This document shows, piece by piece, positions 1 to 64,000 of a DNA stretch of 64,000 nt. The DNA comes from a virus, in IMG/VR virus record IMGVR_UViG_3300022752_003639, positions 32,001 through 96,000 of that record; one strand, given 5' to 3'. A program made the position numbers and the translations under genes. The notes beneath the pieces were generated by a model, which was not told the origin of the DNA, made no database searches, and worked only from the letters and a program-made list of their open reading frames with translations. How positions within the stretch are numbered: the first letter of the stretch is position 1; each line of letters begins with the position of its first letter.

Positions 1-276
1 GAATTATCTGTATTAAACACTAAATTAGACAAATTAGAAAAAACAACTTTAGAAAATAACTTAGAACTACAAAAACAAATATTACAAAACAAAAAATTAA
101 TTACAGAACAAGAAACACTTATCACAGCCAATAAACAGTTAGAAAAGAGAATACAGGCTCATACAGAACTTTTAAAAAGAATGTGTGAATATATTGTAGT
201 AATTACTGTAGATAAAAAAATTACTCCTAGGCAATGTTTAGCTGATTACAGTTGGAAAAGAGAGGAAGGGCTGTAG
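1..276 (+). CDS. partial hypothetical coiled-coil protein (5' truncated by window)
   Basis: Frame 1 is open from base 1 to TAG at 274-276, with Leu/Lys/Glu heptad-like composition. Confidence 0.6.
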   Translation, partial: ELSVLNTKLDKLEKTTLENNLELQKQILQNKKLITEQETLITANKQLEKRIQAHTELLKRMCEYIVVITVDKKITPRQCLADYSWKREEGL

Positions 277-371
277 TGGATACTATTGAGGTAATGATAG
301 GTAATGCGTTATTTTTTGTATTAATATTGTTAATATTTGTATTCCTTTGGAAATATAGTAAATTTAAATGA
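276..371 (+). CDS. 31-aa single-TM peptide
   Basis: Read manually: GTG start, MDTIEVMIGNALFFVLILLIFVFLWKYSKFK; start overlaps upstream stop, stop overlaps next ATG. Confidence 0.45.
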   Translation: MDTIEVMIGNALFFVLILLIFVFLWKYSKFK

Positions 372-457
372 ACACTTTAGACATCGTTATTAATATCTCA
401 ATCGTGATATTTTTTGGGTTACTAATTATTTTGACACTAATAGCAGATAGAAAATGA
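368..457 (+). CDS. 29-aa single-TM peptide
   Basis: Read manually: MNTLDIVINISIVIFFGLLIILTLIADRK; ATGA coupling at both ends. Confidence 0.5.
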   Translation: MNTLDIVINISIVIFFGLLIILTLIADRK

Positions 458-903
458 CTAATGAACAAATTAGAGAACAAGACTTGAAAAATCAAAAAGC
501 CTTGGCATTTCCACAGATTGGAGACTATTGGCACGAAATGTTCTGTCCCTACTTTGTCATAGTGAACAAGGAAGGTGATAAATTCCGTGTGCTTAGTTGC
601 TTGGGTGGGCCTAAAAGTTTTACTCGTAAAGATGAACTTAACGCACAGATCGAAGTGGATAACGGTCATTGGGGCTTTGACTACTCAAAGAGTATGCTGG
701 TGGATCACGAGTGGATTCGACGGGCCGTGACCTATGGTAGCATTGATGGCTTTGTGGCAGATGTGGTGCAGAGTGAAAAAACTGCTCGAATCGCTCAAGA
801 ATGGCGTAACTGGAAGCAGACAGAAATGCGCAAACAGATTCAAGCCTTGGAATCAGAGTGGGAACAATTTACAGGTTGGAAATATTTGAAGGAAACAGCA
901 TGA
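454..903 (+). CDS. hypothetical phage protein
   Basis: 149-aa ORF with ATGA coupling on both sides. Confidence 0.75.
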   Translation: MTNEQIREQDLKNQKALAFPQIGDYWHEMFCPYFVIVNKEGDKFRVLSCLGGPKSFTRKDELNAQIEVDNGHWGFDYSKSMLVDHEWIRRAVTYGSIDGFVADVVQSEKTARIAQEWRNWKQTEMRKQIQALESEWEQFTGWKYLKETA

Positions 904-1226
904 CCAAAATTGTTATTAATCGTTGCTTTGGTGGTTTTGGTTTGAGCGATTTAGCCATGCTTGAAATCGCTAATCGTAAAGGATGGACTCGTATTTTGAA
1001 ATCTAGACATTATTCACTTATGTCACCAGATGGAGGAGAGATTACTGATTATGATATTCCACGGGATGATCCTGATCTCGTAGTAGCTGTAGAGATGTTA
1101 AAGGAAAAATCGTTTGGAGAATTTGCTGAACTTTTGGTTGTAGAAATACCCAATGATGTAGAATGGTGTATAGAAGAATACGATGGTAGAGAATGGATAG
1201 CCGAACGTCATAGGGTATGGCCTTGA
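900..1226 (+). CDS. conserved hypothetical phage protein (KIVINRCFGGFGLS ... IEEYDGREW type)
   Basis: ATG at 900 overlaps upstream TGA; the motif is familiar from phage proteins of unknown function. Confidence 0.8.
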   Translation: MTKIVINRCFGGFGLSDLAMLEIANRKGWTRILKSRHYSLMSPDGGEITDYDIPRDDPDLVVAVEMLKEKSFGEFAELLVVEIPNDVEWCIEEYDGREWIAERHRVWP

Positions 1227-1251
1227 CTTTAAAATAAAAAATCTGTATAAT
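1223..1251 (+). promoter_or_regulatory. sigma70-type promoter
   Basis: TTGACT(1223-1228)-17 bp-TATAAT(1246-1251). Confidence 0.75.
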
Positions 1252-1284
1252 AAAATTATATTAATTTATAATTAAGGAAGTTCT

Positions 1285-3258
1285 GTGAACTTAAAAAAAC
1301 TTTTGCCTGCTTTACTTTTGTTTAATTCAGTAGCATATTCACAGGTAGAATCTTTACCAAATAGTTATAAGGTCGTAGGAATAGACACAGTCTGGCAATA
1401 TGGGTACAAAGGTTCTGGAGTAAGAGTTGCAGTTATTGATAACGGTTTTGATTTAAATCATAAAGATCTTGAAGGAAGATTTTGGAAAGCAAGCAATTTT
1501 TATGATCTTACTAGTAATGTTAAATGGGCAGGCCATGGAACTGGCATGGCTAGTATTATTGGAGCTAAGGCAGGCAATGGTGGAGTAGTAGGTGTAGCGC
1601 CAGAATCACATCTATGGTTAGCGCAAATAGGCGCTGGCCAGTACAGTCCACTTATGAGCACGGCAGCATTTAATTTAGCACTAAATTGGGCTAGCTCATG
1701 GAGTGCTTCTGTGATTAATGCTAGTCTAGGGTATGCATATGATGATAATTTTATTAAATCAGCCCGATATGATACTAAGACAAATACTTATATTGTAGAC
1801 CAATCTCTGCTAAGAACTGTAACTAAGACTGATTCATTGGCCGTGGCAACAGGCCGTAATTCTATTATTGTTATCAGCGCAGGCAACCAATCATTACCAT
1901 ATGCTAGTTTTCCTGCGCAGTTTGCTTCGAGACTAGATATCTACGGTAATCTAATCTTAGGTGGAAAAATGTTAGTGGTAGGCAGTGTTTCTGATGACGG
2001 AACAATCAGCACTTTTAGCAATAGAGCTGGCCACATTTGTTCAATGCCTGTTGCTAATACTTGCTTAGATCTTGTTAAAACTACTGATTTTTTTGTTGTA
2101 GCACCTGGAAACAAAATTCCCCAGGCACAGGCTTTAGGAAATTCTACAATTTATGGATCTGGAACCAGTGAAAGTGCAGCATTAGTCACTGGTGGTATAG
2201 CATTATTAAGGCAAGCATGGCCTCAACTACGCTCTGAACAATTAGTTAAATTAGTATTGAGTACAACTAAAGATCTCGGAGCTCCTGGCACAGATAATAT
2301 ATATGGCAGAGGTATGGTAGACTTTGCCAATGCTGCTAAATCTCAAGGTATAATAAAACTAGCCTCTGCTAATATGAAACTAGGATCCGATATACCGCAA
2401 CCTAGTAATGTTATTAATAATATTGACGGAACAAAATTATTAGGTCAGGGTAATTTTACATCATTACTGGTTTCAAGCAATATACTTAAGACTGCTCAGG
2501 TGATAGACAGCTATGATAGAAATTATACAGCAGACTTTACTCGAGCTATTGCCAAATTACCTGTTGTGTATAATCCAGATAGTCCTTGGTTATCATTTTC
2601 TAGCATGATTAAATTACCGATTGATAAAAATAAAGACTTAACCATACATAAGTCTTATAATGGATTAGCTACTGAACTGAACATTTATCAGCATAACTGG
2701 GTTTATAACCTACAGGTAGGTAATCAGCAAGATTTCAATGGCTATCTAGGTAATTCTGGATATGGATCTCTATCCTTGGGCAGTAGTTATACAAATTGGA
2801 TGATGTTAGGCATAGAAAGAAAGTTAACTGATACAACTAATCTAGTAGCAAACTATGGTCAAGGTATGACAGATATTTTGAATTCAACTTACAGCATGAT
2901 TTATACCGAACCTGGATTACGATCTGCAACATGGAGTGTCGGGCTCAAATCTAATAATATATTTTATGAGCAAGATGTTTTACAATTGAAAATAGCTAAT
3001 CCTGTGCATATCGTTAAGGGCTATGCACAGATTACGGCAGTAACAGGATATACTTATGAGGAAGATGCAGAAGGCAATTTTACAGCATCACCTGTTATTG
3101 GAAAAGAGCGCATAAATTTAGCTCAAAATAATATAAAGCCAATACTATCTTTAAGTTATAAACGATCTTTATCACATGTAAGCAATATCGGCATATCTTG
3201 GTCTGGTTCTTCAGATTCTTATAAAATGGGATTATTTTATAATTATATATTCAAATAA
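1285..3258 (+). CDS. subtilisin-like (S8) serine protease with signal peptide and C-terminal beta-rich, autotransporter-like region
   Basis: Catalytic motifs VAVIDNG, GHGT, SGTS; oxyanion SAGN; N-terminal signal peptide; aromatic-rich beta-strand C-terminus. Confidence 0.88.
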   Translation: MNLKKLLPALLLFNSVAYSQVESLPNSYKVVGIDTVWQYGYKGSGVRVAVIDNGFDLNHKDLEGRFWKASNFYDLTSNVKWAGHGTGMASIIGAKAGNGGVVGVAPESHLWLAQIGAGQYSPLMSTAAFNLALNWASSWSASVINASLGYAYDDNFIKSARYDTKTNTYIVDQSLLRTVTKTDSLAVATGRNSIIVISAGNQSLPYASFPAQFASRLDIYGNLILGGKMLVVGSVSDDGTISTFSNRAGHICSMPVANTCLDLVKTTDFFVVAPGNKIPQAQALGNSTIYGSGTSESAALVTGGIALLRQAWPQLRSEQLVKLVLSTTKDLGAPGTDNIYGRGMVDFANAAKSQGIIKLASANMKLGSDIPQPSNVINNIDGTKLLGQGNFTSLLVSSNILKTAQVIDSYDRNYTADFTRAIAKLPVVYNPDSPWLSFSSMIKLPIDKNKDLTIHKSYNGLATELNIYQHNWVYNLQVGNQQDFNGYLGNSGYGSLSLGSSYTNWMMLGIERKLTDTTNLVANYGQGMTDILNSTYSMIYTEPGLRSATWSVGLKSNNIFYEQDVLQLKIANPVHIVKGYAQITAVTGYTYEEDAEGNFTASPVIGKERINLAQNNIKPILSLSYKRSLSHVSNIGISWSGSSDSYKMGLFYNYIFK

Positions 3259-3279
3259 TTATAATCTTTTAAATACAAT

Positions 3280-3504
3280 ATGCGCATATTACCTATCAGC
3301 CATTACTATCCTAGTCTAATACATAGGTATGATTACATGGTTTTTAGTCAAGACACACTGGTAAACGATATAGGATCTGCTCCATTGAATAAAAGTTACA
3401 CTGATATAAATGCACCTGTTCACGTACCTATTCAGGTACATCCAGCAGCAATTATAACTCTCAGTGCTGATGCTCTTTTTTTATTAACCAAACCGATAGA
3501 ATGA
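3280..3504 (+). CDS. hypothetical protein
   Basis: 74-aa ORF preceded by TAAATA at 3270-3275. Confidence 0.5.
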   Translation: MRILPISHYYPSLIHRYDYMVFSQDTLVNDIGSAPLNKSYTDINAPVHVPIQVHPAAIITLSADALFLLTKPIE

Positions 3505-3671
3505 AACAAGATAATCAAGTTTTTACAACAGATCCAAGAATAACCCAATCTAAGTTGTTTAGTACGGAGACTTTACCAAAAATTTATTACGATCTTAAAG
3601 CTCAAGACAAAAAGAAAAGAAAGGTATTAGCCGATGAGCAATCAATTAGACAAAATCAAGAACAGTATTAG
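3501..3671 (+). CDS. hypothetical 56-aa protein
   Basis: Read manually; ATGA coupling to upstream stop, 38-nt overlap with next gene. Confidence 0.35.
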   Translation: MKQDNQVFTTDPRITQSKLFSTETLPKIYYDLKAQDKKKRKVLADEQSIRQNQEQY

Positions 3672-3921
3672 ACGTCAAAAAGATGAAAATGCTGTGGCTA
3701 AACAGGTTAAGATAGCCAAAGCATATAATATTCCTGTAGAAGAACCTCACAAGTTAGCAAAACATCATGCCACCAACTGCGGTAACCCTAAATGTCATAT
3801 GTGTGCTAACCCAAGGAAAATATTTAAAGAACCTACTGCACAAGAACGCAGACTATTTCAAGACGCAGATACTCCAAACGATAGGCACAGCAATGGACTC
3901 AAACCCAGGGATGAAGTTTAG
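3634..3921 (+). CDS. hypothetical basic protein with His/Cys cluster (possible Zn site)
   Basis: HKLAKHHATNCGNPKCHMCANPRK. Confidence 0.7.
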   Translation: MSNQLDKIKNSIRRQKDENAVAKQVKIAKAYNIPVEEPHKLAKHHATNCGNPKCHMCANPRKIFKEPTAQERRLFQDADTPNDRHSNGLKPRDEV

Positions 3922-4117
3922 ACCTCAACAGCTTCATAGAAAATTTAGTATTAAGCATAGTAACTGGCAACCTAGATCTAAATGGTCGCCCAAAGACTAT
4001 TTACTTCATGTGTTTAGTATGTTACACTATAAAAGTAGACATGCTCCTAGGCCTATACAGATAAAATGGCGTAAGGCTTCTACTAGATTTGAACGTCAAC
4101 ATCACAAAATTATCTAA
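3911..4117 (+). CDS. hypothetical basic protein
   Basis: ATG at 3911 within the 3767..4117 frame; fills the gap between neighbours. Confidence 0.45.
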   Translation: MKFRPQQLHRKFSIKHSNWQPRSKWSPKDYLLHVFSMLHYKSRHAPRPIQIKWRKASTRFERQHHKII

Positions 4118-4135
4118 ACTACACAAAGGAATCTT

Positions 4136-4666
4136 ATGAACATTAAAGACTATTTAGAAGTGGTTAACTATCGTATCACAGAAGGTGACACATTTGGTTG
4201 GACCTGCTTTGGTGAGCATGCCTACAACCTCAGCGCATGGAATGGAGATCACGATGGTTGGAGTTTTAACATGGTGTTCGATACTCGTGACCAAACTGTT
4301 TATTCAGTAGAAGCCTGTGACTATAAGCGTAAACGTGCATATCGTTATCTCAATCCAGATCATCGTGAAACCTATATTACCTATGGTAAGACCAAACATG
4401 CAGACTACTACAATCAAGCCTGGGACAATGTTGACTTTACAGACCTAGAAGTTGAAGAAGATTGGATTGAAAAGGCCCGTAGCATTGTTGCTGACAAGGA
4501 ATACAGCACTGATGTCATTCTTCCGTTAGAGTTAGATGATGATGAACTATTCGCTCTGATGAAAATGGCTCACGAACGAGACATTACCTTTAATCAACTT
4601 TGCCGTGAGGCCATACAGGCTGCTATAGATCGTGAAAAAAAGACTGCTGGCAAACTCGAGGTTTAA
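4136..4666 (+). CDS. hypothetical protein, possible C-terminal ribbon-helix-helix
   Basis: AAGGA SD; C-terminus LFALMKMAHERDITFNQLCREAI resembles RHH helices. Confidence 0.75.
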   Translation: MNIKDYLEVVNYRITEGDTFGWTCFGEHAYNLSAWNGDHDGWSFNMVFDTRDQTVYSVEACDYKRKRAYRYLNPDHRETYITYGKTKHADYYNQAWDNVDFTDLEVEEDWIEKARSIVADKEYSTDVILPLELDDDELFALMKMAHERDITFNQLCREAIQAAIDREKKTAGKLEV

Positions 4667-4967
4667 ACCAGTGACACTTGCAGACGAACGTTATCGCAGT
4701 CTCGTTGAAACTAAGAAGTTTCTTATGACACTTCTTAGTCCACATGCAACTCCAAAAGTTCCACGAGTGATCCGTGAACGTGCTCGTTCGTTATTGAGAC
4801 ACTGGCCCGATAACTACCATTTAGAAAAGATGACCATAGACATGCCTCATGACTTTGCCAAAGAAATGGAGCCACTATATCGCATGGTCAAACAGCGTGA
4901 ACAAGAACTTAATGAAGAAGTAACACAACCTAAAGACCCTCACAACCAAGAAAATTTAAACTGGTAA
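4632..4967 (+). CDS. hypothetical phage protein
   Basis: 111-aa ORF; TPKVPRVIRERARSLLRHWP motif. Confidence 0.7.
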   Translation: MKKRLLANSRFKPVTLADERYRSLVETKKFLMTLLSPHATPKVPRVIRERARSLLRHWPDNYHLEKMTIDMPHDFAKEMEPLYRMVKQREQELNEEVTQPKDPHNQENLNW

Positions 4968-4970
4968 TTT

Positions 4971-5318
4971 ATGACAACTAATGCTTTTATCTTTGCCTGG
5001 GATGAATTCGGTATTGAAAGCATTGTGCCCATTACCGAATACGAACACTGGGACAAGCAGCAACTAATGGAAATGTTGAAAGATAAACCTAGACGGCGTA
5101 ATCCATTAGACCTCATAGTTCGCAATCTCATACTTCGTGCTCAGGTCAACGCCCAACGGCATTATGAAATATATGCCATAGACTGTGAAAAGGAAATGGA
5201 TGAAAAATTCTGGCGTAGATCTTGGGCAGAAGATCCGCAGGCCATGGCAGACATTATTAGAGAACGTGGACACAAACTCTTTTCAGCAAGACGCACTCAA
5301 CAACCATTAATAACATAA
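4971..5318 (+). CDS. hypothetical phage protein
   Basis: 115-aa ORF in a tight operon. Confidence 0.75.
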   Translation: MTTNAFIFAWDEFGIESIVPITEYEHWDKQQLMEMLKDKPRRRNPLDLIVRNLILRAQVNAQRHYEIYAIDCEKEMDEKFWRRSWAEDPQAMADIIRERGHKLFSARRTQQPLIT

Positions 5319-5327
5319 GGATAAAAA

Positions 5328-5912
5328 ATGCTAGTACCTATGGTAATTGAACGGACCAGTCAAGGTGAACGTGCCTTTGACATTTACAGTAGACTTTTAA
5401 ACGAACGTATTGTTTTTCTAAATGGTCCAGTAGACGACAATGTAAGTAATTTAATCATCGCTCAAATTCTACACTTAGAAAGTCAAGACTCTGACAAAGA
5501 TATTAATTTTTATATCAATAGCCCAGGCGGTATAATTACAGCAGGCATGGCTATCTATGATGTCATGCAGTTTGTTAAACCAGACATTGCCACATATGTT
5601 TTAGGGCAAGCCTGTTCTATGGGGTCATTTTTAGCACAGGCAGGCACTGCGGGTAAACGCTATATGTTGCCCCATGCACGCCATATGATTCACCAGCCCA
5701 GTGGAGGTGCTAGAGGTATGGCATCAGATATTGAAATTTCCTATAAAGAAATTATGGCCATGAAACATATGTTAACCAACCTGTATGTGAAACATAATAC
5801 CGCAGGTAAGACCTATGAAGACTTTGAGCGTGACATGGATCGCGATAAGTTTATGAGTGCAGAAGAAGCATTTGTTTATGGACTATGTGATAGGATCGTA
5901 GCCTCCAGATAA
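5328..5912 (+). CDS. clpP: ATP-dependent Clp protease proteolytic subunit
   Basis: [29 protein letters not shown] (catalytic Ser), MIHQP (His), RDMDRD. Confidence 0.96.
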
Positions 5913-5950
5913 ACTTACAAGAAAATTCTCCTCTAAGAGTAATTAAATAA

Positions 5951-6319
5951 TTGTGCTTATGGGAGAACATCATGGTCAACTTTATTTTGAATAGGCACAT
6001 AGAAAAACTACAACAATTTAATAGACAAAGAGGAGTATGGATTAGATTAAGTATATTAGTTGTTATAATTGTAAGTATAATATTGCTAGACTATTTTTTA
6101 AAAGATACTAGTCATTTTCATTACTTTTTAATAAGTTCGGGATTTATCATAGCAGTGATTTGGTGGTATTGGACAATGCAAGTTGTTAAAGAAATTATTA
6201 ACCATAAATATTACGAGACTGAATTACTTAAGATGCTAATTGCTGATATTAGAGATATTAAAAAATCAGTTCATCAAAACATGAGTATTGACAAACATAT
6301 AAAAGATACATATAATTAG
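5951..6319 (+). CDS. two-TM membrane protein
   Basis: Two hydrophobic segments; TAAATA at 5944-5949. Confidence 0.6.
   Translation: MCLWENIMVNFILNRHIEKLQQFNRQRGVWIRLSILVVIIVSIILLDYFLKDTSHFHYFLISSGFIIAVIWWYWTMQVVKEIINHKYYETELLKMLIADIRDIKKSVHQNMSIDKHIKDTYN
6288..6316 (+). promoter_or_regulatory. consensus sigma70 promoter for queD
   Basis: TTGACA(6288-6293)-17 bp-TATAAT(6311-6316), perfect consensus. Confidence 0.85.
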
Positions 6320-6324
6320 TACTC

Positions 6325-6399
6325 AGTGGACTTAGACATTCACCCCACTTTAAATATTCTGCATGTCATCAAACTTACTCAAGGAGGCAAGAGATGACA
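6325..6399 (+). promoter_or_regulatory. candidate preQ1-I-like riboswitch (pseudoknot plus alternative SD/AUG-sequestering hairpin)
   Basis: P1 AGTGG(6325-29)/CCACT(6345-49); P2 GACAT(6335-39)/ATGTC(6363-67); alternative stem TGTCATC(6364-70)/GATGACA(6393-99) covers the AUG; lies between the promoter and queD. Confidence 0.55.
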
Positions 6400-6957
6400 A
6401 GATCATCAACATTAGAACTAAAACAAAATTCTGAAACAAGCTTTTCAACATATTATCCTGTAACATACAAATATACCAGTACAAAAGAATATCATGACGC
6501 ATTTCCTTGTGCATATCGTCAATGGCGAGCTGACAGCCATTGTAATATGATACACGGTTATTCATTTTCTATGAAATTCTATTTTGGAACTAATGATTTA
6601 GATGTAAGGAACTGGGCTGCTGATTATGGCGGATTAAAAGAATTAAAAAAATTTTTAGAAGATAAATTCGATCATACATTACTGGTGGCACAAGATGATC
6701 CGGAATTTCAAACATTTAAATTACTTCAGGAGAAAAAATTAGCGAAACTTACAATATTACCTAAATTAGGTTGCGAAAGTCTAGCAGACATGCTTTACAA
6801 GTATGTCAACGCTGTTTATATTCCTGATATGTGGGGTCCAGGCGAAGCAGACAGACTATGGTGTTATCGTGTGGAAGTAAGAGAAACTCAGGCTAACATG
6901 GCTTTTAGAGAAGGTCATAGAGAATGGAATGAGGATTTATTTGCAGGCTTTGAATGA
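6394..6957 (+). CDS. queD: 6-carboxy-5,6,7,8-tetrahydropterin synthase (QueD/PTPS)
   Basis: CAYRQWRADSHCNMIHGY, DYGGLKELK, FDHT, EVRET motifs; AAGGAGG SD. Confidence 0.88.
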   Translation: MTRSSTLELKQNSETSFSTYYPVTYKYTSTKEYHDAFPCAYRQWRADSHCNMIHGYSFSMKFYFGTNDLDVRNWAADYGGLKELKKFLEDKFDHTLLVAQDDPEFQTFKLLQEKKLAKLTILPKLGCESLADMLYKYVNAVYIPDMWGPGEADRLWCYRVEVRETQANMAFREGHREWNEDLFAGFE

Positions 6958-7133
6958 AGGATTTTATTTTCTCATTAATAGGTGCAGTAATACTCGTAAT
7001 CCTTGGATGTGTTATAGGATTTTGGCTGAATATTGTAATTACACCAGATCTGCCTAATGGTTTTTACGAGTGCAGAGATTGCAGTGATAAATCATGGGCA
7101 GATACAGAACGTTGGTGGCGTAAAACAAAATAA
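6954..7133 (+). CDS. 59-aa membrane-anchored protein with CxxC
   Basis: Read manually: N-terminal TM, ECRDC; ATGA coupling with the queD stop. Confidence 0.6.
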   Translation: MKDFIFSLIGAVILVILGCVIGFWLNIVITPDLPNGFYECRDCSDKSWADTERWWRKTK

Positions 7134-7143
7134 TTAGGCAAAT

Positions 7144-8325
7144 ATGAAAAATGTAGCAGTAATTGGAGCAGGAATAGCAGGAATAACCGCTGCTTATTAT
7201 TTGACACAAGCAGGTTACAATGTTAAAGTTTATGAAAAAGAATCTTATCCTGCTATGGAATGTAGTTATGCAAATGGCGGGCAAATCTCTGTAAGTAATA
7301 GCCAAACATGGAATACTTGGTCAAATGTCTATAAGGGTATTAAATGGTTGGCTCGTAAAGATGCTCCGCTTTTATTAAGACCTAGTTTAGATTGGGATAA
7401 AGCCAAATGGCTAGCTAAGTTTTTATATCATACAGCAAATAATGAATTCGCTAGAAATACAATTAAAACAATTACACTAGGATTAGAATCACGTAAATTG
7501 TATAGTGAGATCGAAAAAGAAGAAAATATAAAATATGATCGGTTGAACAAGGGTATTTTACATATCTATAAAAATGCAAATTATTTCAATGAAGCCATGA
7601 TGTTACAAGAACTTTATGCCCACAATGGGTGCGAATGGCAAATTATTAACGATTATAGTAAATTACTTAAAATTGAACCCGCACTTGAAAAATTTGATAA
7701 CCTAGTTGGAGGTATATATACGCCTAGCGATTATACCGGAGATATTCATAAATTTTGTTTCGAATTATACAAAAAATTAGAAGAAAAATATGATGTTAAA
7801 TTTTTCTTTAATACTGAAATACTATCTATTGAAAAATTATTAGATTACGATCATATCATCATAGCCAACGGCAGTCATGCTAGACATACCAGTAAAATGC
7901 TAGGTGATAATTTACCTATCTATCCAGTAAAAGGCTATAGTATAACAATTAAGTTAGATACTTTGAGCTCATCAGAATCTGCTCCATTCGTAAGCCTTTT
8001 AGACGACGAATCTAAAATAGTAACCAGCAGACTGGGTAATCATCTCAGGGTAGCGGGTACAGCAGAAATAATAGGTGATAATTGGGACATAAGGCAAGAT
8101 AGAATCAATCCACTATTGAAATGGGTTAACAATAATTTTCCTGATATTTCAACAAGATATTACAAACCTTGGGCTTGTCTTAGACCCATGACCCCTAACA
8201 TGCTGCCTATTGTAAAACAAGGTAAAAATCCTAAGATATTTTATCATGTAGGCCATGGCCATTTAGGATGGACATTAGCCAGTGCTACTGCTAAAGAATT
8301 AGTAAGAATTGTTAAAGGAACATAA
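7144..8325 (+). CDS. FAD-dependent D-amino acid dehydrogenase (DadA-like)
   Basis: GAGIAG Rossmann motif, [40 protein letters not shown]. Confidence 0.88.
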
Positions 8326-9257
8326 TGAAAAAAATATTAGTAACAGGTGGAGCAGGTTTTTTAGGTAGCCATTTATGTGAATATCTTTTAAAAAAAGGTA
8401 ATCACGTATTGTGTGTAGATAATTATTTTACTGGAAGTATACAAAATATCCAGCACTTATTACCTAATCCCTATTTTGAATTTTTAAGACAAGATATCTG
8501 TTTTCCATTGTATGTAGAAGTAGATGAAATCTATAACTTGGCCTGCCCTGCTAGTCCTAAGTATTATCAGCTAGATCCTATACAGACCATGAAGACCAGC
8601 ATATTAGGTGCTTACAATATGTTGGGATTGGCCAAACGCACAGGTGCGAAAATTTTACAAGCCAGTACTAGTGAAGTCTATGGTGATCCTCAAATTCACC
8701 CACAGACAGAAGATTATTGGGGCAATGTTAACCCTATTGGGACTCGTGCTTGTTATGATGAAGGCAAACGTTCAGCAGAAACTCTGTTTATGGACTATAG
8801 ACGCAAACATCACGTGGATACAAAAATTGTTAGAATTTTTAATACATACGGACCAAGAGTTGGTATTGACGACGGCCGTGTGATCAGTAATTTCATAGTA
8901 CAAGCGTTAAGAGGAGAAGATATTACCATATATGGTAACGGTAACCAGACCAGGAGCTTTTGTTATGTAGATGATCTAATACGTGGCATGGTATCTATGA
9001 TGGACACCGATTTTTATACCTGCGGGCCGATAAATTTAGGTAACCCCGGTGAATTTACAATACTGGAATTAGCCAAGATTATTTTAGAAAAGACTCATAG
9101 TGTAAGCAAAATAGTATATAAAAAACTACCGGATGACGATCCATTGCAACGTAGACCAAATATAGACATGGCCAAAAAGATATTAAAATGGGAACCTAGT
9201 ATTGATTTAGGTACAGGATTATCATATACCATTGACTATTTTAAATATAGACTGTAA
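8325..9257 (+). CDS. UDP-glucuronate decarboxylase (UDP-xylose synthase-like extended SDR)
   Basis: [51 protein letters not shown]. Confidence 0.9.
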
Positions 9258-9260
9258 AAT
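9232..9260 (+). promoter_or_regulatory. sigma70-type promoter
   Basis: TTGACT(9232-9237)-17 bp-TAAAAT(9255-9260). Confidence 0.6.
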
Positions 9261-9280
9261 AGACTTATAGATGAGAAAAT

Positions 9281-9469
9281 ATGAATAATTTAAATTATAA
9301 ATGGACATTGGAAGTACAAGAAGACCCTCAAACAGGTGATGCTATGATTCAATTTCCTCCAGATTTTTTAGCTAAAACTGGGTGGAATGAGGGAGACACC
9401 ATAAAATGGCAGGATAACGGAGATGGTTCTTGGACATTGGAAAAAAGTATCAGCACAAAATCAGAGTGA
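9281..9469 (+). CDS. AbrB/MazE-like small DNA-binding protein
   Basis: GDAMIQFPPDFLAKTGWNEGDTIKW matches the AbrB-fold pattern. Confidence 0.7.
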   Translation: MNNLNYKWTLEVQEDPQTGDAMIQFPPDFLAKTGWNEGDTIKWQDNGDGSWTLEKSISTKSE

Positions 9470-9648
9470 ACTGGTCCGACGATCAGGGAAATATCTGGTG
9501 GAATGAAACCTGTGCCATGGTCCTTGAAGTATTCGGACTACCCGGCGATAAGTTCATTTATAAGCCAGAGTATGATTACATGCTATTTGAGTTCGAAGAT
9601 GAGCATGATGCCTTCATGTGTAAACTATTACTAAGTGATAGAATTTGA
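9430..9648 (+). CDS. hypothetical phage protein
   Basis: 72-aa ORF; VLEVFGLPG and FEFEDEHDA motifs; start uncertain. Confidence 0.65.
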   Translation: MDIGKKYQHKIRVNWSDDQGNIWWNETCAMVLEVFGLPGDKFIYKPEYDYMLFEFEDEHDAFMCKLLLSDRI

Positions 9649-9940
9649 TATGTCAGATAATGTTTTATGCAAAGACTGTATTCATGGATTTTTTAGATGG
9701 CAAGATTATCCCATGGCATGGTTTGATAAATCCAGTTATTTGTATTGTAAAAAAGCATATACAGAAGCGACCGAAGAACACGATCCTGTAGTAGGTATAA
9801 GGTACGAACCAGGAAGATATAGGTCAGCAAGATTTGAAAGATTAAAAATTTTTCAAGATGAAACTAGATGTGGGCCGGAAGGAAAATTTTGGTCACCTAA
9901 AAATAAAAAAGATTTATTTGTCTTATTAAAGAGAACATGA
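9635..9940 (+). CDS. hypothetical Cys-containing protein
   Basis: LCKDCIH ... CGPEGKFW. Confidence 0.7.
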   Translation: MIEFDMSDNVLCKDCIHGFFRWQDYPMAWFDKSSYLYCKKAYTEATEEHDPVVGIRYEPGRYRSARFERLKIFQDETRCGPEGKFWSPKNKKDLFVLLKRT

Positions 9941-10131
9941 TGAATAACGATGATATAAAAAACCGTATGAAAGAACTAATGGGGCCCATAGATCGTCAAA
10001 TAATGATGTGCGATGATAGAAACGAACTTATAATGTTAGCTAGCTGTTTAATGATTACCTGTAAAGATTTACTAGATCAAGAAATAGGTACACGAGGAAG
10101 AAAATTAATGTTCGAGGATTTTTCAAAATGA
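9937..10131 (+). CDS. hypothetical protein
   Basis: 64-aa ORF, ATGA-coupled. Confidence 0.7.
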   Translation: MMNNDDIKNRMKELMGPIDRQIMMCDDRNELIMLASCLMITCKDLLDQEIGTRGRKLMFEDFSK

Positions 10132-10325
10132 AAACTGAAAAAATTATTAGACAAACTGAAGATTTTCGTTTAATTTTAAAAAAAACTTTGTGCGACTCCC
10201 CTAAAAATCTATATCATATAGAATTAGAGGGGCAGCAAATTAGAGACAAAACTTTTACCAGTACCTATAGTTTCTTCTTGACCAAAGAAGAAATAGTGTT
10301 ATTGACTCAGCACCTTGCAGACTGA
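10128..10325 (+). CDS. hypothetical protein
   Basis: 65-aa ORF, ATGA-coupled. Confidence 0.65.
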   Translation: MKTEKIIRQTEDFRLILKKTLCDSPKNLYHIELEGQQIRDKTFTSTYSFFLTKEEIVLLTQHLAD

Positions 10326-10327
10326 AT

Positions 10328-11287
10328 ATGCAAATTATACCGCTAAAAGGAGGAAGTTTAAGTTCAACTAATCATCATAAAGATAATAATTTTGAATTTG
10401 TAAGGAAAACCATTAATCTTTCATCGTCTAGAGAATACGGGTATGTAAGATGGTATTCTCAGTTAAAAAAGTTGCAGAGATTTACGACAATGTGGCCAAA
10501 TCTTGTCCCTAAAGTTTTAAGCGTTGGAGTAGAAAATGGCAACGCTTATTTTGATTTAGAATTTTTACAGGGATATACAGACATAAAAACTATTTTTTCA
10601 AGAGATCATATATCAGATAATCTCATTTTAAAAATTAATAATTCACTTTGGCAAGCATTTAATAAAATTCATGCAAATAAGTTAATTGCAAACAAAGGAG
10701 CAACTTTTCTTTACTTTCAAGAAGAAATATTTCAAAAAATTTTAGATGCAAGAAAAAATGAAGGATTTAACAATTTTCTTAAACATAATTCATATTTTTA
10801 TAATGGTCAAAAAGTTCCTAATATTGTAAATGAGCTGCATGTATTAGAAAAATATTTTTCATCTATAGATTTAGAATATGAAAACTTTATTCATGGCAAT
10901 CCCACACTTGAAAACACCATGTATTCAATAGATGAAGACAAAATAAAATTTATAGATTTATATGAAGAAAGTATAATAGATAGTAAGTTTTTAGACTATA
11001 GTCAGGTATTACAATGTTCTAGAAGCTTTTATGGATTTATTAATGATAGAGAAGTCAATATCAATGGTAACTCAGTATTTTATAACCAAGTAGTTCCAAA
11101 AAATTATTTGAAATTTACAGAATGTTTTCTTAATAATATTAATAAAAAAGATTTAACATTTATAGATATTTTAGAAGCTAGTCAATTTATAAGAATGTTG
11201 CCATTTAAATGTTATGCAGGAGAAATAGACAAGGCTAAATATTTCTTCGTACATGCTTGTTACCTATTTAATAAGATTTTTAAATGA
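10328..11287 (+). CDS. aminoglycoside/choline-kinase-like phosphotransferase fold protein
   Basis: LKGGSLS nucleotide loop, FVRK, HGNPTLEN (HGDxxxxN-like), KFIDLY. Confidence 0.65.
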   Translation: MQIIPLKGGSLSSTNHHKDNNFEFVRKTINLSSSREYGYVRWYSQLKKLQRFTTMWPNLVPKVLSVGVENGNAYFDLEFLQGYTDIKTIFSRDHISDNLILKINNSLWQAFNKIHANKLIANKGATFLYFQEEIFQKILDARKNEGFNNFLKHNSYFYNGQKVPNIVNELHVLEKYFSSIDLEYENFIHGNPTLENTMYSIDEDKIKFIDLYEESIIDSKFLDYSQVLQCSRSFYGFINDREVNINGNSVFYNQVVPKNYLKFTECFLNNINKKDLTFIDILEASQFIRMLPFKCYAGEIDKAKYFFVHACYLFNKIFK

Positions 11288-12378
11288 ATACTTGGAATAT
11301 AAATTGCCAATTAGAACAAGAATTTTCGATAATAGAAACATATGATCTTACTAATAATAATTTTTTAAAAAACCATATAGATTTTAATAAAAGACAAATT
11401 ATTATTGTAGATAAAAAAATTAGTTTATTATATTCCGACTTTCTTGATATATTTCCAGATGCTGTAATACTAAAACTTCAAATCGAAGAAACTCAAAAAA
11501 ATTTGCAAAGTATTGAAAAGATTATTAATTTTTTCAACCATAATAATCTTTTAAGAAGAGAAGAAGTAATTGCAATAGGAGGAGGAGTGTTATTGGATTT
11601 GGTAGGATTTGCATGTAGTATATATAGAAGAGGAATTCCGTATATAAAAATTCCTACTACTTTACTTGCCTACGTAGATGCAAGTATAGGTACTAAGGTT
11701 GGAATTAATTACTTAGGTAAAAGAAATAGATTGGGTAGCTATTATCCCCCTTCTAAAGTCTTATTAGACAAAAAGTTCTTCAAAACTCAAGAAGAAAAAC
11801 AGATTATAAATGGAATTGGTGAAATTTTAAAACTCGCTATTATTAGCAATTTAAAATTATTCGAACTTATTGAACAAGGTAATAATATCGTTTCAAACTC
11901 ATTACAAAATAGCGATGAAATATTATTTCAATCTATAGATACCATGGTTAACGAACTACAAAACAATCTGTATGAAAGAAACTTAAAACGACCAGTAGAT
12001 TTTGGACATACATTTAGTCCTATGATTGAAATGAAAAATCTACCTTCTATGTTACATGGTGAAGCAGTAATGTTAGATTGCTTTTTTTCCTGTTGCTTAA
12101 GTTATTATAAAAACTTTATAACCAAACAAGACCTAAATCGTATATACAATTGTATAAGAAAATACAAACTGCCAACTTTTCATTCGGATTTCGCAGACAT
12201 AAATTTAATTCTAATGTCACTAGAAGAGACAACACTACATAGAGACGGTTATCAAAATATTCCTTTACCAAAAACTTTAGGAAAGAATATCATTACTAAT
12301 GGTGTCACTTCAGACGACTTAAAAAAAACCATTGAAATATTCTTAGAATATGAAAACAGCATTAATCACAGGAACTAG
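11284..12378 (+). CDS. sedoheptulose-7-phosphate cyclase (EEVS-like, DHQS superfamily)
   Basis: GGGVLLD, YRRG, PTTL, KxNRLGSY, EILK, MVNELQNNLYE, DFGHTFSP. Confidence 0.8.
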   Translation: MNTWNINCQLEQEFSIIETYDLTNNNFLKNHIDFNKRQIIIVDKKISLLYSDFLDIFPDAVILKLQIEETQKNLQSIEKIINFFNHNNLLRREEVIAIGGGVLLDLVGFACSIYRRGIPYIKIPTTLLAYVDASIGTKVGINYLGKRNRLGSYYPPSKVLLDKKFFKTQEEKQIINGIGEILKLAIISNLKLFELIEQGNNIVSNSLQNSDEILFQSIDTMVNELQNNLYERNLKRPVDFGHTFSPMIEMKNLPSMLHGEAVMLDCFFSCCLSYYKNFITKQDLNRIYNCIRKYKLPTFHSDFADINLILMSLEETTLHRDGYQNIPLPKTLGKNIITNGVTSDDLKKTIEIFLEYENSINHRN

Positions 12379-13021
12379 TCAAGGACTGGGCAAGGATATA
12401 GCCCAATACTTTTTACAAAATAACTTTAAGGTGATAGGACTTTCTAGAACTGTTGGCAATATTGAACATAAAAACTTTATTCATATTCCAATAGACTTGT
12501 CATGCCATGATCAGTTAGCTAAGTTGTTCAATAACTTTCCTTATCAGGTAGATTTGGTTATACATAATGCAGCAAGATTTAAACAGTCAACACTAGAAAA
12601 TCTGTCCATAGAAGAAATTTGTAATATATTAAATGTCAATATCAAATCACCTGTAATACTTACTAAACTACTTTTACCCTATATAAGTAAAAACAGTCAT
12701 ATTATCTTTATAAACAGTGTAGCAGGACTCTATAATTTAGATAATCAGTCAGTGTATTGTGCAAGTAAACACGCTCTTACATCTTTTGCCAAGATCATTG
12801 GTAAAGAATTAAGAAAAGATAAAATAAAAGTATTCAGTATTCATCCAGGAGGAATTAATACACCGTTGTGGAACGAATCTAATCCATACCCTCTTGGTGA
12901 TCATAACAAAGCATTATCAAAAACCGAAATCGTAAAAATAATAGATTTAATATTAAATTTAAATGATAATACATATGTTAGTAATATTGAAGTGTTTCCT
13001 ACAATAGAATGGCACGGATAA
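12350..13021 (+). CDS. short-chain dehydrogenase/reductase
   Basis: TGTSQGLG, HNAA, NSVAG, YCASK, IHPGG. Confidence 0.9.
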   Translation: MKTALITGTSQGLGKDIAQYFLQNNFKVIGLSRTVGNIEHKNFIHIPIDLSCHDQLAKLFNNFPYQVDLVIHNAARFKQSTLENLSIEEICNILNVNIKSPVILTKLLLPYISKNSHIIFINSVAGLYNLDNQSVYCASKHALTSFAKIIGKELRKDKIKVFSIHPGGINTPLWNESNPYPLGDHNKALSKTEIVKIIDLILNLNDNTYVSNIEVFPTIEWHG

Positions 13022-13081
13022 TACCATTTGTACTTGTAAAATATGAAAAATAATGCTATAATAATATAAATCGGAGATAAC

Positions 13082-14110
13082 ATGACAAAAAAAATTGGTT
13101 TTGCGTGTAAGTGGATTGATAGGCCTGATCAAGTAAACGGAATTAAGGCTAAAGACGACTGTAAAAAATATAATACAGGCACGACTACCGTAGCTTGGTT
13201 AAATAGACAAAGTAAAGATGTTGCTGAAAAAAAACTGTGGGATCTACTTAAAAACAATATTGAATCTACACGTTTATTAGTTGAAAGGGTTGGGAAATTA
13301 AATGAAAAACTTCGTATGGTACGTCTTAGCAGTGACATTCTCCCTGTTTATACTGAACCAAGTTGGAGCTATTTCTATAGAGATAACACCGTTCGCCAGT
13401 ATCTTGAACGCCATTTTCTCACTATTGGGGATATTGCTCGTAGGGATAATATTCGCTTGTCTTTTCATCCTGGCCAGTATACTGTGCTTGCTTCTGATAA
13501 TCCAGAAATTGTTAATAGGTCAATAGAGGAATTTGAATATCATGTGGATATGGCCCGTTGGATGGGATACGGTAAGAAATTTCAAGACTTTAAAATCAAT
13601 GTCCACATCGCGGGTCGCGCCGGTCCCCAAGGCATTAGAAACGTCTTTTCAAGATTGTCTCCAGAAGCACGTAACACAATTACCATCGAAAATGAAGAAA
13701 TAAAGTACGGCCTAGCTGATTGTTTAGAATTAGCAGATATCTTGCCTATTGTACTAGATGTACATCATTTTTGGGTTAGAGAAGGAGAGTATATTCAACC
13801 AGAAGATCCTCTTGTTTACAAAGTATTAGAAAGTTGGCGAGGAGAAAGGCCTGTTCTTCATTACAGTATAAGTAGAGAAGATGTATTGGTAGGACACGAT
13901 CCGGGCGGAGCTCCTTTTATGGAATCAATACTAAGACGAGGTATAACAAAACAAAAATTACGTGCTCACAGTGATTTTTTCTGGAATCACACAGTGAATA
14001 GATATGTTCTTAGATTCGCTGATCAATTCGATATCATGTGCGAAAGTAAAGGTAAAAATATTGCCAGTTTTGCCTTGTTTGAGTTTGCCGAAACCAATGG
14101 CTTAATTTAA
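13082..14110 (+). CDS. uvsE: UV damage endonuclease
   Basis: KIGFACK, RMVRLSSD, RLSFHPGQY, INVHI, IENEE, LDVHH, HYS, RAHSD, MCESKGK. Confidence 0.9.
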   Translation: MTKKIGFACKWIDRPDQVNGIKAKDDCKKYNTGTTTVAWLNRQSKDVAEKKLWDLLKNNIESTRLLVERVGKLNEKLRMVRLSSDILPVYTEPSWSYFYRDNTVRQYLERHFLTIGDIARRDNIRLSFHPGQYTVLASDNPEIVNRSIEEFEYHVDMARWMGYGKKFQDFKINVHIAGRAGPQGIRNVFSRLSPEARNTITIENEEIKYGLADCLELADILPIVLDVHHFWVREGEYIQPEDPLVYKVLESWRGERPVLHYSISREDVLVGHDPGGAPFMESILRRGITKQKLRAHSDFFWNHTVNRYVLRFADQFDIMCESKGKNIASFALFEFAETNGLI

Positions 14111-14503
14111 TTATTGAGCCTTTTTCGTCCTGCCACGAGTTTTCTTAACCACAGTTTCCTCGACTTTAGTCTTGGCTCTTTTAGCTGCTACTCTAGCATC
14201 TGAAAGAGTCACTTTACCATCACCGTCTAAATCTGCAAGTTTTTTAGCTCTGCCTCTAGTCTTTTTAACAGTTTCTTCTACTTTTGTGGCGATTTGTTTG
14301 GCTTCTTCTTCCGCTTTGGACGTTAAAGCCTTTACGTCAGATAAATTTACCTTTCCGTCCTTGTTTACGTCCATTGTATTAGGTATAACTTCTCCGGCTT
14401 TGTTAATTAAACTTGAAGTTGCTTCTTGTATTTTTGGATTTTTGTTATAAAACCACCAAACTGCTCCTGCAACAATACCTACTATTAAAATAATAATTTC
14501 CAT
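14111..14503 (-). CDS. membrane-anchored protein with two EF-hand-like loops and basic repeats
   Basis: N-terminal TM; DVNKDGKVNLSD and DLDGDGKVTLSD; KVEETV(V)KKTRGR twice; minus-strand TAAATA at 14531-14536. Confidence 0.75.
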   Translation of the reverse strand: MEIIILIVGIVAGAVWWFYNKNPKIQEATSSLINKAGEVIPNTMDVNKDGKVNLSDVKALTSKAEEEAKQIATKVEETVKKTRGRAKKLADLDGDGKVTLSDARVAAKRAKTKVEETVVKKTRGRTKKAQ

Positions 14504-14530
14504 AAAATAAATCCTTTAAGGTTGATTATA

Positions 14531-14547
14531 TATTTAACCAATAAATA
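14531..14547. promoter_or_regulatory. back-to-back TAAATA late-type promoter motifs
   Basis: TATTTA (14531-36, minus strand) and TAAATA (14542-47, plus strand) between divergent genes. Confidence 0.55.
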
Positions 14548-14569
14548 CATTGTTATTTAGGAGAATGAG

Positions 14570-14773
14570 ATGTCCGAGCAATACGAAAACTTTGAGGACT
14601 ATGATGAAATGGAAGATGGAGATTTTGGGTTTATTATCAGTGCCAATGGACAATTAAAATCTATAATGTTTCCTGAAGATCTATTTGACGAACCACCTAG
14701 ACAAGTTAAACGTATTTGTAAAATCTTCGGCATAAAAGATCTAAATCAATTAGAACCAAGGACTCTACACTAA
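14570..14773 (+). CDS. small acidic hypothetical protein
   Basis: AGGAG SD; 67 aa. Confidence 0.7.
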   Translation: MSEQYENFEDYDEMEDGDFGFIISANGQLKSIMFPEDLFDEPPRQVKRICKIFGIKDLNQLEPRTLH

Positions 14774-14843
14774 TAAAAAAGTAAATTAGCCCTAATCATG
14801 ATTTTATTTTATTCAAATAAATAGTTTATCCAATAACTATATT

Positions 14844-17800
14844 ATGAGTAACGCCCGTCCTAATCTTGTTGATTTACCTGTTTTAACTGATCCAGATCCG
14901 GCTACAACGCTGTTTATTGTGCAGGATTCAGCAGTTAATCAAACCTTATCTGTAACTTTAGCACAAACTTTACTAGCACAAAAAGGTCCTACAGGGCCTC
15001 AGGGTCCACAAGGTATTACTGGCCCTACAGGACCAAGTGGTCCTCAGGGTATAACAGGGCCGCAGGGACCAATTGGTATAACTGGACCACAAGGTCCACA
15101 AGGCGTAACTGGACCACAAGGTCCACAAGGTCCACAAGGCGTAACTGGACCACAGGGTCCAAGTGGACCACAAGGCGTGACTGGACCACAAGGTCCAATT
15201 GGAGTTACAGGACCACAGGGCCCAATAGGACCACAAGGTCCCACAGGAGCAGGTGTTACAGGACCAACAGGTCCGTATAGTACAGTAACCAACAACCTAG
15301 AAGGAGGAGCCCTAGGTAGCATTCCATATCAAAATGCATCTAGTGTTACAGTATTTTTAGGTATCGGCGCTAATAATGCAATTTTAAGATCTAACGGAAG
15401 TATACCAACCTGGGCATCAAGTGGCACTGTACAAGTTGGATTTGCTACACAAGCCAAACAATTATATATTAATAATGTTTTAGATGATGCTATACCTGCT
15501 GTAAGATATCCGGCGCTTTCGGCAGGACCAAATGCGTTTGACGATGTCTCTGTTAACGCAAATTTATTTTACGACCTTTCTAAACAGAAACTTTCAGTCG
15601 GAGTAGTATCAGTAACATCAACAACAAATTCTACCAGTACCACTACAGGCGCATTTACAGTTTCTGGTGGTATGGCAGTGGCGAAAGATGTATTCATTGG
15701 CGGAAATGTAAGTATACTAGGTGCATTAAACATAGGAACTAATCTTAGCGTTAATAATGTTAATACATCTACTAATTTGGCAGGAGGTGTAGCAGGAGCT
15801 ATACCATATCAAACATCAACAGGACAAACTAGCTTTTTTGGTCCGGGTAGTAACGGTAATGTTTTAGTTGCCAATGGCTCAGCTATGCCGACGTTTAATA
15901 ATACATTAACATTATTCGGTTTAGCAAATTCTACTAATCAGTTTACCGGTGCTTTTCAAGTTAGAGGTGGTGCAGGAATAGGTCAAGCTCTGTGGGTAGG
16001 CGGTAAAATTGTTTCTTTAAGCACGGACCAAGCTACATCTACATTAACAGGCGCATTAGTAGTATCTGGGGGTGCAGGAATTGGTGGTAATCTATATGTA
16101 GCTGGTGAGATCGTAGCAGATAAATTAACTATTCAATACACCACTGTTACTACCACGTTGGTAGTAACAGACGACGTTATAGAAACTACGAATTCAACAC
16201 AGGCAATAAGCACCACGACGGGAGCATTAAAAGTAGCGGGCGGTGCTGGTATAGGTAGAAATTTATATGTCGGAGGTACTATATTTGGTACAGCTACCAA
16301 TGCCACTTCAGCAGCTAATTTATCAGGTGGTGCCCAAGGAAGTATACCTTACCAGACTAACATAGGTCAAACAGCATTTATTCCAATAGGCACAAGTAGT
16401 TATATCCTAGTTTCAAACGGTAGTACAGCAACATGGTTAAATCCTAACAACTTAAGTTCTGGCGCAAGTACAACGGCTTCTAACTTGTCATTTGGTGACC
16501 AATACTTAATCCCCTACCAAACAGGTCCAGGTAGTACAACATTTGAATACGGGTTTGAATATTGGTACAACGATAATTTATTCAGTGTAACAAATGTTGT
16601 TATAAATGGCACTATTGGTTCTCCTTCACCCAACACAGGATCTTTAAGAGTTTTGGGAGGAGTAGGCATAGCACAAAACGTAGCAGTTGGCGGGCAAGGA
16701 TTATTTGCCAACGGTGCTAATGCAAGTTCTACTAACAGTGGTGCAGTTATTGTAACCGGTGGAGTTGGTATTGGCGCAAATTTATACGTAGGTGGACAGA
16801 CTAATCTAGCAGGAATTAACACCGTAGTAAATGCAACAAATGCAGGCTCTACCAATTCAGGCGCACTACAGGTAGTAGGAGGAGTTGGAATAGGTCAAAG
16901 TTTAGTTGTAGGCGGACGCACGACTATTACTAATATTACATCAGCTACTTCAACAATAACTGGTGCATTTAATGTGTTTGGCGGAGTAGGAGTTGGCGGA
17001 GACATATTTGTAGGAGGAACCATCTATGGTAATGCCAGTGGTATTATTTCAACAGCTACAAATTTAAATGGTGGGGTAGCCGGACAGACACCTTATCAAC
17101 AAAGTCCCGGAAGAACCGTTTTCACAGGTCCAGGTAATGCCGGCGAAGTAATGGTCAGTAGAGGATCAGGAGGACCTGCATTTTTTAATACACTGACGTT
17201 GGATGGATTAACTGTTTCTGTAAGTACTTTGACAGGGGCTTTTCAAGTAAGGGGTGGAGCTGGCATAGGAGGAGATTTATATGCTAGTCGTATGCGAACA
17301 GTTTTTGGTACACAAGCTACATCAACTATAACAGGCGACTTAGTTACACAAGGTGGCGTAGGCATAGGTGGTAATTTATATGTAGGTGGCAATATTGTAG
17401 GTAACCTTGGTGTAGCTGTAAATACAGCCAGCCAGGTTAATACAGTTTCATTACCTATTTCAGGTACATATTATCCAACTTTTGTAGATTCAAACAATGC
17501 TTCTTCTAGTGGTGAATTATTATATACTACTAGCAGTGTTTCTGTTAACCCAAACAGTGGATTTTTCACAGCCAATGGAGTTTCTTTACCACAAAATACT
17601 GTAGGTACAAATTACTTCGGAGTTTCGGGTGAACCAACATATTATATTGGTCAAACTGTTGGTAACACAGACGGCTGGAAAATCTATGGCGAAAGCCCGG
17701 CAGGAAACGAAACAAGTAACTTTATTTTACAATCAGAAAACGATTACGATCAGAATGAATCTATAAGATTTAGATTTAAACGTACCTACGGCACATATAT

Positions 17801-18281
17801 TACTAATGATATACTTGTGGCAAAATATGATCAAGTTTATATTACCACAGGAACTTTCCAAGTAGGTTATACCAGTCCACAAGCAGGATCAACAGCATCA
17901 ATAAATGGTTCATTATATGTTAATGGTGAAATCAGAGCCACTGGAGATGTCACAGCCTATTATACTTCAGATGCCAGTTTGAAAGAAAACATAAGATTAA
18001 TTGACAACCCAATTACACTGATAAACCAAATTCACGGTTACTATTTTGACTGGAAGGAAGATTTTATTGAAAGTCGTGGCGGAGAAGACGGGTTCTTTGT
18101 AAGAAAGCAAGATGTTGGTGTTATTGCTCAAGAGATAGAAAAAATACTTCCGCAACTTGTCGCTACGAAACCAAACGGGCATAAAGCTATTCAATATGGA
18201 AAAATTATTCCATTACTTATTGAATCAGTTAAATATCTTGCGTCAGAAGTAGAAAATTTAAAAAATAACTTAAAGAAATAA
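14844..18281 (+). CDS. tail fibre with collagen-like repeats and C-terminal intramolecular chaperone (S74-like)
   Basis: Gly-X-Y run; repeated NLxGGxxGxIPYQ and STxTGAxxVxGGxG units; C-terminal SDASLKENI ... GVIAQEIE ... coiled coil; TAAATA at 14818-23. Confidence 0.85.
14985..15275 (+). repeat. collagen-like (GPQ/GPT/GVT)n coding repeat
   Basis: About 32 Gly-X-Y triplets, with recurring ggaccacaaggt-like DNA units. Confidence 0.95.
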
Positions 18282-18294
18282 GCGGAGTTAGACT

Positions 18295-19050
18295 TTGGCT
18301 AGTACTATTACAAATTATAGCAATTCTATAAATGTTAATTTTCCTGTTCCAGGAGAAGATAATGACTCACAGGGGTTTAGGAACAACTTTTCTAAAATAC
18401 AGTCTGCTCTAGGAGTTGCTAGCAAAGAAATAACAGGGCTACAAAATGGATCAGTTAGCCTAACCACAACAAATGACTTTGGTGAAAATATTGTAAAAAG
18501 AGCAACTTTACAGGCCCCAAGTTTATTAACTGTTAACAATGGATCAGTCAGTGGAGTAGTAGAAGTAGATTATCAAACTGGTAGTTACCAAAAATATTCA
18601 GTTAACGTGAATACCCATACATTCACTGTGGTAAATTGGCCAAGTGACAATAAATGTGGTGTGGTAACTTTAGAAATAACTCCAAGTACTTCCAGTGTTA
18701 TAAACATTAACTTAGGCGGTATTACAACATTATTAACAAGAACAGGATTTCCTGTAAGCTATACTCAAACTACTCCTGTGATTTGGAATTTATGGAGTTA
18801 TGACAGCGGTAATACTGTATTTGCAGCTGAATTGGTGAATATGGCAATTAAAACAGACGGTAATGGCAATGTGTATACCAAATCCGGCACGACAGCAATG
18901 AAGGACGGATTTATTCGCATACCGTCTGCTGCTGGGGCACCAACAGGTGTACCAACTAGTATAGCAGGAACAGTTCCTTTATATTACGATTCTACCAATA
19001 ACAAGATTTATGTTTATAACGGAAGTTGGAAACAAGTTGGATTAAGTTAA
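18295..19050 (+). CDS. putative virion structural protein
   Basis: FPVPGEDNDSQGFRNNF N-terminal motif, beta-rich; TTG start uncertain. Confidence 0.65.
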   Translation: MASTITNYSNSINVNFPVPGEDNDSQGFRNNFSKIQSALGVASKEITGLQNGSVSLTTTNDFGENIVKRATLQAPSLLTVNNGSVSGVVEVDYQTGSYQKYSVNVNTHTFTVVNWPSDNKCGVVTLEITPSTSSVININLGGITTLLTRTGFPVSYTQTTPVIWNLWSYDSGNTVFAAELVNMAIKTDGNGNVYTKSGTTAMKDGFIRIPSAAGAPTGVPTSIAGTVPLYYDSTNNKIYVYNGSWKQVGLS

Positions 19051-19292
19051 TGTATAACCCATTAATAAAAGATCTGAGCAAATTAAAAGACGATGATATA
19101 GAACTAAAAATAGCAGAACTTTTTAAAAAATACACAATAGCTGCTAAAATGGGTCAAGGCTTAGTTTGCGAACAGCTCAATATTGCCATATCACATTATA
19201 GAAATGAGCAAGCCAATAGGCACATAGAAAATCACAAAAAACTACAAGAAAAAAATAAAGATTTTGACGACTTAATTAACATAGACCGTTGA
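19050..19292 (+). CDS. hypothetical protein
   Basis: ATG at 19050 overlaps the upstream TAA; MYNPLIKDLS. Confidence 0.7.
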   Translation: MYNPLIKDLSKLKDDDIELKIAELFKKYTIAAKMGQGLVCEQLNIAISHYRNEQANRHIENHKKLQEKNKDFDDLINIDR

Positions 19293-19317
19293 CATTTAGC
19301 CCTATCTATAATATAAT
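19289..19317 (+). promoter_or_regulatory. consensus sigma70 promoter
   Basis: TTGACA(19289-94)-17 bp-TATAAT(19312-17). Confidence 0.75.
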
Positions 19318-19322
19318 AAATT

Positions 19323-19853
19323 ATGGAAATAAATTCATATGGTCAGGTTACTTTAAGCGAGGATGAAGCTGTTCAAGTTATATATTCAACAAAAACACAA
19401 GATTTAGGCAGGTTCTTCTTTGAAGAATCTGTAGTATCACAGTTTAATCATGCGTTAAACAAAAATAAAGATAATATTGCATGTATAAGGTCCATCCAAT
19501 CGAATAACTTAACAATGGAAGAATTTGATCTACATAATCAAGGCCATTGGTTTATGCCAAAAAATTATTGTCCGAATCTTATTGAAATGTTATATCAGTC
19601 TTGTGACACTGAAGAAAAACGTAATAGAGTAGAAAAAGAATTAAAATTATTTACTCAGCATAAAATGTATGACCTATTATATTACCTTAAATACTTGGTA
19701 GATACCATGCGAGAAAACAATATTGTGTGGGGTGTAGGCAGAGGTAGTTGCGTTGCCAGTTATGTATTATACTTAATAGGAGTACATAAAATAGATTCTT
19801 TGAAGTATCAGTTAGATATAAATGAATTTCTAAAGGAGTTAAAAAATGAATAA
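19323..19853 (+). CDS. stand-alone DNA polymerase III alpha (DnaE) fragment
   Basis: VWGVGRGSCVASYVLYLIGVHKIDSLKYQLDINEFL aligns by eye with DnaE GPGRGSAAGSLVAY..ITDIDP..YDLLFERFL. Confidence 0.8.
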   Translation: MEINSYGQVTLSEDEAVQVIYSTKTQDLGRFFFEESVVSQFNHALNKNKDNIACIRSIQSNNLTMEEFDLHNQGHWFMPKNYCPNLIEMLYQSCDTEEKRNRVEKELKLFTQHKMYDLLYYLKYLVDTMRENNIVWGVGRGSCVASYVLYLIGVHKIDSLKYQLDINEFLKELKNE

Positions 19854-20094
19854 AACATATAAATCGTTTCAAGGAAAAGAAGTTGACATGGAAAAAATCA
19901 TGCGCAATAATGAACTTATGCCTGCTGTAGGTAACGTACGTGTTAATGCAAGAGGCGATGAGCTAGGTCCAGGTGGAAAGATAATAAGAAAAAGAGAACA
20001 AATTGTAGCAGATTATTACGAAAAAACACCTGCTAAACAACGTGAAGAAATTAAACCAATAGAAAAAAAAGATAAAAAACCAACAGGAGTATAA
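19846..20094 (+). CDS. conserved hypothetical phage protein
   Basis: AVGNVRVNARGDELGPGG motif; AAGGAG SD. Confidence 0.75.
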   Translation: MNKTYKSFQGKEVDMEKIMRNNELMPAVGNVRVNARGDELGPGGKIIRKREQIVADYYEKTPAKQREEIKPIEKKDKKPTGV

Positions 20095-20104
20095 GAGGAA
20101 AAAT

Positions 20105-20437
20105 ATGAAACTTAAAGGAAAAGTTATTCCATTGAGGGATAACATTATTGTTAGCGACATGAATTTTGATCATGAAATTACAAAAAGCGGATTATTCATA
20201 GCCAGTGACAACGGTAAAACATCTGGTATACATCCTAGATGGGGAAGAGTATTTGCTATCGGAAAAGATCAAAAAGATGTGATAATTGGGGAATGGGTAT
20301 TGGTAGAACACGGTCGGTGGACAAGAACAGTAGAATGGGAAGATAAAGACGGTAACACAAAAGAATTAAGAATGATCGAAGGTAAATCTATACTTGCAGT
20401 ATCAGAAAATCCACCTTCTGATGTACTACGAAATTAA
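20105..20437 (+). CDS. groES: GroES-like co-chaperonin
   Basis: IPLRDNIIV, TKSGLFI, GRVFAIG, GEWVLV, ILAV. Confidence 0.8.
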   Translation: MKLKGKVIPLRDNIIVSDMNFDHEITKSGLFIASDNGKTSGIHPRWGRVFAIGKDQKDVIIGEWVLVEHGRWTRTVEWEDKDGNTKELRMIEGKSILAVSENPPSDVLRN

Positions 20438-20457
20438 TCAGAATTTAATAATATCAT

Positions 20458-20486
20458 TTGACAACTATTAAAGAAAATCTTATAAT
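20458..20486 (+). promoter_or_regulatory. consensus sigma70 promoter
   Basis: TTGACA(20458-63)-17 bp-TATAAT(20481-86). Confidence 0.85.
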
Positions 20487-20510
20487 CTATTATATGATAA
20501 TAGGTTAGAA

Positions 20511-20876
20511 ATGACATCAAGTAATCCCATAACTATACTTACCATTAACAATAGTGCAGAATATAATAGACGACGAAATGTAACAAAACAAAAGGCAACC
20601 ATGAAATCAAAATTTAAACGCTGGATTCGCAACTGGCTCAATGAAGAGCAAGTAGAGGCATTATCAGGCTCAAGACTAGTGGATTCTACAGAATTAGACT
20701 CAAATCAGCCTATGCGTATTACTATTCACAGAGCAGCAGGTGGTATGGTCGTAGAAACACGAACCTATGATCGTCTTAAAGATCGAAATAACCAAAACCT
20801 ACATATTGTCACTCATGAACAAAACCTAGGAGAAAGTCTAAGCAAGATTGTAACTATGGAGTCATTACGTGGCTAA
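20511..20876 (+). CDS. hypothetical protein
   Basis: 121-aa ORF between the promoter and the clamp loader. Confidence 0.7.
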   Translation: MTSSNPITILTINNSAEYNRRRNVTKQKATMKSKFKRWIRNWLNEEQVEALSGSRLVDSTELDSNQPMRITIHRAAGGMVVETRTYDRLKDRNNQNLHIVTHEQNLGESLSKIVTMESLRG

Positions 20877-21789
20877 AGAACTTTGGACAGAGCGTTATAG
20901 ACCTAAAACAGTAGATCAGTATGTCTTTAAAGATAAAGCACAAAAACGACAAGTTCAATTATGGATCAAAGAAAAGTCTATTCCTCATCTGTTACTAAGT
21001 GGTGCGGCAGGCATTGGCAAAACAACATTGGCAAAAGTTCTCATAAATGAGCTCGGGATCGAAGATTACGATGTATTAGAAATTAATGCATCACGAGAAA
21101 ACAATGTAGAGACAGTAAGAGACAAAATTATTAATTTTGTTCAAATGATTCCGTTTGGTCCTTTTAAAATTGTTTTGTTAGATGAAGCAGATTATCTAAC
21201 TCCAAATGCTCAAGCCATACTTCGTGGTGTAATGGAAACTTACAGCAACCATAGTAGATTCATACTTACATGTAACTATCCAAACAGAATTATTCCTGCC
21301 ATACATAGTCGATGTCAGGGCTTTCATGTAGAACGTACTGACCAAACAGAATTTACTGCTAGGGTGGCAACAATTTTAGTCGAAGAAGAAATAGATTTTG
21401 AATTAGATGTATTAGATACTTTTGTTAAGGTTACCTATCCTGATCTTAGAAAATGTATAAACATGATTCAACAACATTGTGCTAACCAAAAACTTTTATT
21501 ACCAAGTACCAACGATAGAGAGTCTAGTGATTATAAAATAGACATGGTTGAATTATTTAAACAGGGTAAAATACAAGATGCTAGAAAATTACTCTGCGGT
21601 AAAGTTAGACCAGAAGAAATGGAAGAAATCTATCGTTGGATGTACGATAATTTAGAATTGTTTGGAAAAACAGATGAGACAAAAGATAAAGCCTTGCTTA
21701 TTATTAAACAAGGTCTGGTAGATCATGCTCTCATTGCAGATCCAGAAATAAATCTTGCGGCCTGTCTAGTCAAGTTGTCAAGACTATAA
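20869..21789 (+). CDS. clamp loader AAA+ subunit (T4 gp44/RFC-like)
   Basis: WTERYRPKT, Walker A GAAGIGKT, INAS, LDEAD, SRC motif HSRCQ. Confidence 0.92.
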   Translation: MAKELWTERYRPKTVDQYVFKDKAQKRQVQLWIKEKSIPHLLLSGAAGIGKTTLAKVLINELGIEDYDVLEINASRENNVETVRDKIINFVQMIPFGPFKIVLLDEADYLTPNAQAILRGVMETYSNHSRFILTCNYPNRIIPAIHSRCQGFHVERTDQTEFTARVATILVEEEIDFELDVLDTFVKVTYPDLRKCINMIQQHCANQKLLLPSTNDRESSDYKIDMVELFKQGKIQDARKLLCGKVRPEEMEEIYRWMYDNLELFGKTDETKDKALLIIKQGLVDHALIADPEINLAACLVKLSRL

Positions 21790-21790
21790 C

Positions 21791-21838
21791 AATAAATCGA
21801 GCAGTATAAAAGCAGGCTGATCGTTTGCTCGATTTATT
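21791..21838. terminator. probable bidirectional terminator between convergent genes
   Basis: 13-bp perfect inverted repeat AATAAATCGAGCA(21791-803)/TGCTCGATTTATT(21826-838). Confidence 0.65.
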
Positions 21839-21841
21839 ATT

Positions 21842-22597
21842 TCAAACCACTTCTTTATATATTTTTAAAACTTCTTTTACAACAGGATGCCTTTCTACAT
21901 CCTTTGTTTCGAATTTTGCCATAGCGATCATTTTTAAATCACCTCCTTCTTCTTGTAATTTGCAAAATTCAAACAAACCGTTTTCTCGAGGCCTATCTGC
22001 CTGACATAAATCTCCCGTAACTACCATTCTAGAATTTTCTCCGAGTCTGGTCAATAACATCTTCATTTGAGAAGGTGTGGCATTTTGCATTTCATCTGCT
22101 ATGACAAAAGCATTTTTAAAAGTACGCCCTCTCATATAAGCCAACGGCGAAATTTCTATAACTCCATCTTCCAACATACTTAATATTTCTCGAGGATGAT
22201 AGTATTCCTCGAAAACATCAAATATTGGTCTTGTCCAAGGTTCCATTTTTTGAATTAATGTGCCTGGTAAAAATCCGTGTTCCTCATCAACTGAAACAGC
22301 TGGTCGGGTAACAATAATTTTACTGGTTATACCTTCTTTAAGTAATTTTATAGCCATCTGGACAGCTAACATCGTTTTGCCTGTTCCCGCAGGACCGATA
22401 GCTAATATTATATATTTTTTTGGATTTATTAACAGTTCAAAATATTTTTCTTGAGACAGGTTTCTGGGAATTATACTAACTTGCTGTTTACGTTTTAGGT
22501 AAGGCTTAATCTGTATAAGGTTATTGCTCATTTCTTTTGAAAATCTAGGATCCTTTTCTAAAAAAGAATTCCGTTCACGACGCTTGGTTCTAGGCAA
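21842..22597 (-). CDS. phoH: PhoH family ATPase
   Basis: GPAGTGKT, IIVTRP, GFLPGT, LAYMRGRTF, DEMQN, LTRLG, GDLCQAD, RHPVV. Confidence 0.93.
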   Translation of the reverse strand: MPRTKRRERNSFLEKDPRFSKEMSNNLIQIKPYLKRKQQVSIIPRNLSQEKYFELLINPKKYIILAIGPAGTGKTMLAVQMAIKLLKEGITSKIIVTRPAVSVDEEHGFLPGTLIQKMEPWTRPIFDVFEEYYHPREILSMLEDGVIEISPLAYMRGRTFKNAFVIADEMQNATPSQMKMLLTRLGENSRMVVTGDLCQADRPRENGLFEFCKLQEEGGDLKMIAMAKFETKDVERHPVVKEVLKIYKEVV

Positions 22598-22737
22598 TTT
22601 ACTCTCCTGATCATAATATAATGATCAACCTGCAAATGTATTTAAAATATGATTTTAAAAAGGCAATAAAATAGCCTAATTTTAATCATTGTATATAATC
22701 ACTCAAAAAAAAACTAAATACAGACAAGGATAATCAT

Positions 22738-23259
22738 ATGCATGACGTTCTAGACATTATTAAAAACCTACAAGTTATAAGTGAAAATAACGGTGCTTTT
22801 TCTGTGGTCAAAGATTTTGAAAGAGTATTAGACGAATTAGACATTTATGTATTTGATAATTGGGAAGATGGAGAATTAGTAGAGGGCCCGCATGTTAACA
22901 GACATGATATTACTTGTCAATTTATGTGGCCATTAAAGTCTGCTCCGGATCCAAAAGGAGCAAAACGATTAGTTGACTATGGTTGCGATATTACATATAA
23001 AAAAGACCATATTCTTATGCCAAGAAAAATAAAAGATCCTGGAGATTTCAGGCCCGGAACACGTAAAGGTAAAATAGATGCTCATCCAGTGTGGATAGTT
23101 ACAATTACGATGCCTAAAAAACTCATGCAGGATGTTGCAGTTGGACAAGAAAATAAAGAATCTGCTAGAAGAGCAGAATTAATGAAATACAATAGTATGG
23201 ATATGACTCAAGAAGCAGCAGCGCAACAAGCACCACAGGAGGCACCAGCTAATGCGTAA
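22738..23259 (+). CDS. conserved hypothetical phage protein
   Basis: DFERVLDELDIYVFDNWEDGE; TAAATA at 22715-20. Confidence 0.8.
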   Translation: MHDVLDIIKNLQVISENNGAFSVVKDFERVLDELDIYVFDNWEDGELVEGPHVNRHDITCQFMWPLKSAPDPKGAKRLVDYGCDITYKKDHILMPRKIKDPGDFRPGTRKGKIDAHPVWIVTITMPKKLMQDVAVGQENKESARRAELMKYNSMDMTQEAAAQQAPQEAPANA

Positions 23260-23995
23260 ACATCTTAAAGAAGGATTGAGATCTGGAGATTTAAAGAATT
23301 ATATAGACAAACTTTTTACAGTAGACCAATATAAAAGTAAGATGGGCGAAGACAAAGATATTGTTGTTATAGGATTTAAAGTTAAAGAAAAACATCCTGC
23401 TATAGATCTGGTAGAATTTATAGAAAAAGGTTATGATTTTATATTAGATGCAGACATGAGCGCAGGAGAAGAGCACGATGGCAAATACCAAGTATTTGTA
23501 GAAATTCAAAGAACTCCTCAACTTGCTGAACAACTTGAAGAGCTATTAGACGGTGTAACTAAATTATGCGATTGCGAAAATTGGAGGTTCAGATACCAAA
23601 AAGCAAATCACAGTGTAGAATTTACCAAAGAATCATTAACAGAAAATGTTCCTTTAACACCACAATCCTATGAATCTGCTATGTTAGAAATAAAAGAATC
23701 AGATTTAAATGATTTTTTTGATCAAGGATCTGTGGAATTACAATTAACAGAAAATAATAGATTAACATTTAGAAAACCATTTGCTAATGACATTGAAACA
23801 ACTTTTCTAGCAATAGGAGATTATAATAATGTACTAAAAGCATTTCCTGGTGCTTTGAGATTAGATGAAAGTAGTCAAAGCCAAGTTATATTTTTAGCAA
23901 AGTATCTCGGAAACTACGATATTGACAAAATTGGTAATGTGTTTTTAATTAGAAATGGGGATCGTGCAGTTGTTTTAGAAAAAAATAGGTGGTAA
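23252..23995 (+). CDS. conserved hypothetical phage protein
   Basis: DQYKSKMGED, FIEKGYDFILDAD; N-terminus MRKHLKE. Confidence 0.8.
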   Translation: MRKHLKEGLRSGDLKNYIDKLFTVDQYKSKMGEDKDIVVIGFKVKEKHPAIDLVEFIEKGYDFILDADMSAGEEHDGKYQVFVEIQRTPQLAEQLEELLDGVTKLCDCENWRFRYQKANHSVEFTKESLTENVPLTPQSYESAMLEIKESDLNDFFDQGSVELQLTENNRLTFRKPFANDIETTFLAIGDYNNVLKAFPGALRLDESSQSQVIFLAKYLGNYDIDKIGNVFLIRNGDRAVVLEKNRW

Positions 23996-24621
23996 ACATG
24001 TCCGAACAATCAGAACCTGAAGTTAACCTTTTGTTATGGATGTTAGAGACAACTATGGATTGGATACCAGCTGGTGTATGGCATCTATTAGTTATTGCAG
24101 GATTTTTAGGATATTTTTTAACATTTGTTATGCGATTAATTCCTTTTATGGGAATTTATGCATTACCTATTAGAATATTAAGTTTTGTTGTACTATTGGG
24201 GTCAGTTTATGTTGAAGGGGCCTTGAACTATAGAACTTCAGAAGAAGTAATAAACATAATAGAAGAAGGTAATAAAAAAGCAGAAAATATTACCGCTGAA
24301 ACAGACTCAACTGTAAAACAAGAAGAAGAAAAAATAGATAAAGAGAAAGATCAATTAAAAGATCAGGTCGGCGCTCTTTTTGGTAAAACAAAAGACTTAG
24401 AAGCTAAAGCAGCAGAAGAACGTAGAAAAGCGGCAGAAGCATCTGTTAACTTTAATAAGATGAGTTCGGCAGAGAAAGAAGCTTTTAATAATAAGTTTAA
24501 AGAACAAGAAGCAAAACATCAGAAAGAACTTGAAGATGCTAGAAGAGCTAATCAAGAGTGTCCTATTCCAAACGCCGTAGTTGACCAAATTAATAAAGTA
24601 GTGAAGGGAGAAAAGCAATGA
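23989..24621 (+). CDS. inner-membrane spanin-like (Rz-like) protein
   Basis: N-terminal TMs, long coiled coil, C-terminal Cys (ECPIP), followed by a lipoprotein. Confidence 0.6.
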   Translation: MVNMSEQSEPEVNLLLWMLETTMDWIPAGVWHLLVIAGFLGYFLTFVMRLIPFMGIYALPIRILSFVVLLGSVYVEGALNYRTSEEVINIIEEGNKKAENITAETDSTVKQEEEKIDKEKDQLKDQVGALFGKTKDLEAKAAEERRKAAEASVNFNKMSSAEKEAFNNKFKEQEAKHQKELEDARRANQECPIPNAVVDQINKVVKGEKQ

Positions 24622-24953
24622 GAATGCTTGGTATTATCTTTTGCACTTTATTAATTTCTAGTTGTGGGTTATTTGAACCTAAAGTAATACGTGTGCCAGT
24701 ACCTCCTCCGGATTGGCCACCTGCCAGTGTCGAACTAATGAAAAAATGTGAAGAATTAAAAGAACTAAAAGCTGGAAAAGAAGGTGAACCTGTACGATTA
24801 AATGATTTACTTAATAACTTAGTTGAGAATTATACATTACATTATAAGTGTTCTTTGAAAAACGATAGTTGGCAACAATGGTATAAGGATCAAAAGAATA
24901 ATTACGAAGAAACTGTTAATAAAAGCAAGGCAGCGATAACAGGATCAAAATGA
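24618..24953 (+). CDS. outer-membrane spanin-like (Rz1-like) lipoprotein
   Basis: Lipobox ISSC, Pro-rich PVPPPDWPP, NYTLHYKC. Confidence 0.65.
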   Translation: MRMLGIIFCTLLISSCGLFEPKVIRVPVPPPDWPPASVELMKKCEELKELKAGKEGEPVRLNDLLNNLVENYTLHYKCSLKNDSWQQWYKDQKNNYEETVNKSKAAITGSK

Positions 24954-25354
24954 TTAGAATATTTTTTGCATTAGTACTATCGAGCTTTCTTTCAGGATGT
25001 GTACTATTAGATGCATACTTAATGACTAAATATGATCCTAATGAATATAAATTAATTACAGATATACGATCACAGGCACATAGATATAAAGAAGAGTGCG
25101 CTAATGTAGAACAAAGTAAAGATCATGCTAGGCATATTTTTACTCAAACTGAGTTGTTTATGATGTATAGCGAGCACGTACCAAGAAATAAAGATGTTCA
25201 AGCAGCCTCTAAAGAGTTAAATGAAATAGCCAAAGAGTTGCATGAAAGATATACTAAAGGGTCTGTTAGTATTATATTTTGTAAATTAAAATTTGATAAT
25301 ATAGAAAATAGTTCAAAACGTATGCAATCTATAATAGGGAGTAGGCCAAGATGA
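24950..25354 (+). CDS. second predicted lipoprotein
   Basis: Signal peptide with LSGC lipobox. Confidence 0.65.
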   Translation: MIRIFFALVLSSFLSGCVLLDAYLMTKYDPNEYKLITDIRSQAHRYKEECANVEQSKDHARHIFTQTELFMMYSEHVPRNKDVQAASKELNEIAKELHERYTKGSVSIIFCKLKFDNIENSSKRMQSIIGSRPR

Positions 25355-25680
25355 GTAGCGAAATTTGGGAAGAAAATTATCAATACTGTATGAATTGTGA
25401 TATAGAAATTATTAGAATTGCCAGCCAAGAAATTTACAATTTAAAACAAAAGTTTGATAATCAAGAAATTTCAGTAACTGATTTTTATTTAGAAACTGAC
25501 AATATAACAAAAAACACATTCAGTAAACCCGTACCTAATGGCAAATTACATGATCCTATAGCTTTAGAAAATGTAACTGATCTGTTTATTAAAATATTAT
25601 GTCATGTAAAAAACATTTCATATACTTCAAAGATCGAAGCTCTAATGAAAATTCAAGAAGAATACAAAAAAATTAATTAG
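25351..25680 (+). CDS. helical hypothetical protein (paralogue 1)
   Basis: MSSEIW.. N-terminus shared with the next ORF. Confidence 0.65.
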   Translation: MSSEIWEENYQYCMNCDIEIIRIASQEIYNLKQKFDNQEISVTDFYLETDNITKNTFSKPVPNGKLHDPIALENVTDLFIKILCHVKNISYTSKIEALMKIQEEYKKIN

Positions 25681-25694
25681 TTAAGGTAAAAATC

Positions 25695-26057
25695 ATGAGT
25701 AACGAAATTTGGCAAGAATGGTATAATAAGAGTATTAATTCTACCGACGAAAGAATTAAATTTGCAGCCAACGAGCTTGTTAAACTAAAAATTAGTTTAA
25801 CAAACGGAGAAATTACTAACGATGAATTCTTTGATATTGCTACAGACTTAGGGGTTAACACATTAGGAGTATTACAAAATATACCAGGTATAGATGGTAG
25901 ACCTGAGTGCAATAAATTTTTTATACTTTATATAAGTGAAGCTATGGGTTGGGATTTAACTGATCCATTCGGTGAAGGCGATCTTCCTAAAAAAGTTGGG
26001 GAATATAAAGTATCTAGATTAAAAATCACCGGAGGAGTTCCAGGAGGAAATCAATGA
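25695..26057 (+). CDS. helical hypothetical protein (paralogue 2)
   Basis: MSNEIW..; AANELVKLK..GEITNDEF. Confidence 0.7.
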   Translation: MSNEIWQEWYNKSINSTDERIKFAANELVKLKISLTNGEITNDEFFDIATDLGVNTLGVLQNIPGIDGRPECNKFFILYISEAMGWDLTDPFGEGDLPKKVGEYKVSRLKITGGVPGGNQ

Positions 26058-26311
26058 GCGTAGAACAACACCAACATAGTTTATACGAGTGTTTAGGTAC
26101 AGGTGATCCTATCATTATGAATGCTGCTCAACAGGCTAATGAGCTTACAGAAATGATGAAACGTGGTGAACTTTCAAAAGAAGAATATATGAGTCTAATG
26201 TCTGATATACAAAGACAGGCAAATATAGATAGTCATATGGATAGTTTTGATGCAAAACAAAAATTACATATAGCAATTACTGGTTTAATAAGTATTGCTT
26301 CTATGATATAA
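26054..26311 (+). CDS. helical hypothetical protein (distant paralogue 3)
   Basis: AAQQANEL..RGELSKEEY. Confidence 0.7.
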   Translation: MSVEQHQHSLYECLGTGDPIIMNAAQQANELTEMMKRGELSKEEYMSLMSDIQRQANIDSHMDSFDAKQKLHIAITGLISIASMI

Positions 26312-26321
26312 CGGAGCAAAT

Positions 26322-26945
26322 ATGTCTGATTTTATTTTAACTAAAGAACAATTAGCACAACTACTTCCAGGAAATCCTTATATAGATCACTGGCATCATG
26401 CTATGGAACGTTGTTTACCAGATTATGATATAAACACCCCACAAAGAATAGCTATGTTTTTAGCTCAGTGTATTCACGAAAGTGGAGGATTTAAATTTTT
26501 GAAAGAAAATTTAAATTACAAAGCAGCGAGTCTTGTAAAAGTATGGCCTAGGTATTTCCCTACCATGGAGGTAGCTCAGCAGTATGCTAATAAACAAGAA
26601 ATGATAGCTAATAGAGCATATGGTGGTCGCATGGGCAATGGTCCTGAACATACAGGAGACGGTTGGAAATTTTGTGGAAGAGGGCTCATACAGTTGACAG
26701 GTCGTAATAATTATCAGGCATTTGCAGATAGTATAGAAACTGATATTGAAGAAATTCCTGCATACCTGCAAACATTCGAAGGTGCAGTTCAGTCAGCCTG
26801 CTGGTTTTGGGAATCTAATAAGTTAAATAACTTTGCAGATCAAGGAGATGTACTTAATGCGACTAAACGTATTAACGGAGGCACTATTGGCCTTGCAGAT
26901 CGTACAAAACACTATCAACACGCCTTACATATAATGGGAGCATAA
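26322..26945 (+). CDS. glycoside hydrolase family 19 endolysin
   Basis: FLAQCIHESGG, ENLNY, GRMGNG, GRGLIQLTGRNNY, TKRINGG. Confidence 0.92.
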   Translation: MSDFILTKEQLAQLLPGNPYIDHWHHAMERCLPDYDINTPQRIAMFLAQCIHESGGFKFLKENLNYKAASLVKVWPRYFPTMEVAQQYANKQEMIANRAYGGRMGNGPEHTGDGWKFCGRGLIQLTGRNNYQAFADSIETDIEEIPAYLQTFEGAVQSACWFWESNKLNNFADQGDVLNATKRINGGTIGLADRTKHYQHALHIMGA

Positions 26946-26946
26946 A

Positions 26947-27510
26947 ATGAGCGCAGTAGACACAATGTTAAGATTTTTTACCAAGGAAGCAAAGGATCCC
27001 AATGCTCCTAAACCACCTCCTGGTTCACGTTCTGAACGCGAAGCTAAGATTAAAGATAAGGCAGGTCTTGTCATTAATATCTTTGCCTTATTGTTAGCCG
27101 TAAACGCATGGTATGGTGGAAAATTAAGTTCAACTGTTTTAAACAATACAATAGCTGCAAATAATCAGTGGTCATGGTATCAGGCTAAAAACATTAGAGA
27201 GGTTCTTTATACAACTTCTGCAATGGACACTCGTATTCCTGAAAATAAAGCAAAATTTGAAGAAGAGGCCAAACGTATGCATCATGATAAAGAAGAAATC
27301 ATGGTAAAAGCCAAAGCACTCGAGGCTGAACGTGATGAAGCTAAGAAACGTAGCCCATGGATTGGGTATGCTTCAACAGCCTACCAACTTAGTATTGTAC
27401 TTTTATCTGCTAGTATTCTTGCTGTGAGTATGCCATTATTTTATGGTAGTTTTCTGGTAGCAGGAGCAGGATTGATATTAAGTTTAAATGGACTATACCT
27501 TTGGTTTTAA
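26947..27510 (+). CDS. DUF4337-like membrane protein
   Basis: NQWSWYQAKNI motif, three hydrophobic segments. Confidence 0.7.
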   Translation: MSAVDTMLRFFTKEAKDPNAPKPPPGSRSEREAKIKDKAGLVINIFALLLAVNAWYGGKLSSTVLNNTIAANNQWSWYQAKNIREVLYTTSAMDTRIPENKAKFEEEAKRMHHDKEEIMVKAKALEAERDEAKKRSPWIGYASTAYQLSIVLLSASILAVSMPLFYGSFLVAGAGLILSLNGLYLWF

Positions 27511-27526
27511 ATAGAATAAACAAGGA

Positions 27527-28153
27527 GTGAACATGGGAACAGCAGATGACTACGCTAAAATGAGCGATAGTGAAAAGAAAAAAGAAGATTGGATGAATTC
27601 CAAATGGCGTCCTATGATGGGGTGGCTATATATGTTAGTATGTTTCGCAGACTTTGTAGCATTTCCTGTCATGTATGCAGTTATGACATCACTAATGTTC
27701 AAAGGACAACTGCCTCAAGGTTATCCAAGTCAATGGAACCCATTAACTTTACAAGGTGCAGGATTATTTCACCTTGCCATGGGTGCGGTTCTAGGATTAG
27801 CAGCATGGGGTCGTACACAGGAAAAATTAAACGGAGCAAATAATGGCGGCGCAGCACCTACACCAAGCAGTATGCCTACATCATTTGGCCAAGCACCGAC
27901 AGGGGGATTTGGATCCTCAGGAACAGGCTTTGGCGGAAGCGGCTTTGGAGGCGCACCTAGCCAGGGTTTTCAGCAGCCACCCGCAGGTAACACAGGCGCA
28001 GCAGCAGGTGGCTTCGGTAGTGCAGCGCCAGTTGCCGTAGCAGCAGGACTAGGAGCTGCGGCAGCTATGGCAGTTCCATTTACCAGTAATGAAGTATTAG
28101 TAGGACCCGGTGGAAAACCTATGCCTGTCCAACCACCGGAACCAGAAATTTAA
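27527..28153 (+). CDS. holin-like membrane protein with Gly/Ala-rich tail
   Basis: WRPMMGWLY, TM segments, low-complexity C-terminus; next to the endolysin. Confidence 0.55.
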   Translation: MNMGTADDYAKMSDSEKKKEDWMNSKWRPMMGWLYMLVCFADFVAFPVMYAVMTSLMFKGQLPQGYPSQWNPLTLQGAGLFHLAMGAVLGLAAWGRTQEKLNGANNGGAAPTPSSMPTSFGQAPTGGFGSSGTGFGGSGFGGAPSQGFQQPPAGNTGAAAGGFGSAAPVAVAAGLGAAAAMAVPFTSNEVLVGPGGKPMPVQPPEPEI

Positions 28154-28163
28154 GGAGCGAAAA

Positions 28164-28394
28164 ATGAAGTACCTAATAGCAATATTAGCCAGCCTAGCAA
28201 TAGCACATGGTGCCTATGCATCAGACGATCATGCAGGTAAAGGCGAGATGAAAAAAGTATGTCATCCAAAAAAGGATAAAGATGGAAACGAAGTGAAAGA
28301 TAAAAGTGGAAAAGTTGTAGAAGTTTGTAAAGAAGTTAAAGTTCGTAAAAAGCTTGAATCAACAGAAATTCCACCAGCCAAAGATAAAAAGTAA
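28164..28394 (+). CDS. small secreted Lys-rich protein with two Cys
   Basis: AAGGAG SD, signal peptide MKYLIAILASLAIAHGAYA, KKVC ... EVCK. Confidence 0.7.
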   Translation: MKYLIAILASLAIAHGAYASDDHAGKGEMKKVCHPKKDKDGNEVKDKSGKVVEVCKEVKVRKKLESTEIPPAKDKK

Positions 28395-28401
28395 TAATTA
28401 G

Positions 28402-28446
28402 TTGACACTTAAATAAAGGTATAGTATAATTTACTATACCTTTTTT
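28402..28446 (+). promoter_or_regulatory. sigma70 promoter overlapped by a terminator-like hairpin
   Basis: TTGACA(28402-07)-17 bp-TATAAT(28425-30); stem GGTATAGTA(28418-26)/TACTATACC(28432-40) plus T6. Confidence 0.75.
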
Positions 28447-28461
28447 CTATTAATAACAATT

Positions 28462-29289
28462 ATGACAGACTTATATTCAACCCTAGGAGTAGATCGCTCA
28501 GCAGATCCTGAAACTATTAAGCGAGCCTATAGACAATTAGCTGCAAAACATCATCCTGACAGAGGAGGTGACAAAGGTAAATTTCAAGAAATACAAGCAG
28601 CATATGATGTATTAAGCGATCCACAAAAACGTGCGGAATACGATAATCCTCAACCTCAGGGATTTCATTTTGAATTTTCAAACAATGTTCCCCCCGGATT
28701 TGAACAGTTTTTTACTAATCATCCATTCGGAGATATGTTCGGTGGTCCTTTTAGACGACAGGCTCCCGTTAGAAACAGAACAATAAATTTACAAACAGAA
28801 ATTACATTAGAAGATGCTTTTTTTAGTAAAGACCTTATTGCGAATATTCAATTACCAAGCGGCAGAAATCAAACCGTAGAAGTTAAAATTCCCAAAGGTG
28901 TTAGAACTGGTACTGTGTTACGTTTGGCTAACATGGGTGACGACTCTATACAAGGAATACCTAAAGGTGATATACATTTAACAGTGATTATTAAAAATCA
29001 TAACACTTTTAGAAGAGAAGAAGATGATTTATACTACGATTTGAAATTAAACTGCATAGATGCTATATTAGGTAAAACTAAAGATATAGATTGTATAGAT
29101 GGAAAAACAATAGAAGTAGCTATCCCTCCAGGAACACAACATGGCCAATTATTAAGTATTCCTAATCAAGGAATGCCGAATATGAGTAACTCTAACATGA
29201 GGGGCAGGCTTCTGATTAATGTTCAAATTACCATACCTACATATGTTACAGATCAACAAAAATCTTTATTAAAACAAGCCTTTAAATAA
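28462..29289 (+). CDS. DnaJ-class (CbpA-like) co-chaperone
   Basis: J-domain with HPD, C-terminal DnaJ domain, no Zn finger. Confidence 0.92.
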
Positions 29290-29292
29290 TCT

Positions 29293-29781
29293 ATGTACAA
29301 AATTTTATCTTTCCCGCATCCTATTCTGTCTGAAAAAATGCCGGAATTCGATTTTGCTAATCCTATAGTAGATCCTATAGAGTTAGAAAAGAATTTAATA
29401 TCAACTATGATTACAAACAAGGGTATAGGATTATCAGCTAATCAGGTTGGGATAAAAGCCAGAGTGTTCGTCATGGGTGATTATGCTATACAGGGTGATT
29501 CCCAGGCATATTTTAATCCAAAAATTATAGATTTTGAAGAAGAAATAGAGGATTTACCTGAAGGATGCTTGAGTTTTCCGAATATTTTTGTTAAAATAAA
29601 ACGTAGTAAGTTTGTACATTGCTCTTGGCAAGATAGTAAAGGAGAATTTCAAGTAGGTACATTTACTGACTTAGGTAGTAAATGCTTTCAACACGAACTC
29701 GATCATTTAGATGGGATTGTGTTTAAAGATCGTGTGAGTCGCCTTAAATGGGACCTAGCATTAAAAAAGAAAAGGAAATAA
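29293..29781 (+). CDS. def: peptide deformylase
   Basis: GIGLSANQVG, EGCLS, QHELDHLDG. Confidence 0.93.
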   Translation: MYKILSFPHPILSEKMPEFDFANPIVDPIELEKNLISTMITNKGIGLSANQVGIKARVFVMGDYAIQGDSQAYFNPKIIDFEEEIEDLPEGCLSFPNIFVKIKRSKFVHCSWQDSKGEFQVGTFTDLGSKCFQHELDHLDGIVFKDRVSRLKWDLALKKKRK

Positions 29782-29783
29782 AA

Positions 29784-32057
29784 ATGATTTCACCAAATAA
29801 AGAACTTGAAGGAGTTTTTGAACAGGCAGTAATAAAAGCTATGAAAATGCATCATGAGTATATCACTTTAGAGCATTTTTTACATTGTTTAATTAATAGT
29901 CAAGAACTTAACAAAATTTTAACTGACTTTGGGGCAGACCTAACTAGTTTAAATAGCGATTTAGATAGATATTTAGAAGAAGAACTATCTAATATTGTCA
30001 ATCTCGAGATACAAAAACCTAGGAAAACTCAAACATTTGACAGAGTATTAAACAAAACATTTACTACAGTTCTTTTTGGCGGAAAAACTGTCATCGAACC
30101 AATAGATTGTTTACTTGCAATATTTACAGAAAAGAAAAGTTATGCTCATTATTTTCTTAAACGAGCAAAAATAGATAAAGATAAATTGATTAACTTTTTA
30201 CAAAAAGAAAATATAAAAGAAGTGGTAGAGGATGAAACAGGTGAAACAAGATTACATCCACACTTAGAAAAACTTCTAAATCAGTTTTGCGTAAATTTGA
30301 CATTAAAAGCTAAAAATAAAAAAATAGATCCTGTTATAGGAAGAGAAAAAGAAATTGAAGAAGTTCAATTAGTGTTGGCAAGACGTAATAAAAGTAACGT
30401 AATTTTAATAGGAGACCCAGGAGTAGGAAAAACTGCTATAGCAGAAGGACTTGCTAAAAATATTGTAGAAGATAATGTTCCCTCTTTTATTAAAGAACAC
30501 AGTGTCTACAGTTTAGATATTAGTTCACTACTTGCCGGTTCAAAATATAGAGGTGATTTTGAAGAAAGATTAAAAACTGTTTTAACTGCCTTAGAAAGAA
30601 AGAAAAATTGTATATTGTTCATAGATGAAGCTCATATGATGAATGGTGCAGGCGCAGCCAGCGGCAACAGCAATGATATGGCTAATATGTTAAAGCCAAT
30701 ACTAACAAAAGGAACTATTAAAGTAGTTGCTAGTACTACATGGGAAGAATTTCGTAAACATTTTGAAAAAGATCGTGCATTGATGAGACGTTTTCAACGT
30801 GTAGTAATTGATGAGCCTAGTGAGGATACTTGTATAAAAATTCTTAAAGGTGTAAAAAAATATTACGAAAAACATCACGGTGTAAAAATTACTAATCAAG
30901 CATTGTTAGATGCAGTAAGTTATTCAGTCAAGTATATTCCTGATAAAAAATTGCCAGACAAAGCATTAGACCTTATTGACTGTGCTTGTGCTCGGTTTAA
31001 GGTAAAAGACGAAGAAAACGGTGTAGTAGACCATGAGGAAATTGTTTTTGAAGTTGCTAAGATAGCAAATCTTCCTATAGAACAGGTAGGTGCTAAAGAA
31101 TCAGTAAATCTTGAAAACTTGGACAAAACACTACGTCAAAAAATCTTTGGGCAAGAAAAGGCCATAGAAAGTTTAGTTGATAAAATCTATATTAGTCAAG
31201 CAGGTCTTAAAGCAGTTGATAAACCTATTGGTAGCTTTTTGTTTGTTGGGCCAACTGGAGTAGGTAAAACTGAAACAGCAAAGCAACTAGCCACTGGGCT
31301 AGGGATTAAACTAATAAGATTTGATATGAGTGAGTTTCAAGAAAAACATTCAGTGGCTAAATTTTTAGGCAGTCCGCCAGGATATGTTGGGTTTGAAGAA
31401 AATGCAGGTCAACTTATTACCAGTCTACAAGAAAATCCTAACTGCGTACTATTGCTCGACGAGGTAGAAAAGGCACATCCCGACGTACTTAGTATCTTAT
31501 TACAACTTATGGATAATGGATTTATAACAGGCAGCAATGGTAAAAAAGCAGATGGACGTAATGCTTTAATTATTATGACTTCAAACTTAGGTGCTGCAGA
31601 TGCTGAACGCAATTCTGTAGGGTTTGGTAGTCTAGAAAGAGACGGCGACCCTAAAGATGCTGTGAACAGATTTTTTGCGCCTGAATTTAGAAACCGTTTA
31701 GATGGTATGGTAAAATTTGGAAAACTTGATAAAATTACCATGGTAAAAATTGTAAACAAATTTATAGATGATCTAAATGTATTAATTAAAGAAAAAAATA
31801 TTCATGTTAGACCTAATTTAGCTGCGACTGATTTCTTAATCGCCAAAGGGTTTAATTCAAAAATGGGAGCTAGACCTTTGTCACGAGCTATTGACGAACA
31901 TATCAAGAAACCCCTTAGTAAAGAAATTCTTTTCGGAAAACTTAATAACGGCGGGCTTGTAGAATTAGATATTATAGATGATAAAATTGTATTCAATATA
32001 TTAGATATAATGCCTGTAAAAACTAAAAAACAAAGCGTTACAACGGAAATTGAATAA
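29784..32057 (+). CDS. clpA: ATP-dependent Clp protease ATPase subunit (ClpA-like)
   Basis: Clp-N domain; two AAA+ modules GDPGVGKT and GPTGVGKT; LFIDEAH; MGARPL; no ClpB middle coil. Confidence 0.9.
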   Translation: MISPNKELEGVFEQAVIKAMKMHHEYITLEHFLHCLINSQELNKILTDFGADLTSLNSDLDRYLEEELSNIVNLEIQKPRKTQTFDRVLNKTFTTVLFGGKTVIEPIDCLLAIFTEKKSYAHYFLKRAKIDKDKLINFLQKENIKEVVEDETGETRLHPHLEKLLNQFCVNLTLKAKNKKIDPVIGREKEIEEVQLVLARRNKSNVILIGDPGVGKTAIAEGLAKNIVEDNVPSFIKEHSVYSLDISSLLAGSKYRGDFEERLKTVLTALERKKNCILFIDEAHMMNGAGAASGNSNDMANMLKPILTKGTIKVVASTTWEEFRKHFEKDRALMRRFQRVVIDEPSEDTCIKILKGVKKYYEKHHGVKITNQALLDAVSYSVKYIPDKKLPDKALDLIDCACARFKVKDEENGVVDHEEIVFEVAKIANLPIEQVGAKESVNLENLDKTLRQKIFGQEKAIESLVDKIYISQAGLKAVDKPIGSFLFVGPTGVGKTETAKQLATGLGIKLIRFDMSEFQEKHSVAKFLGSPPGYVGFEENAGQLITSLQENPNCVLLLDEVEKAHPDVLSILLQLMDNGFITGSNGKKADGRNALIIMTSNLGAADAERNSVGFGSLERDGDPKDAVNRFFAPEFRNRLDGMVKFGKLDKITMVKIVNKFIDDLNVLIKEKNIHVRPNLAATDFLIAKGFNSKMGARPLSRAIDEHIKKPLSKEILFGKLNNGGLVELDIIDDKIVFNILDIMPVKTKKQSVTTEIE

Positions 32058-32103
32058 TAATTCAGTGTAAGGAATAACTCTAGGCTGGCATAAATATCGT
32101 ATT

Positions 32104-32538
32104 ATGCCAGCACAGAGTCAAAATCTAACTTTTACAATAAATTCAACTAGTACGGTATCGGTAAACTACCCGAATACTGGTACAGGTGCCCTTACTCTTT
32201 TGAGCACAAAGGTCAAAGGAGATGGATATTTCAGTGGCAGTGATGGTAATCACACTGTACAAATTCAAACTACAAATTTTCTAGGCAAAATTGACATAGA
32301 AGCTAGTCTAGCGTTCAACCCTGGATCTACTGATTGGTTCCCTGTAACTCTTTACACAAATATTATGAGTGTAGATACAACAGGCCTTATACAAAATGGA
32401 AATACTTCAACACTAGTATATAATACAGCAACATCTGAAATAAAGGCATTTAATTTTGTAGGCAATTACGTTTGGGTTAGAGGTAAAATTCATCAGTTTA
32501 CTTCTGGATCTGTAAATGGCATCAGGTACAATTATTAA
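32104..32538 (+). CDS. putative virion structural protein
   Basis: Thr/Asn-rich beta protein; KGDGYF, FVGNYVWVR; TAAATA at 32091-96. Confidence 0.65.
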   Translation: MPAQSQNLTFTINSTSTVSVNYPNTGTGALTLLSTKVKGDGYFSGSDGNHTVQIQTTNFLGKIDIEASLAFNPGSTDWFPVTLYTNIMSVDTTGLIQNGNTSTLVYNTATSEIKAFNFVGNYVWVRGKIHQFTSGSVNGIRYNY

Positions 32539-32548
32539 GGAACGATAG

Positions 32549-35218
32549 ATGTCAAAGCAAACTATCAATGTAGGATCAGGAGAACTAACTGGAGATGGTG
32601 AAAGTCTACGTTCAGCCTTTCAAAAAATAAACTCAAATTTTACAGAACTTTATGGTGAAAAAATAGGTCCTACAGGCCCAATTGGCCCACAAGGACCTGC
32701 AGGTATCAGTGCAGATCAACTTCTAAACACTACAAACACTGTAAAGTTTGCAAGTTTAACAGTGACCAATAGTCTCGTTGTAGGAGGATTTCCGTTAAAT
32801 GATAAAGGAATTTTCCCTTCAATTTATAGCACTCTGTCAACTACTTTAGTTGTAGGCAATTATAATACAGGTACTGAAGGTGGTTTACTTATAAGAGGTT
32901 ATGGTCAAAATAGAACTCAAGGTACCACTTCAACAAACGGCATACCCTTTATACATTTTGAAAGCAGTAGAGGTTTACCTTCTAACCTGTTACCTGTAAG
33001 TAATACACATGTTTTAGGATCAATTTCAGTAGGGGGATACGACGGTAATAAATGGATTACAGAGTACGATAATAACCCCACTACAAACATTACCCCGACC
33101 GGAGCAATATTTTTTGCAGCATCTGAAAACTGGACTAATAGTTTAGGAACAGGAAGCAATACAGCAACAAACGTTGGCACGAATATAGGTATCAACCTCC
33201 AACCTCCAAATATTAGATTAGATTCTACTTCAAGACAACGTATTTTGCAATTAACTTGGGGAGTTGGAACAAACTCGGCGACAGTAAATTCTCCTCCTAC
33301 TTCTAATCTTATTCTAGGAAATGGTAGCCCTATTACACCAACCTTAGTAGGATCTACCGGATCATTTACTCATACTGGATTTGGAACAACATTCATCCAA
33401 GGTGTTAATTCAAATTTCTATCTTTTTTCTACACCAAACAATGAAGTTGCAACATTTGTAGGAGATATTTCAAACTCAACATTAAATGTAACATCTGTGG
33501 TGTCAGGCAGAATAAGCATTGGTCAAAGAATATTCTCCGTAGCAGCAGGAGCATGGGGATCTGTCTTAGTCGGTACTGTTATTACAGGGTATGGAACAGG
33601 TTCGGGATTAACAGGCACATATACAATAAATCAGAGTCAAACTGTTAGTTCAACAACATTATACTCGGGTCCAGATAATCATACATATAGCAGTAACGGT
33701 TCAACGATAGGACACATTACAGGCAGACGAAGTGGAGTAGCTGGTCGTCGTAATGCATTAAAAACAGGCGACAGAGTCGGGTCCTACACCTTTGCTAGTC
33801 AATTTACTGATAATTCATCAGGATCAGGCTCAGTTGTGTCTGAATTTTCGGTATACATGCTTGAAGATGCTACAGCATCAGCAAGAGGATCTAATTTTCA
33901 ATTAAGAACTGTTACAAGTGGAACAACCATATTATCAACAAGACTCCATTTAGATAGCGATGGACACTCGTACAATTCAAATGTACATATATTCGAAAGT
34001 GTTTCATCTGCTACAATAGCTGTACTTACTACATCATCGGCTAGTTTCAATACTCATGCAATTCCGTACACAGATAATAATTATGACCTAGGTAGTTCAT
34101 CTAATACATGGCGAAATTTATATCTTAACGGTTTAAATATTACAGGTTCAGGATCAGATTTATTAATAAATTCTATGCCTGTTAGTAAAGCAGGTTCGTT
34201 ATCCTACGGAACGTATACTATTGCTATTACTACATCGGGTAGTTTAGTATTTCCAGATGGGACTATACAAGATACAGCCTTCAAGAGCAATTATGACATC
34301 ACAGCAGTATCAGTTTCAACATTAACAAATAAAACTATTAATATACAAACCAGTACAGGCAATGTTTTTCAAATTCAAGGTAATTCACTTACAGCATATT
34401 CAGGATCAGGTAATTCAGTAGCACTGACAGTTAATCCTACATTTAACGCCTTAACCTTAGGAAATTCTTCTCTAATATCTTTAGATGGAGGACTAGGTTC
34501 TCTTTACTGGGCAGGGCAAACAGGAGTTGCTCAAGCTGGTATTAGCATGGCAGGATTTTATAGAACTCTAACAGCTTCGACCAATGCCTTGTTTACTTTT
34601 GGAGCCAGTGGCAATGGCAACATGAGTGTTGGAGTAGAAGGTAGTTTATTTGTAGGAACAAATTTACCAAATAACAACGCAGGATTAAATTCAGATTATG
34701 CAGGATGGTTAGTTGTACAAGCAGGCGGAAAGTTCGGAGGTGATATTAACACACTAGGTGCCGTAAAATTTGATAGCACCGTTACAGGATATATGCAGTT
34801 TGCAGATAATACCATACAAAACACTGCGTTTACTACCAGCCCAACTTTAAATATTCTAAAAATTAACGTAGGCGTACATGAAAACTTTCAATCACAGTCA
34901 GGAGCTACCGGAGTAATTACACATAATTGTTCATTAGGACATGTATTTAGACAAAATCTACCAACTTCTAATTATACTGCTAATTTTATAAATCTCAACC
35001 TTAATACAAGTTATGTCACAGCAGTAAGTGTAGTAATTACACAAGGACCTGTTGCTTATATACCTAATGTTGTTCAAATAGATGGTGTTACTCAAACAAT
35101 AAATTGGCAAGGTACTTATGTACCTGTCCCAAGTCCAAATAGAATCGATGTTGTAACTTTTAGTATTTTTAATAACGGTGGAAGTTATACTGTATTAGGT
35201 CAACTTTCAGGATTCTAA
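32549..35218 (+). CDS. tail fibre/baseplate-associated fibre protein
   Basis: N-terminal INVG..GDGESLRSAFQKINSNFTELY attachment-type motif, short collagen stretch, S/T/G-rich beta repeats. Confidence 0.75.
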   Translation: MSKQTINVGSGELTGDGESLRSAFQKINSNFTELYGEKIGPTGPIGPQGPAGISADQLLNTTNTVKFASLTVTNSLVVGGFPLNDKGIFPSIYSTLSTTLVVGNYNTGTEGGLLIRGYGQNRTQGTTSTNGIPFIHFESSRGLPSNLLPVSNTHVLGSISVGGYDGNKWITEYDNNPTTNITPTGAIFFAASENWTNSLGTGSNTATNVGTNIGINLQPPNIRLDSTSRQRILQLTWGVGTNSATVNSPPTSNLILGNGSPITPTLVGSTGSFTHTGFGTTFIQGVNSNFYLFSTPNNEVATFVGDISNSTLNVTSVVSGRISIGQRIFSVAAGAWGSVLVGTVITGYGTGSGLTGTYTINQSQTVSSTTLYSGPDNHTYSSNGSTIGHITGRRSGVAGRRNALKTGDRVGSYTFASQFTDNSSGSGSVVSEFSVYMLEDATASARGSNFQLRTVTSGTTILSTRLHLDSDGHSYNSNVHIFESVSSATIAVLTTSSASFNTHAIPYTDNNYDLGSSSNTWRNLYLNGLNITGSGSDLLINSMPVSKAGSLSYGTYTIAITTSGSLVFPDGTIQDTAFKSNYDITAVSVSTLTNKTINIQTSTGNVFQIQGNSLTAYSGSGNSVALTVNPTFNALTLGNSSLISLDGGLGSLYWAGQTGVAQAGISMAGFYRTLTASTNALFTFGASGNGNMSVGVEGSLFVGTNLPNNNAGLNSDYAGWLVVQAGGKFGGDINTLGAVKFDSTVTGYMQFADNTIQNTAFTTSPTLNILKINVGVHENFQSQSGATGVITHNCSLGHVFRQNLPTSNYTANFINLNLNTSYVTAVSVVITQGPVAYIPNVVQIDGVTQTINWQGTYVPVPSPNRIDVVTFSIFNNGGSYTVLGQLSGF

Positions 35219-35219
35219 T

Positions 35220-35948
35220 GTGTATAGTAGATTCGTTGCCACAAAAGAATTTGGTAGAGGAAAAACTTCTAACGTAGTCGCATCGGGGTTAGTTTTTTAT
35301 CTAAATGCGAATAACTTATCTAGCTATTCAGGAACTGGTAATGTTTGGAACGATATCAGCGGGCAAGGAAATCATGCTATACTAACTAATGGTCCTGTAT
35401 ACAACTCATTAAATGGTGGCAGTTTTTTATTCGATGGGTTTGATGATATAGCTCCTATAGGTTCAACAAACTTTCCCTATGTAAGTTCACCCTCTACTTT
35501 ATCTGCCTGGGCAAAAACAAATATAATTACTCCTGGGCCAAAATCACCTAGTTCTTTTAGAATAATTGTAAGTTATGGAAGAGCTGTGGAAAATCAGGCT
35601 AGATACATAGGAATTAAAAATAGAGAATTTTATTTTGGTGGGTTTGGTGCCAGTGCTATTTTTTCAGATACTATAGTGCCATTAAATACCTGGTTCAATC
35701 TTACCGGAGTATATGATGGAAGTTATGCCAGTATATATGTAAATGGCGAACTAGTAATAGGTCCAGTTTCAAGATCATGGAGCACAGTGGCGGAAACAGC
35801 CAATGTTGGTAGACAAGTTTATACCGATCCTGCAAACTATGAAAGGTGGGATGGTAACATAGCTCAGGTTATGATTTATAATAGAGCCTTAAATCCAATA
35901 GAAGTCGCTCAAAATTTCAACGTCTATAGATCCACATATGGGCTATAA
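35220..35948 (+). CDS. LamG/concanavalin A-like lectin-domain protein
   Basis: LVFYLNA..SYSGTGNVWNDISG, TWFNLTGVYDG, IYVNG, QVMIYNRAL. Confidence 0.85.
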   Translation: MYSRFVATKEFGRGKTSNVVASGLVFYLNANNLSSYSGTGNVWNDISGQGNHAILTNGPVYNSLNGGSFLFDGFDDIAPIGSTNFPYVSSPSTLSAWAKTNIITPGPKSPSSFRIIVSYGRAVENQARYIGIKNREFYFGGFGASAIFSDTIVPLNTWFNLTGVYDGSYASIYVNGELVIGPVSRSWSTVAETANVGRQVYTDPANYERWDGNIAQVMIYNRALNPIEVAQNFNVYRSTYGL

Positions 35949-35980
35949 TTTCATTAAATAGTATATTAGGAAAAATTATT

Positions 35981-36472
35981 ATGAGAATAATAGATATTTT
36001 AACAGAAGATAACAATTTAAGAACCGGCGATGTTCTAGCTATAGAATGTGATAATGGACTACTTATTGAATCTACCATAGTAGGATTTATGAACGACGGC
36101 GTAGTAATACAAGGAGACTCTGTTATTCTTTCTTATCTAAAATATGAACCTTTTAATGAATCTATCACAAAGTTTACCAGTATGGAACTGGCAGTTATGG
36201 AAGGCGGTGGTGATATTAGTGACTTATCTGAAGCAGAATATCAAGGTCGTAATGTCCCTTTAGGTAAGCCTATGGCGGGAGATGTCAAAAAGTCTAAAGT
36301 CTATGTTAAGGGACCAAGTGGTAGGGTAGTCAAGGTAAATTTCGGCGACAAGAAAATGAAAATTAAAAAGTCTAATCCAAAACGCCGAAAGAGTTTTAGA
36401 GCTCGTCATAATTGCAAAAATCCCGGACCACGTTGGAAAGCACGTTATTGGTCATGTAGGGCATGGGAATAA
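35981..36472 (+). CDS. two-part putative head-internal protein (acidic N-half, basic C-domain)
   Basis: MRIIDILTE N-terminus; EAEYQGR ... RKSFRARHNC ... ARYWSC; TAAATA at 35955-60. Confidence 0.75.
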   Translation: MRIIDILTEDNNLRTGDVLAIECDNGLLIESTIVGFMNDGVVIQGDSVILSYLKYEPFNESITKFTSMELAVMEGGGDISDLSEAEYQGRNVPLGKPMAGDVKKSKVYVKGPSGRVVKVNFGDKKMKIKKSNPKRRKSFRARHNCKNPGPRWKARYWSCRAWE

Positions 36473-36475
36473 ATC

Positions 36476-36832
36476 ATGTTACTTAACGAATTTTTTAATA
36501 ATCCTATAAATTTACATAGAAAAGAAAACCACGAATCGTCTACATATAAAGATGATTTGTTTCATTATATTTTAGATCATGACAAGCTGCATAAAGATTA
36601 TTTTTTTCCAATTGCAAAAAAATTAAAACATTTAAAAGAAAACACAGATAAAAAAATAATAGAAATTTTTATGCCTATGGTTATTAAGGGCTGTAAAGAA
36701 TATTATCATAATCAAAAAATGGAGGGTAGATTAAGTAAATTATTTCCTCAAGAAATGAGAGAGGAGCTTTGTCAACGTCTATACGATCACTACTATGAAG
36801 ACGTTCGTGCGGGCAAATATAGGCTGGGGTGA
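36476..36832 (+). CDS. hypothetical protein
   Basis: MLLNEFF N-terminus; 118 aa. Confidence 0.75.
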   Translation: MLLNEFFNNPINLHRKENHESSTYKDDLFHYILDHDKLHKDYFFPIAKKLKHLKENTDKKIIEIFMPMVIKGCKEYYHNQKMEGRLSKLFPQEMREELCQRLYDHYYEDVRAGKYRLG

Positions 36833-37722
36833 TTATGTTTCTAGCAGAAGGTGGCAATGAATTTAAACTTGCAGATGGTAGCAATGCCACTAAACAGTCA
36901 GCGTCTACGGAAGAAGTAGATGCAGTCTTAGGTGCATTGAGCAAAGAAATAGGCATAGACTTACTGGCCAACGATCTAGAAAACAAACCTAAATATAAAA
37001 CAGGCAGTGCTATATATCCTGGTGCAGAAACAGGTGACGCAGACACACTGTTAGATCCTGTAGAATTTATACCTGTAGATAAAGGTGCCAAACCTAAAGA
37101 TGTGCAGAATCAATTTAGAGAATTTTTAGCCAAAAAACTACAGACAGCAGGTTATGAATTTCTTGAAAAGAAAGCCACAGTAGACCAACCAGGAAGATTC
37201 TATAAGATATCCGGAGATGGACTCACAGCCTGTGTGCAAATACCAGGCACAGAAGAATGGCTACAAGTAGACCTGGACATAGCAGAACCTGGAGAAGGTA
37301 AGTTTTCAGTATGGAGCAAACGTGGTGAACCTAATGAACCTGGCACACCAAAAGACAGTCGTGCCAAAGGTGCCTTTCGTCATATTCTGCTAGCGGCCAT
37401 AGGTAGTAAGTTAATCAGTCCAGAACATCCACAGGGCCTTAGTTGGAGTTTTAAGAATGGCCTATTTGACCGTGCTACCAAACAGGTAGTTAGCAAAGAT
37501 CCTAATGAAGTAGCCAATATCCTATTCGGTGGCAAGGCCAGCGATCTAGACAACATTAATGCCATACTGGCTAAATTTAAACAGACACATCCTAATCACT
37601 ATAATGATGTTGTACAAAATGTCAATGCTGGACTGGAAAAATATAACACACAGTATAGACTAAAAGAAAGTCATGCTGTGGGCACACCTCAATGGTTTAG
37701 GATCGTCCTGGATCTAATATGA
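36829..37722 (+). CDS. Pol-beta-fold nucleotidyltransferase-like protein
   Basis: KTGS ... TGDAD (hGS...DxD) plus third Asp in LQVDL. Confidence 0.55.
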   Translation: MIMFLAEGGNEFKLADGSNATKQSASTEEVDAVLGALSKEIGIDLLANDLENKPKYKTGSAIYPGAETGDADTLLDPVEFIPVDKGAKPKDVQNQFREFLAKKLQTAGYEFLEKKATVDQPGRFYKISGDGLTACVQIPGTEEWLQVDLDIAEPGEGKFSVWSKRGEPNEPGTPKDSRAKGAFRHILLAAIGSKLISPEHPQGLSWSFKNGLFDRATKQVVSKDPNEVANILFGGKASDLDNINAILAKFKQTHPNHYNDVVQNVNAGLEKYNTQYRLKESHAVGTPQWFRIVLDLI

Positions 37723-38849
37723 GAATTAGGGAACTACTAGAAGCGGCAGCAGTTGGTCGCAAATATCAACACATAGAAGACCTTGTGTTTACCAATGGTA
37801 GTCAAGGTGGACTTCATGCCGCAGAACGCCTGCGCAGCATGGCATCAACTGGTGGCACTGTTGAAATTAAGTGGGACGGTAGCCCTGTTGTCTACTGGGG
37901 GCGTGATGAACAAGGTCGCTTTTCAATGATTCCTAAAAATGCCTGGGAATATCTCAAGCGTGGCAAATCAGAAGTTGCCCCAGGTGTTCCTACTGCGATG
38001 TATAGTCCAGATGACATTAAAAAGTTTGTGTTGGGCACAGGCAAAGTAGAACCCGGTCAAGAAAAACAGCGACAGGCCTTTGCCAACAGCATGGCAGAAT
38101 TATGGCCCTACTTTGAAAAAGCCAGTCCACCTCGAGGTTATGTAGAAGGTGGTATACTGTTCAGTCCAGAAAAACCTGCTCAACTAAATTCTAAAACTAT
38201 GGAGTATGACTTTACTCCAAACATTACCAGCTTCCATATTCATAAAGACAGTGAGCTAGGACAGCGTATTTCCAAGGCCAAACTTATGGTAGCTGTTACA
38301 GGTTATTATGATAGTCTAGGCAGTTCAGATGAAGGACGTTTTCCAGATGCAGAAAAACTATCTACACCAGACGTAATTGTTCAAGGCACTACCTATGTGG
38401 CACAGGCACCTGGCATAGATGATACATTAGTAGATCAAGCAGAAGGTTTTATTGAAAAGAACGGTCAACGCATAGATCAATTCCTAGCACCCAAACCAGG
38501 ATTAAGTAAGGTAGGTGATATACTTTACAAATTCTATAACCAAAATCTGCGCATAGAAGGAACAAAACAAAAGTTTAAGGCTTGGGCAGCACAAAATCTC
38601 AGCCAATCGCAAGCTGCAAAGGTTCTAAACGATCCTGGTCTAGAAACTGTGCTAGATGCTGTAGAGTTATTGAGCAAGGCTAAAACAGATCTAATCACTA
38701 AACTAAGTTCAGGAACACATGCAGGTATTAGACAGACTAAACCAGAAGGTTATGTTCAAGCACATCCAGGTGGCAAATTCAAGAGTGATCTACCTGGGCA
38801 ATTTGTCAAGGCCATAGATCAAGCAACATGGGCACCAAGGAAAGACTAA
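37719..38849 (+). CDS. ATP-grasp RNA-ligase-like covalent nucleotidyltransferase (DUF6267-like)
   Basis: Motif I EIKWDG (37869-80), YVEGGIL, motif IV KPEGYV, motif V FVK. Confidence 0.55.
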   Translation: MRIRELLEAAAVGRKYQHIEDLVFTNGSQGGLHAAERLRSMASTGGTVEIKWDGSPVVYWGRDEQGRFSMIPKNAWEYLKRGKSEVAPGVPTAMYSPDDIKKFVLGTGKVEPGQEKQRQAFANSMAELWPYFEKASPPRGYVEGGILFSPEKPAQLNSKTMEYDFTPNITSFHIHKDSELGQRISKAKLMVAVTGYYDSLGSSDEGRFPDAEKLSTPDVIVQGTTYVAQAPGIDDTLVDQAEGFIEKNGQRIDQFLAPKPGLSKVGDILYKFYNQNLRIEGTKQKFKAWAAQNLSQSQAAKVLNDPGLETVLDAVELLSKAKTDLITKLSSGTHAGIRQTKPEGYVQAHPGGKFKSDLPGQFVKAIDQATWAPRKD

Positions 38850-38850
38850 T

Positions 38851-41010
38851 ATGTTATTAAGACAATTATTTGAAAATACGTCAACACCTAAAACCGCAGT
38901 GTTAGGATGGGGTAGAGGTATGGGACACAAAGGTCATATGCTATTGGCCAAAGCTGTACTGCATCATGCTCAAGAAAATCAAGCTAAACCTTTCTTTGTG
39001 GTCAGTAGAACTAGTCTAGTAGATCCTAGCACAGGTCAACCCTGGGCAGATAAACCCACATTTACCAAGACCAAAGATGATCCTCTTACACCAGACGAAA
39101 AACTCAATACTTATCGCAAGGTATTCCCACAAAATGCAGAAGTATTCAGTGTGGCCACGGCAGATGCTACTAAGTTAGAACAGGTCATGGCAAAAATTGC
39201 CCGTGAAGGATTTAATAAAGTCATATTGGTTGTAGGTGAAGACCAAAAAGACTCAATGGGATATCTAACTCGTCCTGCTAAATCAACAGGCGTTCCACCA
39301 TATAAAGAAGCAGGAATAGATCAATTAGAAATTATCAGTAGGCAAGATACTACAGAACCCAGCAGTATGAGAGGCAGTCCAGAATATCAAGAAGGACCTA
39401 GAGCCACACCTATGCGGCAGGTCCTAATGGATCCCTCAAAGAGTGAACAAGAACAATTTGCCATATGGCGCAGAGACATGCCAGATAATTTAAGTGATGA
39501 AGAAGTCATGGATCTCATGCTCAAGGCTAAACAGCGTATGAGCATGGTTCCTGCTGGTAAGCGTGGCGTAAAAGAACGTATGCTACCACCTAGCACATTT
39601 GCAGGCTATCCAAAAAACAAACTTGGCGCTGCTGCTCATTTAAAAGGTAAAATGAAAAGACCTGCCAGAGCAGGTGATCTTGTAGGTGATGCTCAAGAAA
39701 GTATAGAAGAAGATTCATACAAAATTGCCCCCGGAGATAATTTATCCACTTTGGCTAAGAAATTTGGCACAACGGTAGATGCTCTAATGAAGGCCAATCC
39801 ACAAATAAAAGATGCTAATCGTATACAAGCAGGCGCTACACTAAATGTTCCTAGTCAAGGCAGTGATCCTAAAGGTTCAGTAAGATCCGGTCCTAACACA
39901 AATATCAGGCCAGATACAAGAGCAAGAGCACAGGCACAGGTAGCACCTTTAGACAAACCTAAAGCATCAATACCGCAAAAGTCTAATGCCTTACAAGAAC
40001 CTGGATTCATGGAAAAACTAAAACAGGTTGCAGACAATCTACAGATTAACGCAAATGATTTATTAGGTGTAATGAAACATGAATCACGTATGAATCCAGC
40101 AGCAGTGAATCAGCAATCAGGTGCTACAGGACTAATACAGTTTATGCCACGCACAGCGCAGAGTCTAGGAACTTCAACAGACGAACTCCGCACCATGAGT
40201 GCATTAGACCAATTAGATTATGTAGAGCGTTATTTTAAACCTATAGCAGGCAAGGCCAAAGACATAGGTGACCTATATATGTTTACATTCATGCCGGCAG
40301 CAGTGGGCAAACCAGATGACTTTGTAATTGGTGTAAAGAATGGTGACAAACCTTTGTTTGGTCTGAACCAAGGAAAATTATATGCTCAAAATTCAGTATT
40401 CGACAAAGATAAAAAAGGATATTATACTGTAGGTGATATCAAATCTCGTGTATCTGGATTTGCTGAAGGTGTAGAAGAAGGTTGGAAATCTAAACTAGCA
40501 GGACTTGGATTAGCGGCTGCTGCGGCTATGGCGCCAGGTAAATCAGATGCTAGAGTAAACATAGATGACCCAGATAGTTATCGTGCTCCGGCTCCTATAG
40601 CACAGCAACAAAAAATAGACTACACAGCACCCGGTCCTGTTACAAAAGACAGCATGGGACAGAAATTAGAGTATGGTATTCCTGTTACTCCAGACGGCAA
40701 ATTTAAGGCACCTAGTCAAGATTTACCAGACGACGAATATGCTCAACAGTTAAAAGCCTATAAGACATGGAAAGCAGACTTTATGTCTAGGTGGCCTGAC
40801 GCAGTATGGAATAGTGATGGTAGTGCGAAATCTAATATGAAACCAGGTCTAGCACCTATGGCGCCAGGATATAAACCGGGCAGTGGACAAGGACTAGCAC
40901 CTGTATTTCCGGGTGCGGTTAAAGAAGATAAATTTGTACCACTCAGTGAGGATGTAGCCAGTATCTACAAGAGTTTATTAGACACAATTTTAATTAACGA
41001 ACAAAAATAA
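38851..41010 (+). CDS. multidomain protein: HxGH nucleotidyltransferase-like domain, LysM, lytic transglycosylase (SLT)
   Basis: GRGMGHKGH, VVGED, RATPMR; LysM YKIAPGDNLSTLAKKFG (about 39718-39852); SLT HESRMNP, GATGLIQFMP. Confidence 0.8.
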   Translation: MLLRQLFENTSTPKTAVLGWGRGMGHKGHMLLAKAVLHHAQENQAKPFFVVSRTSLVDPSTGQPWADKPTFTKTKDDPLTPDEKLNTYRKVFPQNAEVFSVATADATKLEQVMAKIAREGFNKVILVVGEDQKDSMGYLTRPAKSTGVPPYKEAGIDQLEIISRQDTTEPSSMRGSPEYQEGPRATPMRQVLMDPSKSEQEQFAIWRRDMPDNLSDEEVMDLMLKAKQRMSMVPAGKRGVKERMLPPSTFAGYPKNKLGAAAHLKGKMKRPARAGDLVGDAQESIEEDSYKIAPGDNLSTLAKKFGTTVDALMKANPQIKDANRIQAGATLNVPSQGSDPKGSVRSGPNTNIRPDTRARAQAQVAPLDKPKASIPQKSNALQEPGFMEKLKQVADNLQINANDLLGVMKHESRMNPAAVNQQSGATGLIQFMPRTAQSLGTSTDELRTMSALDQLDYVERYFKPIAGKAKDIGDLYMFTFMPAAVGKPDDFVIGVKNGDKPLFGLNQGKLYAQNSVFDKDKKGYYTVGDIKSRVSGFAEGVEEGWKSKLAGLGLAAAAAMAPGKSDARVNIDDPDSYRAPAPIAQQQKIDYTAPGPVTKDSMGQKLEYGIPVTPDGKFKAPSQDLPDDEYAQQLKAYKTWKADFMSRWPDAVWNSDGSAKSNMKPGLAPMAPGYKPGSGQGLAPVFPGAVKEDKFVPLSEDVASIYKSLLDTILINEQK

Positions 41011-41020
41011 ATATATTATT

Positions 41021-41458
41021 ATGAAACAACTAATAGAAATAGCTAAAATTGCTTTTGCCAGTGAATTCAGTTTTTACTTAAAAGCACACCAATTTCATTG
41101 GAACGTAGAGGGTGAAGATTTCTTACAATATCACGACTTATTCGGTAAAATTTATGAAGAAGTATATGGAAGTATAGATGATTTTGCAGAAAAAATTCGC
41201 AGCTTAGGGTCTTACATGCCAGGCAGTTATACACGTTACAGTATGTTGAGTAAAATAGAAGATGAAGATCAAATACTTCCTAAAGATCAAATGGTATCTG
41301 AACTTATGAAAGATAACGAACGAATGTTAATTATTTTCAAACAGGTGTTCGATGCCAGTGAAGCTGAACATGAACATGGATTTAGTGATTTTATAGCAGG
41401 ACGTATGGACGCTCATCGTAAACATGGATGGATGTTAAGAGCATCAATGAAAAGATGA
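41021..41458 (+). CDS. dps: Dps/ferritin-like DNA protection protein
   Basis: KAHQFHWNVEG, HDLFGKIYEE, DDFAEKIR, HRKHGWML; TAAATA at 41008-13. Confidence 0.9.
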   Translation: MKQLIEIAKIAFASEFSFYLKAHQFHWNVEGEDFLQYHDLFGKIYEEVYGSIDDFAEKIRSLGSYMPGSYTRYSMLSKIEDEDQILPKDQMVSELMKDNERMLIIFKQVFDASEAEHEHGFSDFIAGRMDAHRKHGWMLRASMKR

Positions 41459-41796
41459 GAGCTAAAGAATTTATAAACGAAGATAAAGAAAAGAAAATTC
41501 GTATGGCATCGAGATTATCTCTACCATATGCGCTAAGATTAGATGGATCTGATCAATATTATGATTTTTACAGATTAGGATTGGCCATGGCAGGAGCTCC
41601 TGAAGACGGAACTCCGAAAGAAGGTCCAGCCAAAGATTCCCCTACTATTTGGCCATATTCCGATGCAGATGCACAAAAGGTAGAAAAAGCACTTAAAAAT
41701 CAAGGTGCGACCGGTAAGGTAATTATAAAAAAAGGTAAGAGTGAAGAACTGCCTTCAACAAACACAGTTAGCCCCGTAGCACAATGGATGAGATAA
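41455..41796 (+). CDS. putative head-internal protein (paralogue A)
   Basis: MRAKEFINE start, ATGA-coupled; ends TNTVSPVAQW. Confidence 0.75.
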   Translation: MRAKEFINEDKEKKIRMASRLSLPYALRLDGSDQYYDFYRLGLAMAGAPEDGTPKEGPAKDSPTIWPYSDADAQKVEKALKNQGATGKVIIKKGKSEELPSTNTVSPVAQWMR

Positions 41797-42176
41797 TGAG
41801 AGCAAAGGAATTTTTGCAGGAAAGATCTGCTAAAACACATGGTAAATTTACAAGTTTATCAGCAGACGCAGATGCGGCACTTCCTGGTGTATGGGTACAA
41901 AGACAATTAAGAAATACTGATCCATATATGCAATATAGATATGCACTTGCTGTGGCAGCAGCAAGGGCAGATAAAAGTGGTGAAATAGAATTTAAACAAG
42001 AAAGTCCATGGGCTGAAAATTTAACCATAGTAGGATATACTCCAGAAGATGCAGATGTTGTTTCCATGGCAGATAAATTAATGGGAGTCAAAGGTACACG
42101 TATTGCTGATGATAAAAGTAAAGAACCTAAAGATACAAACACCGTAAGCCCTATACCAAATTGGAATAAATCATGA
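41796..42176 (+). CDS. putative head-internal protein (paralogue B)
   Basis: MRAKEFLQE start, TAATG-coupled; ends TNTVSPIPNW. Confidence 0.75.
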   Translation: MRAKEFLQERSAKTHGKFTSLSADADAALPGVWVQRQLRNTDPYMQYRYALAVAAARADKSGEIEFKQESPWAENLTIVGYTPEDADVVSMADKLMGVKGTRIADDKSKEPKDTNTVSPIPNWNKS

Positions 42177-44974
42177 GCGAATATAAGAAAATAACTACAC
42201 CCACTTTAACTCGTTTCGTTCTAGAAACTATGACCGCAGGTGCCACAGGTTCTGCAAATATTGCCACATCGATGGGCACTATAGGCAAGACTATCAAGCG
42301 TCAACAAGAAGCCAAAGATGACAAGGTGCCTCAAAAGCCACGTCAAGGTCCCCTACGCCCACAGACAGGTGCAGGCGCACACAAAGATAAAAAGCGAGAT
42401 CAAAAACAGGGCAAAGAAAAACATCGCAAGCCTTTCTATGAGCAACATACAGATCATGAAGTGGAAATGGCGCAGAGTGATACATACCAGTTGGCCAAAC
42501 AGGCTGCAGAACTACATAAAATTCTAATGCGTGCCAGTGAAGAGCAGGGTCTAGAAGGTTGGCAACAGGCTAAGATCACAAAGGCAGCAGACTATATCAA
42601 TGCTGTCTACAAAAATCTCAATCACGATGTAGACATGGACGGTCATATTGGTGAGCAAGCTCTATCAGAATTAGAAAAACCCAGCGGAACACTTTATATA
42701 ATATTATTAAGAGACAGAACAGAATCTGTTCGTGTAGTAGGAGACTTTGGGACATTTCCAGCAGAAGTGCAGGCCCGTGCCAGCAAGGTAGGTATTAAGG
42801 ATAAAGAAGGTCGCAAAGAGCGTCCTCTAAAAGTTAATTTTCTAATGACTAGTGCCAGCCAGGCTCTAGCAGAATTAGACAAAGCACTAGCAGATGTAGA
42901 TTTTATCGGCGGAGAAAAGGCCGAGTTCGTATTTAAAAATTCTGCTTTTGAAACAGACATAGAAGATGAGGTGAGGGAACTAAATGATCTAATTCGAAGT
43001 GGTGCGGACGAAAGATTTAAGAACTATGAAGAACCAGAAGTAGGTTCCGAACCAGAGACCAAACCTAAAGGTGTAGATCATTTTGTTGTTGGTCCAGATG
43101 GCAAGCGTCGTCGTGTGCCTATACCAGGAAAGCCAAGTAGTCAAATGGGAGGTCATGCTGTAGAACAACCTAAAACATTTACCTACCAACTTAAGAAAAC
43201 AGAACTAGGTCCTAAACTACGCTCAATGGGCTTTAAGGTAGATGGTAGTCAAATTGTATTGAGCAAACAACAGCGTGATCAATTACTGGCAAAAATGGGT
43301 GATCAACAGTTCGGACAGATATTCGGCCAGGGTGGTAAGTTCACAGAAGGTGGCTATGACGATCAGTTTAGCCTCGGAGGCAGACTAGAAAGAGACGACG
43401 ATTTTCGCAATAGAGAACGCAATGCTGGAGTTGAACATGAAAGAAATAACTACCAGGTAAGCATAAATGGTAGGCCTTGGAAAGTGTTTGCCGATCAAAG
43501 GCAAGCTATGAATATTGCTAGAAGTCTTAAAATGAAAGGCAAAGAAGTAGAAGTTTATCCTACAGGAGCTAGGCCCTCAGAAAGCGTGGGAGAGGCAGTG
43601 AAGAAACCTAATGCTACTACTCGTCATTTAAGAGATTATCCAGTTAGTGATAAGGACGTGGCCAAGCCTGTTAAGAAACCTGAAAAGAAAAAACCAGAGC
43701 AAGGTGTGGCGGAAATGGACAAGAGCCAACCCAGCCACGGTCGTGATGGTAAGATTAGCCACAGCACCTATGGTTCAAGAGATAAAGAAGGTTCTGACTA
43801 TTTCAAAGGTAAGGAAGTTTCTGTTAAGCCTATTACCGTAAAGAAGATGGAAAAAGACGCACTTGATATTCTCAAGAAGCAAGGTGTGGCGGAAGGCTCA
43901 TTGGAAACTGACAATATGGTATCACATATTAGTCAGGTAATACAAAGCATTTATCCACGCGGTGGTGATAAAAATACATATATGAAACTGGTAGCCCGAG
44001 AAATGCCACGTATAGTGAAAGCCAATCCTAAACTATTCAGAAGAGCATTCGGTATGGCATATGATAGATTCTTTCATATAGACCAAGACGACGATCAAGA
44101 TGACGATTTTGATTATACTGATCATAGTATGCGTAAGGGTGAGCGTGGTATGGCGGAAGTCAGAGGCAATATTGATGCTGATCAAGCAGGATTTTATGTT
44201 GTCGACGAGGACGGAAACGCAGTTTCTGGTCCATTTGCTTCTAAACAAGAAGCATACGAACGAGCAGCCGAAATGGGTCGTATGTATGATGTAAAATATA
44301 AAGGTGATATAATACCTTTAGATTCGTTAATTAGTAAAATAATAAAGACACTACCACCAGATGTAACAAGTGATGATCTTCAGGACCCAATGGATCTTGA
44401 GCAACAATTAGAAATACTAAGAAGTCCATTAGTAAAAGTATTTTCTAAATTATCACCTTACGAACAAGCCGAAGTCACAGACGAAGTAGCGAATTATTTT
44501 TATGACAGAAGATTTGGTGATTTAGATGAAGGAAAGATCAAAGGTGTGGACGGTAAAGCCTGCTGGAAAGGCAAGCGTTATGCTGGCAAGGTCAAGAAAG
44601 CAGATGGCACCTACAAAGACAAATGTGTAGAGGATGTAGTAGAAGCACTAGAAGAAGTTAAAAAAGGTCTTTACTACTATGTGAACAAGCGTAAGAAGGC
44701 AGGCACCAGTAGACCAGCCAGCCATCCAGATGCTCCAAGTCCACAAGACTGGAAGAACGCTGCCAAGACTGCTAAGAAAGAAGATACCTATTCAGAAAGT
44801 CTGTTGAATCAACTGGATGCACTGTTAAATGAAAAGGCACCTCCAGGTGACAAGTATGAGCGTATGGTCAAGCATATTAAAAAAGGCTATAGCAAAGACG
44901 GCAAAATTACAGACAAAGAACGCAGCATCGCATATGCTACAGCATGGAAGGCTAAAAACAAGGCAAAAAAGTAA
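42173..44974 (+). CDS. large modular putative head-internal polyprotein
   Basis: 933 aa; many short charged modules bounded by Glu sites (GVAE, GMAE, LDE, LNE). Confidence 0.75.
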   Translation: MSEYKKITTPTLTRFVLETMTAGATGSANIATSMGTIGKTIKRQQEAKDDKVPQKPRQGPLRPQTGAGAHKDKKRDQKQGKEKHRKPFYEQHTDHEVEMAQSDTYQLAKQAAELHKILMRASEEQGLEGWQQAKITKAADYINAVYKNLNHDVDMDGHIGEQALSELEKPSGTLYIILLRDRTESVRVVGDFGTFPAEVQARASKVGIKDKEGRKERPLKVNFLMTSASQALAELDKALADVDFIGGEKAEFVFKNSAFETDIEDEVRELNDLIRSGADERFKNYEEPEVGSEPETKPKGVDHFVVGPDGKRRRVPIPGKPSSQMGGHAVEQPKTFTYQLKKTELGPKLRSMGFKVDGSQIVLSKQQRDQLLAKMGDQQFGQIFGQGGKFTEGGYDDQFSLGGRLERDDDFRNRERNAGVEHERNNYQVSINGRPWKVFADQRQAMNIARSLKMKGKEVEVYPTGARPSESVGEAVKKPNATTRHLRDYPVSDKDVAKPVKKPEKKKPEQGVAEMDKSQPSHGRDGKISHSTYGSRDKEGSDYFKGKEVSVKPITVKKMEKDALDILKKQGVAEGSLETDNMVSHISQVIQSIYPRGGDKNTYMKLVAREMPRIVKANPKLFRRAFGMAYDRFFHIDQDDDQDDDFDYTDHSMRKGERGMAEVRGNIDADQAGFYVVDEDGNAVSGPFASKQEAYERAAEMGRMYDVKYKGDIIPLDSLISKIIKTLPPDVTSDDLQDPMDLEQQLEILRSPLVKVFSKLSPYEQAEVTDEVANYFYDRRFGDLDEGKIKGVDGKACWKGKRYAGKVKKADGTYKDKCVEDVVEALEEVKKGLYYYVNKRKKAGTSRPASHPDAPSPQDWKNAAKTAKKEDTYSESLLNQLDALLNEKAPPGDKYERMVKHIKKGYSKDGKITDKERSIAYATAWKAKNKAKK
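43698..44158 (+). repeat. dispersed direct repeat AGCAAGGTGTGGCGGAA encoding QGVAE
   Basis: Exact 17-mer at 43698-43714 and 43878-43894; variant GGTATGGCGGAA at 44147-44158. Confidence 0.85.
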
Positions 44975-45014
44975 GTGAGCAGGAACCAGAAGATCCGACC
45001 ACGGATCCTGCTCA
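44965..45014 (+). promoter_or_regulatory. candidate programmed -1 ribosomal frameshift signal
   Basis: In-frame A_AAA_AAG (44965-71) right before TAA; stem TGAGCAGGA(44976-84)/TCCTGCTCA(45006-14). Confidence 0.65.
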
Positions 45015-45204
45015 GAAGATAAAACCAGTCGGGCCACAACCTAAACTAACACCTAACATGCCTCTAGATACATGGGTAGATAGATTTAAGAATGAAAAGA
45101 ATGTGTCCAAATATAAACAGTTTAAAAACAAGAGTCCGGAAAAACGTGAACAAATGGCCTGGGCTGCTTACTATGACGCACATGAACCAAAAAGGAATGC
45201 ATAA
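44971..45204 (+). CDS. 77-aa -1 frame extension of the 933-aa protein
   Basis: Open -1 frame VSEQEPEDP...WVDRFK...QFKNKSPEKREQMAWAAYYDA...; stop TAA overlaps the next ATG; no start codon before ATG 45058, which lacks an SD. Confidence 0.65.
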   Translation, partial: VSEQEPEDPTTDPAQKIKPVGPQPKLTPNMPLDTWVDRFKNEKNVSKYKQFKNKSPEKREQMAWAAYYDAHEPKRNA

Positions 45205-45623
45205 TGAGATCATATATTGCCATAGTTGAAGCGTTGAATAAGGGCTGCCCTGTGGCCACATATAATCTAGATGTTAATCTAAAAAATCGTCAAAAGGCCA
45301 TAGATGAATATCATTATGGTCCTGCTAATCCAGATGATGCCGGCGACTACTGGAAGAAGGCTGCTGCAAGATGGAATATCACAGAAAAAACTGCTAAGAC
45401 TATGAAGTGTGGAAATTGTGCTGCCTTTGATGTGTCTGATAAAATGCGTAAGTGTATGGAAGATGGTATCAAGGGGGACGACAAGGCTGTAGACAGTATG
45501 GCCACAATCGAAAAAGCAGATCTAGGTTATTGTAACTTCTTGCACTTCAAATGTGCCGGAACTAGATCATGCACAGCATGGGTCACAGGCGGGGTAATAG
45601 ATAACAAAGATAGAACTGAGTGA
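45204..45623 (+). CDS. Cys-rich hypothetical protein
   Basis: CPVAT, KCGNCAAF, GYCNFLHFKC..TRSC; N-terminus MRSYIAIVE. Confidence 0.8.
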   Translation: MRSYIAIVEALNKGCPVATYNLDVNLKNRQKAIDEYHYGPANPDDAGDYWKKAAARWNITEKTAKTMKCGNCAAFDVSDKMRKCMEDGIKGDDKAVDSMATIEKADLGYCNFLHFKCAGTRSCTAWVTGGVIDNKDRTE

Positions 45624-45633
45624 TTAATGCACT

Positions 45634-46248
45634 ATGTTTACAATTTTAAACACACAGTTTGTAAGATATTTAGAAATAAGTAAACCCATAGATGACAATT
45701 TATTTACAGAAGAAAATGTTCGCTACTTTGACAATGACGGTTTTCAATTAAGTTTATTAGAACAAGAATACTACAAGGCTAATCATGTGCCTGTAGTTAA
45801 TACCCTAAATCGTGCAGGTGATAGGCCATTATGGATGACCTGCAATCATACATCATTTTATCTCGACCATAGTATGACTCCCCAGCGTTGGTGCTATGTA
45901 GCAGAAGCCAAGGAACAATTAACGCATTATATCAAAAAGTTTCCTAGTTTAATAAAATATATAAATCTAAAATCTAAATGGGGATTAGACTTTGCCCTAG
46001 AATACTATGATGACACAGAGGCATTAGAAATTCTACACATAGAATTTGACTTTAGAAATTACTACCAAGCCGTGCTTATGAAACAAGAACTTGAACAAAA
46101 AATATCTAGCACAGACTGGGCAGATTTTAAATCACGATTAATCAACAAAAAATCATATTGGGAAAACCTACAGGGCCTTGATCAGAACGACTGGAAAGCC
46201 AAATTCTGGGGTTTACCAAAGGCCGAAAAAACCTACAAAGTTATTTGA
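45634..46248 (+). CDS. hypothetical phage protein
   Basis: 204-aa ORF; FDNDGFQL, KWGLDFALEY. Confidence 0.75.
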   Translation: MFTILNTQFVRYLEISKPIDDNLFTEENVRYFDNDGFQLSLLEQEYYKANHVPVVNTLNRAGDRPLWMTCNHTSFYLDHSMTPQRWCYVAEAKEQLTHYIKKFPSLIKYINLKSKWGLDFALEYYDDTEALEILHIEFDFRNYYQAVLMKQELEQKISSTDWADFKSRLINKKSYWENLQGLDQNDWKAKFWGLPKAEKTYKVI

Positions 46249-46272
46249 CTTTACCTATAAAGACTGTATAAT
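46245..46272 (+). promoter_or_regulatory. sigma70-type promoter
   Basis: TTGACT(46245-50)-16 bp-TATAAT(46267-72). Confidence 0.6.
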
Positions 46273-46291
46273 TAAAACACAAGGAGATCGT

Positions 46292-46567
46292 ATGAGTAGA
46301 GCATTCGGGGCACCGGAACAAGCAAAAATTAAACAGATTGTAGCAGAGGGGGTTACAGTTATGCAGGAAATTCAAGACCTTACAGAAGGCCTAAATGATA
46401 CAATTAAAGCAGTTGCAGAAGAATTAGAAGTTAAACCTGCAATTATAAAAAAGGCTATTCGTATCGCCATGAAAGATCAATGGGATCAAGTATTCAGAGA
46501 ATTTGATGATCTTGAAACTATTGTAGATATCAGCGGACATGCCAATCGAAGAGAAGACAATGTTTAA
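46292..46567 (+). CDS. small dsDNA-binding protein (T4 DsbA/GapR-like)
   Basis: AAGGAG SD; LNDTIKAVAEELEVKPAIIKKAIRIA helical pattern. Confidence 0.6.
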   Translation: MSRAFGAPEQAKIKQIVAEGVTVMQEIQDLTEGLNDTIKAVAEELEVKPAIIKKAIRIAMKDQWDQVFREFDDLETIVDISGHANRREDNV

Positions 46568-46664
46568 TTGGATTAAAAAAATTATTGCCGACTATCGTAG
46601 GCGTAGGCAAATAAAGAAACGTATAGAAGAGCTTAAAAAGCGAGATCCGTTTATCTACAAATGA
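46560..46664 (+). CDS. 34-aa basic peptide
   Basis: Read manually: MFNWIKKIIADYRRRRQIKKRIEELKKRDPFIYK, coupled to the next gene. Confidence 0.65.
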   Translation: MFNWIKKIIADYRRRRQIKKRIEELKKRDPFIYK

Positions 46665-48133
46665 TTATTTGGGGAATAAGTGCTAACAGTCACGATGCTG
46701 CCTTGTCTGTGTGGCATGACAAAACAATACAATTTGCTGCTCATAGTGAACGGTATAGCAAGATTAAAAATGACGGCGATCTACATCCCAAACTTATCGC
46801 AGAAGCAAAACAGTATGGCGAGCCAGATCTTGTTGTCTGGTATGAAAATCCTTTACTAAAAACATTTAGGCAATTTACAGCAGGCCAAGGATGGAACTGG
46901 TCTGAGAACAATATAAGACAATATCTTAAACGCTATGACATACACAGTCATGTACACATAGGTTCACATCATCACAGTCACGCCGCTGCCGGTTTTTATA
47001 CCAGTAAGTTTAATGATGCAACAGTCATCTGTATAGACAGCATCGGTGAATATGAAACGCTGACAATTTGGCGAGGTATAGGTAACAATCTCAATAAGTG
47101 GTATACGCAGGGTTATCCTCACAGCATAGGTCTTTGGTATAGCGCAATGACTCAAAGGATAGGCCTCAAGCCCAATGAAGAAGAATATATCCTAATGGGA
47201 ATGGCAGCATATGGCAACCCAGAAAGATTATATCATGTTATTCTAGAAGATTTTTTTAAGAGCACAAAGGCTCCTGGAATAAAGTTTAAGAATAATTTGC
47301 ATAGAGGCTGCAAATGGTGGCGCCCTGATTTAGTTTCCGAACAGGATATGTTCGATATAGCAGCGGCTACCCAGGCAGTATACGCTGACCTATTACGATC
47401 TATTACACAGTATGCAAGAAAAGTATTACCAAGCAGAAATCTAGTGTTAATGGGCGGATGTGCCTTAAACTGTTCTGCCAATAGTCTAATTACTGCCGAC
47501 TGGGATAATGTATGGATAATGCCTAATCCGGGAGATGCAGGCAGTTCCATAGGTAGTGTATGCAGTTATTTTCAAGAAAAAATCTCATGGCCAGGTCCAT
47601 ATCTAGGCACAGACATGGGAGGTCCTTATCCTGTTGAGGAAACTATCAATGTTCTTAGATCTAGAAAAATTGTGGGTATGGCTAATGGTAGAGCCGAGTT
47701 TGGGCCTCGTGCCCTTGGACATAGAAGTTTACTGGCGGATCCGAGGGGAAATGATATTAAAGATAGTGTGAATGAAATTAAACGCAGACAAAAATTTAGA
47801 CCGTTTGCACCTGCTATATTAGAAGAACATGCGGCCGATTATTTTATCATGCCCCAAAATATATCATCCAGTCCTTACATGCAATTTGTAGCAAAATGTA
47901 GACATCCTGATCTGTTTCCTGCTATAATTCATGCAGATGGTACAAGTAGAGTTCAAACAGTTGGAAAAAATGACAGCCCTGGATTTAGGTCTCTACTAGA
48001 AAAATGGTTTGAAGAAACAGGATGTCCTATGTTACTAAACACTAGCCTTAATATAAAAGGACAACCAATTGTAAATGACGAAATTGATGCGTTAGCATTC
48101 GAAGAAAGGTATAATGTTAAAGTTTTTACGTAG
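46661..48133 (+). CDS. carbamoyltransferase (NodU/CmcH family)
   Basis: HDAA, SERYSKIKND, HHHSHAAA, GGCALNC, PGDAGSS, EFGPRALGHRS, RPFAP, DGTSRVQTV, LNTSLN. Confidence 0.92.
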   Translation: MIIWGISANSHDAALSVWHDKTIQFAAHSERYSKIKNDGDLHPKLIAEAKQYGEPDLVVWYENPLLKTFRQFTAGQGWNWSENNIRQYLKRYDIHSHVHIGSHHHSHAAAGFYTSKFNDATVICIDSIGEYETLTIWRGIGNNLNKWYTQGYPHSIGLWYSAMTQRIGLKPNEEEYILMGMAAYGNPERLYHVILEDFFKSTKAPGIKFKNNLHRGCKWWRPDLVSEQDMFDIAAATQAVYADLLRSITQYARKVLPSRNLVLMGGCALNCSANSLITADWDNVWIMPNPGDAGSSIGSVCSYFQEKISWPGPYLGTDMGGPYPVEETINVLRSRKIVGMANGRAEFGPRALGHRSLLADPRGNDIKDSVNEIKRRQKFRPFAPAILEEHAADYFIMPQNISSSPYMQFVAKCRHPDLFPAIIHADGTSRVQTVGKNDSPGFRSLLEKWFEETGCPMLLNTSLNIKGQPIVNDEIDALAFEERYNVKVFT

Positions 48134-48356
48134 TTTAACATGGCTGTTCTGGTTTGAGTGGTCTTGCACTATAATTTTATTGGCAGGAGTTATTTTAACT
48201 AGTTTTAATATATATCCTACAAATATATGGTTTTTATTAATAGGAAACCTTGGCTGGATCGCCCTAGGATATATATGGCGTAAATGGAGTTTAATTATTT
48301 TACAAGTTATAATAACACTAATCTATATTGCCGGATTAGTAAAGACTTTACTATAA
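48114..48356 (+). CDS. small three-TM membrane protein (PnuC-like half unit, tentative)
   Basis: EWSCTIILLAG, GNLGWI, hydrophobic throughout. Confidence 0.6.
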   Translation: MLKFLRSLTWLFWFEWSCTIILLAGVILTSFNIYPTNIWFLLIGNLGWIALGYIWRKWSLIILQVIITLIYIAGLVKTLL

Positions 48357-48426
48357 ATAAATTTGAGTAAGGTTCGCGAGCCATAAATCGCATAAGTGGT
48401 TGTCCAGCCTTAAGTGGAACAAGGAG
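48352..48426 (+). promoter_or_regulatory. TATAAATA late-type promoter and twin hairpins ahead of the polymerase SD
   Basis: TATAAATA 48352-59; GCGA-GCCATAAA-TCGC (48376-91); TCCA-GCCTTAAG-TGGA (48403-18); SD AAGGAG 48421-26. Confidence 0.6.
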
Positions 48427-48431
48427 AAATT

Positions 48432-51104
48432 ATGAGTTATGTAGATGCCATCTGGGATCGTGATAATGATATTATCAAAGTTGTTGAACGTGATCCTAAA
48501 AAGGGTCGCTTATTTCAAGAATACCCTGCAAGATATATATTTTACTACCCGGATTCAAAAGGTAAGTATAAATCAATTTACGGTGATAATCTTTCTAGAG
48601 TATTAACCAAATCATTTAAAGACTTTCAAAAAGAACAAAGAATACATAATAGTCATAGACTATTTGAAAGTGACATAAACCCCATATTTAGAACACTAGA
48701 AGAAAATTATTTAGGTAAAGAAGAACCTAGACTAAATGTAGCATTTTTTGACATCGAAGTCGATTTTGATCCAGAAAGAGGATACGCTAGTCCAGACGAT
48801 CCCTTTATGCCTATCACAGCTATTACAGTAAACCTACAGTGGTTAAATGTTTTAATAACATTGGCTATCCCTCCAAAAAGTCTTACATTAGAAGAGGCAA
48901 AAGAACAGGTAAAAGATTTTCCAAATACACACTTATTTGAATCTGAAGGAGAAATGTTAGAAACATTCTTAGAATTATTAGATGATGTAGATGTATTGAG
49001 TGGATGGAATTCAGAAGGCTATGATATTCCCTATACAGTAAACAGAGTAACTAAAGTATTAAGTAAAGAAGATACTAGAAGATTTTGTTTATGGGATCAA
49101 TTTCCTAAAAAAAGAGAATACGAAAAATACGGCAAGACCGCCGTGACATATGATCTTATAGGTCGAGTACATTTGGATTCTTTAGAGCTTTATAGAAAAT
49201 ATACCTATGAAGAACGTCACACTTTTAGATTAGATGCTATAGGTGAAATTGAAATTGGAGAAAATAAAACAGTTTACGAAGGAACACTTGACCAATTATA
49301 TAATAACGACTTTCGTAAATTTATAGAATACAACAGACAAGACGTTGCTTTATTAGACAAATTAGACCGAAAACTTAAATTTATCGACCTTGCCAATAAA
49401 ATTGCTCATGAAAACACAGTATTATTACAGACTACTCTAGGAGCTGTAGCAGTAACCGAGCAAGCAATTATTAATGAAGCACATCATCGAGGTATGATGG
49501 TTCCTAGTAGAGCTAAACGCGATGAGCTAGGTGATACAGGAGCAGCGGGCGCATATGTAGCCTACCCTAAAAAAGGACTTCATGAATGGATCGGAAGCAT
49601 TGACATCAATAGTCTATATCCAAGTGTAATTCGTGCATTAAACATGGGACCGGAGACCATTGTAGGTCAACTACGCCCAGAAAAAACTGAAAAATATATA
49701 AACGAACAAATATCTATACATAAAAAAACATTCGCAGGGGCCTGGGAAGGAATGTTTGGAACGCTAGAATACGAAGCAGTAATTAAAAAAGATAGAGCAT
49801 TTGAAATTGTTATAGATTGGGAAAACAACGAAACCAGTGTGTTATCTGCGGCAGAGGTACATAATTTAATTTTTGAAAGTAATAACCATTGGATGCTCAG
49901 TGCAAATGGAACTATTTTTACCTATGAAAAAGAAGGCATAATTCCTGGCCTACTGAAACGATGGTATGCTGAACGTAAAGAATTACAAGGAAAATTAAAA
50001 TTAGCTAAAGATGCGGAAAATATTATAGAAGAAGAGTATTGGGACAAGAGACAATTAGTTAAAAAGATTAATCTTAATAGCTTGTACGGCGCTATTTTAA
50101 ATCCAGGATGTAGATTTTTTGACAAGCGTATAGGTCAATCAACAACATTAACAGGTAGATCTATAGCAAAACACATGGCAGGAACAGTAAATGAAATTGT
50201 AACAGGTGAGTTTGATCATGTAGGGAAAGCTATAATCTATGGTGATACAGACAGTTGTTACTTCAGTGCATACTCTACATTAAAAAGAGATATCGAAAAA
50301 GGACAAGTACCTTGGAATAAAGATATTATAATTCAACTTTATAATCAAATCGCAGATAAAGTAAATCAAACATTCCCAGAATTTATGCTTGCAGCATTTC
50401 ATTGTCCCAAATCTAGAGGAGATGTTATTAAAGGGGGCAGAGAAATTGTTGCAAGCAAAGGTTTGTTTATCACTAAAAAACGCTATGCAGTTCTATATTA
50501 TGATAAGGACGGAAAACGCACAGACGTAGACGGAAAAACTGGCAAAATTAAAGCTATGGGCTTAGACTTAAAAAGAAGTGACACTCCTGAATTTATGCAA
50601 AAATTCCTAGAAGAAATTCTTGGCAAAGTTCTACACGGCGAACAAGAAAAAGAAATTTTAGATAGAATTAGTGAATTTCGAACAGAATTCAAAGCTCGCC
50701 CAGGTTGGGAAAAAGGTTCGCCTAAACGTGCTAATAATATTACAGAATACGAAGCTAAAGAAAAGAAAGCAGGCAAGGCTAATATGCCGGGACATGTACG
50801 TGCAAGCATAAATTGGAATACTTTACGAAGAATGAATGGAGACAAATATTCCATGCAAATTGTTGATGGTATGAAAGTTATAGTTTGTAAAGTAAAAGAC
50901 AATCCATTAGGATTTACCAGCGTGGCCTATCCTACAGACGAATTACGGTTACCAAAATGGTTTCAAGAATTACCATTCGACCATTCAGAAATGGAAACAA
51001 CAATCATTAACAATAAATTAGACAATCTCATCGGTGTTCTAGAATGGGATTTAGAAAGCACTACACAGGATAATACTTTTGGCAAGTTATTTTCTTTTGA
51101 ATGA
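48432..51104 (+). CDS. family B DNA polymerase with 3'-5' exonuclease
   Basis: FFDIEVD, GWNSEGYDIPY, YNRQDV, SIDINSLYPS, KINLNSLYG, YGDTDS, KKRY. Confidence 0.96.
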   Translation: MSYVDAIWDRDNDIIKVVERDPKKGRLFQEYPARYIFYYPDSKGKYKSIYGDNLSRVLTKSFKDFQKEQRIHNSHRLFESDINPIFRTLEENYLGKEEPRLNVAFFDIEVDFDPERGYASPDDPFMPITAITVNLQWLNVLITLAIPPKSLTLEEAKEQVKDFPNTHLFESEGEMLETFLELLDDVDVLSGWNSEGYDIPYTVNRVTKVLSKEDTRRFCLWDQFPKKREYEKYGKTAVTYDLIGRVHLDSLELYRKYTYEERHTFRLDAIGEIEIGENKTVYEGTLDQLYNNDFRKFIEYNRQDVALLDKLDRKLKFIDLANKIAHENTVLLQTTLGAVAVTEQAIINEAHHRGMMVPSRAKRDELGDTGAAGAYVAYPKKGLHEWIGSIDINSLYPSVIRALNMGPETIVGQLRPEKTEKYINEQISIHKKTFAGAWEGMFGTLEYEAVIKKDRAFEIVIDWENNETSVLSAAEVHNLIFESNNHWMLSANGTIFTYEKEGIIPGLLKRWYAERKELQGKLKLAKDAENIIEEEYWDKRQLVKKINLNSLYGAILNPGCRFFDKRIGQSTTLTGRSIAKHMAGTVNEIVTGEFDHVGKAIIYGDTDSCYFSAYSTLKRDIEKGQVPWNKDIIIQLYNQIADKVNQTFPEFMLAAFHCPKSRGDVIKGGREIVASKGLFITKKRYAVLYYDKDGKRTDVDGKTGKIKAMGLDLKRSDTPEFMQKFLEEILGKVLHGEQEKEILDRISEFRTEFKARPGWEKGSPKRANNITEYEAKEKKAGKANMPGHVRASINWNTLRRMNGDKYSMQIVDGMKVIVCKVKDNPLGFTSVAYPTDELRLPKWFQELPFDHSEMETTIINNKLDNLIGVLEWDLESTTQDNTFGKLFSFE

Positions 51105-51113
51105 AAATAATAG

Positions 51114-51142
51114 TTGACATTATCCTTAATTCTAAATATAAT
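51114..51142 (+). promoter_or_regulatory. consensus sigma70 promoter
   Basis: TTGACA(51114-19)-17 bp-TATAAT(51137-42). Confidence 0.85.
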
Positions 51143-51159
51143 TATACAAAGGAAAAATC

Positions 51160-51894
51160 ATGCAAGATATATTAAAAGACATCGTAAGTCATACACATAA
51201 TCTAGGCTTTCTCAATATTGTCAAAGTCACAGGTGACGAATCTAGTACAAAAATCAATAGTATGGCAGATGACAGAACAGTAATTATGTTCGGTGAAACT
51301 GCCAACCCATATCCGGAAATGATAGGCGTTTTTGGAATGCCGCAATTGAATAAATTAAAATATTTGTTAGACTGCCCTGAATATAAAGAAAACGCCAATA
51401 TAAACATAACACACATTAATAAAAATGGTGTAGATATTCCGTCAGGTATTCATTTTGTAAACGAAAATGGTGATTTTAAAAACGATTATAAGTTTATGAA
51501 TACTGAAATTATCAATGAAAAAATTAAAGATATAAAATTTAGAGGCGTAAAATGGGACGTAGAGCTAACGCCTACAGTTCAGTCGATACAGAAATTTAAT
51601 TTCCAAGTTAATGCTAATAATGAACATACAACATTTTTAGCTAAAACAGATGCGGATAAATTAGTATTTTCATTTGGCGATGCTAGTAGTCATAGTGGTG
51701 AATTTATATTTGCAAACGGAATCACTGGTAAATTAAGCAAAAGCTGGACATGGCCTGTTTCATCTGTCCTAGCTATTTTGAAAGCAGCAGATGTGAATAA
51801 TACTAAAATGAGTTTAAGCAATGAAGGTGCTTTACAAATTACTTTAGATAGCGGATTGGCCACATATCAATATATCATTCCTGCAACAATATGA
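51160..51894 (+). CDS. putative sliding clamp (gp45/PCNA-like)
   Basis: 244-aa acidic alpha/beta protein directly after polB, with a clamp loader in the window; C-terminal GALQITLDSGLATYQYIIPA. Confidence 0.65.
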   Translation: MQDILKDIVSHTHNLGFLNIVKVTGDESSTKINSMADDRTVIMFGETANPYPEMIGVFGMPQLNKLKYLLDCPEYKENANINITHINKNGVDIPSGIHFVNENGDFKNDYKFMNTEIINEKIKDIKFRGVKWDVELTPTVQSIQKFNFQVNANNEHTTFLAKTDADKLVFSFGDASSHSGEFIFANGITGKLSKSWTWPVSSVLAILKAADVNNTKMSLSNEGALQITLDSGLATYQYIIPATI

Positions 51895-52259
51895 TTAGAT
51901 CAGTCTCGGGAGGGCCTCATATACAGGTAGATGGTGGTCATCCATCTGCCTCGTATATCTATTCTGAAAATGCAAATAAACCCATGGCCGGTATGGTAAG
52001 ATATATCAACAACCAATTTGAAGTATACGACGGTAATACATGGCATCAGATATCAGTCGGACATACTACCGTAAAATTAACAAACGAAGCCAGTAAGGCC
52101 ATTGACTGGGCATTAAGACAAATGCAGGAACAGGCTGACATTGAAAAACTGGCAAAAGACTACCCTGCGGTCAAACTGGCACACGATAATCTTAAACGTG
52201 CTGCCGAACAATTAAAGGCCACTATTATATTGAGTAAAGATGAGCAATCCACCAATTAA
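51891..52259 (+). CDS. hypothetical protein
   Basis: 122-aa ORF, ATGA-coupled. Confidence 0.7.
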   Translation: MIRSVSGGPHIQVDGGHPSASYIYSENANKPMAGMVRYINNQFEVYDGNTWHQISVGHTTVKLTNEASKAIDWALRQMQEQADIEKLAKDYPAVKLAHDNLKRAAEQLKATIILSKDEQSTN

Positions 52260-53793
52260 CCTAACACCATTACAGAAAGACTATGCTGTATTTTTACCAG
52301 CAGTTAGTTCTTTTTATTCAACCTATGTAGCCAAACAAAAATTAGAGGAATTCGTTCCTAAGCATCGTATCCCTAAAGGATTTGATCGTGATATTGAAGG
52401 TATGAACTTTCTAAATCCAGAACAAGGCTATTTTACCTACAAATATGCTTTATACTCTGCAGGACATGCACAATTAGACTTGAATAAAAGTATAGTACAA
52501 GAAAGTATGATTCAACAGCGTGATAGAAACGCAACAATGATTCTAGGAGATTCCGGTGGATACCAGATTGGTAAAGGTGTGCTAAAGTTTGATTGGCTAA
52601 ATTTTGAAGGAGCAGAAGCAAACAAGGTTCGTCAACGTATTCTAGAGTGGTTAGAACTAACTGCTGATTGGTCAATGATGCTAGATGTTCCTACTTGGGC
52701 CTGTGATCATATTCATAGTCCAAAGACGGGTCTTAAAACGTTTGATGACTGTTTAGATAAGACCAAATTTAACAATGAATACTTTCTAAAAAATAGACTA
52801 GGTCAAACTAAATGGCTTAACGTGCTGCAAGGATCAGATTGGGATACCGCAGAGAAATGGTACGACGGTGTTAAAGAATTTTCAGATCCTGCCGTATGGG
52901 GGGATAAGGCTGCAGAAGGGTGGGCCTTTGGTGGTGCTAATATGTGTAAAATGGACATTACATTAAAGCGTCTAATGACCTTACGTGAAGATGGTCTACT
53001 AAAAAATAAAAACTGGATTCACTTCTTAGGTACAGCCCAACTTGATTGGTCCTGTTATCTTACCTCTATTCAACGACAAATTAGAAAGCACATTAATGAA
53101 GAAATTACCATATCTTTTGACTGCGCCTCACCGTTTATTGCAACCGCCCACGGACTTGTCTATACAAACGCACAGCACACGCCGAAACGTTGGAGCGTTA
53201 TTATGGACAAGGCCCCAGACAACAAAACACTTGCAAGAAGCACAATCCCATTTCCGTTCGAATCAGAAATAGGTCGCAGGCTTAACATGGGAGATATCTG
53301 CTGGTATGCTCCTGGAGATCTTAATAAAATTAAAAAAGAAGGTAAAACGTCGTGGGATAGTTTTTCATATGCACTAATGATGGGGCATAATGTATACTGC
53401 CATATTGTTGCCGTACAACGTGCCCAGCAATTAATGGATATTGAAGTTGCTAAAACACAACAAAAAATAAATTGGCGTTTTTGGAAAAAAGTAAAATCCG
53501 GCGATATGAGCGACGAATATAGTGACTGGGTTCCTAGAAATGTGCTATACTTCAATAACTTTGTAGAAGATTTATTTAATACAAAAACGAAAAAAGAAGC
53601 ATTTGAGATGATTGAAGAAGCTGGATCATTTTTAAGATCGTTAGAAGGTGCAAGATTACGAGGTGGCCCTGCTCAGAACAATTTCAACACTTTCTTTGAA
53701 TTTGAAGAAGTAACCAAAGCAGAAGAGATTGATTTAGAAAACCCTGATGATGATAAATTAAGGGCTCTTGAAGAAGAAATTATGGAGAATTAA
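52240..53793 (+). CDS. TGT-fold guanine transglycosylase, probably DNA-acting (DpdA-like)
   Basis: GDSGGYQ, MMLD, NVLQG, GWAFGG, IHFLG, SFDCASP match TGT barrel motifs. Confidence 0.75.
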   Translation: MSNPPINLTPLQKDYAVFLPAVSSFYSTYVAKQKLEEFVPKHRIPKGFDRDIEGMNFLNPEQGYFTYKYALYSAGHAQLDLNKSIVQESMIQQRDRNATMILGDSGGYQIGKGVLKFDWLNFEGAEANKVRQRILEWLELTADWSMMLDVPTWACDHIHSPKTGLKTFDDCLDKTKFNNEYFLKNRLGQTKWLNVLQGSDWDTAEKWYDGVKEFSDPAVWGDKAAEGWAFGGANMCKMDITLKRLMTLREDGLLKNKNWIHFLGTAQLDWSCYLTSIQRQIRKHINEEITISFDCASPFIATAHGLVYTNAQHTPKRWSVIMDKAPDNKTLARSTIPFPFESEIGRRLNMGDICWYAPGDLNKIKKEGKTSWDSFSYALMMGHNVYCHIVAVQRAQQLMDIEVAKTQQKINWRFWKKVKSGDMSDEYSDWVPRNVLYFNNFVEDLFNTKTKKEAFEMIEEAGSFLRSLEGARLRGGPAQNNFNTFFEFEEVTKAEEIDLENPDDDKLRALEEEIMEN

Positions 53794-53794
53794 C

Positions 53795-54223
53795 ATGGCA
53801 ATATGGCGTATTACAAATTATCAAAAAAAGTCGGCTGATGAAATTCAAACCTGGCGTAAAGGTGATGATGAATTTCAAAAAACAGAAACATACCGTTGGG
53901 GTGTTTGGGAATGTGAAAGTGATGAAAAGCCTGTAGTTGATTTAAACAACCCAGGTGGCTGGAGTCCAGATAATGCAGATCAAGAAGATTATACCTGGGA
54001 AATGGTTGAAATGATTGATGGTTGTTATGTGGATTGGGATTTTATAGGCTGTCCGGATATGGATGAGGAAGAACAAGAACGTATTCAAGAACTTTGGAAC
54101 GAAAACTATTACGAAGGATTAGAAGGCGAAGACTGGATTAATGACGAAACTGAATATTGGCTTCATGGCCCATTGAAATTAACCAATGTAGATACTGGTG
54201 AAGAATGGCATGGAGAAGACTGA
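53795..54223 (+). CDS. acidic Trp-rich hypothetical protein
   Basis: ATG at 53795 after GGAG; 142 aa. Confidence 0.75.
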   Translation: MAIWRITNYQKKSADEIQTWRKGDDEFQKTETYRWGVWECESDEKPVVDLNNPGGWSPDNADQEDYTWEMVEMIDGCYVDWDFIGCPDMDEEEQERIQELWNENYYEGLEGEDWINDETEYWLHGPLKLTNVDTGEEWHGED

Positions 54224-54455
54224 CTCAATTTTAGAAAAACTTATCTACAGGGCAGGGTTCAGCTCAACCTTTGAACGTGTAAGGCTAGAAAGACTAATTT
54301 GGTTAGCTGCCCGCGATATTCAACATATTGTAACAGACGAGCAATGGCAACAAATTGTAAATCATTTATCTATTCCAGAAGATTTTAATAAACGAACCAA
54401 CAATAATTATCTTACAAAAAAATCCGCAGATCAACCAGAAGGATATTTAGAATGA
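54210..54455 (+). CDS. hypothetical protein
   Basis: In-frame ATG at 54210. Confidence 0.55.
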   Translation: MEKTDSILEKLIYRAGFSSTFERVRLERLIWLAARDIQHIVTDEQWQQIVNHLSIPEDFNKRTNNNYLTKKSADQPEGYLE

Positions 54456-54751
54456 AATCTGTTCATGAACTTAGTGATGAAGAATTAGAAAGTTGTATAG
54501 ATGGTTCTTTTCACATTGAAACTTTAAGAGAAATTCTTAGTAAACAGGGTGTAGTAGATTTAGAAGGTTGGGTAGATCCGGAAATTTTTGCAGATTGGTT
54601 CGCTCAGTCTCTCGTAGATATAATAGGCGTAGAAGAAGATACACCAGAATGGACTGAAGCATTTGATAACAATTGGAATTGGGGTTATGACGTTGGTGAT
54701 AATATCAATTCCTTTATTAGTGATAATTTTAAGGATAAAAAAGATGCCTAA
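54452..54751 (+). CDS. acidic hypothetical protein
   Basis: 99 aa, ATGA-coupled. Confidence 0.7.
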   Translation: MKSVHELSDEELESCIDGSFHIETLREILSKQGVVDLEGWVDPEIFADWFAQSLVDIIGVEEDTPEWTEAFDNNWNWGYDVGDNINSFISDNFKDKKDA

Positions 54752-54944
54752 GAAAAAAACAGAACCAACTAGTAAATTAGCAAAAAATAAAAAAACAGAT
54801 GCAAAAAAAGAAAGTAACGAATATACTATTGAGACAAAAGATGAGTCAGGAAAATTATCATTTGATATAGATTGGGATAGGCTTAAAATTCATGTCCAAA
54901 ATGCCTTGACTGACTTTGAAAAAACAAGTAAAATTAAAACATGA
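54744..54944 (+). CDS. hypothetical protein
   Basis: ATG at 54744 after AAGGA. Confidence 0.6.
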   Translation: MPKKKTEPTSKLAKNKKTDAKKESNEYTIETKDESGKLSFDIDWDRLKIHVQNALTDFEKTSKIKT

Positions 54945-55453
54945 AAAGAAATTATTCCTCTGATTGTTTAGATGATGTTGTTTTCTTTGTAGGAACAGAA
55001 ATCGAACATACTCCTGCTTATGGGTTGAATACACTCTTTGTAGTTGGTATTCAAGGATATGACGAAATTTTGTATAGGCTAGAAAACATAGAACATATTT
55101 TCTTTGGAGCTAATCATAGCTTTAACCCGCAAACTACAGAAGAATGGAACCGCTGGGAAAACATGATTATGTATTTTCTAGAAAAAGATTATTTGTGCTC
55201 ATTAGACATTCCTATTAACCAAGTTGAAGAGTTTCATGAAGGGGGTCTTTGTGAACATAACAACTTTATTCCACAAATTCGTGTGCCAATTCCTTATATT
55301 AAATTATGGAATTACAACACAATGCTCAAAATTGATGATAAAGATTTTGATGCAACTAATCCCGGTGTGTGGTCACACAGTCTACACTCACTAATGGAAC
55401 GTAGTAAATTTACAGACTGGAAACAATATAATAAGGATGTAGTAATAAAATGA
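54941..55453 (+). CDS. conserved hypothetical protein in the DNA-modification cluster
   Basis: FVGTEIEHTPAYG, HIFFGANHSF, KIDDKDF.ATNPGVW. Confidence 0.75.
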   Translation: MKRNYSSDCLDDVVFFVGTEIEHTPAYGLNTLFVVGIQGYDEILYRLENIEHIFFGANHSFNPQTTEEWNRWENMIMYFLEKDYLCSLDIPINQVEEFHEGGLCEHNNFIPQIRVPIPYIKLWNYNTMLKIDDKDFDATNPGVWSHSLHSLMERSKFTDWKQYNKDVVIK

Positions 55454-55638
55454 TTAATAGCAAATTAGCAAATCAACTTAGTTCTGAAGAAAAACTTTTT
55501 AAAATGTTAGAAAGCATTGACTGGAAACTTTGGGAAATGTATAACATTTTAAAGGCACAGACTGAAGGAGCAAAGGTATCAACTAAAGCAGTTTCAGCAG
55601 TTAAAAAAACTAAAACATCTGCAAAAACAGACAACTAA
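55450..55638 (+). CDS. hypothetical protein
   Basis: LESIDWKLW motif, Lys-rich tail. Confidence 0.65.
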   Translation: MINSKLANQLSSEEKLFKMLESIDWKLWEMYNILKAQTEGAKVSTKAVSAVKKTKTSAKTDN

Positions 55639-55640
55639 AA

Positions 55641-56030
55641 ATGATTATTAAACAAGACATACGACCAAGTAAAATGATCTGGATTACTTTTAGTAAAGAA
55701 GGTATCCATAAATATCCAGCAGCACTAACTGATCCCAACTTAGCAACAGGAGATGAATACGATGTTTCGTTCCTTGGTTATCCGCATCGTCATATATTCC
55801 ATTTTAGGGTGTGGATTAATGTACTTCATAACGATCGCGAAATCGAATTCATACAGTTCAAGAGATTCTGTGAGCGTCTCCTGCGTGAGGGGGTAGTACA
55901 ATTAGATTATAAAAGTTGCGAAATGATGAGCGATGATCTATATGCTCAAATCATCGAAAAGTATCCTGGCCGTGAGGTATGGATTGAAGTCTCCGAAGAT
56001 GGAGAAAATGGTAGTTTCATTAAATATTAA
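55641..56030 (+). CDS. T-fold QueD paralogue (DpdL-like)
   Basis: LGYPHRHIF fits the LxxxHRHxF signature; DREIEFI, SCEMMSD, EVSEDGENG. Confidence 0.65.
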   Translation: MIIKQDIRPSKMIWITFSKEGIHKYPAALTDPNLATGDEYDVSFLGYPHRHIFHFRVWINVLHNDREIEFIQFKRFCERLLREGVVQLDYKSCEMMSDDLYAQIIEKYPGREVWIEVSEDGENGSFIKY

Positions 56031-56053
56031 TCTTTTTTAGGAAATAGACAAAC

Positions 56054-56278
56054 ATGGCCCTCAGTGCATCTGTTCAAAAAACTCTTCGTATGAAACCAGA
56101 AGTTAGTAAAATCTTTGATGACCTTGAAGCATGGCACGATTATTGTAGAATGGAATTAATTGCATTTAATCCGGCCCATCTTTATAAATCTAGAGAATAT
56201 AAGGAATGGTCTAAAGACAGAAGAATTTCCAAAAACCGTAAACTAAAAAGTAAAAATGGCAAAAATATTTCTAGTTGA
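56054..56278 (+). CDS. hypothetical protein
   Basis: 74 aa; KIFDDLEAWHDYCR. Confidence 0.65.
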   Translation: MALSASVQKTLRMKPEVSKIFDDLEAWHDYCRMELIAFNPAHLYKSREYKEWSKDRRISKNRKLKSKNGKNISS

Positions 56279-57356
56279 CCTAGAAGCTGTTGAAACACGT
56301 TATACAGCACAATGGAAAAGTCATGTTCCCAAAATTCTCAAAGCACAAGGACATCAAGTTCACGTTATCTCTGGTCCTGAAGATATTCCTAGTGCCACTA
56401 CTCCTGGTGCCTTTCTTAACTTTGGGGGGACTAATATCTATAAGTCTCGCCAAGTTGAAGAGATTGCTCGCCTTTTTACCTCCGGAACCATTGTGGCCGG
56501 CGACCATTTTCTTTTTACTGATGCTTGGCATCCAGGCATTATAAATTTAAAATATATGAGTTCTTTACTGAATATACCAGTAAAGATTCACGCACTATGG
56601 CACGCCGGATCATATGATCCCCAAGACTTTTTAGGTAGGCTTATTGGAAACGCTAGTTGGGTAAGACATTCAGAAAAGGCATTTTTTGAAGCTATCGACT
56701 TTAACTATTTTGCCACAGACTTTCATATTGAAATGTTTGTGCGTAATTTATTAAATGACGGACTAAGCGAGAATCCTTGGTTAGATGAGGATTTAGATGA
56801 TGCCTTAAAAGGACGATGGGCTGGGATCGTACGCTCAGGTTGGCCTATGGAATATATGGCAGAAACGTTAGCGCCATACAAAGGTATAAAAAAACGTGAC
56901 CTAATCCTATTTCCACATCGAATAGCACCTGAGAAACAGATTGAAATCTTTTGGGATCTTAGATTGATACTTCCGCAATATGATTTTGTAATATGTCAAG
57001 AACAACCACTTACCAAAGCTCAATATCATAAATTATTGAGTGAGGCTAAGATTGTGTTTAGTGCTAACCTACAAGAAACCTTGGGCATCAGTTGTTATGA
57101 GGGTGCCCTGGTAGATGCTATTCCGATGGTGCCAGATCGGTTATCATATACAGAAATGTACTATGAAGGATTTAAGTATCCCAGTCATTGGACAGAAAGT
57201 TTTGATAGTTATATGAGATATCGTGCTGATTTGGTTCATCATATCATTGTCACTATGACACACTATGAAAAACGTCTGCCGCAGTTGGCTAAACAAACTG
57301 ATGATTTAACAGCGAGGTTTTTCTCATGTCAGGCATTACTGAACAACTTGAATTAG
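56256..57356 (+). CDS. GT-B fold glycosyltransferase (GT4-like)
   Basis: FPHRIAPEKQ and the EX7E motif ETLGISCYE. Confidence 0.8.
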   Translation: MAKIFLVDLEAVETRYTAQWKSHVPKILKAQGHQVHVISGPEDIPSATTPGAFLNFGGTNIYKSRQVEEIARLFTSGTIVAGDHFLFTDAWHPGIINLKYMSSLLNIPVKIHALWHAGSYDPQDFLGRLIGNASWVRHSEKAFFEAIDFNYFATDFHIEMFVRNLLNDGLSENPWLDEDLDDALKGRWAGIVRSGWPMEYMAETLAPYKGIKKRDLILFPHRIAPEKQIEIFWDLRLILPQYDFVICQEQPLTKAQYHKLLSEAKIVFSANLQETLGISCYEGALVDAIPMVPDRLSYTEMYYEGFKYPSHWTESFDSYMRYRADLVHHIIVTMTHYEKRLPQLAKQTDDLTARFFSCQALLNNLN

Positions 57357-57586
57357 ACTTTGAAGAGGAATGGCCCGTGCGTGATTACTACGATGATGGT
57401 CCTGTGACCATAGACGATTACATTGTAGAATATAAAACATTTGAACAGGTCAGTTGGTGGAGGCTGAAGCAAATGCTGGAACGGTGGCCTGCCATGCGTA
57501 AGAGTTGGGAAGCATTTATAGTTGATTATAATGTATGCTTGGCTACTCTGAAATCAGAAGAAGACAATGATGATATCCCTTTCTAA
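57326..57586 (+). CDS. hypothetical protein
   Basis: 86 aa; LERWPAMRKSWE motif. Confidence 0.6.
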   Translation: MSGITEQLELDFEEEWPVRDYYDDGPVTIDDYIVEYKTFEQVSWWRLKQMLERWPAMRKSWEAFIVDYNVCLATLKSEEDNDDIPF

Positions 57587-58040
57587 ATTTATCTTAAATA
57601 CATTAGATCGAATGGGTCGAAAACGTATTGTATTGGATAGACAAAGTGCTGAACCATATCTCGAACGCTATTATATTTTTCTCCGCGACAGAAAACGGTT
57701 TCCTTTCAATTTGTTCTTGCACAAGTTTCTTAAATCAGATCCCGATGACGTGCATGATCATCCATGGCCTTATGCTACTCTAATTCTCAAAGGCGGGTAT
57801 TGGGAATACAAACCCGTTTTCAATGAGAAAGGAATAAAAGTTGGAGAACAGAAACATTGGTGCTCACCTGGTCATTTTCGCACTAGCTCTGCTACTAGTT
57901 TTCATCGTATCGAGTTAGAACCAGGTATTGATTGCTGGACATTATTCATGCCCGGTCCTACTAAACGTGAATGGGGATTTCTTGTTAATAATCGATGGAT
58001 TCATAACGAGCAATACCTCCAAGAGAGAGCTATAAAATGA
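57567..58040 (+). CDS. cupin-like protein
   Basis: LHKF..SDPDDVHDHPW ... SFHRIEL..WTLF. Confidence 0.7.
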   Translation: MMISLSKFILNTLDRMGRKRIVLDRQSAEPYLERYYIFLRDRKRFPFNLFLHKFLKSDPDDVHDHPWPYATLILKGGYWEYKPVFNEKGIKVGEQKHWCSPGHFRTSSATSFHRIELEPGIDCWTLFMPGPTKREWGFLVNNRWIHNEQYLQERAIK

Positions 58041-58210
58041 AAATAGGAACCAAATGGTATGGAGCCAATGGTGATCTATTTGAAATAGATGACTTAAGAT
58101 CTATAAATGGAGAAACTTGGGTTTTTTATACTAATACCTTTACTATGAAATCTTTTAGTACCCTCCTGCCTGCATTTTTACAGAGATTTCGCCGTTATGA
58201 TGACAAATAA
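58037..58210 (+). CDS. 57-aa hypothetical protein
   Basis: Read manually: MKIGTKWYGANGDLF..., coupled start. Confidence 0.55.
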   Translation: MKIGTKWYGANGDLFEIDDLRSINGETWVFYTNTFTMKSFSTLLPAFLQRFRRYDDK

Positions 58211-58379
58211 AAATGTTTTTGAAACTATCCTTAGTAAGTACAACTCTAAATCCTTAAATGAAATTAGATACGAATTGTATGAGGATATAGTAGAAGAATG
58301 TGCAAGATCAGTGGAACATATACGTGTATGGGACAGTAATCTAGGTGATCATATTCGAAGTAAGATGGGAACTTTATGA
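58197..58379 (+). CDS. hypothetical protein
   Basis: 60 aa; IVEECA motif. Confidence 0.55.
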
Positions 58380-59392
58380 GAATAGAAGAGGATATCAAGT
58401 TAGACTTTAGGGATGTTCTGATTCGTCCCAAACGTAGCACACTAGGCAGTCGTCGTGATGTAGATCTAATAAGATTTTACAAATTTAAGCATAGTAGATA
58501 TGAATATGAAGGCATACCTATTATGGCTGCTAATATGGACGGCGTGGGCACAATGGCAATGGCACTAGCTTTAGGTCGGCATAGACTGTTCACCTGTCTT
58601 ATCAAAACATATAATAAAGACATAGAAAACTTTGCTGAATTTAGAGTATGTAAGGATCATTATGCCGTAAGCACAGGTACCAGTTATGAAGACTTTCGTA
58701 ACTTAAACACCATTGTAACAGGCATCGGCGCTCAATTTATCTGTATAGATGTGGCTAATGGCTACAGTGAAAACTTTGGTGACTTTGTTGAAGAAGTAAG
58801 AAATCGTTGGCCAGACAAAACTATTATTGCTGGTAATGTTGTTACTGGTGATATGACACAGGAGTTAATTTTACGTGGAGCAGATATCGTTAAAGTTGGT
58901 ATTGGTCCTGGCAGTGTATGTACTACTCGTGTACAAACTGGTGTTGGTTATCCTCAACTCAGTGCAATCATCGAGTGTGCCGATGCGGCTCACGGTCTCG
59001 GTGGGCACATTATTGCTGACGGTGGCTGCACTTGCCCCGGAGACGTTGCAAAGGCTTTTGGTGCTGGCGCAGACTTTGTGATGCTAGGCGGTATGCTGGC
59101 TGGACACGATGAAGGTGGTGGCACTGTGGAAAACGGAAAGGTGACCTTCTATGGTATGAGTAGTGATACCGCTATGGAACGTCATCACGGAGGCGTAGCA
59201 GAATATCGTAGTTCAGAAGGACGTACAGTGAATATTCCATATCGTGGTCCTGTAACAAAGACTGTACTAGACATTTTAGGTGGGCTGCGTAGTGCCTGTA
59301 CCTATGTTGGAGCAGAAACTCTTAAACAACTGCCTAAATGCACAACATTTATTAGGGTCAATAGACAAATTAATGATGTTTTTATTAAGTAA
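58376..59392 (+). CDS. guaC: GMP reductase
   Basis: [50 protein letters not shown]. Confidence 0.93.
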
Positions 59393-60260
59393 CTGTTAGT
59401 AGGTTTTTATCTTTATCACTTACACAGTAGACCATTCCGCACTTGTGTAGTTCAACAGGATATGCGAATGTTGAATTCCAAATATTACCTAAAGGGCGAT
59501 TCCCACATTCACTTCCTGATGCCCATCCAGTTTCTTGAATATAGATAGTATCTATGCCTGCACTACATAATTGACCTGTATAACTAGGATTTTTTATTTG
59601 TAAAATTTCAATTTTTTCATTAAATGTTTTTTTTGACATTTCTTTTTTTTCTTCCAATACAGACTTACCTAATAATTTTATAATTTGTGCATCGGTATAT
59701 GGTATCCACCCTAACGCTTGTTCTCCGTTTTTGTACAAAAGTTGTTTATTAACAATTATGTTAAACTCATTCTGAATACGCTCTAAACGATACAAATCGT
59801 TATCGAAATAATCAGGTCTTATCGGAACATTTACAACAATATTTTTTTTATTTTTTTGAAACGCCTCTATAATAAACTTGATAAGATTATAATTTTGCCA
59901 GTAATGAAAAGTTAAATGTAGTTTGTCAACATGAGGTTCAATAGCCCACCAATCTAACCACATTTTACCGCCATTGGTAATTAATTCAATATTTCCATTA
60001 TTATCTTTACATATTTTTAAAATTTCTGGAAAATCGTGAAACTCCAATGGTTCGCCTCCATCAAATGTCCAATCGATAAGTCTACCTAAATTGCTGAAAT
60101 GTGTAATTGTATATGATACAAATTTTTTGTATTCTTCTACAGATCTAGGTTCTTCACCACCCCAATACTTGGTAGGACAATATGAACATCCTCCAGAGCA
60201 GTAATTATGTAATGCCCACCAAATCTTAGTTCTTTTTAATTCTCTTCTTGCGATATTCAT
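59385..60260 (-). CDS. radical SAM protein
   Basis: CSGGCSYC (CxxxCxxC), GGEP, ITNG, C-terminal Cys cluster. Confidence 0.85.
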
Positions 60261-60261
60261 G

Positions 60262-60290
60262 TTGACAAACTCTAAATAAACATATATAAT
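60262..60290 (+). promoter_or_regulatory. consensus sigma70 promoter for queE
   Basis: TTGACA(60262-67)-17 bp-TATAAT(60285-90). Confidence 0.85.
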
Positions 60291-60331
60291 ATATTTAAAC
60301 TAATTAGGATTTTAACAACAGTGAGAAAAAA

Positions 60332-61198
60332 ATGAGTAAACTTAAAGTATCAGAACTTTTTTACAGTGTGCAAGGTGAAGGAAGATACATGGGTGTTCCC
60401 AGTGTGTTCCTTCGTGTATTTGGTTGTAATTTTACATGCGACGGATTTGGAATGCCAAAAGGAGAAAAATCCAATGAACGACATATTATCGCCGAAAATA
60501 TTTCAAGCATTACACAATACAGAGATCTACCTTTGGTTCATACAGGGTGCGATTCTTATGCTAGTTGGGATCCTAAGTTTAAGGATCTTAGTCCTGTGCT
60601 CGAAACAGATAGTATTGTGGACACAATCATGGATATGCTCCCTCACAAAGAATGGAGGAAAGAACACCTAGTTATAACAGGAGGAGAACCACTTCTAGGT
60701 TGGCAGCGTAGTTATCCTGACTTACTTAATCATCCTAAAATGAAAGGACTTACAGAAATAACGTTTGAAACAAACGGGACTCAAGAAATTTCACGGAATT
60801 TTAGTGAATATCTTAATGATTGGCTAGCGCCAGATGATCAAACACAATTCGAAAACTGGAGAGAATTAACCTTTTCAGTAAGTCCTAAATTATCAGTTTC
60901 TGGAGAACGTTGGGAAGATGCCATAAAACCAGATATCGTAGTTTATTATGAATCATTTGGCTATACATACTTAAAATTTGTAGTAGCAAGTAACGAAGAT
61001 GTAGCAGAAGCAGAAGATGCGGTAAACGAGTATAGAAAGGCTGGATTTAAAGGACCAGTTTACATAATGCCATTAGGCGGTGTTGAATCAGTATATAGCT
61101 TAAATAATAAAAATGTAGCACTCATGGCTATGAAAAAAGGATGGCGTTATAGTGATAGGCTTCAGGTGCCGCTCTTTAAGAACGCATGGTCGACATGA
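60332..61198 (+). CDS. queE: 7-carboxy-7-deazaguanine synthase (radical SAM)
   Basis: ELFYSVQGEG, FLRVFGCNFTC ... GCDS, ITGGEP, FETNGT, SVSPK, YSDRLQV. Confidence 0.9.
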   Translation: MSKLKVSELFYSVQGEGRYMGVPSVFLRVFGCNFTCDGFGMPKGEKSNERHIIAENISSITQYRDLPLVHTGCDSYASWDPKFKDLSPVLETDSIVDTIMDMLPHKEWRKEHLVITGGEPLLGWQRSYPDLLNHPKMKGLTEITFETNGTQEISRNFSEYLNDWLAPDDQTQFENWRELTFSVSPKLSVSGERWEDAIKPDIVVYYESFGYTYLKFVVASNEDVAEAEDAVNEYRKAGFKGPVYIMPLGGVESVYSLNNKNVALMAMKKGWRYSDRLQVPLFKNAWST

Positions 61199-61443
61199 CA
61201 CAACCGTTAGATATTCCAGAATTTGTCAAAATATATTTCCTTGTAAAACAGGATGGTATGATGTTTTCCCCTACAGGTAATTCAGGAGGAAATTATTTAG
61301 GCACTGGATTTTATTTGACAAGAACAGAAGCAGAACATACTAGAACAATGGAATACCTAAGAGAAACTGATTCTAAAACAAAGGTTCATATATTTGAATT
61401 AGATGTTCCCAACCCGGCGTATAAACATGAAAAATCTACTTAA
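61195..61443 (+). CDS. hypothetical protein
   Basis: ATGA-coupled to queE. Confidence 0.65.
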   Translation: MTQPLDIPEFVKIYFLVKQDGMMFSPTGNSGGNYLGTGFYLTRTEAEHTRTMEYLRETDSKTKVHIFELDVPNPAYKHEKST

Positions 61444-61822
61444 AAAAATATTCGGCATAACCGAAATGGAAAATGCCATTAAAGAAACCAGAGCCGCCGC
61501 AGAAGCAGCAGAAGTTAAATCAGATTTAACTCCGAAAGATCTAGCTACTCAAAACAAGGAACCCTGGGTAACTGTTATTAATACCCATGTAAATAAAGAA
61601 AATATTAGAAATGGTTTTTTTGAACTTGACTGGAATGAATATTTTGTGCTACAATTAAGGACTGCGGGATTTCGTGGCGACACCGACGAAGACATTGTAA
61701 ATCAATGGTTTACAGAACTTTGTAAAAATGTAGCCGCAGAAGAAGGTATAGACATGAGCCGTAGAAATACAGGCTATATAAACGTAAACAATATTGGGAA
61801 CGGACGTTCAGAGGTTAGCTAA
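61427..61822 (+). CDS. conserved hypothetical phage protein
   Basis: EPWV, NGFFELDWNEYF. Confidence 0.75.
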   Translation: MKNLLKKIFGITEMENAIKETRAAAEAAEVKSDLTPKDLATQNKEPWVTVINTHVNKENIRNGFFELDWNEYFVLQLRTAGFRGDTDEDIVNQWFTELCKNVAAEEGIDMSRRNTGYINVNNIGNGRSEVS

Positions 61823-62814
61823 TGGCCAAAACATATCTACTGATTGATACTGCTAATGTTTTTTTTAGAGCAAGGCATGTCATGCGTGGCAACTTAGAGG
61901 ATAAGATAGGACTTAGTATTCATACGGTACTAAGTAGTGTTAGGAAAGCATGGAGAGATTTTAATGGCGATCATGTTGTATTCTGCTTAGAAGGTAGATC
62001 ATGGCGCAAAGACCATTATGAACCTTACAAACGACAACGTACCGAAGCTCGCGCGGCATTGAGCCCTAGAGAAGCAGAAGAAGAAAAAATCTTCTGGGAA
62101 ACATTTGATCAGTTTAAAGAATTTGTAATTAATAAAACAAATTCGACTGTATTGCATCATCCACAATTAGAAGCGGACGATCTTATTGCGGGCTGGATTG
62201 ATTTACATCCTAAAGATAATCATGTAATTATTTCTACCGATGGGGACTTCGCACAACTTATCTCTCCAAATGTCAAACAATATAACGGCGTGATGGAGGT
62301 CACTACTACCCACTTAGGGTATTTCGATTCCAAAGGCAAACCAGTCACAGATAAAAAAACAAAGTTACCTAAAGATCCGCCTGACCCGCAATGGTTATTA
62401 TTTGAAAAATGTATGAGGGGAGATACTTCAGACAACATTTTTAGTGCTTATCCTGGGGTACGAGAAAAAGGAACAAAAAATAAAGTTGGTCTAAGAGAAG
62501 CATTTGCAGATAGAAACTCAAAAGGATATAACTGGAATAATCTCATGTTACAAAGATGGGTTGACCATGAAGGAAAAGAACATCGTGTGTTAGATGACTA
62601 TACAAGAAATAAACTGTTGTGTGATTTGAGAGGACAACCAGAAGAAATAAGAAATCTTATTTTTGATGTAATAAATGAATACATAAACCAAAATAAAGAT
62701 GTTCCACAGGTCGGAATTAGACTTCTGAAATTTTGTTCTACTTTTGATTTACAAAAAATTACAGATCAAATTCAAAGTTATTCTGAACCATTAAATTCAA
62801 GGTATATTGTATGA
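61822..62814 (+). CDS. T4 RNase H-like 5'-3' exonuclease
   Basis: IDTANVFFR, LEADD, STDGDFAQL, GDTSDNI. Confidence 0.88.
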   Translation: MAKTYLLIDTANVFFRARHVMRGNLEDKIGLSIHTVLSSVRKAWRDFNGDHVVFCLEGRSWRKDHYEPYKRQRTEARAALSPREAEEEKIFWETFDQFKEFVINKTNSTVLHHPQLEADDLIAGWIDLHPKDNHVIISTDGDFAQLISPNVKQYNGVMEVTTTHLGYFDSKGKPVTDKKTKLPKDPPDPQWLLFEKCMRGDTSDNIFSAYPGVREKGTKNKVGLREAFADRNSKGYNWNNLMLQRWVDHEGKEHRVLDDYTRNKLLCDLRGQPEEIRNLIFDVINEYINQNKDVPQVGIRLLKFCSTFDLQKITDQIQSYSEPLNSRYIV

Positions 62815-63287
62815 ATGCTGTTAGTAAAACTTTAATTCCAAATCAAGAATGGATCATAGAAGATCATGGAAAAAAAATAGGTTCTGTTTATAAAAAGAAA
62901 AAATCCTATTATTTTATTAGGAAAGGTAAAACAATTAGTTTTCCTAATTTAGATGAGATAAAAAATAAATTAGGAGTTTCAATTTCTGAAAACACAGCTT
63001 CTAAGAAAAATAATAACGATGACAATACATATTCAATTTATGATTATCCATGTGGAGTAAAACCATATAACACTTTATATAATATAAAAGAAAAATTGCC
63101 ATTGTTTTCTAAGAGCTCTAAAAGCCAAAGTTTGTATTGTGCAGGTTACTATGTTATTAAATTTCGTAAAGGTTGGGTTAAAAGTTTCTGTCCAAAATTA
63201 ATTACTTTAGAAAGATATCCTTATTACGGACCATTTAAACATGAACAGGAAATGAAACAAATGTTATCTACCTTAAATAAATCATGA
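62811..63287 (+). CDS. conserved hypothetical phage protein
   Basis: SQSLYCAGYY, FCPKLITL.RY. Confidence 0.75.
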   Translation: MNAVSKTLIPNQEWIIEDHGKKIGSVYKKKKSYYFIRKGKTISFPNLDEIKNKLGVSISENTASKKNNNDDNTYSIYDYPCGVKPYNTLYNIKEKLPLFSKSSKSQSLYCAGYYVIKFRKGWVKSFCPKLITLERYPYYGPFKHEQEMKQMLSTLNKS

Positions 63288-63502
63288 AACAATTAAACAC
63301 TATACCTATTGAAAATTTTTTAAATAAAGCTCGATTAGCAGTGAAAAGCAGTCAAAGAAACTTAACTTTGCCAATAGAAGAAGTAACGGAATTGTCAAAT
63401 AGTCTAAGCGTAGTAATGACTAGGTTGGCAGGTGAATTAGATCAAATTAAAGAATCTAATAACCAACCTATACAAATTAGAGTAGATGGTGGCAAATTCT
63501 AA
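63284..63502 (+). CDS. hypothetical protein
   Basis: 72 aa, ends VDGGKF. Confidence 0.7.
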   Translation: MKQLNTIPIENFLNKARLAVKSSQRNLTLPIEEVTELSNSLSVVMTRLAGELDQIKESNNQPIQIRVDGGKF

Positions 63503-63545
63503 ATTGTAAATAAATATATACGCATTTTAATAGTGCTTATATATT

Positions 63546-63845
63546 ATGTCCAGACCTAAACCACAAATATTATTAGAGTATACAAATAAAAAAAATTTTA
63601 AAACAGAACAAGTTTTAGAATCTCAAGCTATTTGGGCTGTATTCTACAAAGATAAACCAATAAATTTAAAAACTGTGGGATATTTAGGACAATCTCTTGG
63701 TCCTAAATATAAAAAAGTAAGTTTTTCAAATAGTGGACATGCTTTTAATCTTGCAGAAAAATTAAACAAAATGTTTAATACGACTGACTTCACCGTTTTC
63801 AAATTAACCACAGGTGAAAAAGTTACTGATGAATCCGAAAATTGA
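63546..63845 (+). CDS. conserved hypothetical phage protein
   Basis: MSRPKP, GPKYKKVSFSNSGHA; TAAATA at 63507-16. Confidence 0.8.
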   Translation: MSRPKPQILLEYTNKKNFKTEQVLESQAIWAVFYKDKPINLKTVGYLGQSLGPKYKKVSFSNSGHAFNLAEKLNKMFNTTDFTVFKLTTGEKVTDESEN

Positions 63846-64000
63846 ATTAACCAAGTACGCATTAGATACTTTAGAACTTCCTTATAATCAAAAAACGTTT
63901 AGAAAATACATGCACCTATGGTGGTGGAACACCAGGAACAAACAAAAAGGTGGATGGCGCCTTACCGAACTTGGATTTATGCATCTAAACGGGCCTATAA
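63829..64000 (+). CDS. partial hypothetical protein (3' truncated by window)
   Basis: MNPKIELTK...WWWNTRNKQKGGWRLTELG. Confidence 0.6.
   Translation, partial: MNPKIELTKYALDTLELPYNQKTFRKYMHLWWWNTRNKQKGGWRLTELGFMHLNGPI

Follow-up and report, generated by a model that had tools for sequence, protein, structure and literature searches.

New classes of riboswitch are rare, and few of those described come from phages. Several known switches nevertheless resemble, in form or in logic, the RNA element that we describe here. The add adenine riboswitch of Vibrio vulnificus is a translational ON switch in which a ligand stabilizes the aptamer, whose folding frees the ribosome-binding site (RBS). The SAM-II/SAM-V, guanidine-III, NAD+-II and fluoride riboswitches, all represented in Rfam, are built on compact H-type pseudoknot aptamers with loop-helix triples. 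The THF-II (folE motif) riboswitch is a hairpin with internal loops; it acts as an OFF switch and recognizes a guanine-faced pterin. Nearest to our element are the preQ1-I riboswitches (RF00522, types I-III), whose pocket is made of conserved G-C pairs at the top of P1, a pyrimidine L1, a specificity C and an A-rich L3 (PMC10622847). Riboswitches for preQ1 repress by sequestering the Shine-Dalgarno (SD) sequence (PMC10622847). In gene content the closest system is Cellulophaga phage phiST, in which dG is replaced by 7-deazaguanine and which encodes FolE, QueD and QueE without QueC or a Pfam-detectable TGT (PMC10516641); no RNA element has been described for phiST.

The window examined here is a stretch of 64,000 nucleotides (positions 32,001 to 96,000) of IMG/VR record IMGVR_UViG_3300022752_003639. 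This home record is 138 kb long at an estimated completeness of 35%, which indicates a giant phage. Upstream of a queD-like gene in the window lies an H-type pseudoknot of 43 nt, at 6325-6367 (Table 1). A preliminary description of the window had already pointed out P1 and the P2a helix, and both are in the sequence and backed by covariation; it had missed that P2 extends beyond the U6340.C6362 mismatch by two more pairs, C6341-G6361 and A6342-U6360 (P2b). Taken singly, the home sequence has a fold energy that is ordinary for its composition and not significant (minimum free energy, MFE, -15.2 kcal/mol; z = -0.80), so support beyond chance rests on the comparison of sequences.

Table 1. Features of the queD-like locus and of the QueE-like gene, in window coordinates
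Feature	Position	Strand	Description
sigma70-type promoter	6288-6316	+	TTGACA 6288-6293, 17-nt spacer, TATAAT 6311-6316; 12/12 match
P1 5' strand AGUGG	6325-6329	+	pairs with CCACU 6345-6349
L1 ACUUA	6330-6334	+	first three nt match conserved NCU
P2a 5' strand GACAU	6335-6339	+	pairs with AUGUC 6363-6367
U6340 and P2b 5' strand (C6341 A6342)	6340-6342	+	U6340 faces C6362, conserved mismatch
L2 CC	6343-6344	+	C6344 is the invariant unpaired C directly 5' of the P1 3' strand
P1 3' strand CCACU	6345-6349	+	three alignments
L3 linker UUAAAUAUUC	6350-6359	+	consensus NUANAAAYUC, fixed length 10
P2 3' strand	6360-6367	+	U6360 G6361 (P2b), C6362 (mismatch), AUGUC 6363-6367 (P2a)
Anti-RBS hairpin	6364-6399	+	UGUCAUC 6364-6370/GAUGACA 6393-6399; MFE fold
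Anti-RBS inner helices		+	CUU 6374-6376/AAG 6389-6391; CUC 6378-6380/GAG 6384-6386
SD AAGGAGG	6381-6387	+	
Start codon ATG	6394-6396	+	
queD-like gene	6394-6957	+	T-fold protein, 187 aa, CxxxHGY type; presumed to be under pseudoknot control
QueE-like radical SAM gene	60332-61198	+	same presumed pathway, not under the motif; overlooked by the preliminary description

Hundreds of uncultured phages from fresh water share the pseudoknot, and base changes in its helices compensate for each other. In the consensus of 134 distinct instances P1 reads A-G-Y-G-G / C-C-R-C-U; it occurs in six pair combinations, and its two junction-side G-C pairs are invariant. L1 is NCU followed by zero to six variable nucleotides, the C and U being invariant or nearly so. 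P2a comprises three to five (up to seven) variable pairs, and between it and P2b a conserved U faces a conserved C. P2b itself changes from A-U to G-C in four to six sequences (UCG with CGC) and from C-G to A-U in a separate lineage that came from a protein-only search (UAA with UUC). The L2 consensus is Y(Y)C, and its last C is invariant also in loci picked by protein similarity only, while L3 is always 10 nt long with invariant A at positions 3, 5 and 7 and an invariant final UC. At least nine unpaired positions are thus unchanging (the CU of L1, U6340, C6344, three L3 adenines, the UC of L3 and C6362), and they persist while the downstream protein drops to 32% identity. Summed over contigs, depth in a lake DNA run was 7-8 times as high at the aptamer as at its flanks; many co-occurring relatives therefore share the aptamer, and no other piece of the locus is as conserved among them.

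Covariation of P1 and P2 in homologous leaders, which the preliminary description had set as a test of its proposal, is present and far above both shuffled and slid controls. Alignment A2 (gapless, n=43) is 91.7% paired, with a covariation score of 0.413, where shuffles give 0.163+-0.014 and slid controls no more than 0.08. A3 (n=91, outside the training set of our covariance model R1) is 94.1% paired and scores 0.375, against 0.121+-0.009 and at most 0.058; A4 (53 distinct sequences, with loci chosen by protein similarity only) is 96.6% paired and scores 0.505, against 0.137+-0.014 and at most 0.069. No shuffle out of 500 scored as high as the observed alignment in any of the three. Double changes affect 8, 9 and 8 of the 12 pairs in A2, A3 and A4, respectively, and combining the alignments brings the pairs with compensatory change to 10 of 12. 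P1 is paired in 99.6-100% of cases in the three alignments and has three covarying pairs out of five (AU/UA; GC/CG/UA; CG/UA/AU); all five P2a pairs show compensatory changes. The shuffle statistics are inflated by the kinship of the sequences, but kinship as the sole cause is at odds with the slid controls and with the existence of several independent helix types. An independent, anchored count of P2a gives 4.01 of five pairs, compared with 2.67+-0.10 when tails are shuffled among sequences, and within P2a G.U outnumbers A.C (66 vs 32), an excess that points to a sense-strand RNA. Mutual information gives a hint, inseparable from phylogeny, that the middle P1 pair also co-varies with L3 positions 4 and 6.

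How does this RNA compare with preQ1-I? Both are small H-type pseudoknots that lead a queuosine or 7-deazaguanine gene, with control that is translational or, for the queD leader, predicted to be so. The P1 of about 5 bp, the G-C pairs at its junction end, the pyrimidine-rich L1, the A-rich L3 and an invariant C before the P1 3' strand are likewise held in common. That cytidine, C6344, has the topological position of the preQ1-I specificity C (PMC10622847), and its role in recognition is putative. The differences are as plain. P2 in the queD leaders has 7-8 bp with the conserved U.C mismatch, against 3-4 bp in preQ1-I; L2 is only 2-3 nt; and L3 has a fixed length of 10 nt ending in YUC instead of being a pure A tract. 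The preQ1-I arrangement, in which four or five L3 adenines precede a short P2 that carries part of the SD or leads into a terminator and works by OFF logic, is not seen. Instead the SD is placed outside P2, some 14 nt downstream, the predicted logic is ON through anti-RBS competition, and the motif is found only in phage DNA. The preliminary description had called the element preQ1-I-like and proposed a search with the Rfam preQ1 models. With Rfam 15, the whole window gave no preQ1 or other relevant match at the gathering score, and at E<=10 there was no preQ1 or other pseudoknot-riboswitch match in window positions 6200-6500 or in positions 2890-3020 of a type-B relative (L003). Lacking an RF00522 match, and deviating in P2 length, linker and SD placement, the motif does not belong in preQ1-I as described.

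Likeness to the other systems is looser. In the add riboswitch, as here, the aptamer helix and the helix that buries the SD and AUG have a strand in common; purine riboswitches, however, are three-way junctions without sequence or Rfam similarity to the queD-leader motif. The SAM-II/SAM-V, guanidine-III, NAD+-II and fluoride families yielded no match at E<=10, and they occur in an unrelated gene context. THF-II regulates a nearby step of the same GTP-to-pterin branch but is a hairpin and an OFF switch, where the queD leader would be an ON pseudoknot, and it had no Rfam match here. What the motif has in common with riboswitches in general is a conserved leader aptamer coupled to a mutually exclusive expression platform. 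By analogy, the queD-leader RNA may work as a junction binder of the preQ1-I type would if coupled to an ON platform of the add type.

The promoter proposed in the preliminary description is the only 12/12 match within 5900-7200. It sits inside the last codons of the upstream ORF (5951-6319) and, as had been noted, would place the transcript start just before the pseudoknot, at about 6323, 2 nt 5' of P1. Among 133 homologous leaders, 39 carry a -10-like hexamer 4-13 nt ahead of P1. No terminator-like site was found within 5900-7200, which points to translational control. Separately, short contigs of relatives in two metatranscriptome libraries cover the aptamer; they carry no information on start, strand or level, could stem from DNA carry-over and are not taken as evidence of expression.

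The SD- and AUG-burying hairpin that had been proposed for the leader, inner helices included, is present and forms, together with P1, the MFE fold of the home sequence. Positions 6364-6367 are common to this hairpin and to P2, and the two structures are mutually exclusive, as the preliminary description had it. Blocking the P2 3' strand weakens the home hairpin from -10.5 to -1.7 kcal/mol. Over 133 leaders, the hairpin between P2 and the start codon averages -8.5 kcal/mol and falls to -3.7 kcal/mol when the eight P2 3' nucleotides are kept unpaired; 131 of the 133 have these nucleotides paired to the SD/AUG zone. The native anti-RBS arms reach -8.48 kcal/mol, compared with -6.71+-0.16 for class-swapped and -4.49+-0.17 for shuffled arms. 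At least six sequence versions of the anti-RBS helix exist (UGUCAUC/GAUGACA, GCCUAUG/CAUAGG, GCCAUUG/CAAUGGC, GCCUAUAU/AUAUAGG, UGUCGUC/GAUGGCA and UGUCAUA/UAUGACA), some of which bury the AUG and others the SD, and the 5' arm always starts within P2. Since the overlap is conserved in nearly all leaders although the hairpin sequences differ by lineage, the ON logic suggested earlier is the best reading. At about -5.6 kcal/mol with the initiation penalty counted in, the P2 duplex is of similar magnitude to the hairpin, a balance that a switch requires; energies of whole pseudoknots are not properly computable with the tools used. P2 and the anti-SD stem overlap by just 2 nt (CC) in type B leaders, where exclusivity depends on the loss of two G-C pairs.

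The motif is tied almost exclusively to this QueD family. A degenerate 23-nt pattern, built from the conserved leader and then scanned, occurs on at least 120 viral contigs, nearly all with P1 and P2 complementarity and all with a queD homologue. Across one genome each of 185,579 bacterial and archaeal species the same pattern gave 56 matches. We rejected 53 of these as chance, as their contigs have no queD homologue and nearly all lack P1 (four have a chance P1). The other three are real and lie on contigs of 5.5-8 kb that also carry queD, in metagenome-assembled genomes (MAGs) of Bacteroidota (Crocinitomicaceae, Chitinophagales and 'Bacteroidetes'); these contigs are probably binned phage DNA and give a weak hint as to the phage host. 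Model R1 finds exactly one match per locus in 91 loci (739 kb) and one match, at 59.4 bits, in the 138-kb home record; a second match at 8209-8236 of that record (G000; 28 nt, E=0.1) is weak and was taken as chance. The R1 search did not find the motif at the folE gene of the home record (G000 21929-22465). When loci were selected by protein instead, R1 placed the motif directly upstream of the gene in 74 of 80, always ending 15-85 nt before it, the six misses being two incomplete contigs and four loci that truly lack the motif. The queD-like gene is the next gene after the motif in 131 of 134 instances, with one extra ORF between them in three, and the motif accompanies two subfamilies of QueD-like protein. 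The locus and the 81-nt leader had no true blastn match in 50,697 cultured phage records, and literature searches outside subscription papers found no description of the motif.

The product of ORF 6394-6957 matches PF01242 (PTPS/QueD T-fold; E=3.8e-17, 62.8 bits against a cut-off of 22.4) and phrog_2389 'QueD-like' (E=7e-37), while the NCBIfam QueD equivalog TIGR03367 gives 34.8 bits, under its cut-off of 89.25. The QueD signature CxxxHGH supplies the catalytic Cys and two zinc-binding His (PMC10516641). The window's protein departs from it with CNMIHGY, C-x3-HGY being found in all 205 homologues examined, which also carry Tyr or Phe (A[Y/F]RQW) where E. coli QueD has its first zinc His. The label 'QueD-like' is therefore justified by gene context and not by curated models; the name queD in the preliminary description is reasonable on the former ground, but the protein falls below the NCBIfam cut-off and has CxxxHGY in place of CxxxHGH. 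Close relatives of the protein are encoded on at least 587 viral contigs, and the second subfamily, 32-41% identical to the window's protein, on at least 599. Homologues in cultured phages (tblastn) are 44-52% identical, and their carriers have 7-deazaguanine clusters. The CxxxHGY type is found in Microcystis phage Me-ZS1, annotated within a queE-queC-queD-folE-tgt cluster, in Dinoroseobacter phage R5C, with queC and folE, and in Acidovorax phage ACP17, with folE. In these three phages queD adjoins or overlaps the preceding gene, which leaves no room for a leader, and control would thus be dispensable in some lineages.

Genes of the same presumed pathway lie near the motif in many loci. The 134 motif-queD loci have GTP cyclohydrolase I (FolE) upstream in 56 and a QueE-like radical SAM protein downstream in 44; less frequent neighbours are HIT (34), glycosyltransferase-like (34), cytidylyltransferase-like (32), SDR epimerase/dehydratase (26), UvdE (25) and purine phosphoribosyltransferase-like (18) proteins. 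The QueE-like protein of the window has 67% identity with the one encoded next to queD in relatives, for which the best NCBIfam matches are all QueE models, all below cut-off. The preliminary description had seen neither QueC nor QueF, and we found none; QueC and TGT have no convincing match in the home record. Five near-complete relatives (86-100% complete, 303-383 kb) tell the same story: FolE in 5/5, QueE-like in 4-5/5 (4/5 strongly), TGT in 0/5, and for QueC nothing convincing, only partial PP-loop matches. The home record and these relatives thus have a phiST-like gene set, and the lack of QueC suggests that these phages probably make no preQ0 or preQ1.

We consider it probable that the queD-like leader switches translation ON in cis by means of a new H-type pseudoknot aptamer. 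We propose a model where the transcript starts about 2 nt before P1 and the RNA adopts one of two folds. In the OFF fold, 6364-6370 would pair with 6393-6399 and, with the two inner helices, bury the SD and the AUG. In the ON fold, the 6364-6367 strand would be taken into P2 of the knot (6335-6342/6360-6367) and the RBS freed. That unpaired nucleotides stay invariant despite such divergence of the protein suggests that a small molecule stabilizes the knot. The candidate binding site is the P1/P2 junction or the U.C gap in P2, adjoining C6344, the invariant top G-C pairs of P1, the CU of L1 and the L3 adenines. Because C6344 and the G-C pairs beside it, the pyrimidines of L1 and the many adenines of L3 recall the preQ1-I pocket, our best guess for the ligand, reasonable but speculative, is a guanine-faced heterocycle from the pathway. 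The QueD substrate 7,8-dihydroneopterin triphosphate (H2NTP) or a related pterin could act in a feed-forward manner; 7-deazaguanine candidates would be CDG, 7-deazaguanine itself and preQ0. The more specific proposal, a phage-confined new riboswitch class that senses a guanine-faced intermediate between GTP and 7-deazaguanine (H2NTP or another pterin, CDG or 7-deazaguanine) and turns QueD translation ON, we put forward tentatively and with slightly less than even confidence. Control in the ON direction of a biosynthetic gene by a metabolite of its own pathway is unusual, which counts against reading the leader as an ON switch.

A metabolite is not the only conceivable partner for such a knot. 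Protein operators, too, are often compact pseudoknots with invariant loop bases, the rpsO/S15 operator (PMC3985624) being an example, and the strict tie of the motif to one gene family is what autoregulatory leaders display. The knot could be bound by a translational regulator, from the phage or from the host, or by the QueD-like protein itself, and the bound protein would tip the balance between the knot and the anti-RBS helix. An autoregulatory partner should co-vary with its site, whereas the motif stays unchanged in both subfamilies as the protein diverges. There is also no conserved candidate regulator gene beside the motif, FolE, the commonest neighbour, being present at fewer than half of the loci. 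T-fold enzymes are not, to our knowledge, RNA binders, and we regard a protein operator as unlikely. Equally, the knot might be a constitutive or physical element, such as a 5' mRNA stabilizer, an RBS folding chaperone or a structure sensitive to temperature or Mg2+. Its place at the very 5' end of the transcript would suit such a role, and the energies of the two folds are close enough that temperature or ions could tip the balance. Yet the number of invariant unpaired positions goes far beyond what a stabilizer or thermometer needs, and an anti-RBS helix that has been re-invented repeatedly, each time overlapping P2, implies regulated switching. A purely physical role is in our view quite unlikely.

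The order of H-type elements, the pocket features of preQ1-I (PMC10622847) and the queuosine/7-deazaguanine gene context would all fit a divergent member of that class, a 'type IV' that binds preQ1 or preQ0. We think this improbable given the failure of RF00522 at either threshold, the deviating P2, L2 and L3, the SD outside P2, the ON logic and the occurrence in phages without QueC. Hardly any weight attaches to the idea that the structure is a chance or non-functional one, or that it is conserved as a short leader peptide or a DNA-level site. The unremarkable single-sequence z and an AUG within the P2 3' strand of the home window are what speak for it. We rejected the leader peptide because the P2 AUG is lost in most relatives (AAGUC, GUGUC, UGCC, CGCC, AGCC, GUCC), and chance or a site in DNA accords poorly with compensatory changes so far in excess of the shuffled and slid controls and with the tolerance of sense-strand G.U pairs.

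Beyond its place among known switches, the motif has an aptamer of only 43 nt, a clear ON platform and textbook covariation across hundreds of natural variants, which makes our reading of it as a metabolite-responsive ON switch directly testable. A small ON-switch aptamer for a pterin or a deazapurine would also be a useful tool. We know of no riboswitch that controls a DNA-hypermodification pathway. The ligand could reveal an unrecognized intermediate or signal in the 7-deazaguanine chemistry of phages that have neither QueC nor a recognizable DpdA and, once identified, would tell us which metabolite giant freshwater phages track as they infect. If our reading is true, a giant phage would time or gate the hypermodification of its own DNA through a metabolite-sensing RNA.

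The pseudoknot in the queD leader is conserved among related phages; a few lineages depart from it. P2b consists of the two P2 pairs beyond the conserved U.C mismatch. Its C-G pair, invariant elsewhere, is replaced by A-U through changes on both strands in one lineage that carries UAAUCCC...UUCUUC (L337, L338, L342, L343 and L345, about 540-587). Four loci encoding a second QueD subfamily (L295, L328, L332 and L344, 480-600) lack the motif and have short, ordinary leaders; some lineages have thus either lost the element or never acquired it. In type-B leaders, where only two nucleotides (CC) are common to P2 and the anti-SD stem, the loop of the anti-SD hairpin is often CUAUAAU, TATAAT-like as DNA (for example L012, 2960-3000). 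Such a loop might act as a further promoter whose transcript would lack the aptamer, or its sequence may just reflect shared ancestry.

Only three real copies of the motif occur in 185,579 prokaryote genomes (L095, L123 and L135), all on 5.5-8 kb contigs of Bacteroidota metagenome-assembled genomes (Crocinitomicaceae, Chitinophagales). These contigs are probably binned phage DNA, and offer a weak hint that Bacteroidota are the hosts. In lake metagenomes (runs X6 and X8), the aptamer (window 6335-6388) reaches a summed contig depth 7-8 times that of its flanks, and by this measure it is the stretch of the locus most widely common to co-occurring phages.

The QueD-like protein itself carries an altered signature. 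CxxxHGY replaces the QueD signature CxxxHGH in the window protein and in all 205 homologues, and A(Y/F)RQW occupies the site of the first zinc histidine of E. coli QueD throughout the same set. The cultured phages ACP17, R5C and Me-ZS1 share both features. Either metal binding or chemistry differs in this phage protein family.

Pathway genes are scattered in this phage (see table), and folE, queD and queE are presumed to serve one pathway. A 59-aa ORF directly follows queD and precedes the oxidoreductase and SDR genes; the oxidoreductase scores 463 bits against NF009074, slightly below the cut-off. The sugar-modifying set of the relatives comprises a GT2-like protein, an SDR epimerase/dehydratase, a DegT aminotransferase, a TPP enzyme and a 668-aa B12-binding radical SAM protein.

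Features of the queD locus and related pathway genes
Feature	Record	Position	Strand	Remark
657-aa subtilase	window	1285-3258	as queD	upstream of queD
ClpP protease	window	5328-5912	as queD	upstream of queD; E=1e-76
queD-like gene	window	6394-6957	+
D-amino-acid-dehydrogenase-like FAD oxidoreductase, then SDR epimerase/dehydratase	window	7144-9257	+	3' of queD
QueE-like radical SAM gene	window	60332-61198	+	67% identity to QueE-like neighbour of queD in relatives
folE	G000 (home record)	21929-22465		outside window
Sugar-modifying genes	L145	1735-6578		3' of queD, as in many relatives
Sugar-modifying genes	L142	1839-6656		3' of queD, as in many relatives

Whole records of five near-complete giant phages with the motif (L073, L160, L158, L209 and L184; 303-383 kb) contain FolE and a QueE-like gene, with no Pfam-detectable TGT/DpdA and no convincing match to QueC. 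HIT, purine-PRT-like, cytidylyltransferase-like and MazG genes lie near queD in many relatives. This gene content may indicate that the deazapurine chemistry acts on nucleotides and not by exchanging bases in DNA.

Follow-up and report, generated by a model that had tools for sequence, protein, structure and literature searches.

A three-gene phage cassette predicted to make a C7-cyclitol phosphate, and the nucleotidyltransferase its relatives carry

Three overlapping genes in a 64,000-nucleotide stretch of phage DNA (hereafter the window) encode a kinase-fold protein, a sugar-phosphate cyclase and a short-chain dehydrogenase/reductase, and they raise the question of what a virus would make with them and whether the three genes suffice to make it. 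C7-cyclitols occur in antibiotics (acarbose, validamycin), in a symbiont insecticide (kirkamide) and in sunscreens (gadusol, MAAs).

The locus and the pathway proposed for it

The first gene, KIN (10328-11287, plus strand, 319 aa), encodes a kinase-fold protein (APH/choline-kinase fold) that is proposed to act as a cyclitol kinase; the second, CYC (11284-12378, plus strand, 364 aa), an EEVS-type sugar-phosphate cyclase; and the third, SDR (12350-13021, plus strand, 223 aa), a classical short-chain dehydrogenase/reductase, proposed to be a ketoreductase acting on the cyclase product. Pfam domains were found in CYC (DHQ_synthase, N- and C-terminal) and SDR (adh_short), and none in KIN. The initial annotation had described three overlapping genes, and the list of open reading frames places them at exactly 10328-13021, co-oriented and all uninterrupted, with overlaps of 4 nt between KIN and CYC and 29 nt between CYC and SDR. 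Its impression that they are more AT-rich than their flanks also held: the GC content of the cassette, 27.2%, is the lowest among 614 sliding segments of 2694 bp (mean 36.1%, sd 3.1), an AT-richness that exceeds chance, and GC3 is 17-22% in the cassette genes, whereas it is 28% in the UXS and UvdE genes on either side. Promoter-like sites numbered 35, compared with 29.6 +/- 6.1 in shuffled sequence, and because this is not above expectation no transcription start is claimed.

The cassette occupies a slot bordered on the left by a UXS-like gene (8325-9257, plus strand), whose product resembles UDP-glucuronate decarboxylases and NDP-sugar dehydratases and contains GDP_Man_Dehyd and Epimerase domains, and on the right by uvdE (13082-14110, plus strand; PF03851 at 1.3e-36), encoding a UvdE UV-damage endonuclease, with a terminator-like hairpin (14099-14120) at its 3' end. 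Both are regarded here as context genes, and no pathway role is implied for the UXS-like gene. The source is a large freshwater phage: the viral origin assumed at the outset agrees with a DNA polymerase, a baseplate hub and the IMG/VR record itself. The exact DNA recurs in lake metagenomes from several studies. The record searched extends over 138 kb, about 35% of the phage genome.

Taken together, the trio probably turns sedoheptulose 7-phosphate (SH7P) into a reduced, phosphorylated C7 ring pseudo-sugar. In the pathway that we infer, whose substrate, step order, phosphorylated position and product fate are all predicted, host SH7P would be cyclised by CYC to a 2-epi-5-epi-valiolone-type ketocyclitol, the ring ketone would be reduced by SDR, and KIN, with its anomeric sugar kinase fold, would phosphorylate the new hydroxyl to give a C7-cyclitol phosphate. 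Conversion of this compound into an NDP-cyclitol would, in about 150 related loci, fall to a dedicated NTP_transferase. In the lineage of the window, activation would have to come from the host, from a phage gene located in the remaining about 65% of the genome, or not take place, in which case the cyclitol phosphate would be the end product. Should this chemistry be true, phages would divert a host pentose-phosphate intermediate into a carbocyclic pseudo-sugar, a type of auxiliary metabolism that would be new for viruses.

A widespread four-gene cassette and its missing member

The KIN-CYC-SDR core is present on at least 103 viral (IMG/VR) and 136 metagenome contigs and in 7 of about 185,000 species genomes; many freshwater phages thus carry the cassette, but few cellular genomes do. 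Gene order is kept in 89 loci from the initial set and in 80 further metagenome loci, KIN and CYC are naturally fused in P0277, and the KIN, CYC and SDR of the window are 46-60% identical to their four-gene-cassette homologues, which have the same order and orientation. An NTP_transferase gene adjoins 68 of the 90 non-redundant complete cassettes and lies no more than about 1.5 kb away in a further 11, and it is downstream in 2 cellular loci. The trio forms the core of a four-gene cassette, NTP_transferase-KIN-CYC-SDR, which is widespread and whose carriers are uncultured aquatic phages together with a small number of bacteria and archaea. With this cassette it shares the HGN hallmark of KIN, the SH7P-cyclase motifs and tight gene coupling. 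Since the fourth member is a nucleotidyltransferase, the cassette as a whole suggests a pathway to an activated pseudo-sugar, not to a free protectant. Detection depended on the method, as a search of genome contigs with the single KIN protein found nothing and an alignment-based search was needed. Neither blastn nor megablast of the cassette and a 10-kb stretch matched any of 50,697 phage records, and tblastn of the cyclase against the same records gave only AroB-like matches at 26-30% identity, largely in bacterial-looking records. Our literature search found no paper on the cassette and no assay of its enzymes. Among the cellular copies, a methyltransferase and a GT4 glycosyltransferase lie near one (L085) and the surroundings of another (L086) are uninformative, so these copies are not claimed to sit in surface-sugar loci.

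The window differs from the four-gene cassette in lacking the nucleotidyltransferase and in its slot. No cassette NTP_transferase lies within about 2 kb of the locus; neither PF00483, PF12804 nor relatives of the cassette enzyme were found in the 138-kb record (about 35% of the genome); and no remnant was detected in the window by tblastn with 147 NTP_transferase proteins or by the family HMM. The same condition is seen in a small lineage comprising the window and the loci L090, L091 and L093, where the slot is always delimited by the UXS-like gene and uvdE. The UXS-like gene of the window shares 72% identity with the gene that immediately precedes the L091 cassette, a UXS-like gene directly abuts KIN in L092, and uvdE shares 64-79% identity with the genes that follow the cassette in L091 and L090. 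The grouping of the window with L091 and L093 has an SH-aLRT of 85 in the concatenated tree and is absent from the cyclase-only tree. As L091, with 6 kb of upstream DNA available, also has no nucleotidyltransferase, the loss is common to at least one syntenic relative and appears to be a stable state. This lineage represents a natural experiment in which the three-gene core was kept and the activating enzyme dropped, indicating which unit is indispensable and raising the question of whether the cyclitol phosphate is itself a functional product.

Decay of the locus was considered and rejected. In both trees the branch leading to the window copy is the longest. Its composition is odd, and its GC content falls 9.2 points relative to its flanks, a drop that no related locus among the 110 measured reaches (median -1.6, minimum -7.2); among the cassette copies compared, both its drop and its branch are the most extreme. 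Yet its reading frames are intact, near-invariant columns are almost all retained (54 of 55 in KIN, 71 of 76 in CYC and all in SDR), the slot is the same in syntenic relatives and the DNA recurs in lakes. Judged by its sequence, the copy is diverging fast but is not decayed.

On balance, we lean slightly towards the view that the trio is a working version of the cassette, which would make a reduced C7-cyclitol phosphate whose activation takes place elsewhere or is unneeded. A full activated-carbasugar pathway is a possible but doubtful alternative. Here, a nucleotidyltransferase from the unsampled genome or the host would produce the NDP-cyclitol, and a glycosyltransferase would place the cyclitol on a host or virion glycan. 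Nearly all relatives do have the NTP_transferase gene, and with about 35% of the genome covered such a gene may lie elsewhere in it; moreover, a nucleotide-sugar enzyme, the UXS-like protein, adjoins the cassette, and a search of the record for GT2, GT4 and Glyco_tranf_2_4 glycosyltransferases found one GT4 protein, although it is encoded about 25 kb upstream, far from the cassette. Against the complete pathway stand the absence of both NTP_transferase Pfam families from 138 kb, a loss shared with L091, and the lack of a transferase linked to the cassette in the window.

A kinase fold with an altered catalytic loop

Within the preferred reading, phosphorylation is assigned to KIN. At E <= 0.01 this protein is recognised by neither Pfam nor NCBIfam, the APH (PF01636) and Choline_kinase models included. 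Its AF2 model has a pLDDT of 93, and Foldseek relates this model with a probability of 1.00 to NahK, MTR kinase, LicA and APH(3')/(2''), the nearest solved folds being NahK and MTR kinase, both anomeric kinases, and LicA. The kinase-like character first ascribed to the protein is thus substantiated as a bilobal kinase fold by structural matches of the predicted model. The catalytic loop, HGNPTLEN, carries Asn in place of the Asp base of H-x-D-x4-N. All 27 aligned members share this Asn, as does every full-length close representative in which a motif scan located the loop, so that HGN is fixed in the close, cyclase-linked KIN subfamily, whereas distant relatives have HGD. The other family invariants, namely GGSLS, K27, N196 and D210, would, judged from their motif positions, fit an ATP- and Mg-binding site. 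The fixed change from Asp to Asn constitutes a second puzzle, independent of the missing nucleotidyltransferase. When the KIN family profile was compared with solved sequences, only weak matches were obtained (E about 0.02), to the IHGN loop of the JAK2 JH2 pseudokinase. Because the HGN loop is invariant and aligns with a pseudokinase loop, phosphotransfer by KIN is not assured.

It is accordingly conceivable, but unlikely, that KIN is not a phosphotransferase at all and serves as a pseudokinase partner of CYC or catalyses other chemistry, such as the nucleotidyl transfer that occurs in SelO-type kinase folds, so that the product would be no simple cyclitol phosphate. The substitution in every close member speaks for this possibility, as do the retention of HGD in distant relatives, the pseudokinase loop as the sole sequence-level PDB match, and natural KIN-CYC fusion proteins (P0277). 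It is opposed by the invariance of the glycine-rich loop, K27, N196 and D210, by top fold matches that are active small-molecule kinases, and by the usual neighbour, a nucleotidyltransferase, which requires a phosphorylated substrate. A related proposal, improbable to a similar degree, treats KIN-CYC-SDR as self-sufficient: with its Asn for Asp, KIN would perform an unconventional activation or form a complex with CYC, and the product of the lineage without NTP_transferase would be a free small molecule, a phosphorylated or otherwise activated carbasugar, that acts as an inhibitor or signal during infection (host enzymes of heptose or glycan metabolism being possible targets) and not as a glycan building block.

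If KIN is a kinase, as the preferred reading has it, the closest functional parallels would be salvage pairs of an anomeric kinase and a nucleotidyltransferase, represented by NahK, MTR kinase and LicA with LicC; AmgK/MurU is another pairing of a kinase with a nucleotidyltransferase. The KIN fold is similar to theirs, and their logic of phosphorylation followed by nucleotide transfer is also seen in the cassette relatives and in fusions of APH with NTP_transferase, which are among the structural neighbours of KIN in the atlas. The differences are the Asn for Asp in KIN, a predicted substrate that the neighbouring enzymes would synthesise de novo as a carbocyclic pseudo-sugar, and the absence of the transferase partner from the window. 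P0122, 60% identical to KIN, is among the closest proteins in the databases.

The cyclase, the reductase and known C7-cyclitol systems

The initial annotation had taken CYC for an EEVS-like SH7P cyclase rather than a dehydroquinate synthase, and several lines of evidence agree. Both DHQ_synthase domains are recognised (PF01761 at 6.9e-36, PF24621 at 1e-22), and the motifs it quoted are present: KRNRLGSY at residues 146-153, MVNELQNNLYE at 222-232 and DFGHTFSP at 240-247. Among solved relatives, ValA is the closest (4P53, 231.7 bits, 1.2e-67), followed by DDGS (5TPR, 192.4 bits, 1.1e-55), the best DHQS (152.3 bits, 1.7e-43) and, as the weakest of these, DOIS (2D2X, 82.2 bits, 3.3e-22). In alignment, VDFGHTFSP, LHRDG and KRNRLGSY are of the SH7P-cyclase type. 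Residue identities at two sites that form an EEVS/DDGS fingerprint were reportedly given by Kean et al. 2014; we take the sites to be ValA-281 and ValA-360, a numbering that our alignments back. CYC has Asp and His there, the same residues as ValA, whereas they are replaced by Ala and Thr in DDGS and by Asn and Lys in AroB, and the two sites are said to tell EEVS from DDGS (PMC4426668). In a phylogeny including AroB, EboD and DDGS, CYC falls within the SH7P-cyclase clade and not with AroB: a single clade (SH-aLRT 98), with no characterised member, unites the cassette cyclases inside the group of SH7P cyclases and DDGS (98), whereas an EboD pair forms a separate clade (100) and both EboD and AroB lie outside the group. 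On these motif and tree comparisons CYC is an EEVS-type SH7P cyclase, a designation that spans EEVS and EVS, as the reference set included no EVS enzyme.

Three other assignments were considered and rejected. CYC scores 215.7 bits against the AroB model TIGR01357, below its cut-off of 305, and has D-FGHTFSP and KRNRLGSY where two AroB references have N-[FL]GHT[IF]GH and KNM[IL]G.F. It carries Asp and His rather than the Ala and Thr of DDGS, and is not accompanied by the O-methyltransferase and ATP-grasp neighbours found in the Nostoc DDGS locus. EboD enzymes form their separate clade, have different motifs (GHW..H and ..GTF) and belong in eboA-F clusters, and no ebo genes lie near the cassette. 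EboD is close to SH7P cyclases and yet uses mannose 6-phosphate (PMC12904256; PMC5133447), so clade membership alone cannot give the substrate of CYC. With this precedent, and with the cassette cyclases in a clade of their own, CYC might use another sugar phosphate (a hexose 6-phosphate, as EboD and DOIS do, or DAHP, as AroB does) and yield a C6 cyclitol or dehydroquinate. We consider this very unlikely, given the score under the aroB cut-off, the position of AroB and EboD outside the clade holding the cassette, the low rank of DOIS, and the GHTFSP, KNRLG-Y, Asp and His features, which fit annotated SH7P cyclases and neither EboD nor AroB (N..GH..GH).

Reduction of the cyclase product is attributed to the third gene, whose annotation as an SDR is upheld by the adh_short match (6.2e-37, 127 bits) and by classical motifs in the translation: TGTSQGLG, HNAA, NSVAG (with the Ser) and YCASK. 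An Arg after strand 2 suggests NADPH as the cofactor. The protein shares 50-52% identity with the SDRs that occupy the equivalent position in L002, L090 and L091, and its solved relatives are generic ketoreductases only.

A role in making a UV sunscreen precursor of the gadusol or mycosporine type would fit the adjacent UV-damage endonuclease gene, which lies directly downstream in the window, L090 and L091, but it can be set aside almost entirely, because CYC bears the Asp and His fingerprint instead of the Ala and Thr of DDGS, the cassette has no methyltransferase, MT-Ox or ATP-grasp gene, unlike the Nostoc DDGS locus, and uvdE was matched in none of the loci L002-L089 and, when metagenome loci were checked, in L090 and L091 only, a conserved slot border of one small lineage that counts against the UV-protectant reading. 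The absence of a methyltransferase had been pointed out in the initial annotation and is correct, so that gadusol/MAA synthesis is not encoded in the cassette. The UV-protectant, glycosidase-inhibitor and DNA-decoration roles that it suggested found no specific support, the cyclase pattern being that of EEVS and not DDGS.

The best-described system for comparison is the GDP-valienol branch of acarbose and validamycin biosynthesis, which employs the cyclase AcbC/ValA, the kinases AcbM/ValC and AcbU, the redox enzymes AcbL and AcbN, and the nucleotidyltransferase AcbR/ValB (PMC9200736). The cassette shares with it an EEVS-type cyclisation of SH7P at the start, followed by redox tailoring and phosphorylation, and nucleotidylylation of the carbasugar is also expected in most cassette relatives, whereas the window has no nucleotidyltransferase. 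None of the three window genes was recognised as an epimerase, dehydratase, phosphatase or pseudoglycosyltransferase, and the cassette resides in a phage genome rather than in an actinomycete or rhizobial antibiotic cluster. The kinases differ as well: four cellular SH7P-cyclase clusters with a cyclase-adjacent kinase carry a ROK-family enzyme, the family of the AcbM/ValC-type C7-cyclitol kinases, whereas the window cassette contains no ROK domain and its KIN, of the APH/choline-kinase fold, bears Asn at the position of the catalytic Asp. The SDR of the window is 21% identical to that of one of these ROK-kinase clusters.

Locus and cyclase class

On sequence evidence, the window appears to carry a real phage cassette for a C7-cyclitol, conserved among relatives and present here as a rare variant lacking the nucleotidyltransferase gene (NTP) of related cassettes. 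The source record is a 138,457-bp IMG/VR virus sequence (~35% complete by CheckV), of which the window represents bases 32001-96000; phage genes in the window encode a family-B DNA polymerase, a baseplate-hub/lysozyme protein and an ATP-dependent protease, among others. The three overlapping AT-rich genes of the initial annotation are borne out as plus-strand ORFs for a kinase-fold protein (KIN; 10328-11287, 319 aa), a sugar-phosphate cyclase (CYC; 11284-12378, 364 aa) and a short-chain dehydrogenase/reductase (SDR; 12350-13021, 223 aa), all co-oriented and overlapping by 4 nt (KIN/CYC) and 29 nt (CYC/SDR). The cassette GC content of 27.2% is the minimum among 614 sliding windows of equal size (mean 36.1%, sd 3.1), and its GC3 is 17-22% versus 28% in flanking genes.

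Both DHQ_synthase domains were detected in CYC (Pfam), which scores 215.7 bits against the aroB equivalog model (cut-off 305). Among solved structures, it ranks ValA, an EEVS, first (1.2e-67), followed by DDGS (1.1e-55), DHQS (1.7e-43 and weaker) and DOIS (3.3e-22). Its best matches in annotated plasmid records are all labelled "sedoheptulose 7-phosphate cyclase" (33-41% identity, at most 252 bits), while Nostoc DDGS reaches 201 bits, EboD 155 bits and AroBs 124-137 bits. In an AroB-rooted tree of these annotated references and 31 cassette cyclases, two EboD sequences branch first (SH-aLRT 100), and the cassette cyclases form a single clade (98) nested in the group of annotated sedoheptulose 7-phosphate (SH7P) cyclases and DDGS (98). 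EboD cautions that tree position alone cannot give a cyclase's substrate (PMC12904256). EEVS and DDGS are told apart by two fingerprint sites (eLife gadusol paper, PMC4426668). In the alignment, CYC carries Asp and His at these sites, as do ValA and the annotated SH7P cyclases, together with the motifs KRNRLGSY, VDFGHTFSP and LHRDG; the corresponding positions hold Ala and Thr in DDGS, Asn, GH..GH and Lys in AroB, and GHW..H and ..GTF in EboD. Kean et al. 2014 is reportedly the source for which residues occupy the two fingerprint sites. The initial identification was right; with references for EEVS, DDGS, DHQS, EboD and DOIS, the class assigned to CYC takes in EEVS and EVS alike.

Related cassettes and the missing nucleotidyltransferase

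An alignment-based scan with KIN located relatives in IMG/VR viral contigs (103 loci, 80 examined), JGI metagenome contigs (136 loci, 80 examined) and ~185,000 GTDB species genomes (7 loci, six of them in MAGs or single-cell assemblies). Nearly all related loci share the gene order NTP_transferase-KIN-CYC-SDR. Among 90 non-redundant complete cassettes, NTP is adjacent in 68, lies ~1.5 kb upstream in 11, beyond a small gene and a RuBisCO-like gene, and is downstream in two cellular loci. The intervening RuBisCO-large-subunit-like protein (for example L077:5761-6999 in the L066-L082 phage group; PF00016, 9.9e-44) sits with a 113-aa protein between NTP and KIN. In most phage loci (L003-L065; examples at L041:5572-6285, L075:9734-10444 and L061:1980-2822), the four genes are directly flanked by three conserved proteins of 230-280 aa; these match no Pfam family except for one weak DUF7796 hit, are candidate transferases, and are all missing from the window.

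No NTP adjoins KIN in the window, no remnant was found in any of its frames (tblastn with 147 NTP proteins; family HMM), and the 138,457-bp record, ~35% complete, yielded neither a PF00483 or PF12804 match nor any relative of the cassette-type NTP. This absence is not a one-off. Four syntenic metagenome contigs (L090, L091, L092 and L093) share the slot, in the order queD-like, UXS-like (UDP-glucuronate decarboxylase / NDP-sugar dehydratase-like), KIN-CYC-SDR and uvdE (UV-damage endonuclease), and L091 also lacks an NTP gene across 6 kb upstream of KIN. Amino acid identities of these relatives to the window are 87% for queD-like, 72% for UXS-like, 55-59% for KIN, 46-48% for CYC, 51-52% for SDR and 64-79% for uvdE. 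A concatenated tree rooted on cellular copies places the window together with L091 and L093 (SH-aLRT 85), although its branch is the longest and the grouping is not recovered in the cyclase-only tree. As this group is sister to a 46-row adjacent-NTP clade (90), the topology is compatible with a single NTP loss.

Compared with its own flanks, the cassette is consistently faster-diverging and richer in AT throughout the window lineage, as illustrated by L091 versus L090 (cassette 58-65% identity, UvdE 79%) and by GC content in L090 (cassette 33.0% vs uvdE 45.1%). The window cassette nevertheless keeps near-invariant columns (54/55 in KIN, 71/76 in CYC and all in SDR), and its exact DNA recurs in lake and freshwater metagenomes of several studies; it is a gene set under maintenance rather than debris.

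Kinase-fold protein, reductase and proposed pathway

KIN matches no Pfam or NCBIfam model. An AlphaFold model based on 27 homologues has high confidence (pLDDT 93), with N-acetylhexosamine 1-kinase, 5-methylthioribose kinase, LicA and aminoglycoside phosphotransferases as the nearest solved folds. The family conserves a Gly-rich loop (GGSLS), K27, N196 and D210, but its catalytic-loop sequence is HGNPTLEN, in which Asn occupies the position of the kinase catalytic Asp; at the sequence level, the only PDB matches fall in the JAK2 pseudokinase domain, at its IHGN loop. When 1.84 billion representatives were searched with a profile, 780 relatives were recovered. Where a motif scan found the loop, it is HGN in all full-length relatives down to ~140 bits and HGD from ~107 bits downwards, making Asn-for-Asp a derived and fixed trait that marks the cyclase-linked subfamily. 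KIN is tied to its partners by a natural KIN-CYC fusion (P0277, 728 aa), by fusions of distant HGD relatives to HAD or LPG-synthase domains, and by APH and NTP_transferase fusions among its Atlas structural neighbours. Another relative (P0255, 480 aa) combines KIN with a GIY-YIG and NUMOD3 homing-endonuclease tail, hinting at a possible route of cassette movement. The SDR protein is a classical SDR with standard motifs; its solved relatives are generic ketoreductases, and it shares only 21% identity with the SDR of an Agrobacterium cyclitol cluster.

The most likely order of reactions is CYC, SDR, KIN. CYC would convert host SH7P to a valiolone-type ketocyclitol, SDR would reduce the ketone, and KIN would phosphorylate the new hydroxyl in the fashion of anomeric sugar kinases. 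In most phages, the product would then be activated by NTP, a step that in the window lineage would either be supplied from elsewhere or be unnecessary. The analysis establishes what the genes encode, the cyclase subclass, the gene linkage and the absence of NTP from the sequence covered, and the substrate, step order, phosphorylated position and product fate are inferred. Among known pathways, the nearest is the GDP-valienol branch of acarbose and validamycin synthesis, which differs in using ROK and other kinases, extra tailoring enzymes and a pseudoglycosyltransferase (PMC9200736). A ROK kinase is likewise present in all four cellular SH7P-cyclase clusters whose cyclase adjoins a kinase. 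Nothing specific supports the sunscreen, inhibitor or DNA-decoration roles suggested initially. No published description of a phage SH7P cyclase was found; the viral setting, the lack of NTP and the kinase fold with Asn in place of Asp are all previously undescribed and open to direct testing.

Neighbouring genes

Upstream of the cassette, the UXS-like nucleotide-sugar gene (8325-9257) is start/stop-coupled to a D-amino-acid-dehydrogenase-like FAD oxidoreductase gene (7144-8325; PRK12409, 462.6 bits, just below the cut-off of 494), which looks like an insertion in the window phage because it has no match in syntenic L091. Five small ORFs (9281-10325; 62-101 aa each, no family for the one checked) separate the UXS-like gene from KIN; this interval holds a single 90-aa ORF in L091, and the two genes abut in L092. 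On the other side, uvdE shares a terminator-like hairpin (14099-14120) with a convergent minus-strand gene (14111-14503), whose 130-aa product has a hydrophobic segment near its N-terminus and two calcium-binding repeats of EF-hand / dockerin-like type. A 1145-aa protein encoded 1.8 kb downstream of the cassette (14844-18281) has a long collagen-like G-x-x (GPQGPxG) repeat close to the N-terminus and is probably a fibre. Another sugar- or metabolite-modifying gene of this phage encodes a NodU/CmcH-type carbamoyltransferase (46661-48133; phrog_1601, 6.2e-99). A search of the 138-kb record for GT2, GT4 and Glyco_tranf_2_4 found a sole glycosyltransferase, a GT4 enzyme (PF00534, 2.7e-17) encoded outside the window at ~16.8-17.9 kb of the record, ~25 kb upstream of the cassette (L170).

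Follow-up and report, generated by a model that had tools for sequence, protein, structure and literature searches.

The window analysed here is a stretch of 64,000 nucleotides, positions 32,001-96,000 of the record IMGVR_UViG_3300022752_003639, which derives from an uncultured giant T4-related phage; the whole record has 138 kb and is itself a fragment (CheckV 35%). At its centre of interest lie three adjacent open reading frames, p1 (36829/36835-37722), p2 (37719-38849) and p3 (38851-41010), and the coordinates bear out the original prediction of three consecutive, tightly packed genes: p1 and p2 share an ATGA overlap, and p3 starts 2 nt past the p2 stop. Two of the predicted protein starts, MRIRELLE for p2 and MLLRQLFE for p3, were retained. 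The third, the GTG at 36829 giving MIMFLAE for p1, is probably two codons too early, because the copies of p1 in databases have 295 residues and begin at the ATG at 36835 (MFLAE). The features of the locus are the following.

35981..36832, + strand: two small genes upstream of p1, with leaders of the p2/p3 type (MRIIDILTE, MLLNEFFNN); the second of them keeps its syntenic place in 32 of 80 loci
36835..37722, + strand: p1, minimal family-X-polymerase-like nucleotidyltransferase, 295 aa (invariant motifs, AF2 fold, Foldseek, VIA)
37719..38849, + strand: p2, DUF6267 ligase-fold covalent nucleotidyltransferase (candidate), 376 aa (Pfam PF19782, invariant motifs, AF2, VIA)
37719..37742, + strand: p2 leader MRIRELLE, a CTS-like propeptide ending L-L-E (leader and [LIV]xE conservation in homologues, fusion junctions)
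38851..39555, + strand: p3N, HIGH-motif cytidylyltransferase-like nucleotidyltransferase domain, p3 residues 1-235 (phrog_3041, invariant motifs, ESM Atlas, HMM)
38851-38874, + strand: p3 leader MLLRQLFE
39718..39852, + strand: p3 LysM domain, residues 290-334 (Pfam PF01476, 2.2e-12)
39988..40455, + strand: p3 lytic transglycosylase (SLT)/baseplate-hub-lysozyme-like domain, residues 380-535 (Pfam PF01464, 2.3e-9; phrog_196, 2.8e-32; phrog_13530, 2.1e-36)
Ending at 41010, + strand: p3 Pro/Ala-rich tail, residues 536-719
41021..41458, + strand: Dps/ferritin-like DNA-binding protein within the block (Pfam PF00210, 9.5e-17; phrog_3636, 2.4e-27), syntenic in 28 of 80 loci
41455..44974, + strand: paralogous pair of small proteins (MRAKEFINE, MRAKEFLQE), then a 933-aa modular protein

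One module of the 933-aa protein is common to cyanophage proteins encoded just downstream of a cytidylyltransferase.

Folds and motifs of the three proteins

The Pol-beta-type motif set GS...GDxD...D originally read in p1 proved real. G59-S60, D70-x-D72 and D148 (numbered along the 297 residues from the GTG) are invariant in 29 homologues, and the aspartates of the DxD and QVD motifs are still invariant in p1-like proteins at only 19-27% identity. With the AF2 model (pLDDT 93.1), the top 50 Foldseek matches were all Pol mu, beta or lambda (E from 4e-4) and the top nine VIA matches were all PolX (Z 7.9-10.2); the wide VIA search gave 3k75_D (Pol beta palm-thumb, Z 10.2 over 176 residues), 6go3 (9.8), 4rpx (9.8) and 3au2 (9.0), and ASFV Pol X (5hr9) scored Z 9.6 with 164 of 176 residues aligned. 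The protein presents both a family-X palm, with the GS motif and the three catalytic aspartates, and a palm-thumb superposable on solved Pol X structures. At the sequence level, no Pol X family stood among its Pfam matches up to an E of 10, and phmmer and hmmsearch against PDB sequences were both empty. The 8-kDa dRP-lyase and HhH domains, which are present in Pol beta and lambda and absent in ASFV Pol X, were not found in p1, where only about 25 residues precede the palm and the range 13-247 aligns to the Pol beta palm-thumb. The p1 model folds like the palm and thumb of family-X DNA polymerases (Pol beta, TdT, ASFV Pol X; Z 9-10).

After a gap, TUTases and CD-NTases formed the next VIA tier, none of them above Z 6.8 and with some 95 residues aligned; for the RNA tailing enzymes this covers the palm only. 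Two families named in the original prediction come out well below Pol X: the CD-NTases, which reached at most Z 6.4 along about 95-105 residues, and the CCA-adding enzymes (Z 4.9 for the one from A. fulgidus). Since p1 looks like family X rather than like either of these, the ideas of a signalling nucleotide and of CCA repair are weakened.

For p2, the motifs KWDG, EG and K were already recognized, with Lys51 correctly numbered; 58 DUF6267 proteins, some with identities as low as 23%, show no variation at K51-W-D53-G54, E343-G344 or K364. K51, D53 and G54 make up the KxDG of motif I, and E343-G344 and K364 may correspond to motifs IV (EG) and V (K). The protein matches DUF6267 (PF19782) with 64.3 bits for a cut-off of 27; this family is uncharacterised, and our literature search found no paper on it. 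Its AF2 model (pLDDT 94.9) presents a helical insert of about 95 residues (approximately 235-330) between the early motifs and EG/K, and no OB domain, the chain ending about 12 residues past K364. All top 14 VIA matches in the wide search, and all top 50 in a second look, were RNA or DNA ligases (Z 4.9-6.6 over 159-202 residues). Because these Z values are modest (below 8), the adenylyltransferase-fold call rests on the consistency of the matches and on the motifs. The p2 model thus folds like the nucleotidyltransferase domain of polynucleotide ligases, lacking the OB domain, and the protein is a candidate covalent enzyme acting through Lys51.

Which ligases p2 most resembles is a tie, the RNA ligases (Naegleria Rnl5, Z 6.5-6.6; REL1, 6.0; Trl1, 5.9; Rnl1, 5.5) and the DNA ligases (about 5.2) differing by less than 1.5 in Z. 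As to ATP-dependent DNA ligases, p2 has neither OB domain nor motif VI and no PF01068 match, and hhalign with T4 gp30 returned a probability of 0.2%. As to RNA ligases, no Pfam or NCBIfam match to Rnl1, Rnl2, Rnl5 or PF09414 was obtained, and hhalign with T4 Rnl1 and Rnl2 stayed below 1%, a weak test with single-sequence templates. The OB-less RNA ligases (Naegleria Rnl5, T. brucei REL1, T4 Rnl1/Rnl2, fungal Trl1), which provide the best structural matches (Z 5.0-6.6 over 160-200 residues), share with p2 the KxDG lysine and the absence of the motif-VI OB domain; they differ from it by the lack of any sequence-level match and of the helical insert. An invariant N-terminal H-x-E-D motif of p2 is, to our knowledge, not known from these families.

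These resemblances raise the possibility of an RNA repair kit, injected or not: after cleavage of tRNA or another RNA by nucleases of host defence, p2 would rejoin the pieces, with p1 mending or tailing RNA 3' ends and p3N in a supporting role. Besides the structural matches, the first annotated BFVD matches of p2 outside its own family are phage RNA ligases, and the ESM Atlas points weakly to a PF09414 cluster (0.76); a missing OB domain is typical for RNA ligases and not for DNA ligases, and T4 offers a precedent by countering RNA damage with Pnkp and Rnl1. We nevertheless consider this reading unlikely, given the narrow Z gap between RNA and DNA ligases, the greater closeness of p1 to DNA polymerases X than to CCA-adding or RNA tailing enzymes, and the lack of a Pfam match of p1 to the RNA-ligase-associated nucleotidyltransferase RlaP (PF10127). 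Moreover, no kinase, phosphatase or cyclic-phosphodiesterase for the healing of tRNA ends was detected among the Pfam and PHROGs matches of the conserved block, in which several frames carry no annotation.

In p3, the predicted HxGH (HKGH) lies within G-W-G-R-G-M-G-H26-x-G28-H29, invariant in 25 homologues, and H26-K-G28-H29 conforms to the (T/H)xGH pattern. Also invariant in these 25 is G182-P-R-A-T186-P-M-R189, which resembles ISSTxxR as compared by eye, without a structure. Being invariant family-wide, the motifs of the three proteins are well beyond chance. p3N matches phrog_3041 (8.6e-9), and 28 of its 30 ESM Atlas matches form one set of viral PF01467 clusters, the two others bearing PF01467 and PF08218 (score 0.94). 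PF01467 itself gave no match to the window's p3 and one among the 25 homologues (E 0.064); a p3N HMM detects the cyanophage cytidylyltransferases at 2e-16 to 5e-24, and among three of the latter tested against the PF01467 cut-off of 21 bits two pass (30.4 and 35.6) and that of S-RSM4 falls below (19.4). From sequence, we conclude that p3N is a nucleotidyltransferase domain of the HIGH/PF01467 type, NMNAT-like.

This likeness could point to counter-defence, p3N being an NMNAT that restores NAD+ after depletion by Thoeris- or SIR2-type systems while p1 and p2 synthesise or break down a signalling nucleotide. The cyanophage homologues of p3N do score against the NadD and NadR NMNAT models, weakly and far below the cut-offs (1.3e-5 to 1e-3; for TIGR00482, 25 bits against 112), and pathways by which phages reconstitute NAD+ have been described (cited in PMC12801897). 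The window's p3 has no match to the NadD, NadR or NadM equivalogs, the block has neither Nampt nor another partner of the pathway, p1 looks like PolX rather than a CD-NTase, and the tight fusion of a ligase fold with a polymerase fold would be left unexplained; we regard this explanation as very improbable.

Conservation and fusion of the genes

The neighbourhood survey covered 80 related contigs and the fusion survey 150 DUF6267 representatives. In 76 of the 80 contigs the p2 gene directly neighbours that of p3N, and 71 of the 80 have a p1-like gene upstream. Among the 150 representatives, 33 are fused with p1, and the arrangements comprise 27 p1-p2, 4 p2-p1, 13 p2-p3N and 2 p1-p2-p3N proteins; in S-PM2, p2 is fused to the cytidylyltransferase. 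The genes co-occur, in strict synteny and with repeated fusions, the catalytic residues are invariant in all three families, and each protein has a nucleotidyl-transfer fold (AF2, Foldseek and VIA for p1; AF2 and VIA for p2; ESM Atlas for p3N), so that on these points the original prediction stands. Judged from gene order and sequence, p1-p2-p3N makes up a single enzyme module that giant T4-related phages have conserved.

Viral pairs of a Pol X and a ligase acting in repair are known from ASFV and PgV-16T (PMC5537341). The ASFV polymerase, which with the DNA ligase of that virus forms a minimal pair for base-excision repair, is, like p1, a minimal palm-thumb, and p1 too has a ligase-fold enzyme as its partner. 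The differences are that sequence similarity is not detectable, that the ligase-fold protein of the window belongs to DUF6267 and has no OB or other DNA-binding domain, that a HIGH nucleotidyltransferase is the third enzyme of the unit, that the block has no AP endonuclease and that the host is bacterial. PgVPolX, from Phaeocystis globosa virus 16T, joins Pol X and an NAD+-dependent DNA ligase in a protein that fills and seals BER intermediates (PMC5537341), and the p1-p2 fusions in many relatives of the window's genes likewise unite a Pol X-like and a ligase-fold part in one polypeptide; PgVPolX has a LigA-type ligase and a Pol X with dRP-lyase, whereas here we find DUF6267, no 8-kDa domain and leaders resembling capsid-targeting sequences. 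Together with the Dps-like gene of the block and a UvdE encoded in the same genome, these known pairs suggest a DNA-repair theme.

Leader peptides and virion proteomes

p2 and p3N begin with a leader resembling the capsid-targeting sequence (CTS) of T4 (MRxRELLxE). Leaders of about 10 residues ending in L/I-x-E are seen in MRIRELLE, MLLRQLFE, MRAKEFINE, MRAKEFLQE and MRIIDILTE; for comparison, T4 encodes MKTYQEFIAE twice and its Alt begins MELITELFDE. The gp21 protease cleaves after L/I-X-E, and 10 CTS residues suffice for loading (PMC9026906). In p2, the predicted mature N-terminus, after L-L-E, is AAAVGRKYQH, and in fused p1-p2 proteins [LIV]xE followed by AAAPxVGRKYQH is retained at the junction; p1 has an LxE site (M-F-L-A-E before GGN) with a start of only 5 residues. 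Among 119 homologues of p2, 75% carry the leader and 91% have [LIV]xE within residues 4-14; the leader is found in 62% of p3N homologues, compared with 4 of the 124 ORFs of the whole record, and it is conserved at the peptide level, not at the DNA level. The pattern, defined after these genes had been seen, matched seven starts in the 138-kb record, six of them within 6 kb, and none in 20 shuffles. A gp21-type protease (Peptidase_S77; 1.9e-28, 1.2e-26) lies beside a gp23-type capsid protein in two related records carrying the module; none was found in the 138-kb fragment.

The T4 internal proteins and Alt, which are targeted by the CTS, processed by gp21 and injected, have, as here, a short leader ending in [LI]xE, and unrelated cargoes share only this leader; here the putative cargo would be nucleic-acid enzymes, some of them encoded as polyproteins. 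LysM and transglycosylase domains are fused to p3N only in the window's clade, the transglycosylase being nearly absent from the p3N homologues of the 80 related loci (one match by tblastn and, by phmmer, a few weak ones with E 5e-8 to 5e-4), and such domains are expected if an ejected virion protein crosses the cell wall.

Published cyanophage proteomes (PMC9146016, PMC10665884) provide presence data, without mapping of N-termini. The virion proteome of S-SZBM1 includes the p3N homologue S-SZBM1_140 and the protein encoded next to it on the downstream side (PMC9146016), and that of S-CREM2 includes the cytidylyltransferase ORF154 of this phage, whose authors caution that abundant non-virion proteins may carry over (PMC10665884). 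S-SZBM1_140 begins MRFRQFIIE, is detected by the p3N HMM (E 3e-18) and is encoded directly downstream of DUF6267; the virion-detected S-SZBM1_139 is encoded just downstream of it, at the position of the cyanophage proteins that have a module in common with the window's 933-aa protein. DUF6267 is absent from the 30 proteins reported for the S-SZBM1 virion (PMC9146016). These cyanophage proteins resemble p3N by homology, DUF6267 adjacency and leader type, and they are detected in virions; the window's p3 differs in falling below the PF01467 threshold and in carrying SLT and LysM domains. Published work classes the cyanophage gene among the auxiliary metabolic genes, with an unclear function. Taken together, the CTS-like leaders, the [LIV]xE sites, the protease of the relatives and the virion-detected p3N homologues make plausible the packaging of the module into heads, a part of the original prediction for which we claim this much.

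A possible repair module delivered with phage DNA

The idea of a kit of nucleotidyl-transfer enzymes gained from the folds, the linkage and the plausible packaging; its CCA and signalling options were weakened, and no healing enzymes for tRNA came to light among the Pfam and PHROGs matches of the conserved block. The explanation we favour, tentatively and at a little less than an even chance, is a fill-and-seal kit for nucleic-acid repair that would be injected with the phage DNA, because polymerase, ligase and nucleotidyltransferase folds come together with fusions and T4-style head-loading tags. p2 and p3 would be made with an N-terminal leader acting like the T4 capsid-targeting sequence, and p1 with a minimal LxE start only; all three would be loaded into the prohead core, where a gp21-type protease would trim the leaders, or separate the fused forms, after [LIV]-x-Glu. 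The trimmed enzymes would be injected together with the DNA, and before any phage gene expression the polymerase would fill gaps and the ligase seal nicks. The likeliest target would be the incoming phage DNA, with damage acquired outside the cell or nicks by host nucleases. The third enzyme, p3N, may make or recycle a nucleotide cofactor for the ligase, a role that is a guess.

Several observations run against DNA-repair cargo: RNA ligases score slightly above DNA ligases, p2 is OB-less, p1 starts with 5 residues, the cyanophage pair sits beside replication genes, DUF6267 is missing from the reported S-SZBM1 virion proteins, the S-CREM2 detection may reflect carry-over, and the fragment that contains the window yielded no gp21.

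The three proteins could instead be cytoplasmic replication and repair enzymes, DUF6267 being the DNA ligase for nick sealing that has been missing in Kyanoviridae-type phages and the N-terminal peptide serving, for example, assembly or regulation. Phage records with DUF6267 number 469, most of them cyanomyoviruses, and in cyanophages its pair with the nucleotidyltransferase neighbours gp41, MazG and uvsX. Four complete DUF6267-bearing genomes (S-WAM1, S-RSM4, S-SZBM1, Melnitz) yielded no PF01068 ligase, and the two of them tested for PF01653 none of that type; in published lists gp30 counts as a core gene only in T4 relatives other than cyanophages (PMC5349666; PMC2993671). This has, in our view, a minor chance of being the whole answer, since the window's genes stand within a block of leader-bearing genes that includes the transglycosylase fusion, leader and [LIV]xE are kept in three families unrelated to one another as well as at fusion junctions, and a partner enzyme is present in virion proteomes. 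The two possibilities are not exclusive, as a ligase that arrives in the virion could still be at work at a later stage of infection.

A coupled variant of the injected repair kit, which we rate as rather improbable, would have the Pol X-like enzyme fill gaps, DUF6267 seal them using NAD+ (or another dinucleotide) instead of free ATP and the fused NMNAT-like p3N regenerate this cofactor from the by-product of the ligase, the three forming a self-sufficient, chemically coupled unit delivered by the virion. If it were true, damaged phage DNA could be repaired within seconds of the start of infection, also in cells depleted of NAD+ or energy, and DUF6267 would represent a new class of polynucleotide ligases and the long-missing ligase of cyanomyoviruses.

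Gene arrangement, linkage and distribution

Reading of the ORFs gave three genes on one strand, placed as in the original prediction. They encode a family-X-polymerase-like nucleotidyltransferase (p1), a DUF6267 (PF19782) protein with a predicted ligase fold (p2) and a third protein (p3), the N-terminal HIGH-motif nucleotidyltransferase domain of which (residues 1-235) is called p3N.

Genes of the module and further domains of p3
36829/36835-37722, (+), p1 ORF
37719-38849, (+), p2 ORF, with an ATGA overlap with p1
38851-41010, (+), p3 ORF, starting two bases past the p2 stop
p3 residues 290-334, (+), LysM domain match
p3 residues 380-535, (+), lytic transglycosylase domain match, baseplate-hub type

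The p1 ORF stood, but the GTG start initially assigned to it is probably two codons too long, since the database copies (295 aa) begin at the ATG at 36835. The window belongs to a 138,457-bp IMG/VR record estimated by CheckV to be 35% complete, which implies a phage genome of about 0.4 Mb. Other genes of the window include three for proteases and several for metabolic enzymes.

Protease and metabolic genes elsewhere in the window
1285-3258, (+), subtilase (PF00082, 5e-37)
5328-5912, (+), ClpP (PF00574, 1e-76)
29748-32057, (+), Lon-like ATP-dependent protease (phrog_4871, 1.5e-246)
7144-13021, (+), metabolic run of an FAD oxidoreductase, an NAD-dependent epimerase/dehydratase and a 3-dehydroquinate-synthase-like enzyme, which may form a sugar or cyclitol pathway
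46661-48133, (+), carbamoyltransferase

The three parts p1, p2 and p3N belong together. Among 80 related IMG/VR loci found through p2, p3N comes directly after p2 in 76, and a profile search placed a p1-like gene directly upstream of p2 in 71, about 30 of which share one open frame with p2. Fusions were also counted among 150 DUF6267 representatives (50% identity): 27 are p1-p2, 4 are p2-p1, 13 are p2-p3N and two, P0323 and P0413, join all three in the order p1-p2-p3N, while in S-PM2 p2 is fused to the cytidylyltransferase. Within the 80 loci the tails following p3N differ widely in length, some being almost absent and others reaching about 1000 aa, and LysM/SLT is essentially restricted to the window's clade.

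DUF6267 occurs in 469 phage records, cyanomyoviruses for the most part, and the p2-p3N pair is also present in cultured T4-like cyanophages and in Melnitz, beside gp41, MazG and uvsX. The polymerase seems confined to uncultured lineages, because tblastn of p1 against cultured phages gave no match, that of the p1-p2 fusion matched through the p2 part only, and the cyanophage ORF upstream of DUF6267 has no detectable likeness to p1. A cellular scan with one genome per prokaryote species returned a sole match, a 4-kb MAG contig which is probably phage. In Melnitz, a cultured T4-like phage of Methylophilales (region L094:4694-7035), a small ORF starting MKKFSELTSELIE lies between DUF6267 and the p3N-type protein, the latter having 650 aa and the start MKKFSEIIE.

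Predicted folds of the three proteins

Neither Pfam nor NCBIfam has a match for p1, none of its 75 metagenomic homologues carries a Pfam domain, and PDB sequence and profile searches, like Pfam, showed no match to Pol X at the sequence level. Residues G59-S60, D70-x-D72 and D148 are invariant in the p1 alignment, and the catalytic aspartates are still invariant in divergent p1-like proteins at 19-27% identity. The alignment-based AlphaFold model is confident (pLDDT 93.1, pTM 0.87), and the best 50 Foldseek matches in the PDB are Pol mu, Pol beta or Pol lambda throughout (E from 4e-4, TM about 0.40-0.44). A Foldseek-independent search covering 48,161 chains put family-X polymerases in the top nine places; the scores drop to Z ≤6.8 for TUTases and CD-NTases, for which the palm alone is aligned (~95 aa), and the A. 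fulgidus CCA-adding enzyme reaches Z 4.9. The protein is a member of the Pol-beta superfamily, as originally predicted, with PolX on top in the structure search, and judging from its model it is reduced to a minimal Pol X-like palm and thumb, the 8-kDa and HhH domains being absent.

Structural matches in the Foldseek-independent search (p1) and in VIA-align (p2)
p1, Pol beta palm-thumb: Z 10.2 over 176 aa
p1, TdT: Z 9.8
p1, ASFV Pol X: Z 9.6, with 164/176 of its residues aligned
p1, Thermus PolX: Z 9.0, 20% identity
p2, Naegleria Rnl5: Z 6.5-6.6 over 179 aa
p2, REL1: Z 6.0
p2, Trl1: Z 5.9
p2, T4 Rnl1: Z 5.5
p2, DNA ligases: Z 5.0-5.4

The p2 protein matches Pfam DUF6267 with 64 bits, a family for which an exhaustive search yielded 424 cluster representatives and a literature search found no paper. 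Its invariant residues (H18, K51, D53, G54, G61, K322, E343, G344 and K364, in 58 aligned members down to 23% identity) follow a layout of KxDG motif I and then EG and K motifs close to the C-terminus. The structure model is confident (pLDDT 94.9); the OB domain is absent from it, and between the early motifs and EG/K lies a helical insert at about residues 235-330. PDB sequence and profile searches with p2 and its family profile gave nothing meaningful, and hhalign of the DUF6267 profile with T4 Rnl1, Rnl2 and gp30, each entered as a single sequence, yielded probabilities below 1%, a weak test with such templates that does not count against the fold. Foldseek lists mostly ligases, though with weak E-values (≥0.02), and in VIA-align the top 14 of a wide search and the top 50 of a second look are exclusively polynucleotide ligases. 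Since Z values below 8 are not convincing alone, our acceptance of the predicted ligase-type fold also rests on the lysine motif, which is invariant, and on the uniformity of the ligase matches.

In p3N the segments GWGRGMGH-x-GH and GPRATPMR are invariant. The window's own copy falls below Pfam thresholds, nothing was found for it in NCBIfam, and PDB sequence and profile searches with it and its family profile gave nothing meaningful. It matches PHROG 'cytidyltransferase' families (8.6e-9), and 28 of its 30 ESM Atlas matches fall into a single set of viral PF01467 clusters, the other two combining PF01467 and PF08218 (score 0.94). The p3N profile detects annotated cytidylyltransferases of cyanophages S-WAM1, S-RSM4 and S-SZBM1 and of Melnitz (2e-16 to 5e-24), and two of three tested cyanophage-type homologues pass Pfam PF01467, scoring 30-36 bits where the cut-off is 21. 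The similarity of tested homologues to NMN/NaMN adenylyltransferases is sub-threshold only. A role of the module in NAD+ or signalling counter-defence appears very improbable to us.

Leader peptides and packaging

The p2 protein starts with MRIRELLE, a leader resembling the T4 capsid-targeting sequence and ending in [LIV]xE. In the 138-kb record, seven ORFs start with the pattern M-[RLK..]-x-[RKN..]-[EQD]-[LFIV]-[LFIV], and six of these starts fall within 35981-41796 of the window; 20 shuffles produced none. As this pattern was built post hoc from these very genes, more weight is given to conservation in the family: the leader is found in 75% of 119 p2 and 62% of 120 p3N homologues, versus 4/124 ORFs of the record. 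A DNA-level signal was rejected, since synonymous positions differ and the peptide is what is conserved. The junction of p1-p2 fusions keeps [LIV]-x-E followed by AAAPxVGRKYQH, which is the free p2 sequence remaining once MRIRELLE is removed, and p1 domains start with [LI]-x-E and then GGN in 17 of 18 aligned sequences.

In T4, gp21 cleaves behind L/I-X-E, and head loading requires no more of IPIII than its first ten residues (PMC9026906). The T4 genome encodes MKTYQEFIAE twice and Alt starts with MELITELFDE, leaders comparable to MRAKEFINE and MLLRQLFE of this phage. A Peptidase_S77 (gp21) protease adjoins the gp23 capsid gene in two related module-bearing records; a gp21-type protease was not found in the record fragment holding the window. 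The cytidylyltransferase of S-SZBM1 was found in the virion proteome of that phage (PMC9146016), and DUF6267 does not figure among the 30 proteins reported there. That of S-CREM2 was detected in a virion proteome too, its authors noting that such detections are frequent and possibly carry-over (PMC10665884). Taken together, we lean towards packaging of the module in the virion.

Next to the module, 41455-41796 and 41796-42176 (+) encode paralogous small proteins whose starts, MRAKEFINE and MRAKEFLQE, closely resemble the T4 CTS MKTYQEFIAE and which share a terminal TNTVSPxxxW motif. At 42173-44974 (+) lies the gene of a 933-aa charged modular protein, of which a 32-46-residue module (residues 788-832) recurs in proteins of cyanophages S-WAM1 and S-RSM4 whose genes directly follow that of the cytidylyltransferase; the S-SZBM1 gene at that position, _139, is virion-detected. 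A promoter and terminator scan of the block did no better than on shuffles. The T4 late-promoter core TATAAATA was rejected as a marker of the leader-bearing block: about 12 copies are expected from shuffles and the sole one in the 64-kb window (48352-48359, +) stands a short way upstream of the gene for the family-B DNA polymerase (48414-51104).

Possible function and significance

In the classic fill-and-seal arrangement a polymerase-X fold is combined with that of a ligase, as is known from ASFV, which pairs Pol X with a ligase. The Pol X-ligase fusion of PgV-16T was shown to repair BER intermediates (PMC5537341). Our tentative proposal is that the module serves as a fill-and-seal repair kit which is injected and has DNA as its main substrate: carried in the capsid, it would enter the cell with injection, where the polymerase would fill and the ligase would seal. 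A DNA substrate is favoured by the Dps/ferritin-like gene inside the leader-bearing block (41021-41458, +; PF00210, 9.5e-17; phrog_3636), syntenic in 28 of the 80 related loci, by the UV-damage endonuclease UvdE (13082-14110, +; PF03851, 1.3e-36) and by missing ligases, PF01068 DNA ligase being found in none of four complete DUF6267-bearing genomes and PF01653 in neither of the two tested. UvdE is a phage-encoded nicking enzyme, the products of which require fill-and-seal repair. Melnitz is one of the four genomes in which no PF01068 ligase was found.

An RNA repair kit is unlikely in our opinion; in its favour, p2 has no OB domain and RNA ligases are slightly ahead structurally among its matches. 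We give a similarly low chance to unpackaged replication or repair enzymes, including the missing cyanophage ligase, an explanation partly compatible with an injected kit. In the proposed kit, p3N might supply or recycle the nucleotide cofactor of the ligase, a role suggested by its constant fusion to the latter.

The components resemble known kinds, namely T4 cargo and viral PolX-ligase repair. A review of phage DNA polymerases does not list family-X polymerases for phages (PMC8775771), and searchable papers contained no description of DUF6267, of a phage Pol X-like enzyme, of the three-way module or of its capsid-type leaders. Should our proposal hold, the family would give biochemists compact ligases devoid of an OB domain, and minimal polymerases, as scaffolds. 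DUF6267 is carried by hundreds of cultured cyanophage genomes and many uncultured aquatic phages, and, if our proposal is true, T4-related phages of lakes and oceans would hold a ready polymerase-ligase kit in their capsid. Nucleic-acid repair enzymes would then join anti-restriction proteins under the T4 cargo principle (Alt, IPI*), the apparently missing ligase of cyanomyoviruses could come to light, and there would be a suggestion of how the infectivity of sunlight-damaged virions persists.

Follow-up and report, generated by a model that had tools for sequence, protein, structure and literature searches.

The 933-aa protein encoded in the 64-kb stretch of viral DNA analysed here (the whole stretch is called the window) is probably extended by a programmed -1 ribosomal frameshift at an A_AAA_AAG heptamer, a reading to which we assign a probability of about 0.8 from sequence evidence. 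The source is an uncultured freshwater T4-like phage, and its relatives are T4-like as well. A preliminary description of this DNA had proposed that such a shift adds a 77-aa module, and the proposal gains support from the conserved heptamer, stop codon and hairpin, from a linker that behaves as coding sequence, from loci in which the module lacks its internal ATG, and from in-frame fusions of the same module. Ribosomes translating the 933-aa ORF would meet A_AAA_AAG with TAA as the next codon, and a stem-loop 4-6 nt ahead would delay them. On the two Lys codons, some of them would shift by one base in the 5' direction and continue through a Pro/Glu-rich linker into a two-helix module of ~53 aa, giving a 1010-aa protein that ends at 45202-45204; unshifted ribosomes would terminate and release the 933-aa form. 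We infer both the ribosomal nature of the shift and its efficiency. The features concerned are listed in Table 1.

Table 1. Positions in the window of the elements of the putative frameshift locus.
Feature	Position	Strand	Basis
0-frame ORF, modular protein, 933 aa	42173..44974	+	N-terminus homologous to P0014 and P0032; C-terminus DUF6321-like
TAA closing the -1 frame upstream	44953..44955	+	sequence
Slippery heptamer A_AAA_AAG, X_XXY_YYZ phase	44965..44971	+	sequence; same phase in 37/38 distinct relatives
-1-frame linker, Pro/Glu/Gln-rich, variable in sequence and length	44971..45042	+	frame-keeping lengths, stop-free
0-frame stop TAA, abutting the heptamer	44972..44974	+	sequence; TAA after the heptamer in 37/38 relatives
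3' stem-loop, putative stimulator	44976..45014	+	fold and conservation in relatives
Conserved C-terminal module KL.P..D.W..F...Y.QFKNK.PEK..MA.AA, ~53 aa	45043..45201	+	comparison with relatives
ATG inside the module, sole canonical start of the -1 frame	45058..45060	+	sequence
-1-frame stop TAA, overlapping the next ATG	45202..45204	+	sequence

The 933-aa ORF ends with the codons AAG GCA AAA AAG TAA, so that the in-frame heptamer lies where the preliminary description had put it. The reading of the -1 frame in that description, closed at 44953-44955 and then open as far as a TAA that overlaps the start codon of the following gene (45204-45623), is likewise correct. The upstream TAA shuts off the -1 frame to ribosomes starting at the in-frame ATG 44944. 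Position 44953 is a C in one strain (run X8). The open -1 frame comprises 79 codons, and a -1 shift would add 77 new residues after two shared Lys codons; a junction peptide such as AKKVSEQEPEDPTTDPAQK is predicted for the product. The heptamer alone is not rare, as 21 in-frame A_AAA_AAR sequences occur in the ~19,550 codons of the window, but only the one at 44965-44971 combines an adjacent stop with a long open -1 frame. No 5' SD-like stimulator upstream of the heptamer is conserved among the loci compared, and no tRNA genes were found in the window.

The same arrangement recurs widely. We examined 38 distinct relatives by hand for heptamer, phase and stop, and A_AAA_AA(G/A) followed by a stop precedes the module at 53 distinct loci, the window included. 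In a wider classification, 51 loci had a shift site before the module, 33 had the module in frame and 17 had a site inside the module; the script pattern behind the figure of 51 missed the window and one further locus (L057), which together bring it to 53. The loci are related to one another, so that these counts do not represent independent events. The codon before AAA AAR varies (GCA, GAA, CCA, ACA, TCA, CTA or AAA) and always ends in A. A search of orthologues for the heptamer and the hairpin, as the preliminary description had suggested, thus recovered both, with phase-matched heptamers in 37 of 38 relatives and the stem core at 31 loci.

The 33 relatives with an in-frame arrangement carry the module at the C-terminus of homologous proteins, and in an exhaustive HMM search it formed the very C-terminal end of proteins as long as 997 aa. 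Proteins of this family normally end in the module, so that the shift would decide the share of molecules that bear it. In the 17 relatives with a second site, an A10 run lies within the module, and P0014 contiguously reads PEKKKVMATAAL, exactly as predicted for a -1 shift at that site.

Homopolymers are error-prone and in-frame family members exist, and both points leave room for an indel introduced into the A tract during assembly, masking an in-frame fusion, or for a decayed gene whose module was cut off by a real mutation. This explanation is scarcely credible, given that the arrangement is shared by 53 distinct loci from many samples, that the module and linker are under purifying selection, and that the heptamer and stem are conserved. 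The preliminary description had called for a check of the A6G tract for an indel error, and Logan contigs from four studies (contigs, not raw reads) agree on the tract with zero indels.

The stem-loop is the second conserved element. As first described, a 9-bp stem begins 4 nt past the heptamer and encloses an inner hairpin: the outer arms, 44976-44984 and 45006-45014, flank a 4-bp hairpin at 44994-45005. The predicted fold has a dG of -18 kcal/mol and a z score of -4.88, and none of 200 shuffled sequences folded equally well. The spacer amounts to 6 nt when counted to the conserved core; at 4 nt, it is among the shorter spacers for such sites (usually about 5-9 nt). The core AGCAGG/CCTGCT was found at 31 loci and is fully paired in 30, within helices of 7-12 bp and with loops of 23, 26, 35 or 41 nt. 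Because the core is invariant, covariation is confined to flanking pairs, one of which is GC at 13 loci, TA at four, AT at one and GT at one. The arms also encode conserved residues (E-Q and P-A). Within the 5' arm the codons are GAG in 31/31 and CAG in 30/31 loci, compared with 39% and 36% for the same residues elsewhere in the -1 ORFs; judged from these codon frequencies, the synonymous sites of the 5' arm are frozen. We also considered the hairpin as a terminator and rejected this role, as a T tract is absent.

A strong, close hairpin accompanies the site wherever the run is A6 or A7 (32 of 32 loci), as against one of 14 loci with A9 or A10. Long A runs are classic substrates of transcriptional slippage. 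The polymerase could add one A within the run, so that part of the mRNAs would encode the 1010-aa fusion, and the product would be identical to that of a ribosomal shift; dnaX of Thermus is an example of such slippage (PMC5009743). The near absence of close strong hairpins among the A9/A10 relatives fits this alternative. For the window, however, we regard slippage as improbable. Its run has only six As, and those of the hairpin class six or seven, short of the ~9 or more A or T expected of a slippage site, and the A9-A10 runs are confined to sub-classes other than that of the window. Moreover, the X_XXY_YYZ phase, the adjacent stop and the hairpin 4-6 nt downstream are all features that a polymerase does not require.

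The sequence between the heptamer and the internal ATG bears on a further possibility, namely that the module is an independent small gene, a 48-aa ORF starting at ATG 45058, and that the hairpin serves something else, for example RNA stability. At the six loci first compared, the linker before the ATG is free of stops in the -1 frame only (0 stops, against 1-5 in each of the other frames). Its indels keep the frame, which is retained at each of the heptamer-to-ATG distances of 83, 86, 89 and 98 nt, and its variation is greatest at third positions: the nine codons upstream of the ATG have entropies of 0.84, 0.78 and 1.38 at codon positions 1, 2 and 3, and P-K-L before the ATG is maintained via synonymous changes. 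The module itself begins 5 codons 5' of ATG 45058 with the conserved KL.P that it has in common with the in-frame relatives. The ATG is kept at 25 of the 31 hairpin-class loci, so that some independent initiation is possible, and gene callers predict 48-49-aa proteins at the site (P0007 and P0011); six loci have a Val or Gly codon (GTA, GTC, GTT or GGT) in its place. The preliminary description had noted that this first start of the -1 frame has no SD, and indeed CCTAAACTAACACCTAAC precedes it. An SD core motif is missing before all 25 module ATGs, although the same holds for ~60% of the genes in the window. Taken together with the hairpin not being a terminator and with the 33 relatives whose long proteins have the module as their C-terminal domain, these features make an independent gene very improbable.

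The module is predicted to form two helices. Searches of Pfam, PHROG and NCBIfam gave no match that would indicate its function, and neither its sequence nor its fold matched any PDB entry. The ESM Atlas yielded nothing beyond small viral clusters without names, below 0.9, and the matches in BFVD (probability 1.0, E 0.02-0.4) were exclusively uncharacterised phage proteins. A tblastn search of isolated phages with the module found nothing, and in the record from which the window was taken neither the cassette nor the module occurs a second time.

The protein to which the module would be attached is itself modular: its ~150 N-terminal residues are conserved family-wide (P0014 is homologous there with E 4e-23, and P0032 likewise), and the middle modules are variable. 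Over its final ~50 aa the protein shares 72-80% identity with cyanophage proteins, one of which, from phage Sf-CH11, is annotated as DUF6321. The 933-aa protein had no Pfam match at E <=0.1; its relative P0038 matched DUF6321 (1.4e-10). The cyanophage proteins that match this DUF6321-like piece end without heptamer and without extension. Nearby genes encode a ferritin-like protein, a protein of unknown function, a carbamoyltransferase and a DNA polymerase. It is a plausible guess that the 933-aa protein is a head-internal polyprotein, because T4-like relatives encode a gp21-type protease (PF03420, Peptidase_S77, present in three of five long related contigs) and because QGVAE junctions seen in the protein family are compatible with the [LIV]xE rule of gp21. 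Searches of the phage's own 138-kb fragment (35% complete) for gp21 (PF03420) and the gp23 capsid protein returned no match, but the controls were silent as well, so that this negative carries no weight.

Several known systems resemble this locus in part. In gene 10A/10B of T7 and the head protein of Lactobacillus phage A2, a -1 shift gives a minority of the molecules a C-terminal extension; the A2 work is cited in PMC10885494. There too the shift lies close to the 3' end of the gene, but the proteins concerned are the major ones of the capsid, and their slippery sites are different. The gene studied here encodes an uncharacterised modular protein, and what the shift would add is a domain present in frame in relatives. 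Of the heptamers tested in E. coli, A_AAA_AAG is the most prone to shifting, and it is the site used by dnaX (PMC5009743). E. coli dnaX (tau/gamma) combines the heptamer with decoding by tRNA-Lys and a 3' stem-loop a few nt on, and yields two products with different C-termini, as is proposed here (PMC5009743). The shifted product of dnaX is shorter, whereas that of the phage gene would be longer; the phage gene also differs in that its 0-frame stop directly abuts the heptamer, its protein is unrelated and it has no conserved 5' SD-like stimulator. An Rfam scan of the region gave the DnaX element RF00382 as the sole match, at 19.3 bits (E 0.066), below the gathering threshold of 35, and RF00382 had no match in twelve relatives.

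In the tail assembly chaperones of the lambda G/GT type, the upstream ORF has a conserved -1 shift site close to its end, which determines how much long product is made relative to the short one (PMC5009743). The phage locus does not lie between tail tube and tape measure genes, its heptamer is a different one and its protein is not homologous. From the mechanism, we infer that its two isoforms would be made at a fixed ratio. In the orfA-orfB pairs of the IS3 family (IS911 and IS150), A_AAA_AAG and a downstream structure also fuse two frames (PMC5009743), but the phage locus has no transposase and no IS ends, and its structure is a simple interrupted stem-loop. In the carboxysome protein CsoS2 A/B, which is repetitive and scaffold-like, the presence of the C-terminal region likewise depends on a shift (PMC5009743); there the shift truncates, here it would extend, and the families are unrelated. 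The mechanism is canonical, and the gene family would be a new place for -1 frameshifting.

The domains that precede the putative cassette include DUF6321, a Y.ESL helix and ends of the KHKGLPEKK and NKGYKSHK types. We tentatively consider, as a possibility that is less likely than not, that the whole unit from heptamer and stop through hairpin and linker to module is a portable recoding cassette that has been recombined behind different upstream domains. Such a cassette may tune the fraction of a cargo polyprotein that carries a C-terminal anchoring or packaging tag, an outcome that lineages would reach by three routes: in-frame fusion, a hairpin-stimulated shift on A6-A7, or an A9-A10 run without a hairpin.

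Gene callers currently split the protein into the 933-aa product and an orphan 48-aa ORF, and recognition of the shift would correct the annotation across a family of large proteins that uncultured T4-like phages of fresh and marine waters encode. As a natural experiment for recoding, the family has homologous genes in which the same C-terminal domain is either encoded in frame or placed after a heptamer with a stimulatory hairpin or after a long A run. A conserved terminal module on highly variable cargo points to a targeting role; the module is likely an anchoring or targeting tag, because it sits on many different cargo proteins.

The 933-aa ORF ends in a slippery heptamer, and a -1 shift there would add 77 new residues past two Lys codons, giving a protein of 1010 aa (Table). 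Most of the added stretch is the module, a conserved C-terminal domain (45043-45201). The preliminary description of heptamer, stop codon, frames and hairpin matched exactly on rechecking of the window sequence. In-frame A_AAA_AAR is no rarity in a window so rich in A (21 per ~19,550 codons), and among the 21 this is the single case where a stop adjoins and the -1 frame then stays open over a long stretch. Programmed -1 frameshifting of the canonical type (heptamer plus stem-loop) is well supported at this site by the conserved signal, the stem, the coding linker and the in-frame fusion of the module in relatives, and we put the probability of ribosomal frameshifting here at about 0.8.

Table. 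Features of the shift site and its reading frames
Feature	Coordinates	Strand	Remark
0-frame ORF, 933 aa	42173-44974	+	3' end reads AAG GCA AAA AAG TAA
Upstream closure of -1 frame, TAA	44953-55	+	
Slippery heptamer A_AAA_AAG	44965-71	+	X_XXY_YYZ phase; 0-frame stop directly adjoining
Outer stem, 9 bp	44976-84 paired with 45006-14	+	inner 4-bp hairpin enclosed
Sole canonical start in -1 frame, ATG	45058	+	no SD-like sequence 5' of ATG
End of -1 frame, TAA	45202-04	+	overlaps ATG of next gene at 45204

An indel in the A tract, or a gene in decay, could mimic such an arrangement. Logan contigs of four studies span 44965-71 with no indel; one of them represents a strain that differs by 16 substitutions and is free of gaps, and dozens of independent assemblies have the same arrangement. 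At the contig level, assembly error at the A tract is not credible, and an artefact or decaying gene is barely conceivable.

Relatives were gathered by searching with either the 0-frame C-terminus or the module as query, which yielded many viral and metagenomic contigs. In the 38 distinct loci of the window's arrangement that were inspected, NNA AAA AA(G/A) TAA closes a long 0-frame ORF, and the -1 frame stays open from there into the module. The codon 5' of the Lys pair (GCA, GAA, CCA, ACA, TCA, CTA or AAA) always has A as its third base, and the heptamer is thus preserved. The 0-frame proteins end in a DUF6321-like domain, a Y.ESL...L helix, ...KHKGLPEKKPKK or ...NKGYKSHKAKK, depending on the locus; the signal thus moves together with the module rather than with the domain that precedes it. 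When 102 distinct loci were classified by script, 51 had a shift site before the module, 33 had the module in frame, 17 had it in frame and carried a second site within it, and one (L111) was odd; the window and the related locus L057, both missed by the script's pattern, belong to the first class.

The -1 frame runs on beyond the module into more domains at L133:1405-2274, L070, L074 and L132, so that the shifted product can greatly exceed the window's in length; L133 has ~230 additional residues, with a basic ...LAHWLANMKAGRAKK unit at the end. In sequencing runs X1, X5 and X7, a relative more abundant than the window's phage (depth 15-32 vs 5-9) has in common with the window only the 55-nt heptamer-hairpin stretch (44960-45014, 7 differences), preceded by another protein end (...WMKNKGYKSH), and a piece at 45276-45331. 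Shuffling of a cassette of heptamer, stop, hairpin, linker and module fits this patchy match.

The window hairpin folds with a dG of -18 kcal/mol (z -4.88), and none of 200 shuffles folded as well. At 31 loci, a stem starts 4-6 nt 3' of the heptamer. The 6-bp core AGCAGG/CCTGCT occurs in 31/31, with full pairing in 30/31. The helix is extended to 7-12 bp variously, outward (TG with CA) or inward (GCC with GGC, ACCT with AGGT), one pair flanking the core is of GC, TA, AT or GT type, and the 3' arm lies at a loop distance of 23, 26, 35 or 41 nt. Classical covariation is weak because the core never varies. Synonymous sites of the 5' arm are frozen (GAG 31/31, CAG 30/31) compared with 39% and 36%, respectively, where these residues occur in other parts of the -1 ORFs; 3'-arm codon counts provide no independent measure, since that arm was found via its CCTGCT sequence. 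An intrinsic terminator was ruled out, as no T tract follows the stem. Rfam matched the region only to the DnaX frameshift element, at exactly 44946-45015; with a score of 19.3 against a threshold of 35 and no match in relatives, this is a resemblance, not membership.

Between the heptamer and ATG 45058, the linker has no stop in the -1 frame and 1-5 in each other frame (first six loci compared), and its lengths (83, 86, 89 and 98 nt) always differ by multiples of three. Mean entropies at codon positions 1/2/3 are 0.84/0.78/1.38 for the nine codons 5' of the ATG, and P-K-L is retained through synonymous codons (CCT/CCA/CCG, AAA/AAG, CTA/CTC/CTT/CTG/TTA/TTG). The K-L-x-P of in-frame relatives (...ED.Y..SL...L.EKL.P..P.D.W..DFQ.ADPNKYHQFKNKTP.KK.QMA.AA...) aligns with the P-K-L-x-P 5' of the ATG in the frameshift class; the conserved domain therefore begins before the ATG. 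The module might instead be an independent small gene, a 48-aa ORF from ATG 45058. However, the window linker has no canonical start codon, that ATG lacks an SD as previously described, and six loci have GTA, GTC, GTT or GGT in its place, so that the module cannot start there. By a rough measure, the SD core motif precedes 0/25 module ATGs vs 17/44 window genes. Given also where the domain begins, a separate gene is highly improbable.

Upstream, an ATG at 44944 in the -1 frame gives just three codons before the TAA at 44953, a position that is C in a strain in run X8. The frame is also open at related loci L082 and L083, which have a GTG there, and a gene caller then predicts an overlapping ORF starting MEGQKQGKKVSEQ (P0010). 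These starts and this ORF are probably incidental.

The long ORF of 17 relatives stops after ...QFKNKTPEKKK, at GAA AAA AAA AAG TAA, a run of 10 A (L102, L104, L105, L107, L110, L112, L122, L129 and L184 are examples, e.g., L104:1560-1660), and V-MATAALYKARQPK..., the remainder of the module, continues in the -1 frame. A GC-rich palindrome, GGCC(A/G)CAGCGGCC, follows this ORF end. The remnant, the last 17 residues of the module, cannot be a gene, and the predicted junction PEKKKVMATAAL is contiguous and in frame in the related protein P0014. Over all sites compared, a strong hairpin lies within 8 nt of 32/32 A6/A7 runs and 1/14 A9/A10 runs, non-independent counts because the run-length classes represent few lineages. 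The pattern agrees with a hairpin required for slippage on a minimal heptamer and dispensable with a long A run, where slippage of the polymerase or sliding of the ribosome may step in; the trade-off suggests two ways to one fusion. Transcriptional slippage at the window site itself is very unlikely.

When 1.84 billion representatives were searched exhaustively with a profile, 165 proteins (up to 997 aa) matched, nearly all with the module at the extreme C-terminus. The N-terminal ~150 aa of the window protein are common to in-frame members (E 4e-23 vs P0014), as is the ED.Y.ESL leader. In the family alignment A5 (70 members), the N-terminal ~150 aa (window 42173-42650; MNNEFKK..., GAGAHKDKK, WQQ.KITKAADY) and a C-terminal unit of ~75 aa (leader plus module) are conserved and the middle is highly variable. 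The N-terminal region has weak DUF7230 matches, and Pfam gave only DUF7230 (18), DUF6321 (5) and scattered matches over the 70 members. The lineage of the window can reach this conserved C-terminal end only through a -1 shift. AlphaFold (38 sequences) predicted the module to be a two-helix domain (pLDDT 81.5) whose confident region starts before the Met. The fold had no PDB match; BFVD matches (prob 1.0, TM about 0.67-0.71, E 0.02-0.4) were uncharacterised proteins that come from uncultured phages and carry a mix of other domains; others belong to Prochlorococcus phage P-TIM68 (1006 aa) and Agrobacterium phage Atu_ph07 (250 aa). As a conserved tag at the end of variable cargo, the module may serve in anchoring or targeting.

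The head-internal polyprotein of the preliminary description is still a hypothesis. A gp21-type prohead protease is encoded by 3/5 long related contigs, and QGVAE motifs, which fit the [LIV]xE rule established for this protease in T4, join the protein's modules. The 17-nt repeat AGCAAGGTGTGGCGGAA, encoding QGVAE, occurs exactly at 43698-43714 and 43878-43894, 180 nt apart, with a third copy (82%) 264 nt further on (44142-44158); all three sit at module junctions, and a QGVAEG junction recurs in relatives immediately 5' of the terminal unit. Genes after the polyprotein (window 45204-45623; L102-L129) start M-R-x-x-E-F or M-R-S-Y-I-A-I-V-E, loosely resembling the T4 capsid-targeting sequence, which ends I-x-E.

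The source record is a 138-kb IMG/VR virus (CheckV completeness 35%) with a T4-type family B DNA polymerase, tail fibre and baseplate genes and cyanomyovirus-like pieces, and runs containing the window sequence are lake or freshwater metagenomes of several studies. Searches of isolated phages found neither the protein nor the module. The mechanism is already known (PMC5009743), and other phage examples of -1 frameshifting have been listed (PMC10885494). What is new is the gene family that carries the shift, in uncultured T4-like phages. Its variants (in frame, dependent on a hairpin, or with a long run) form a natural series that makes the finding one of moderate interest.
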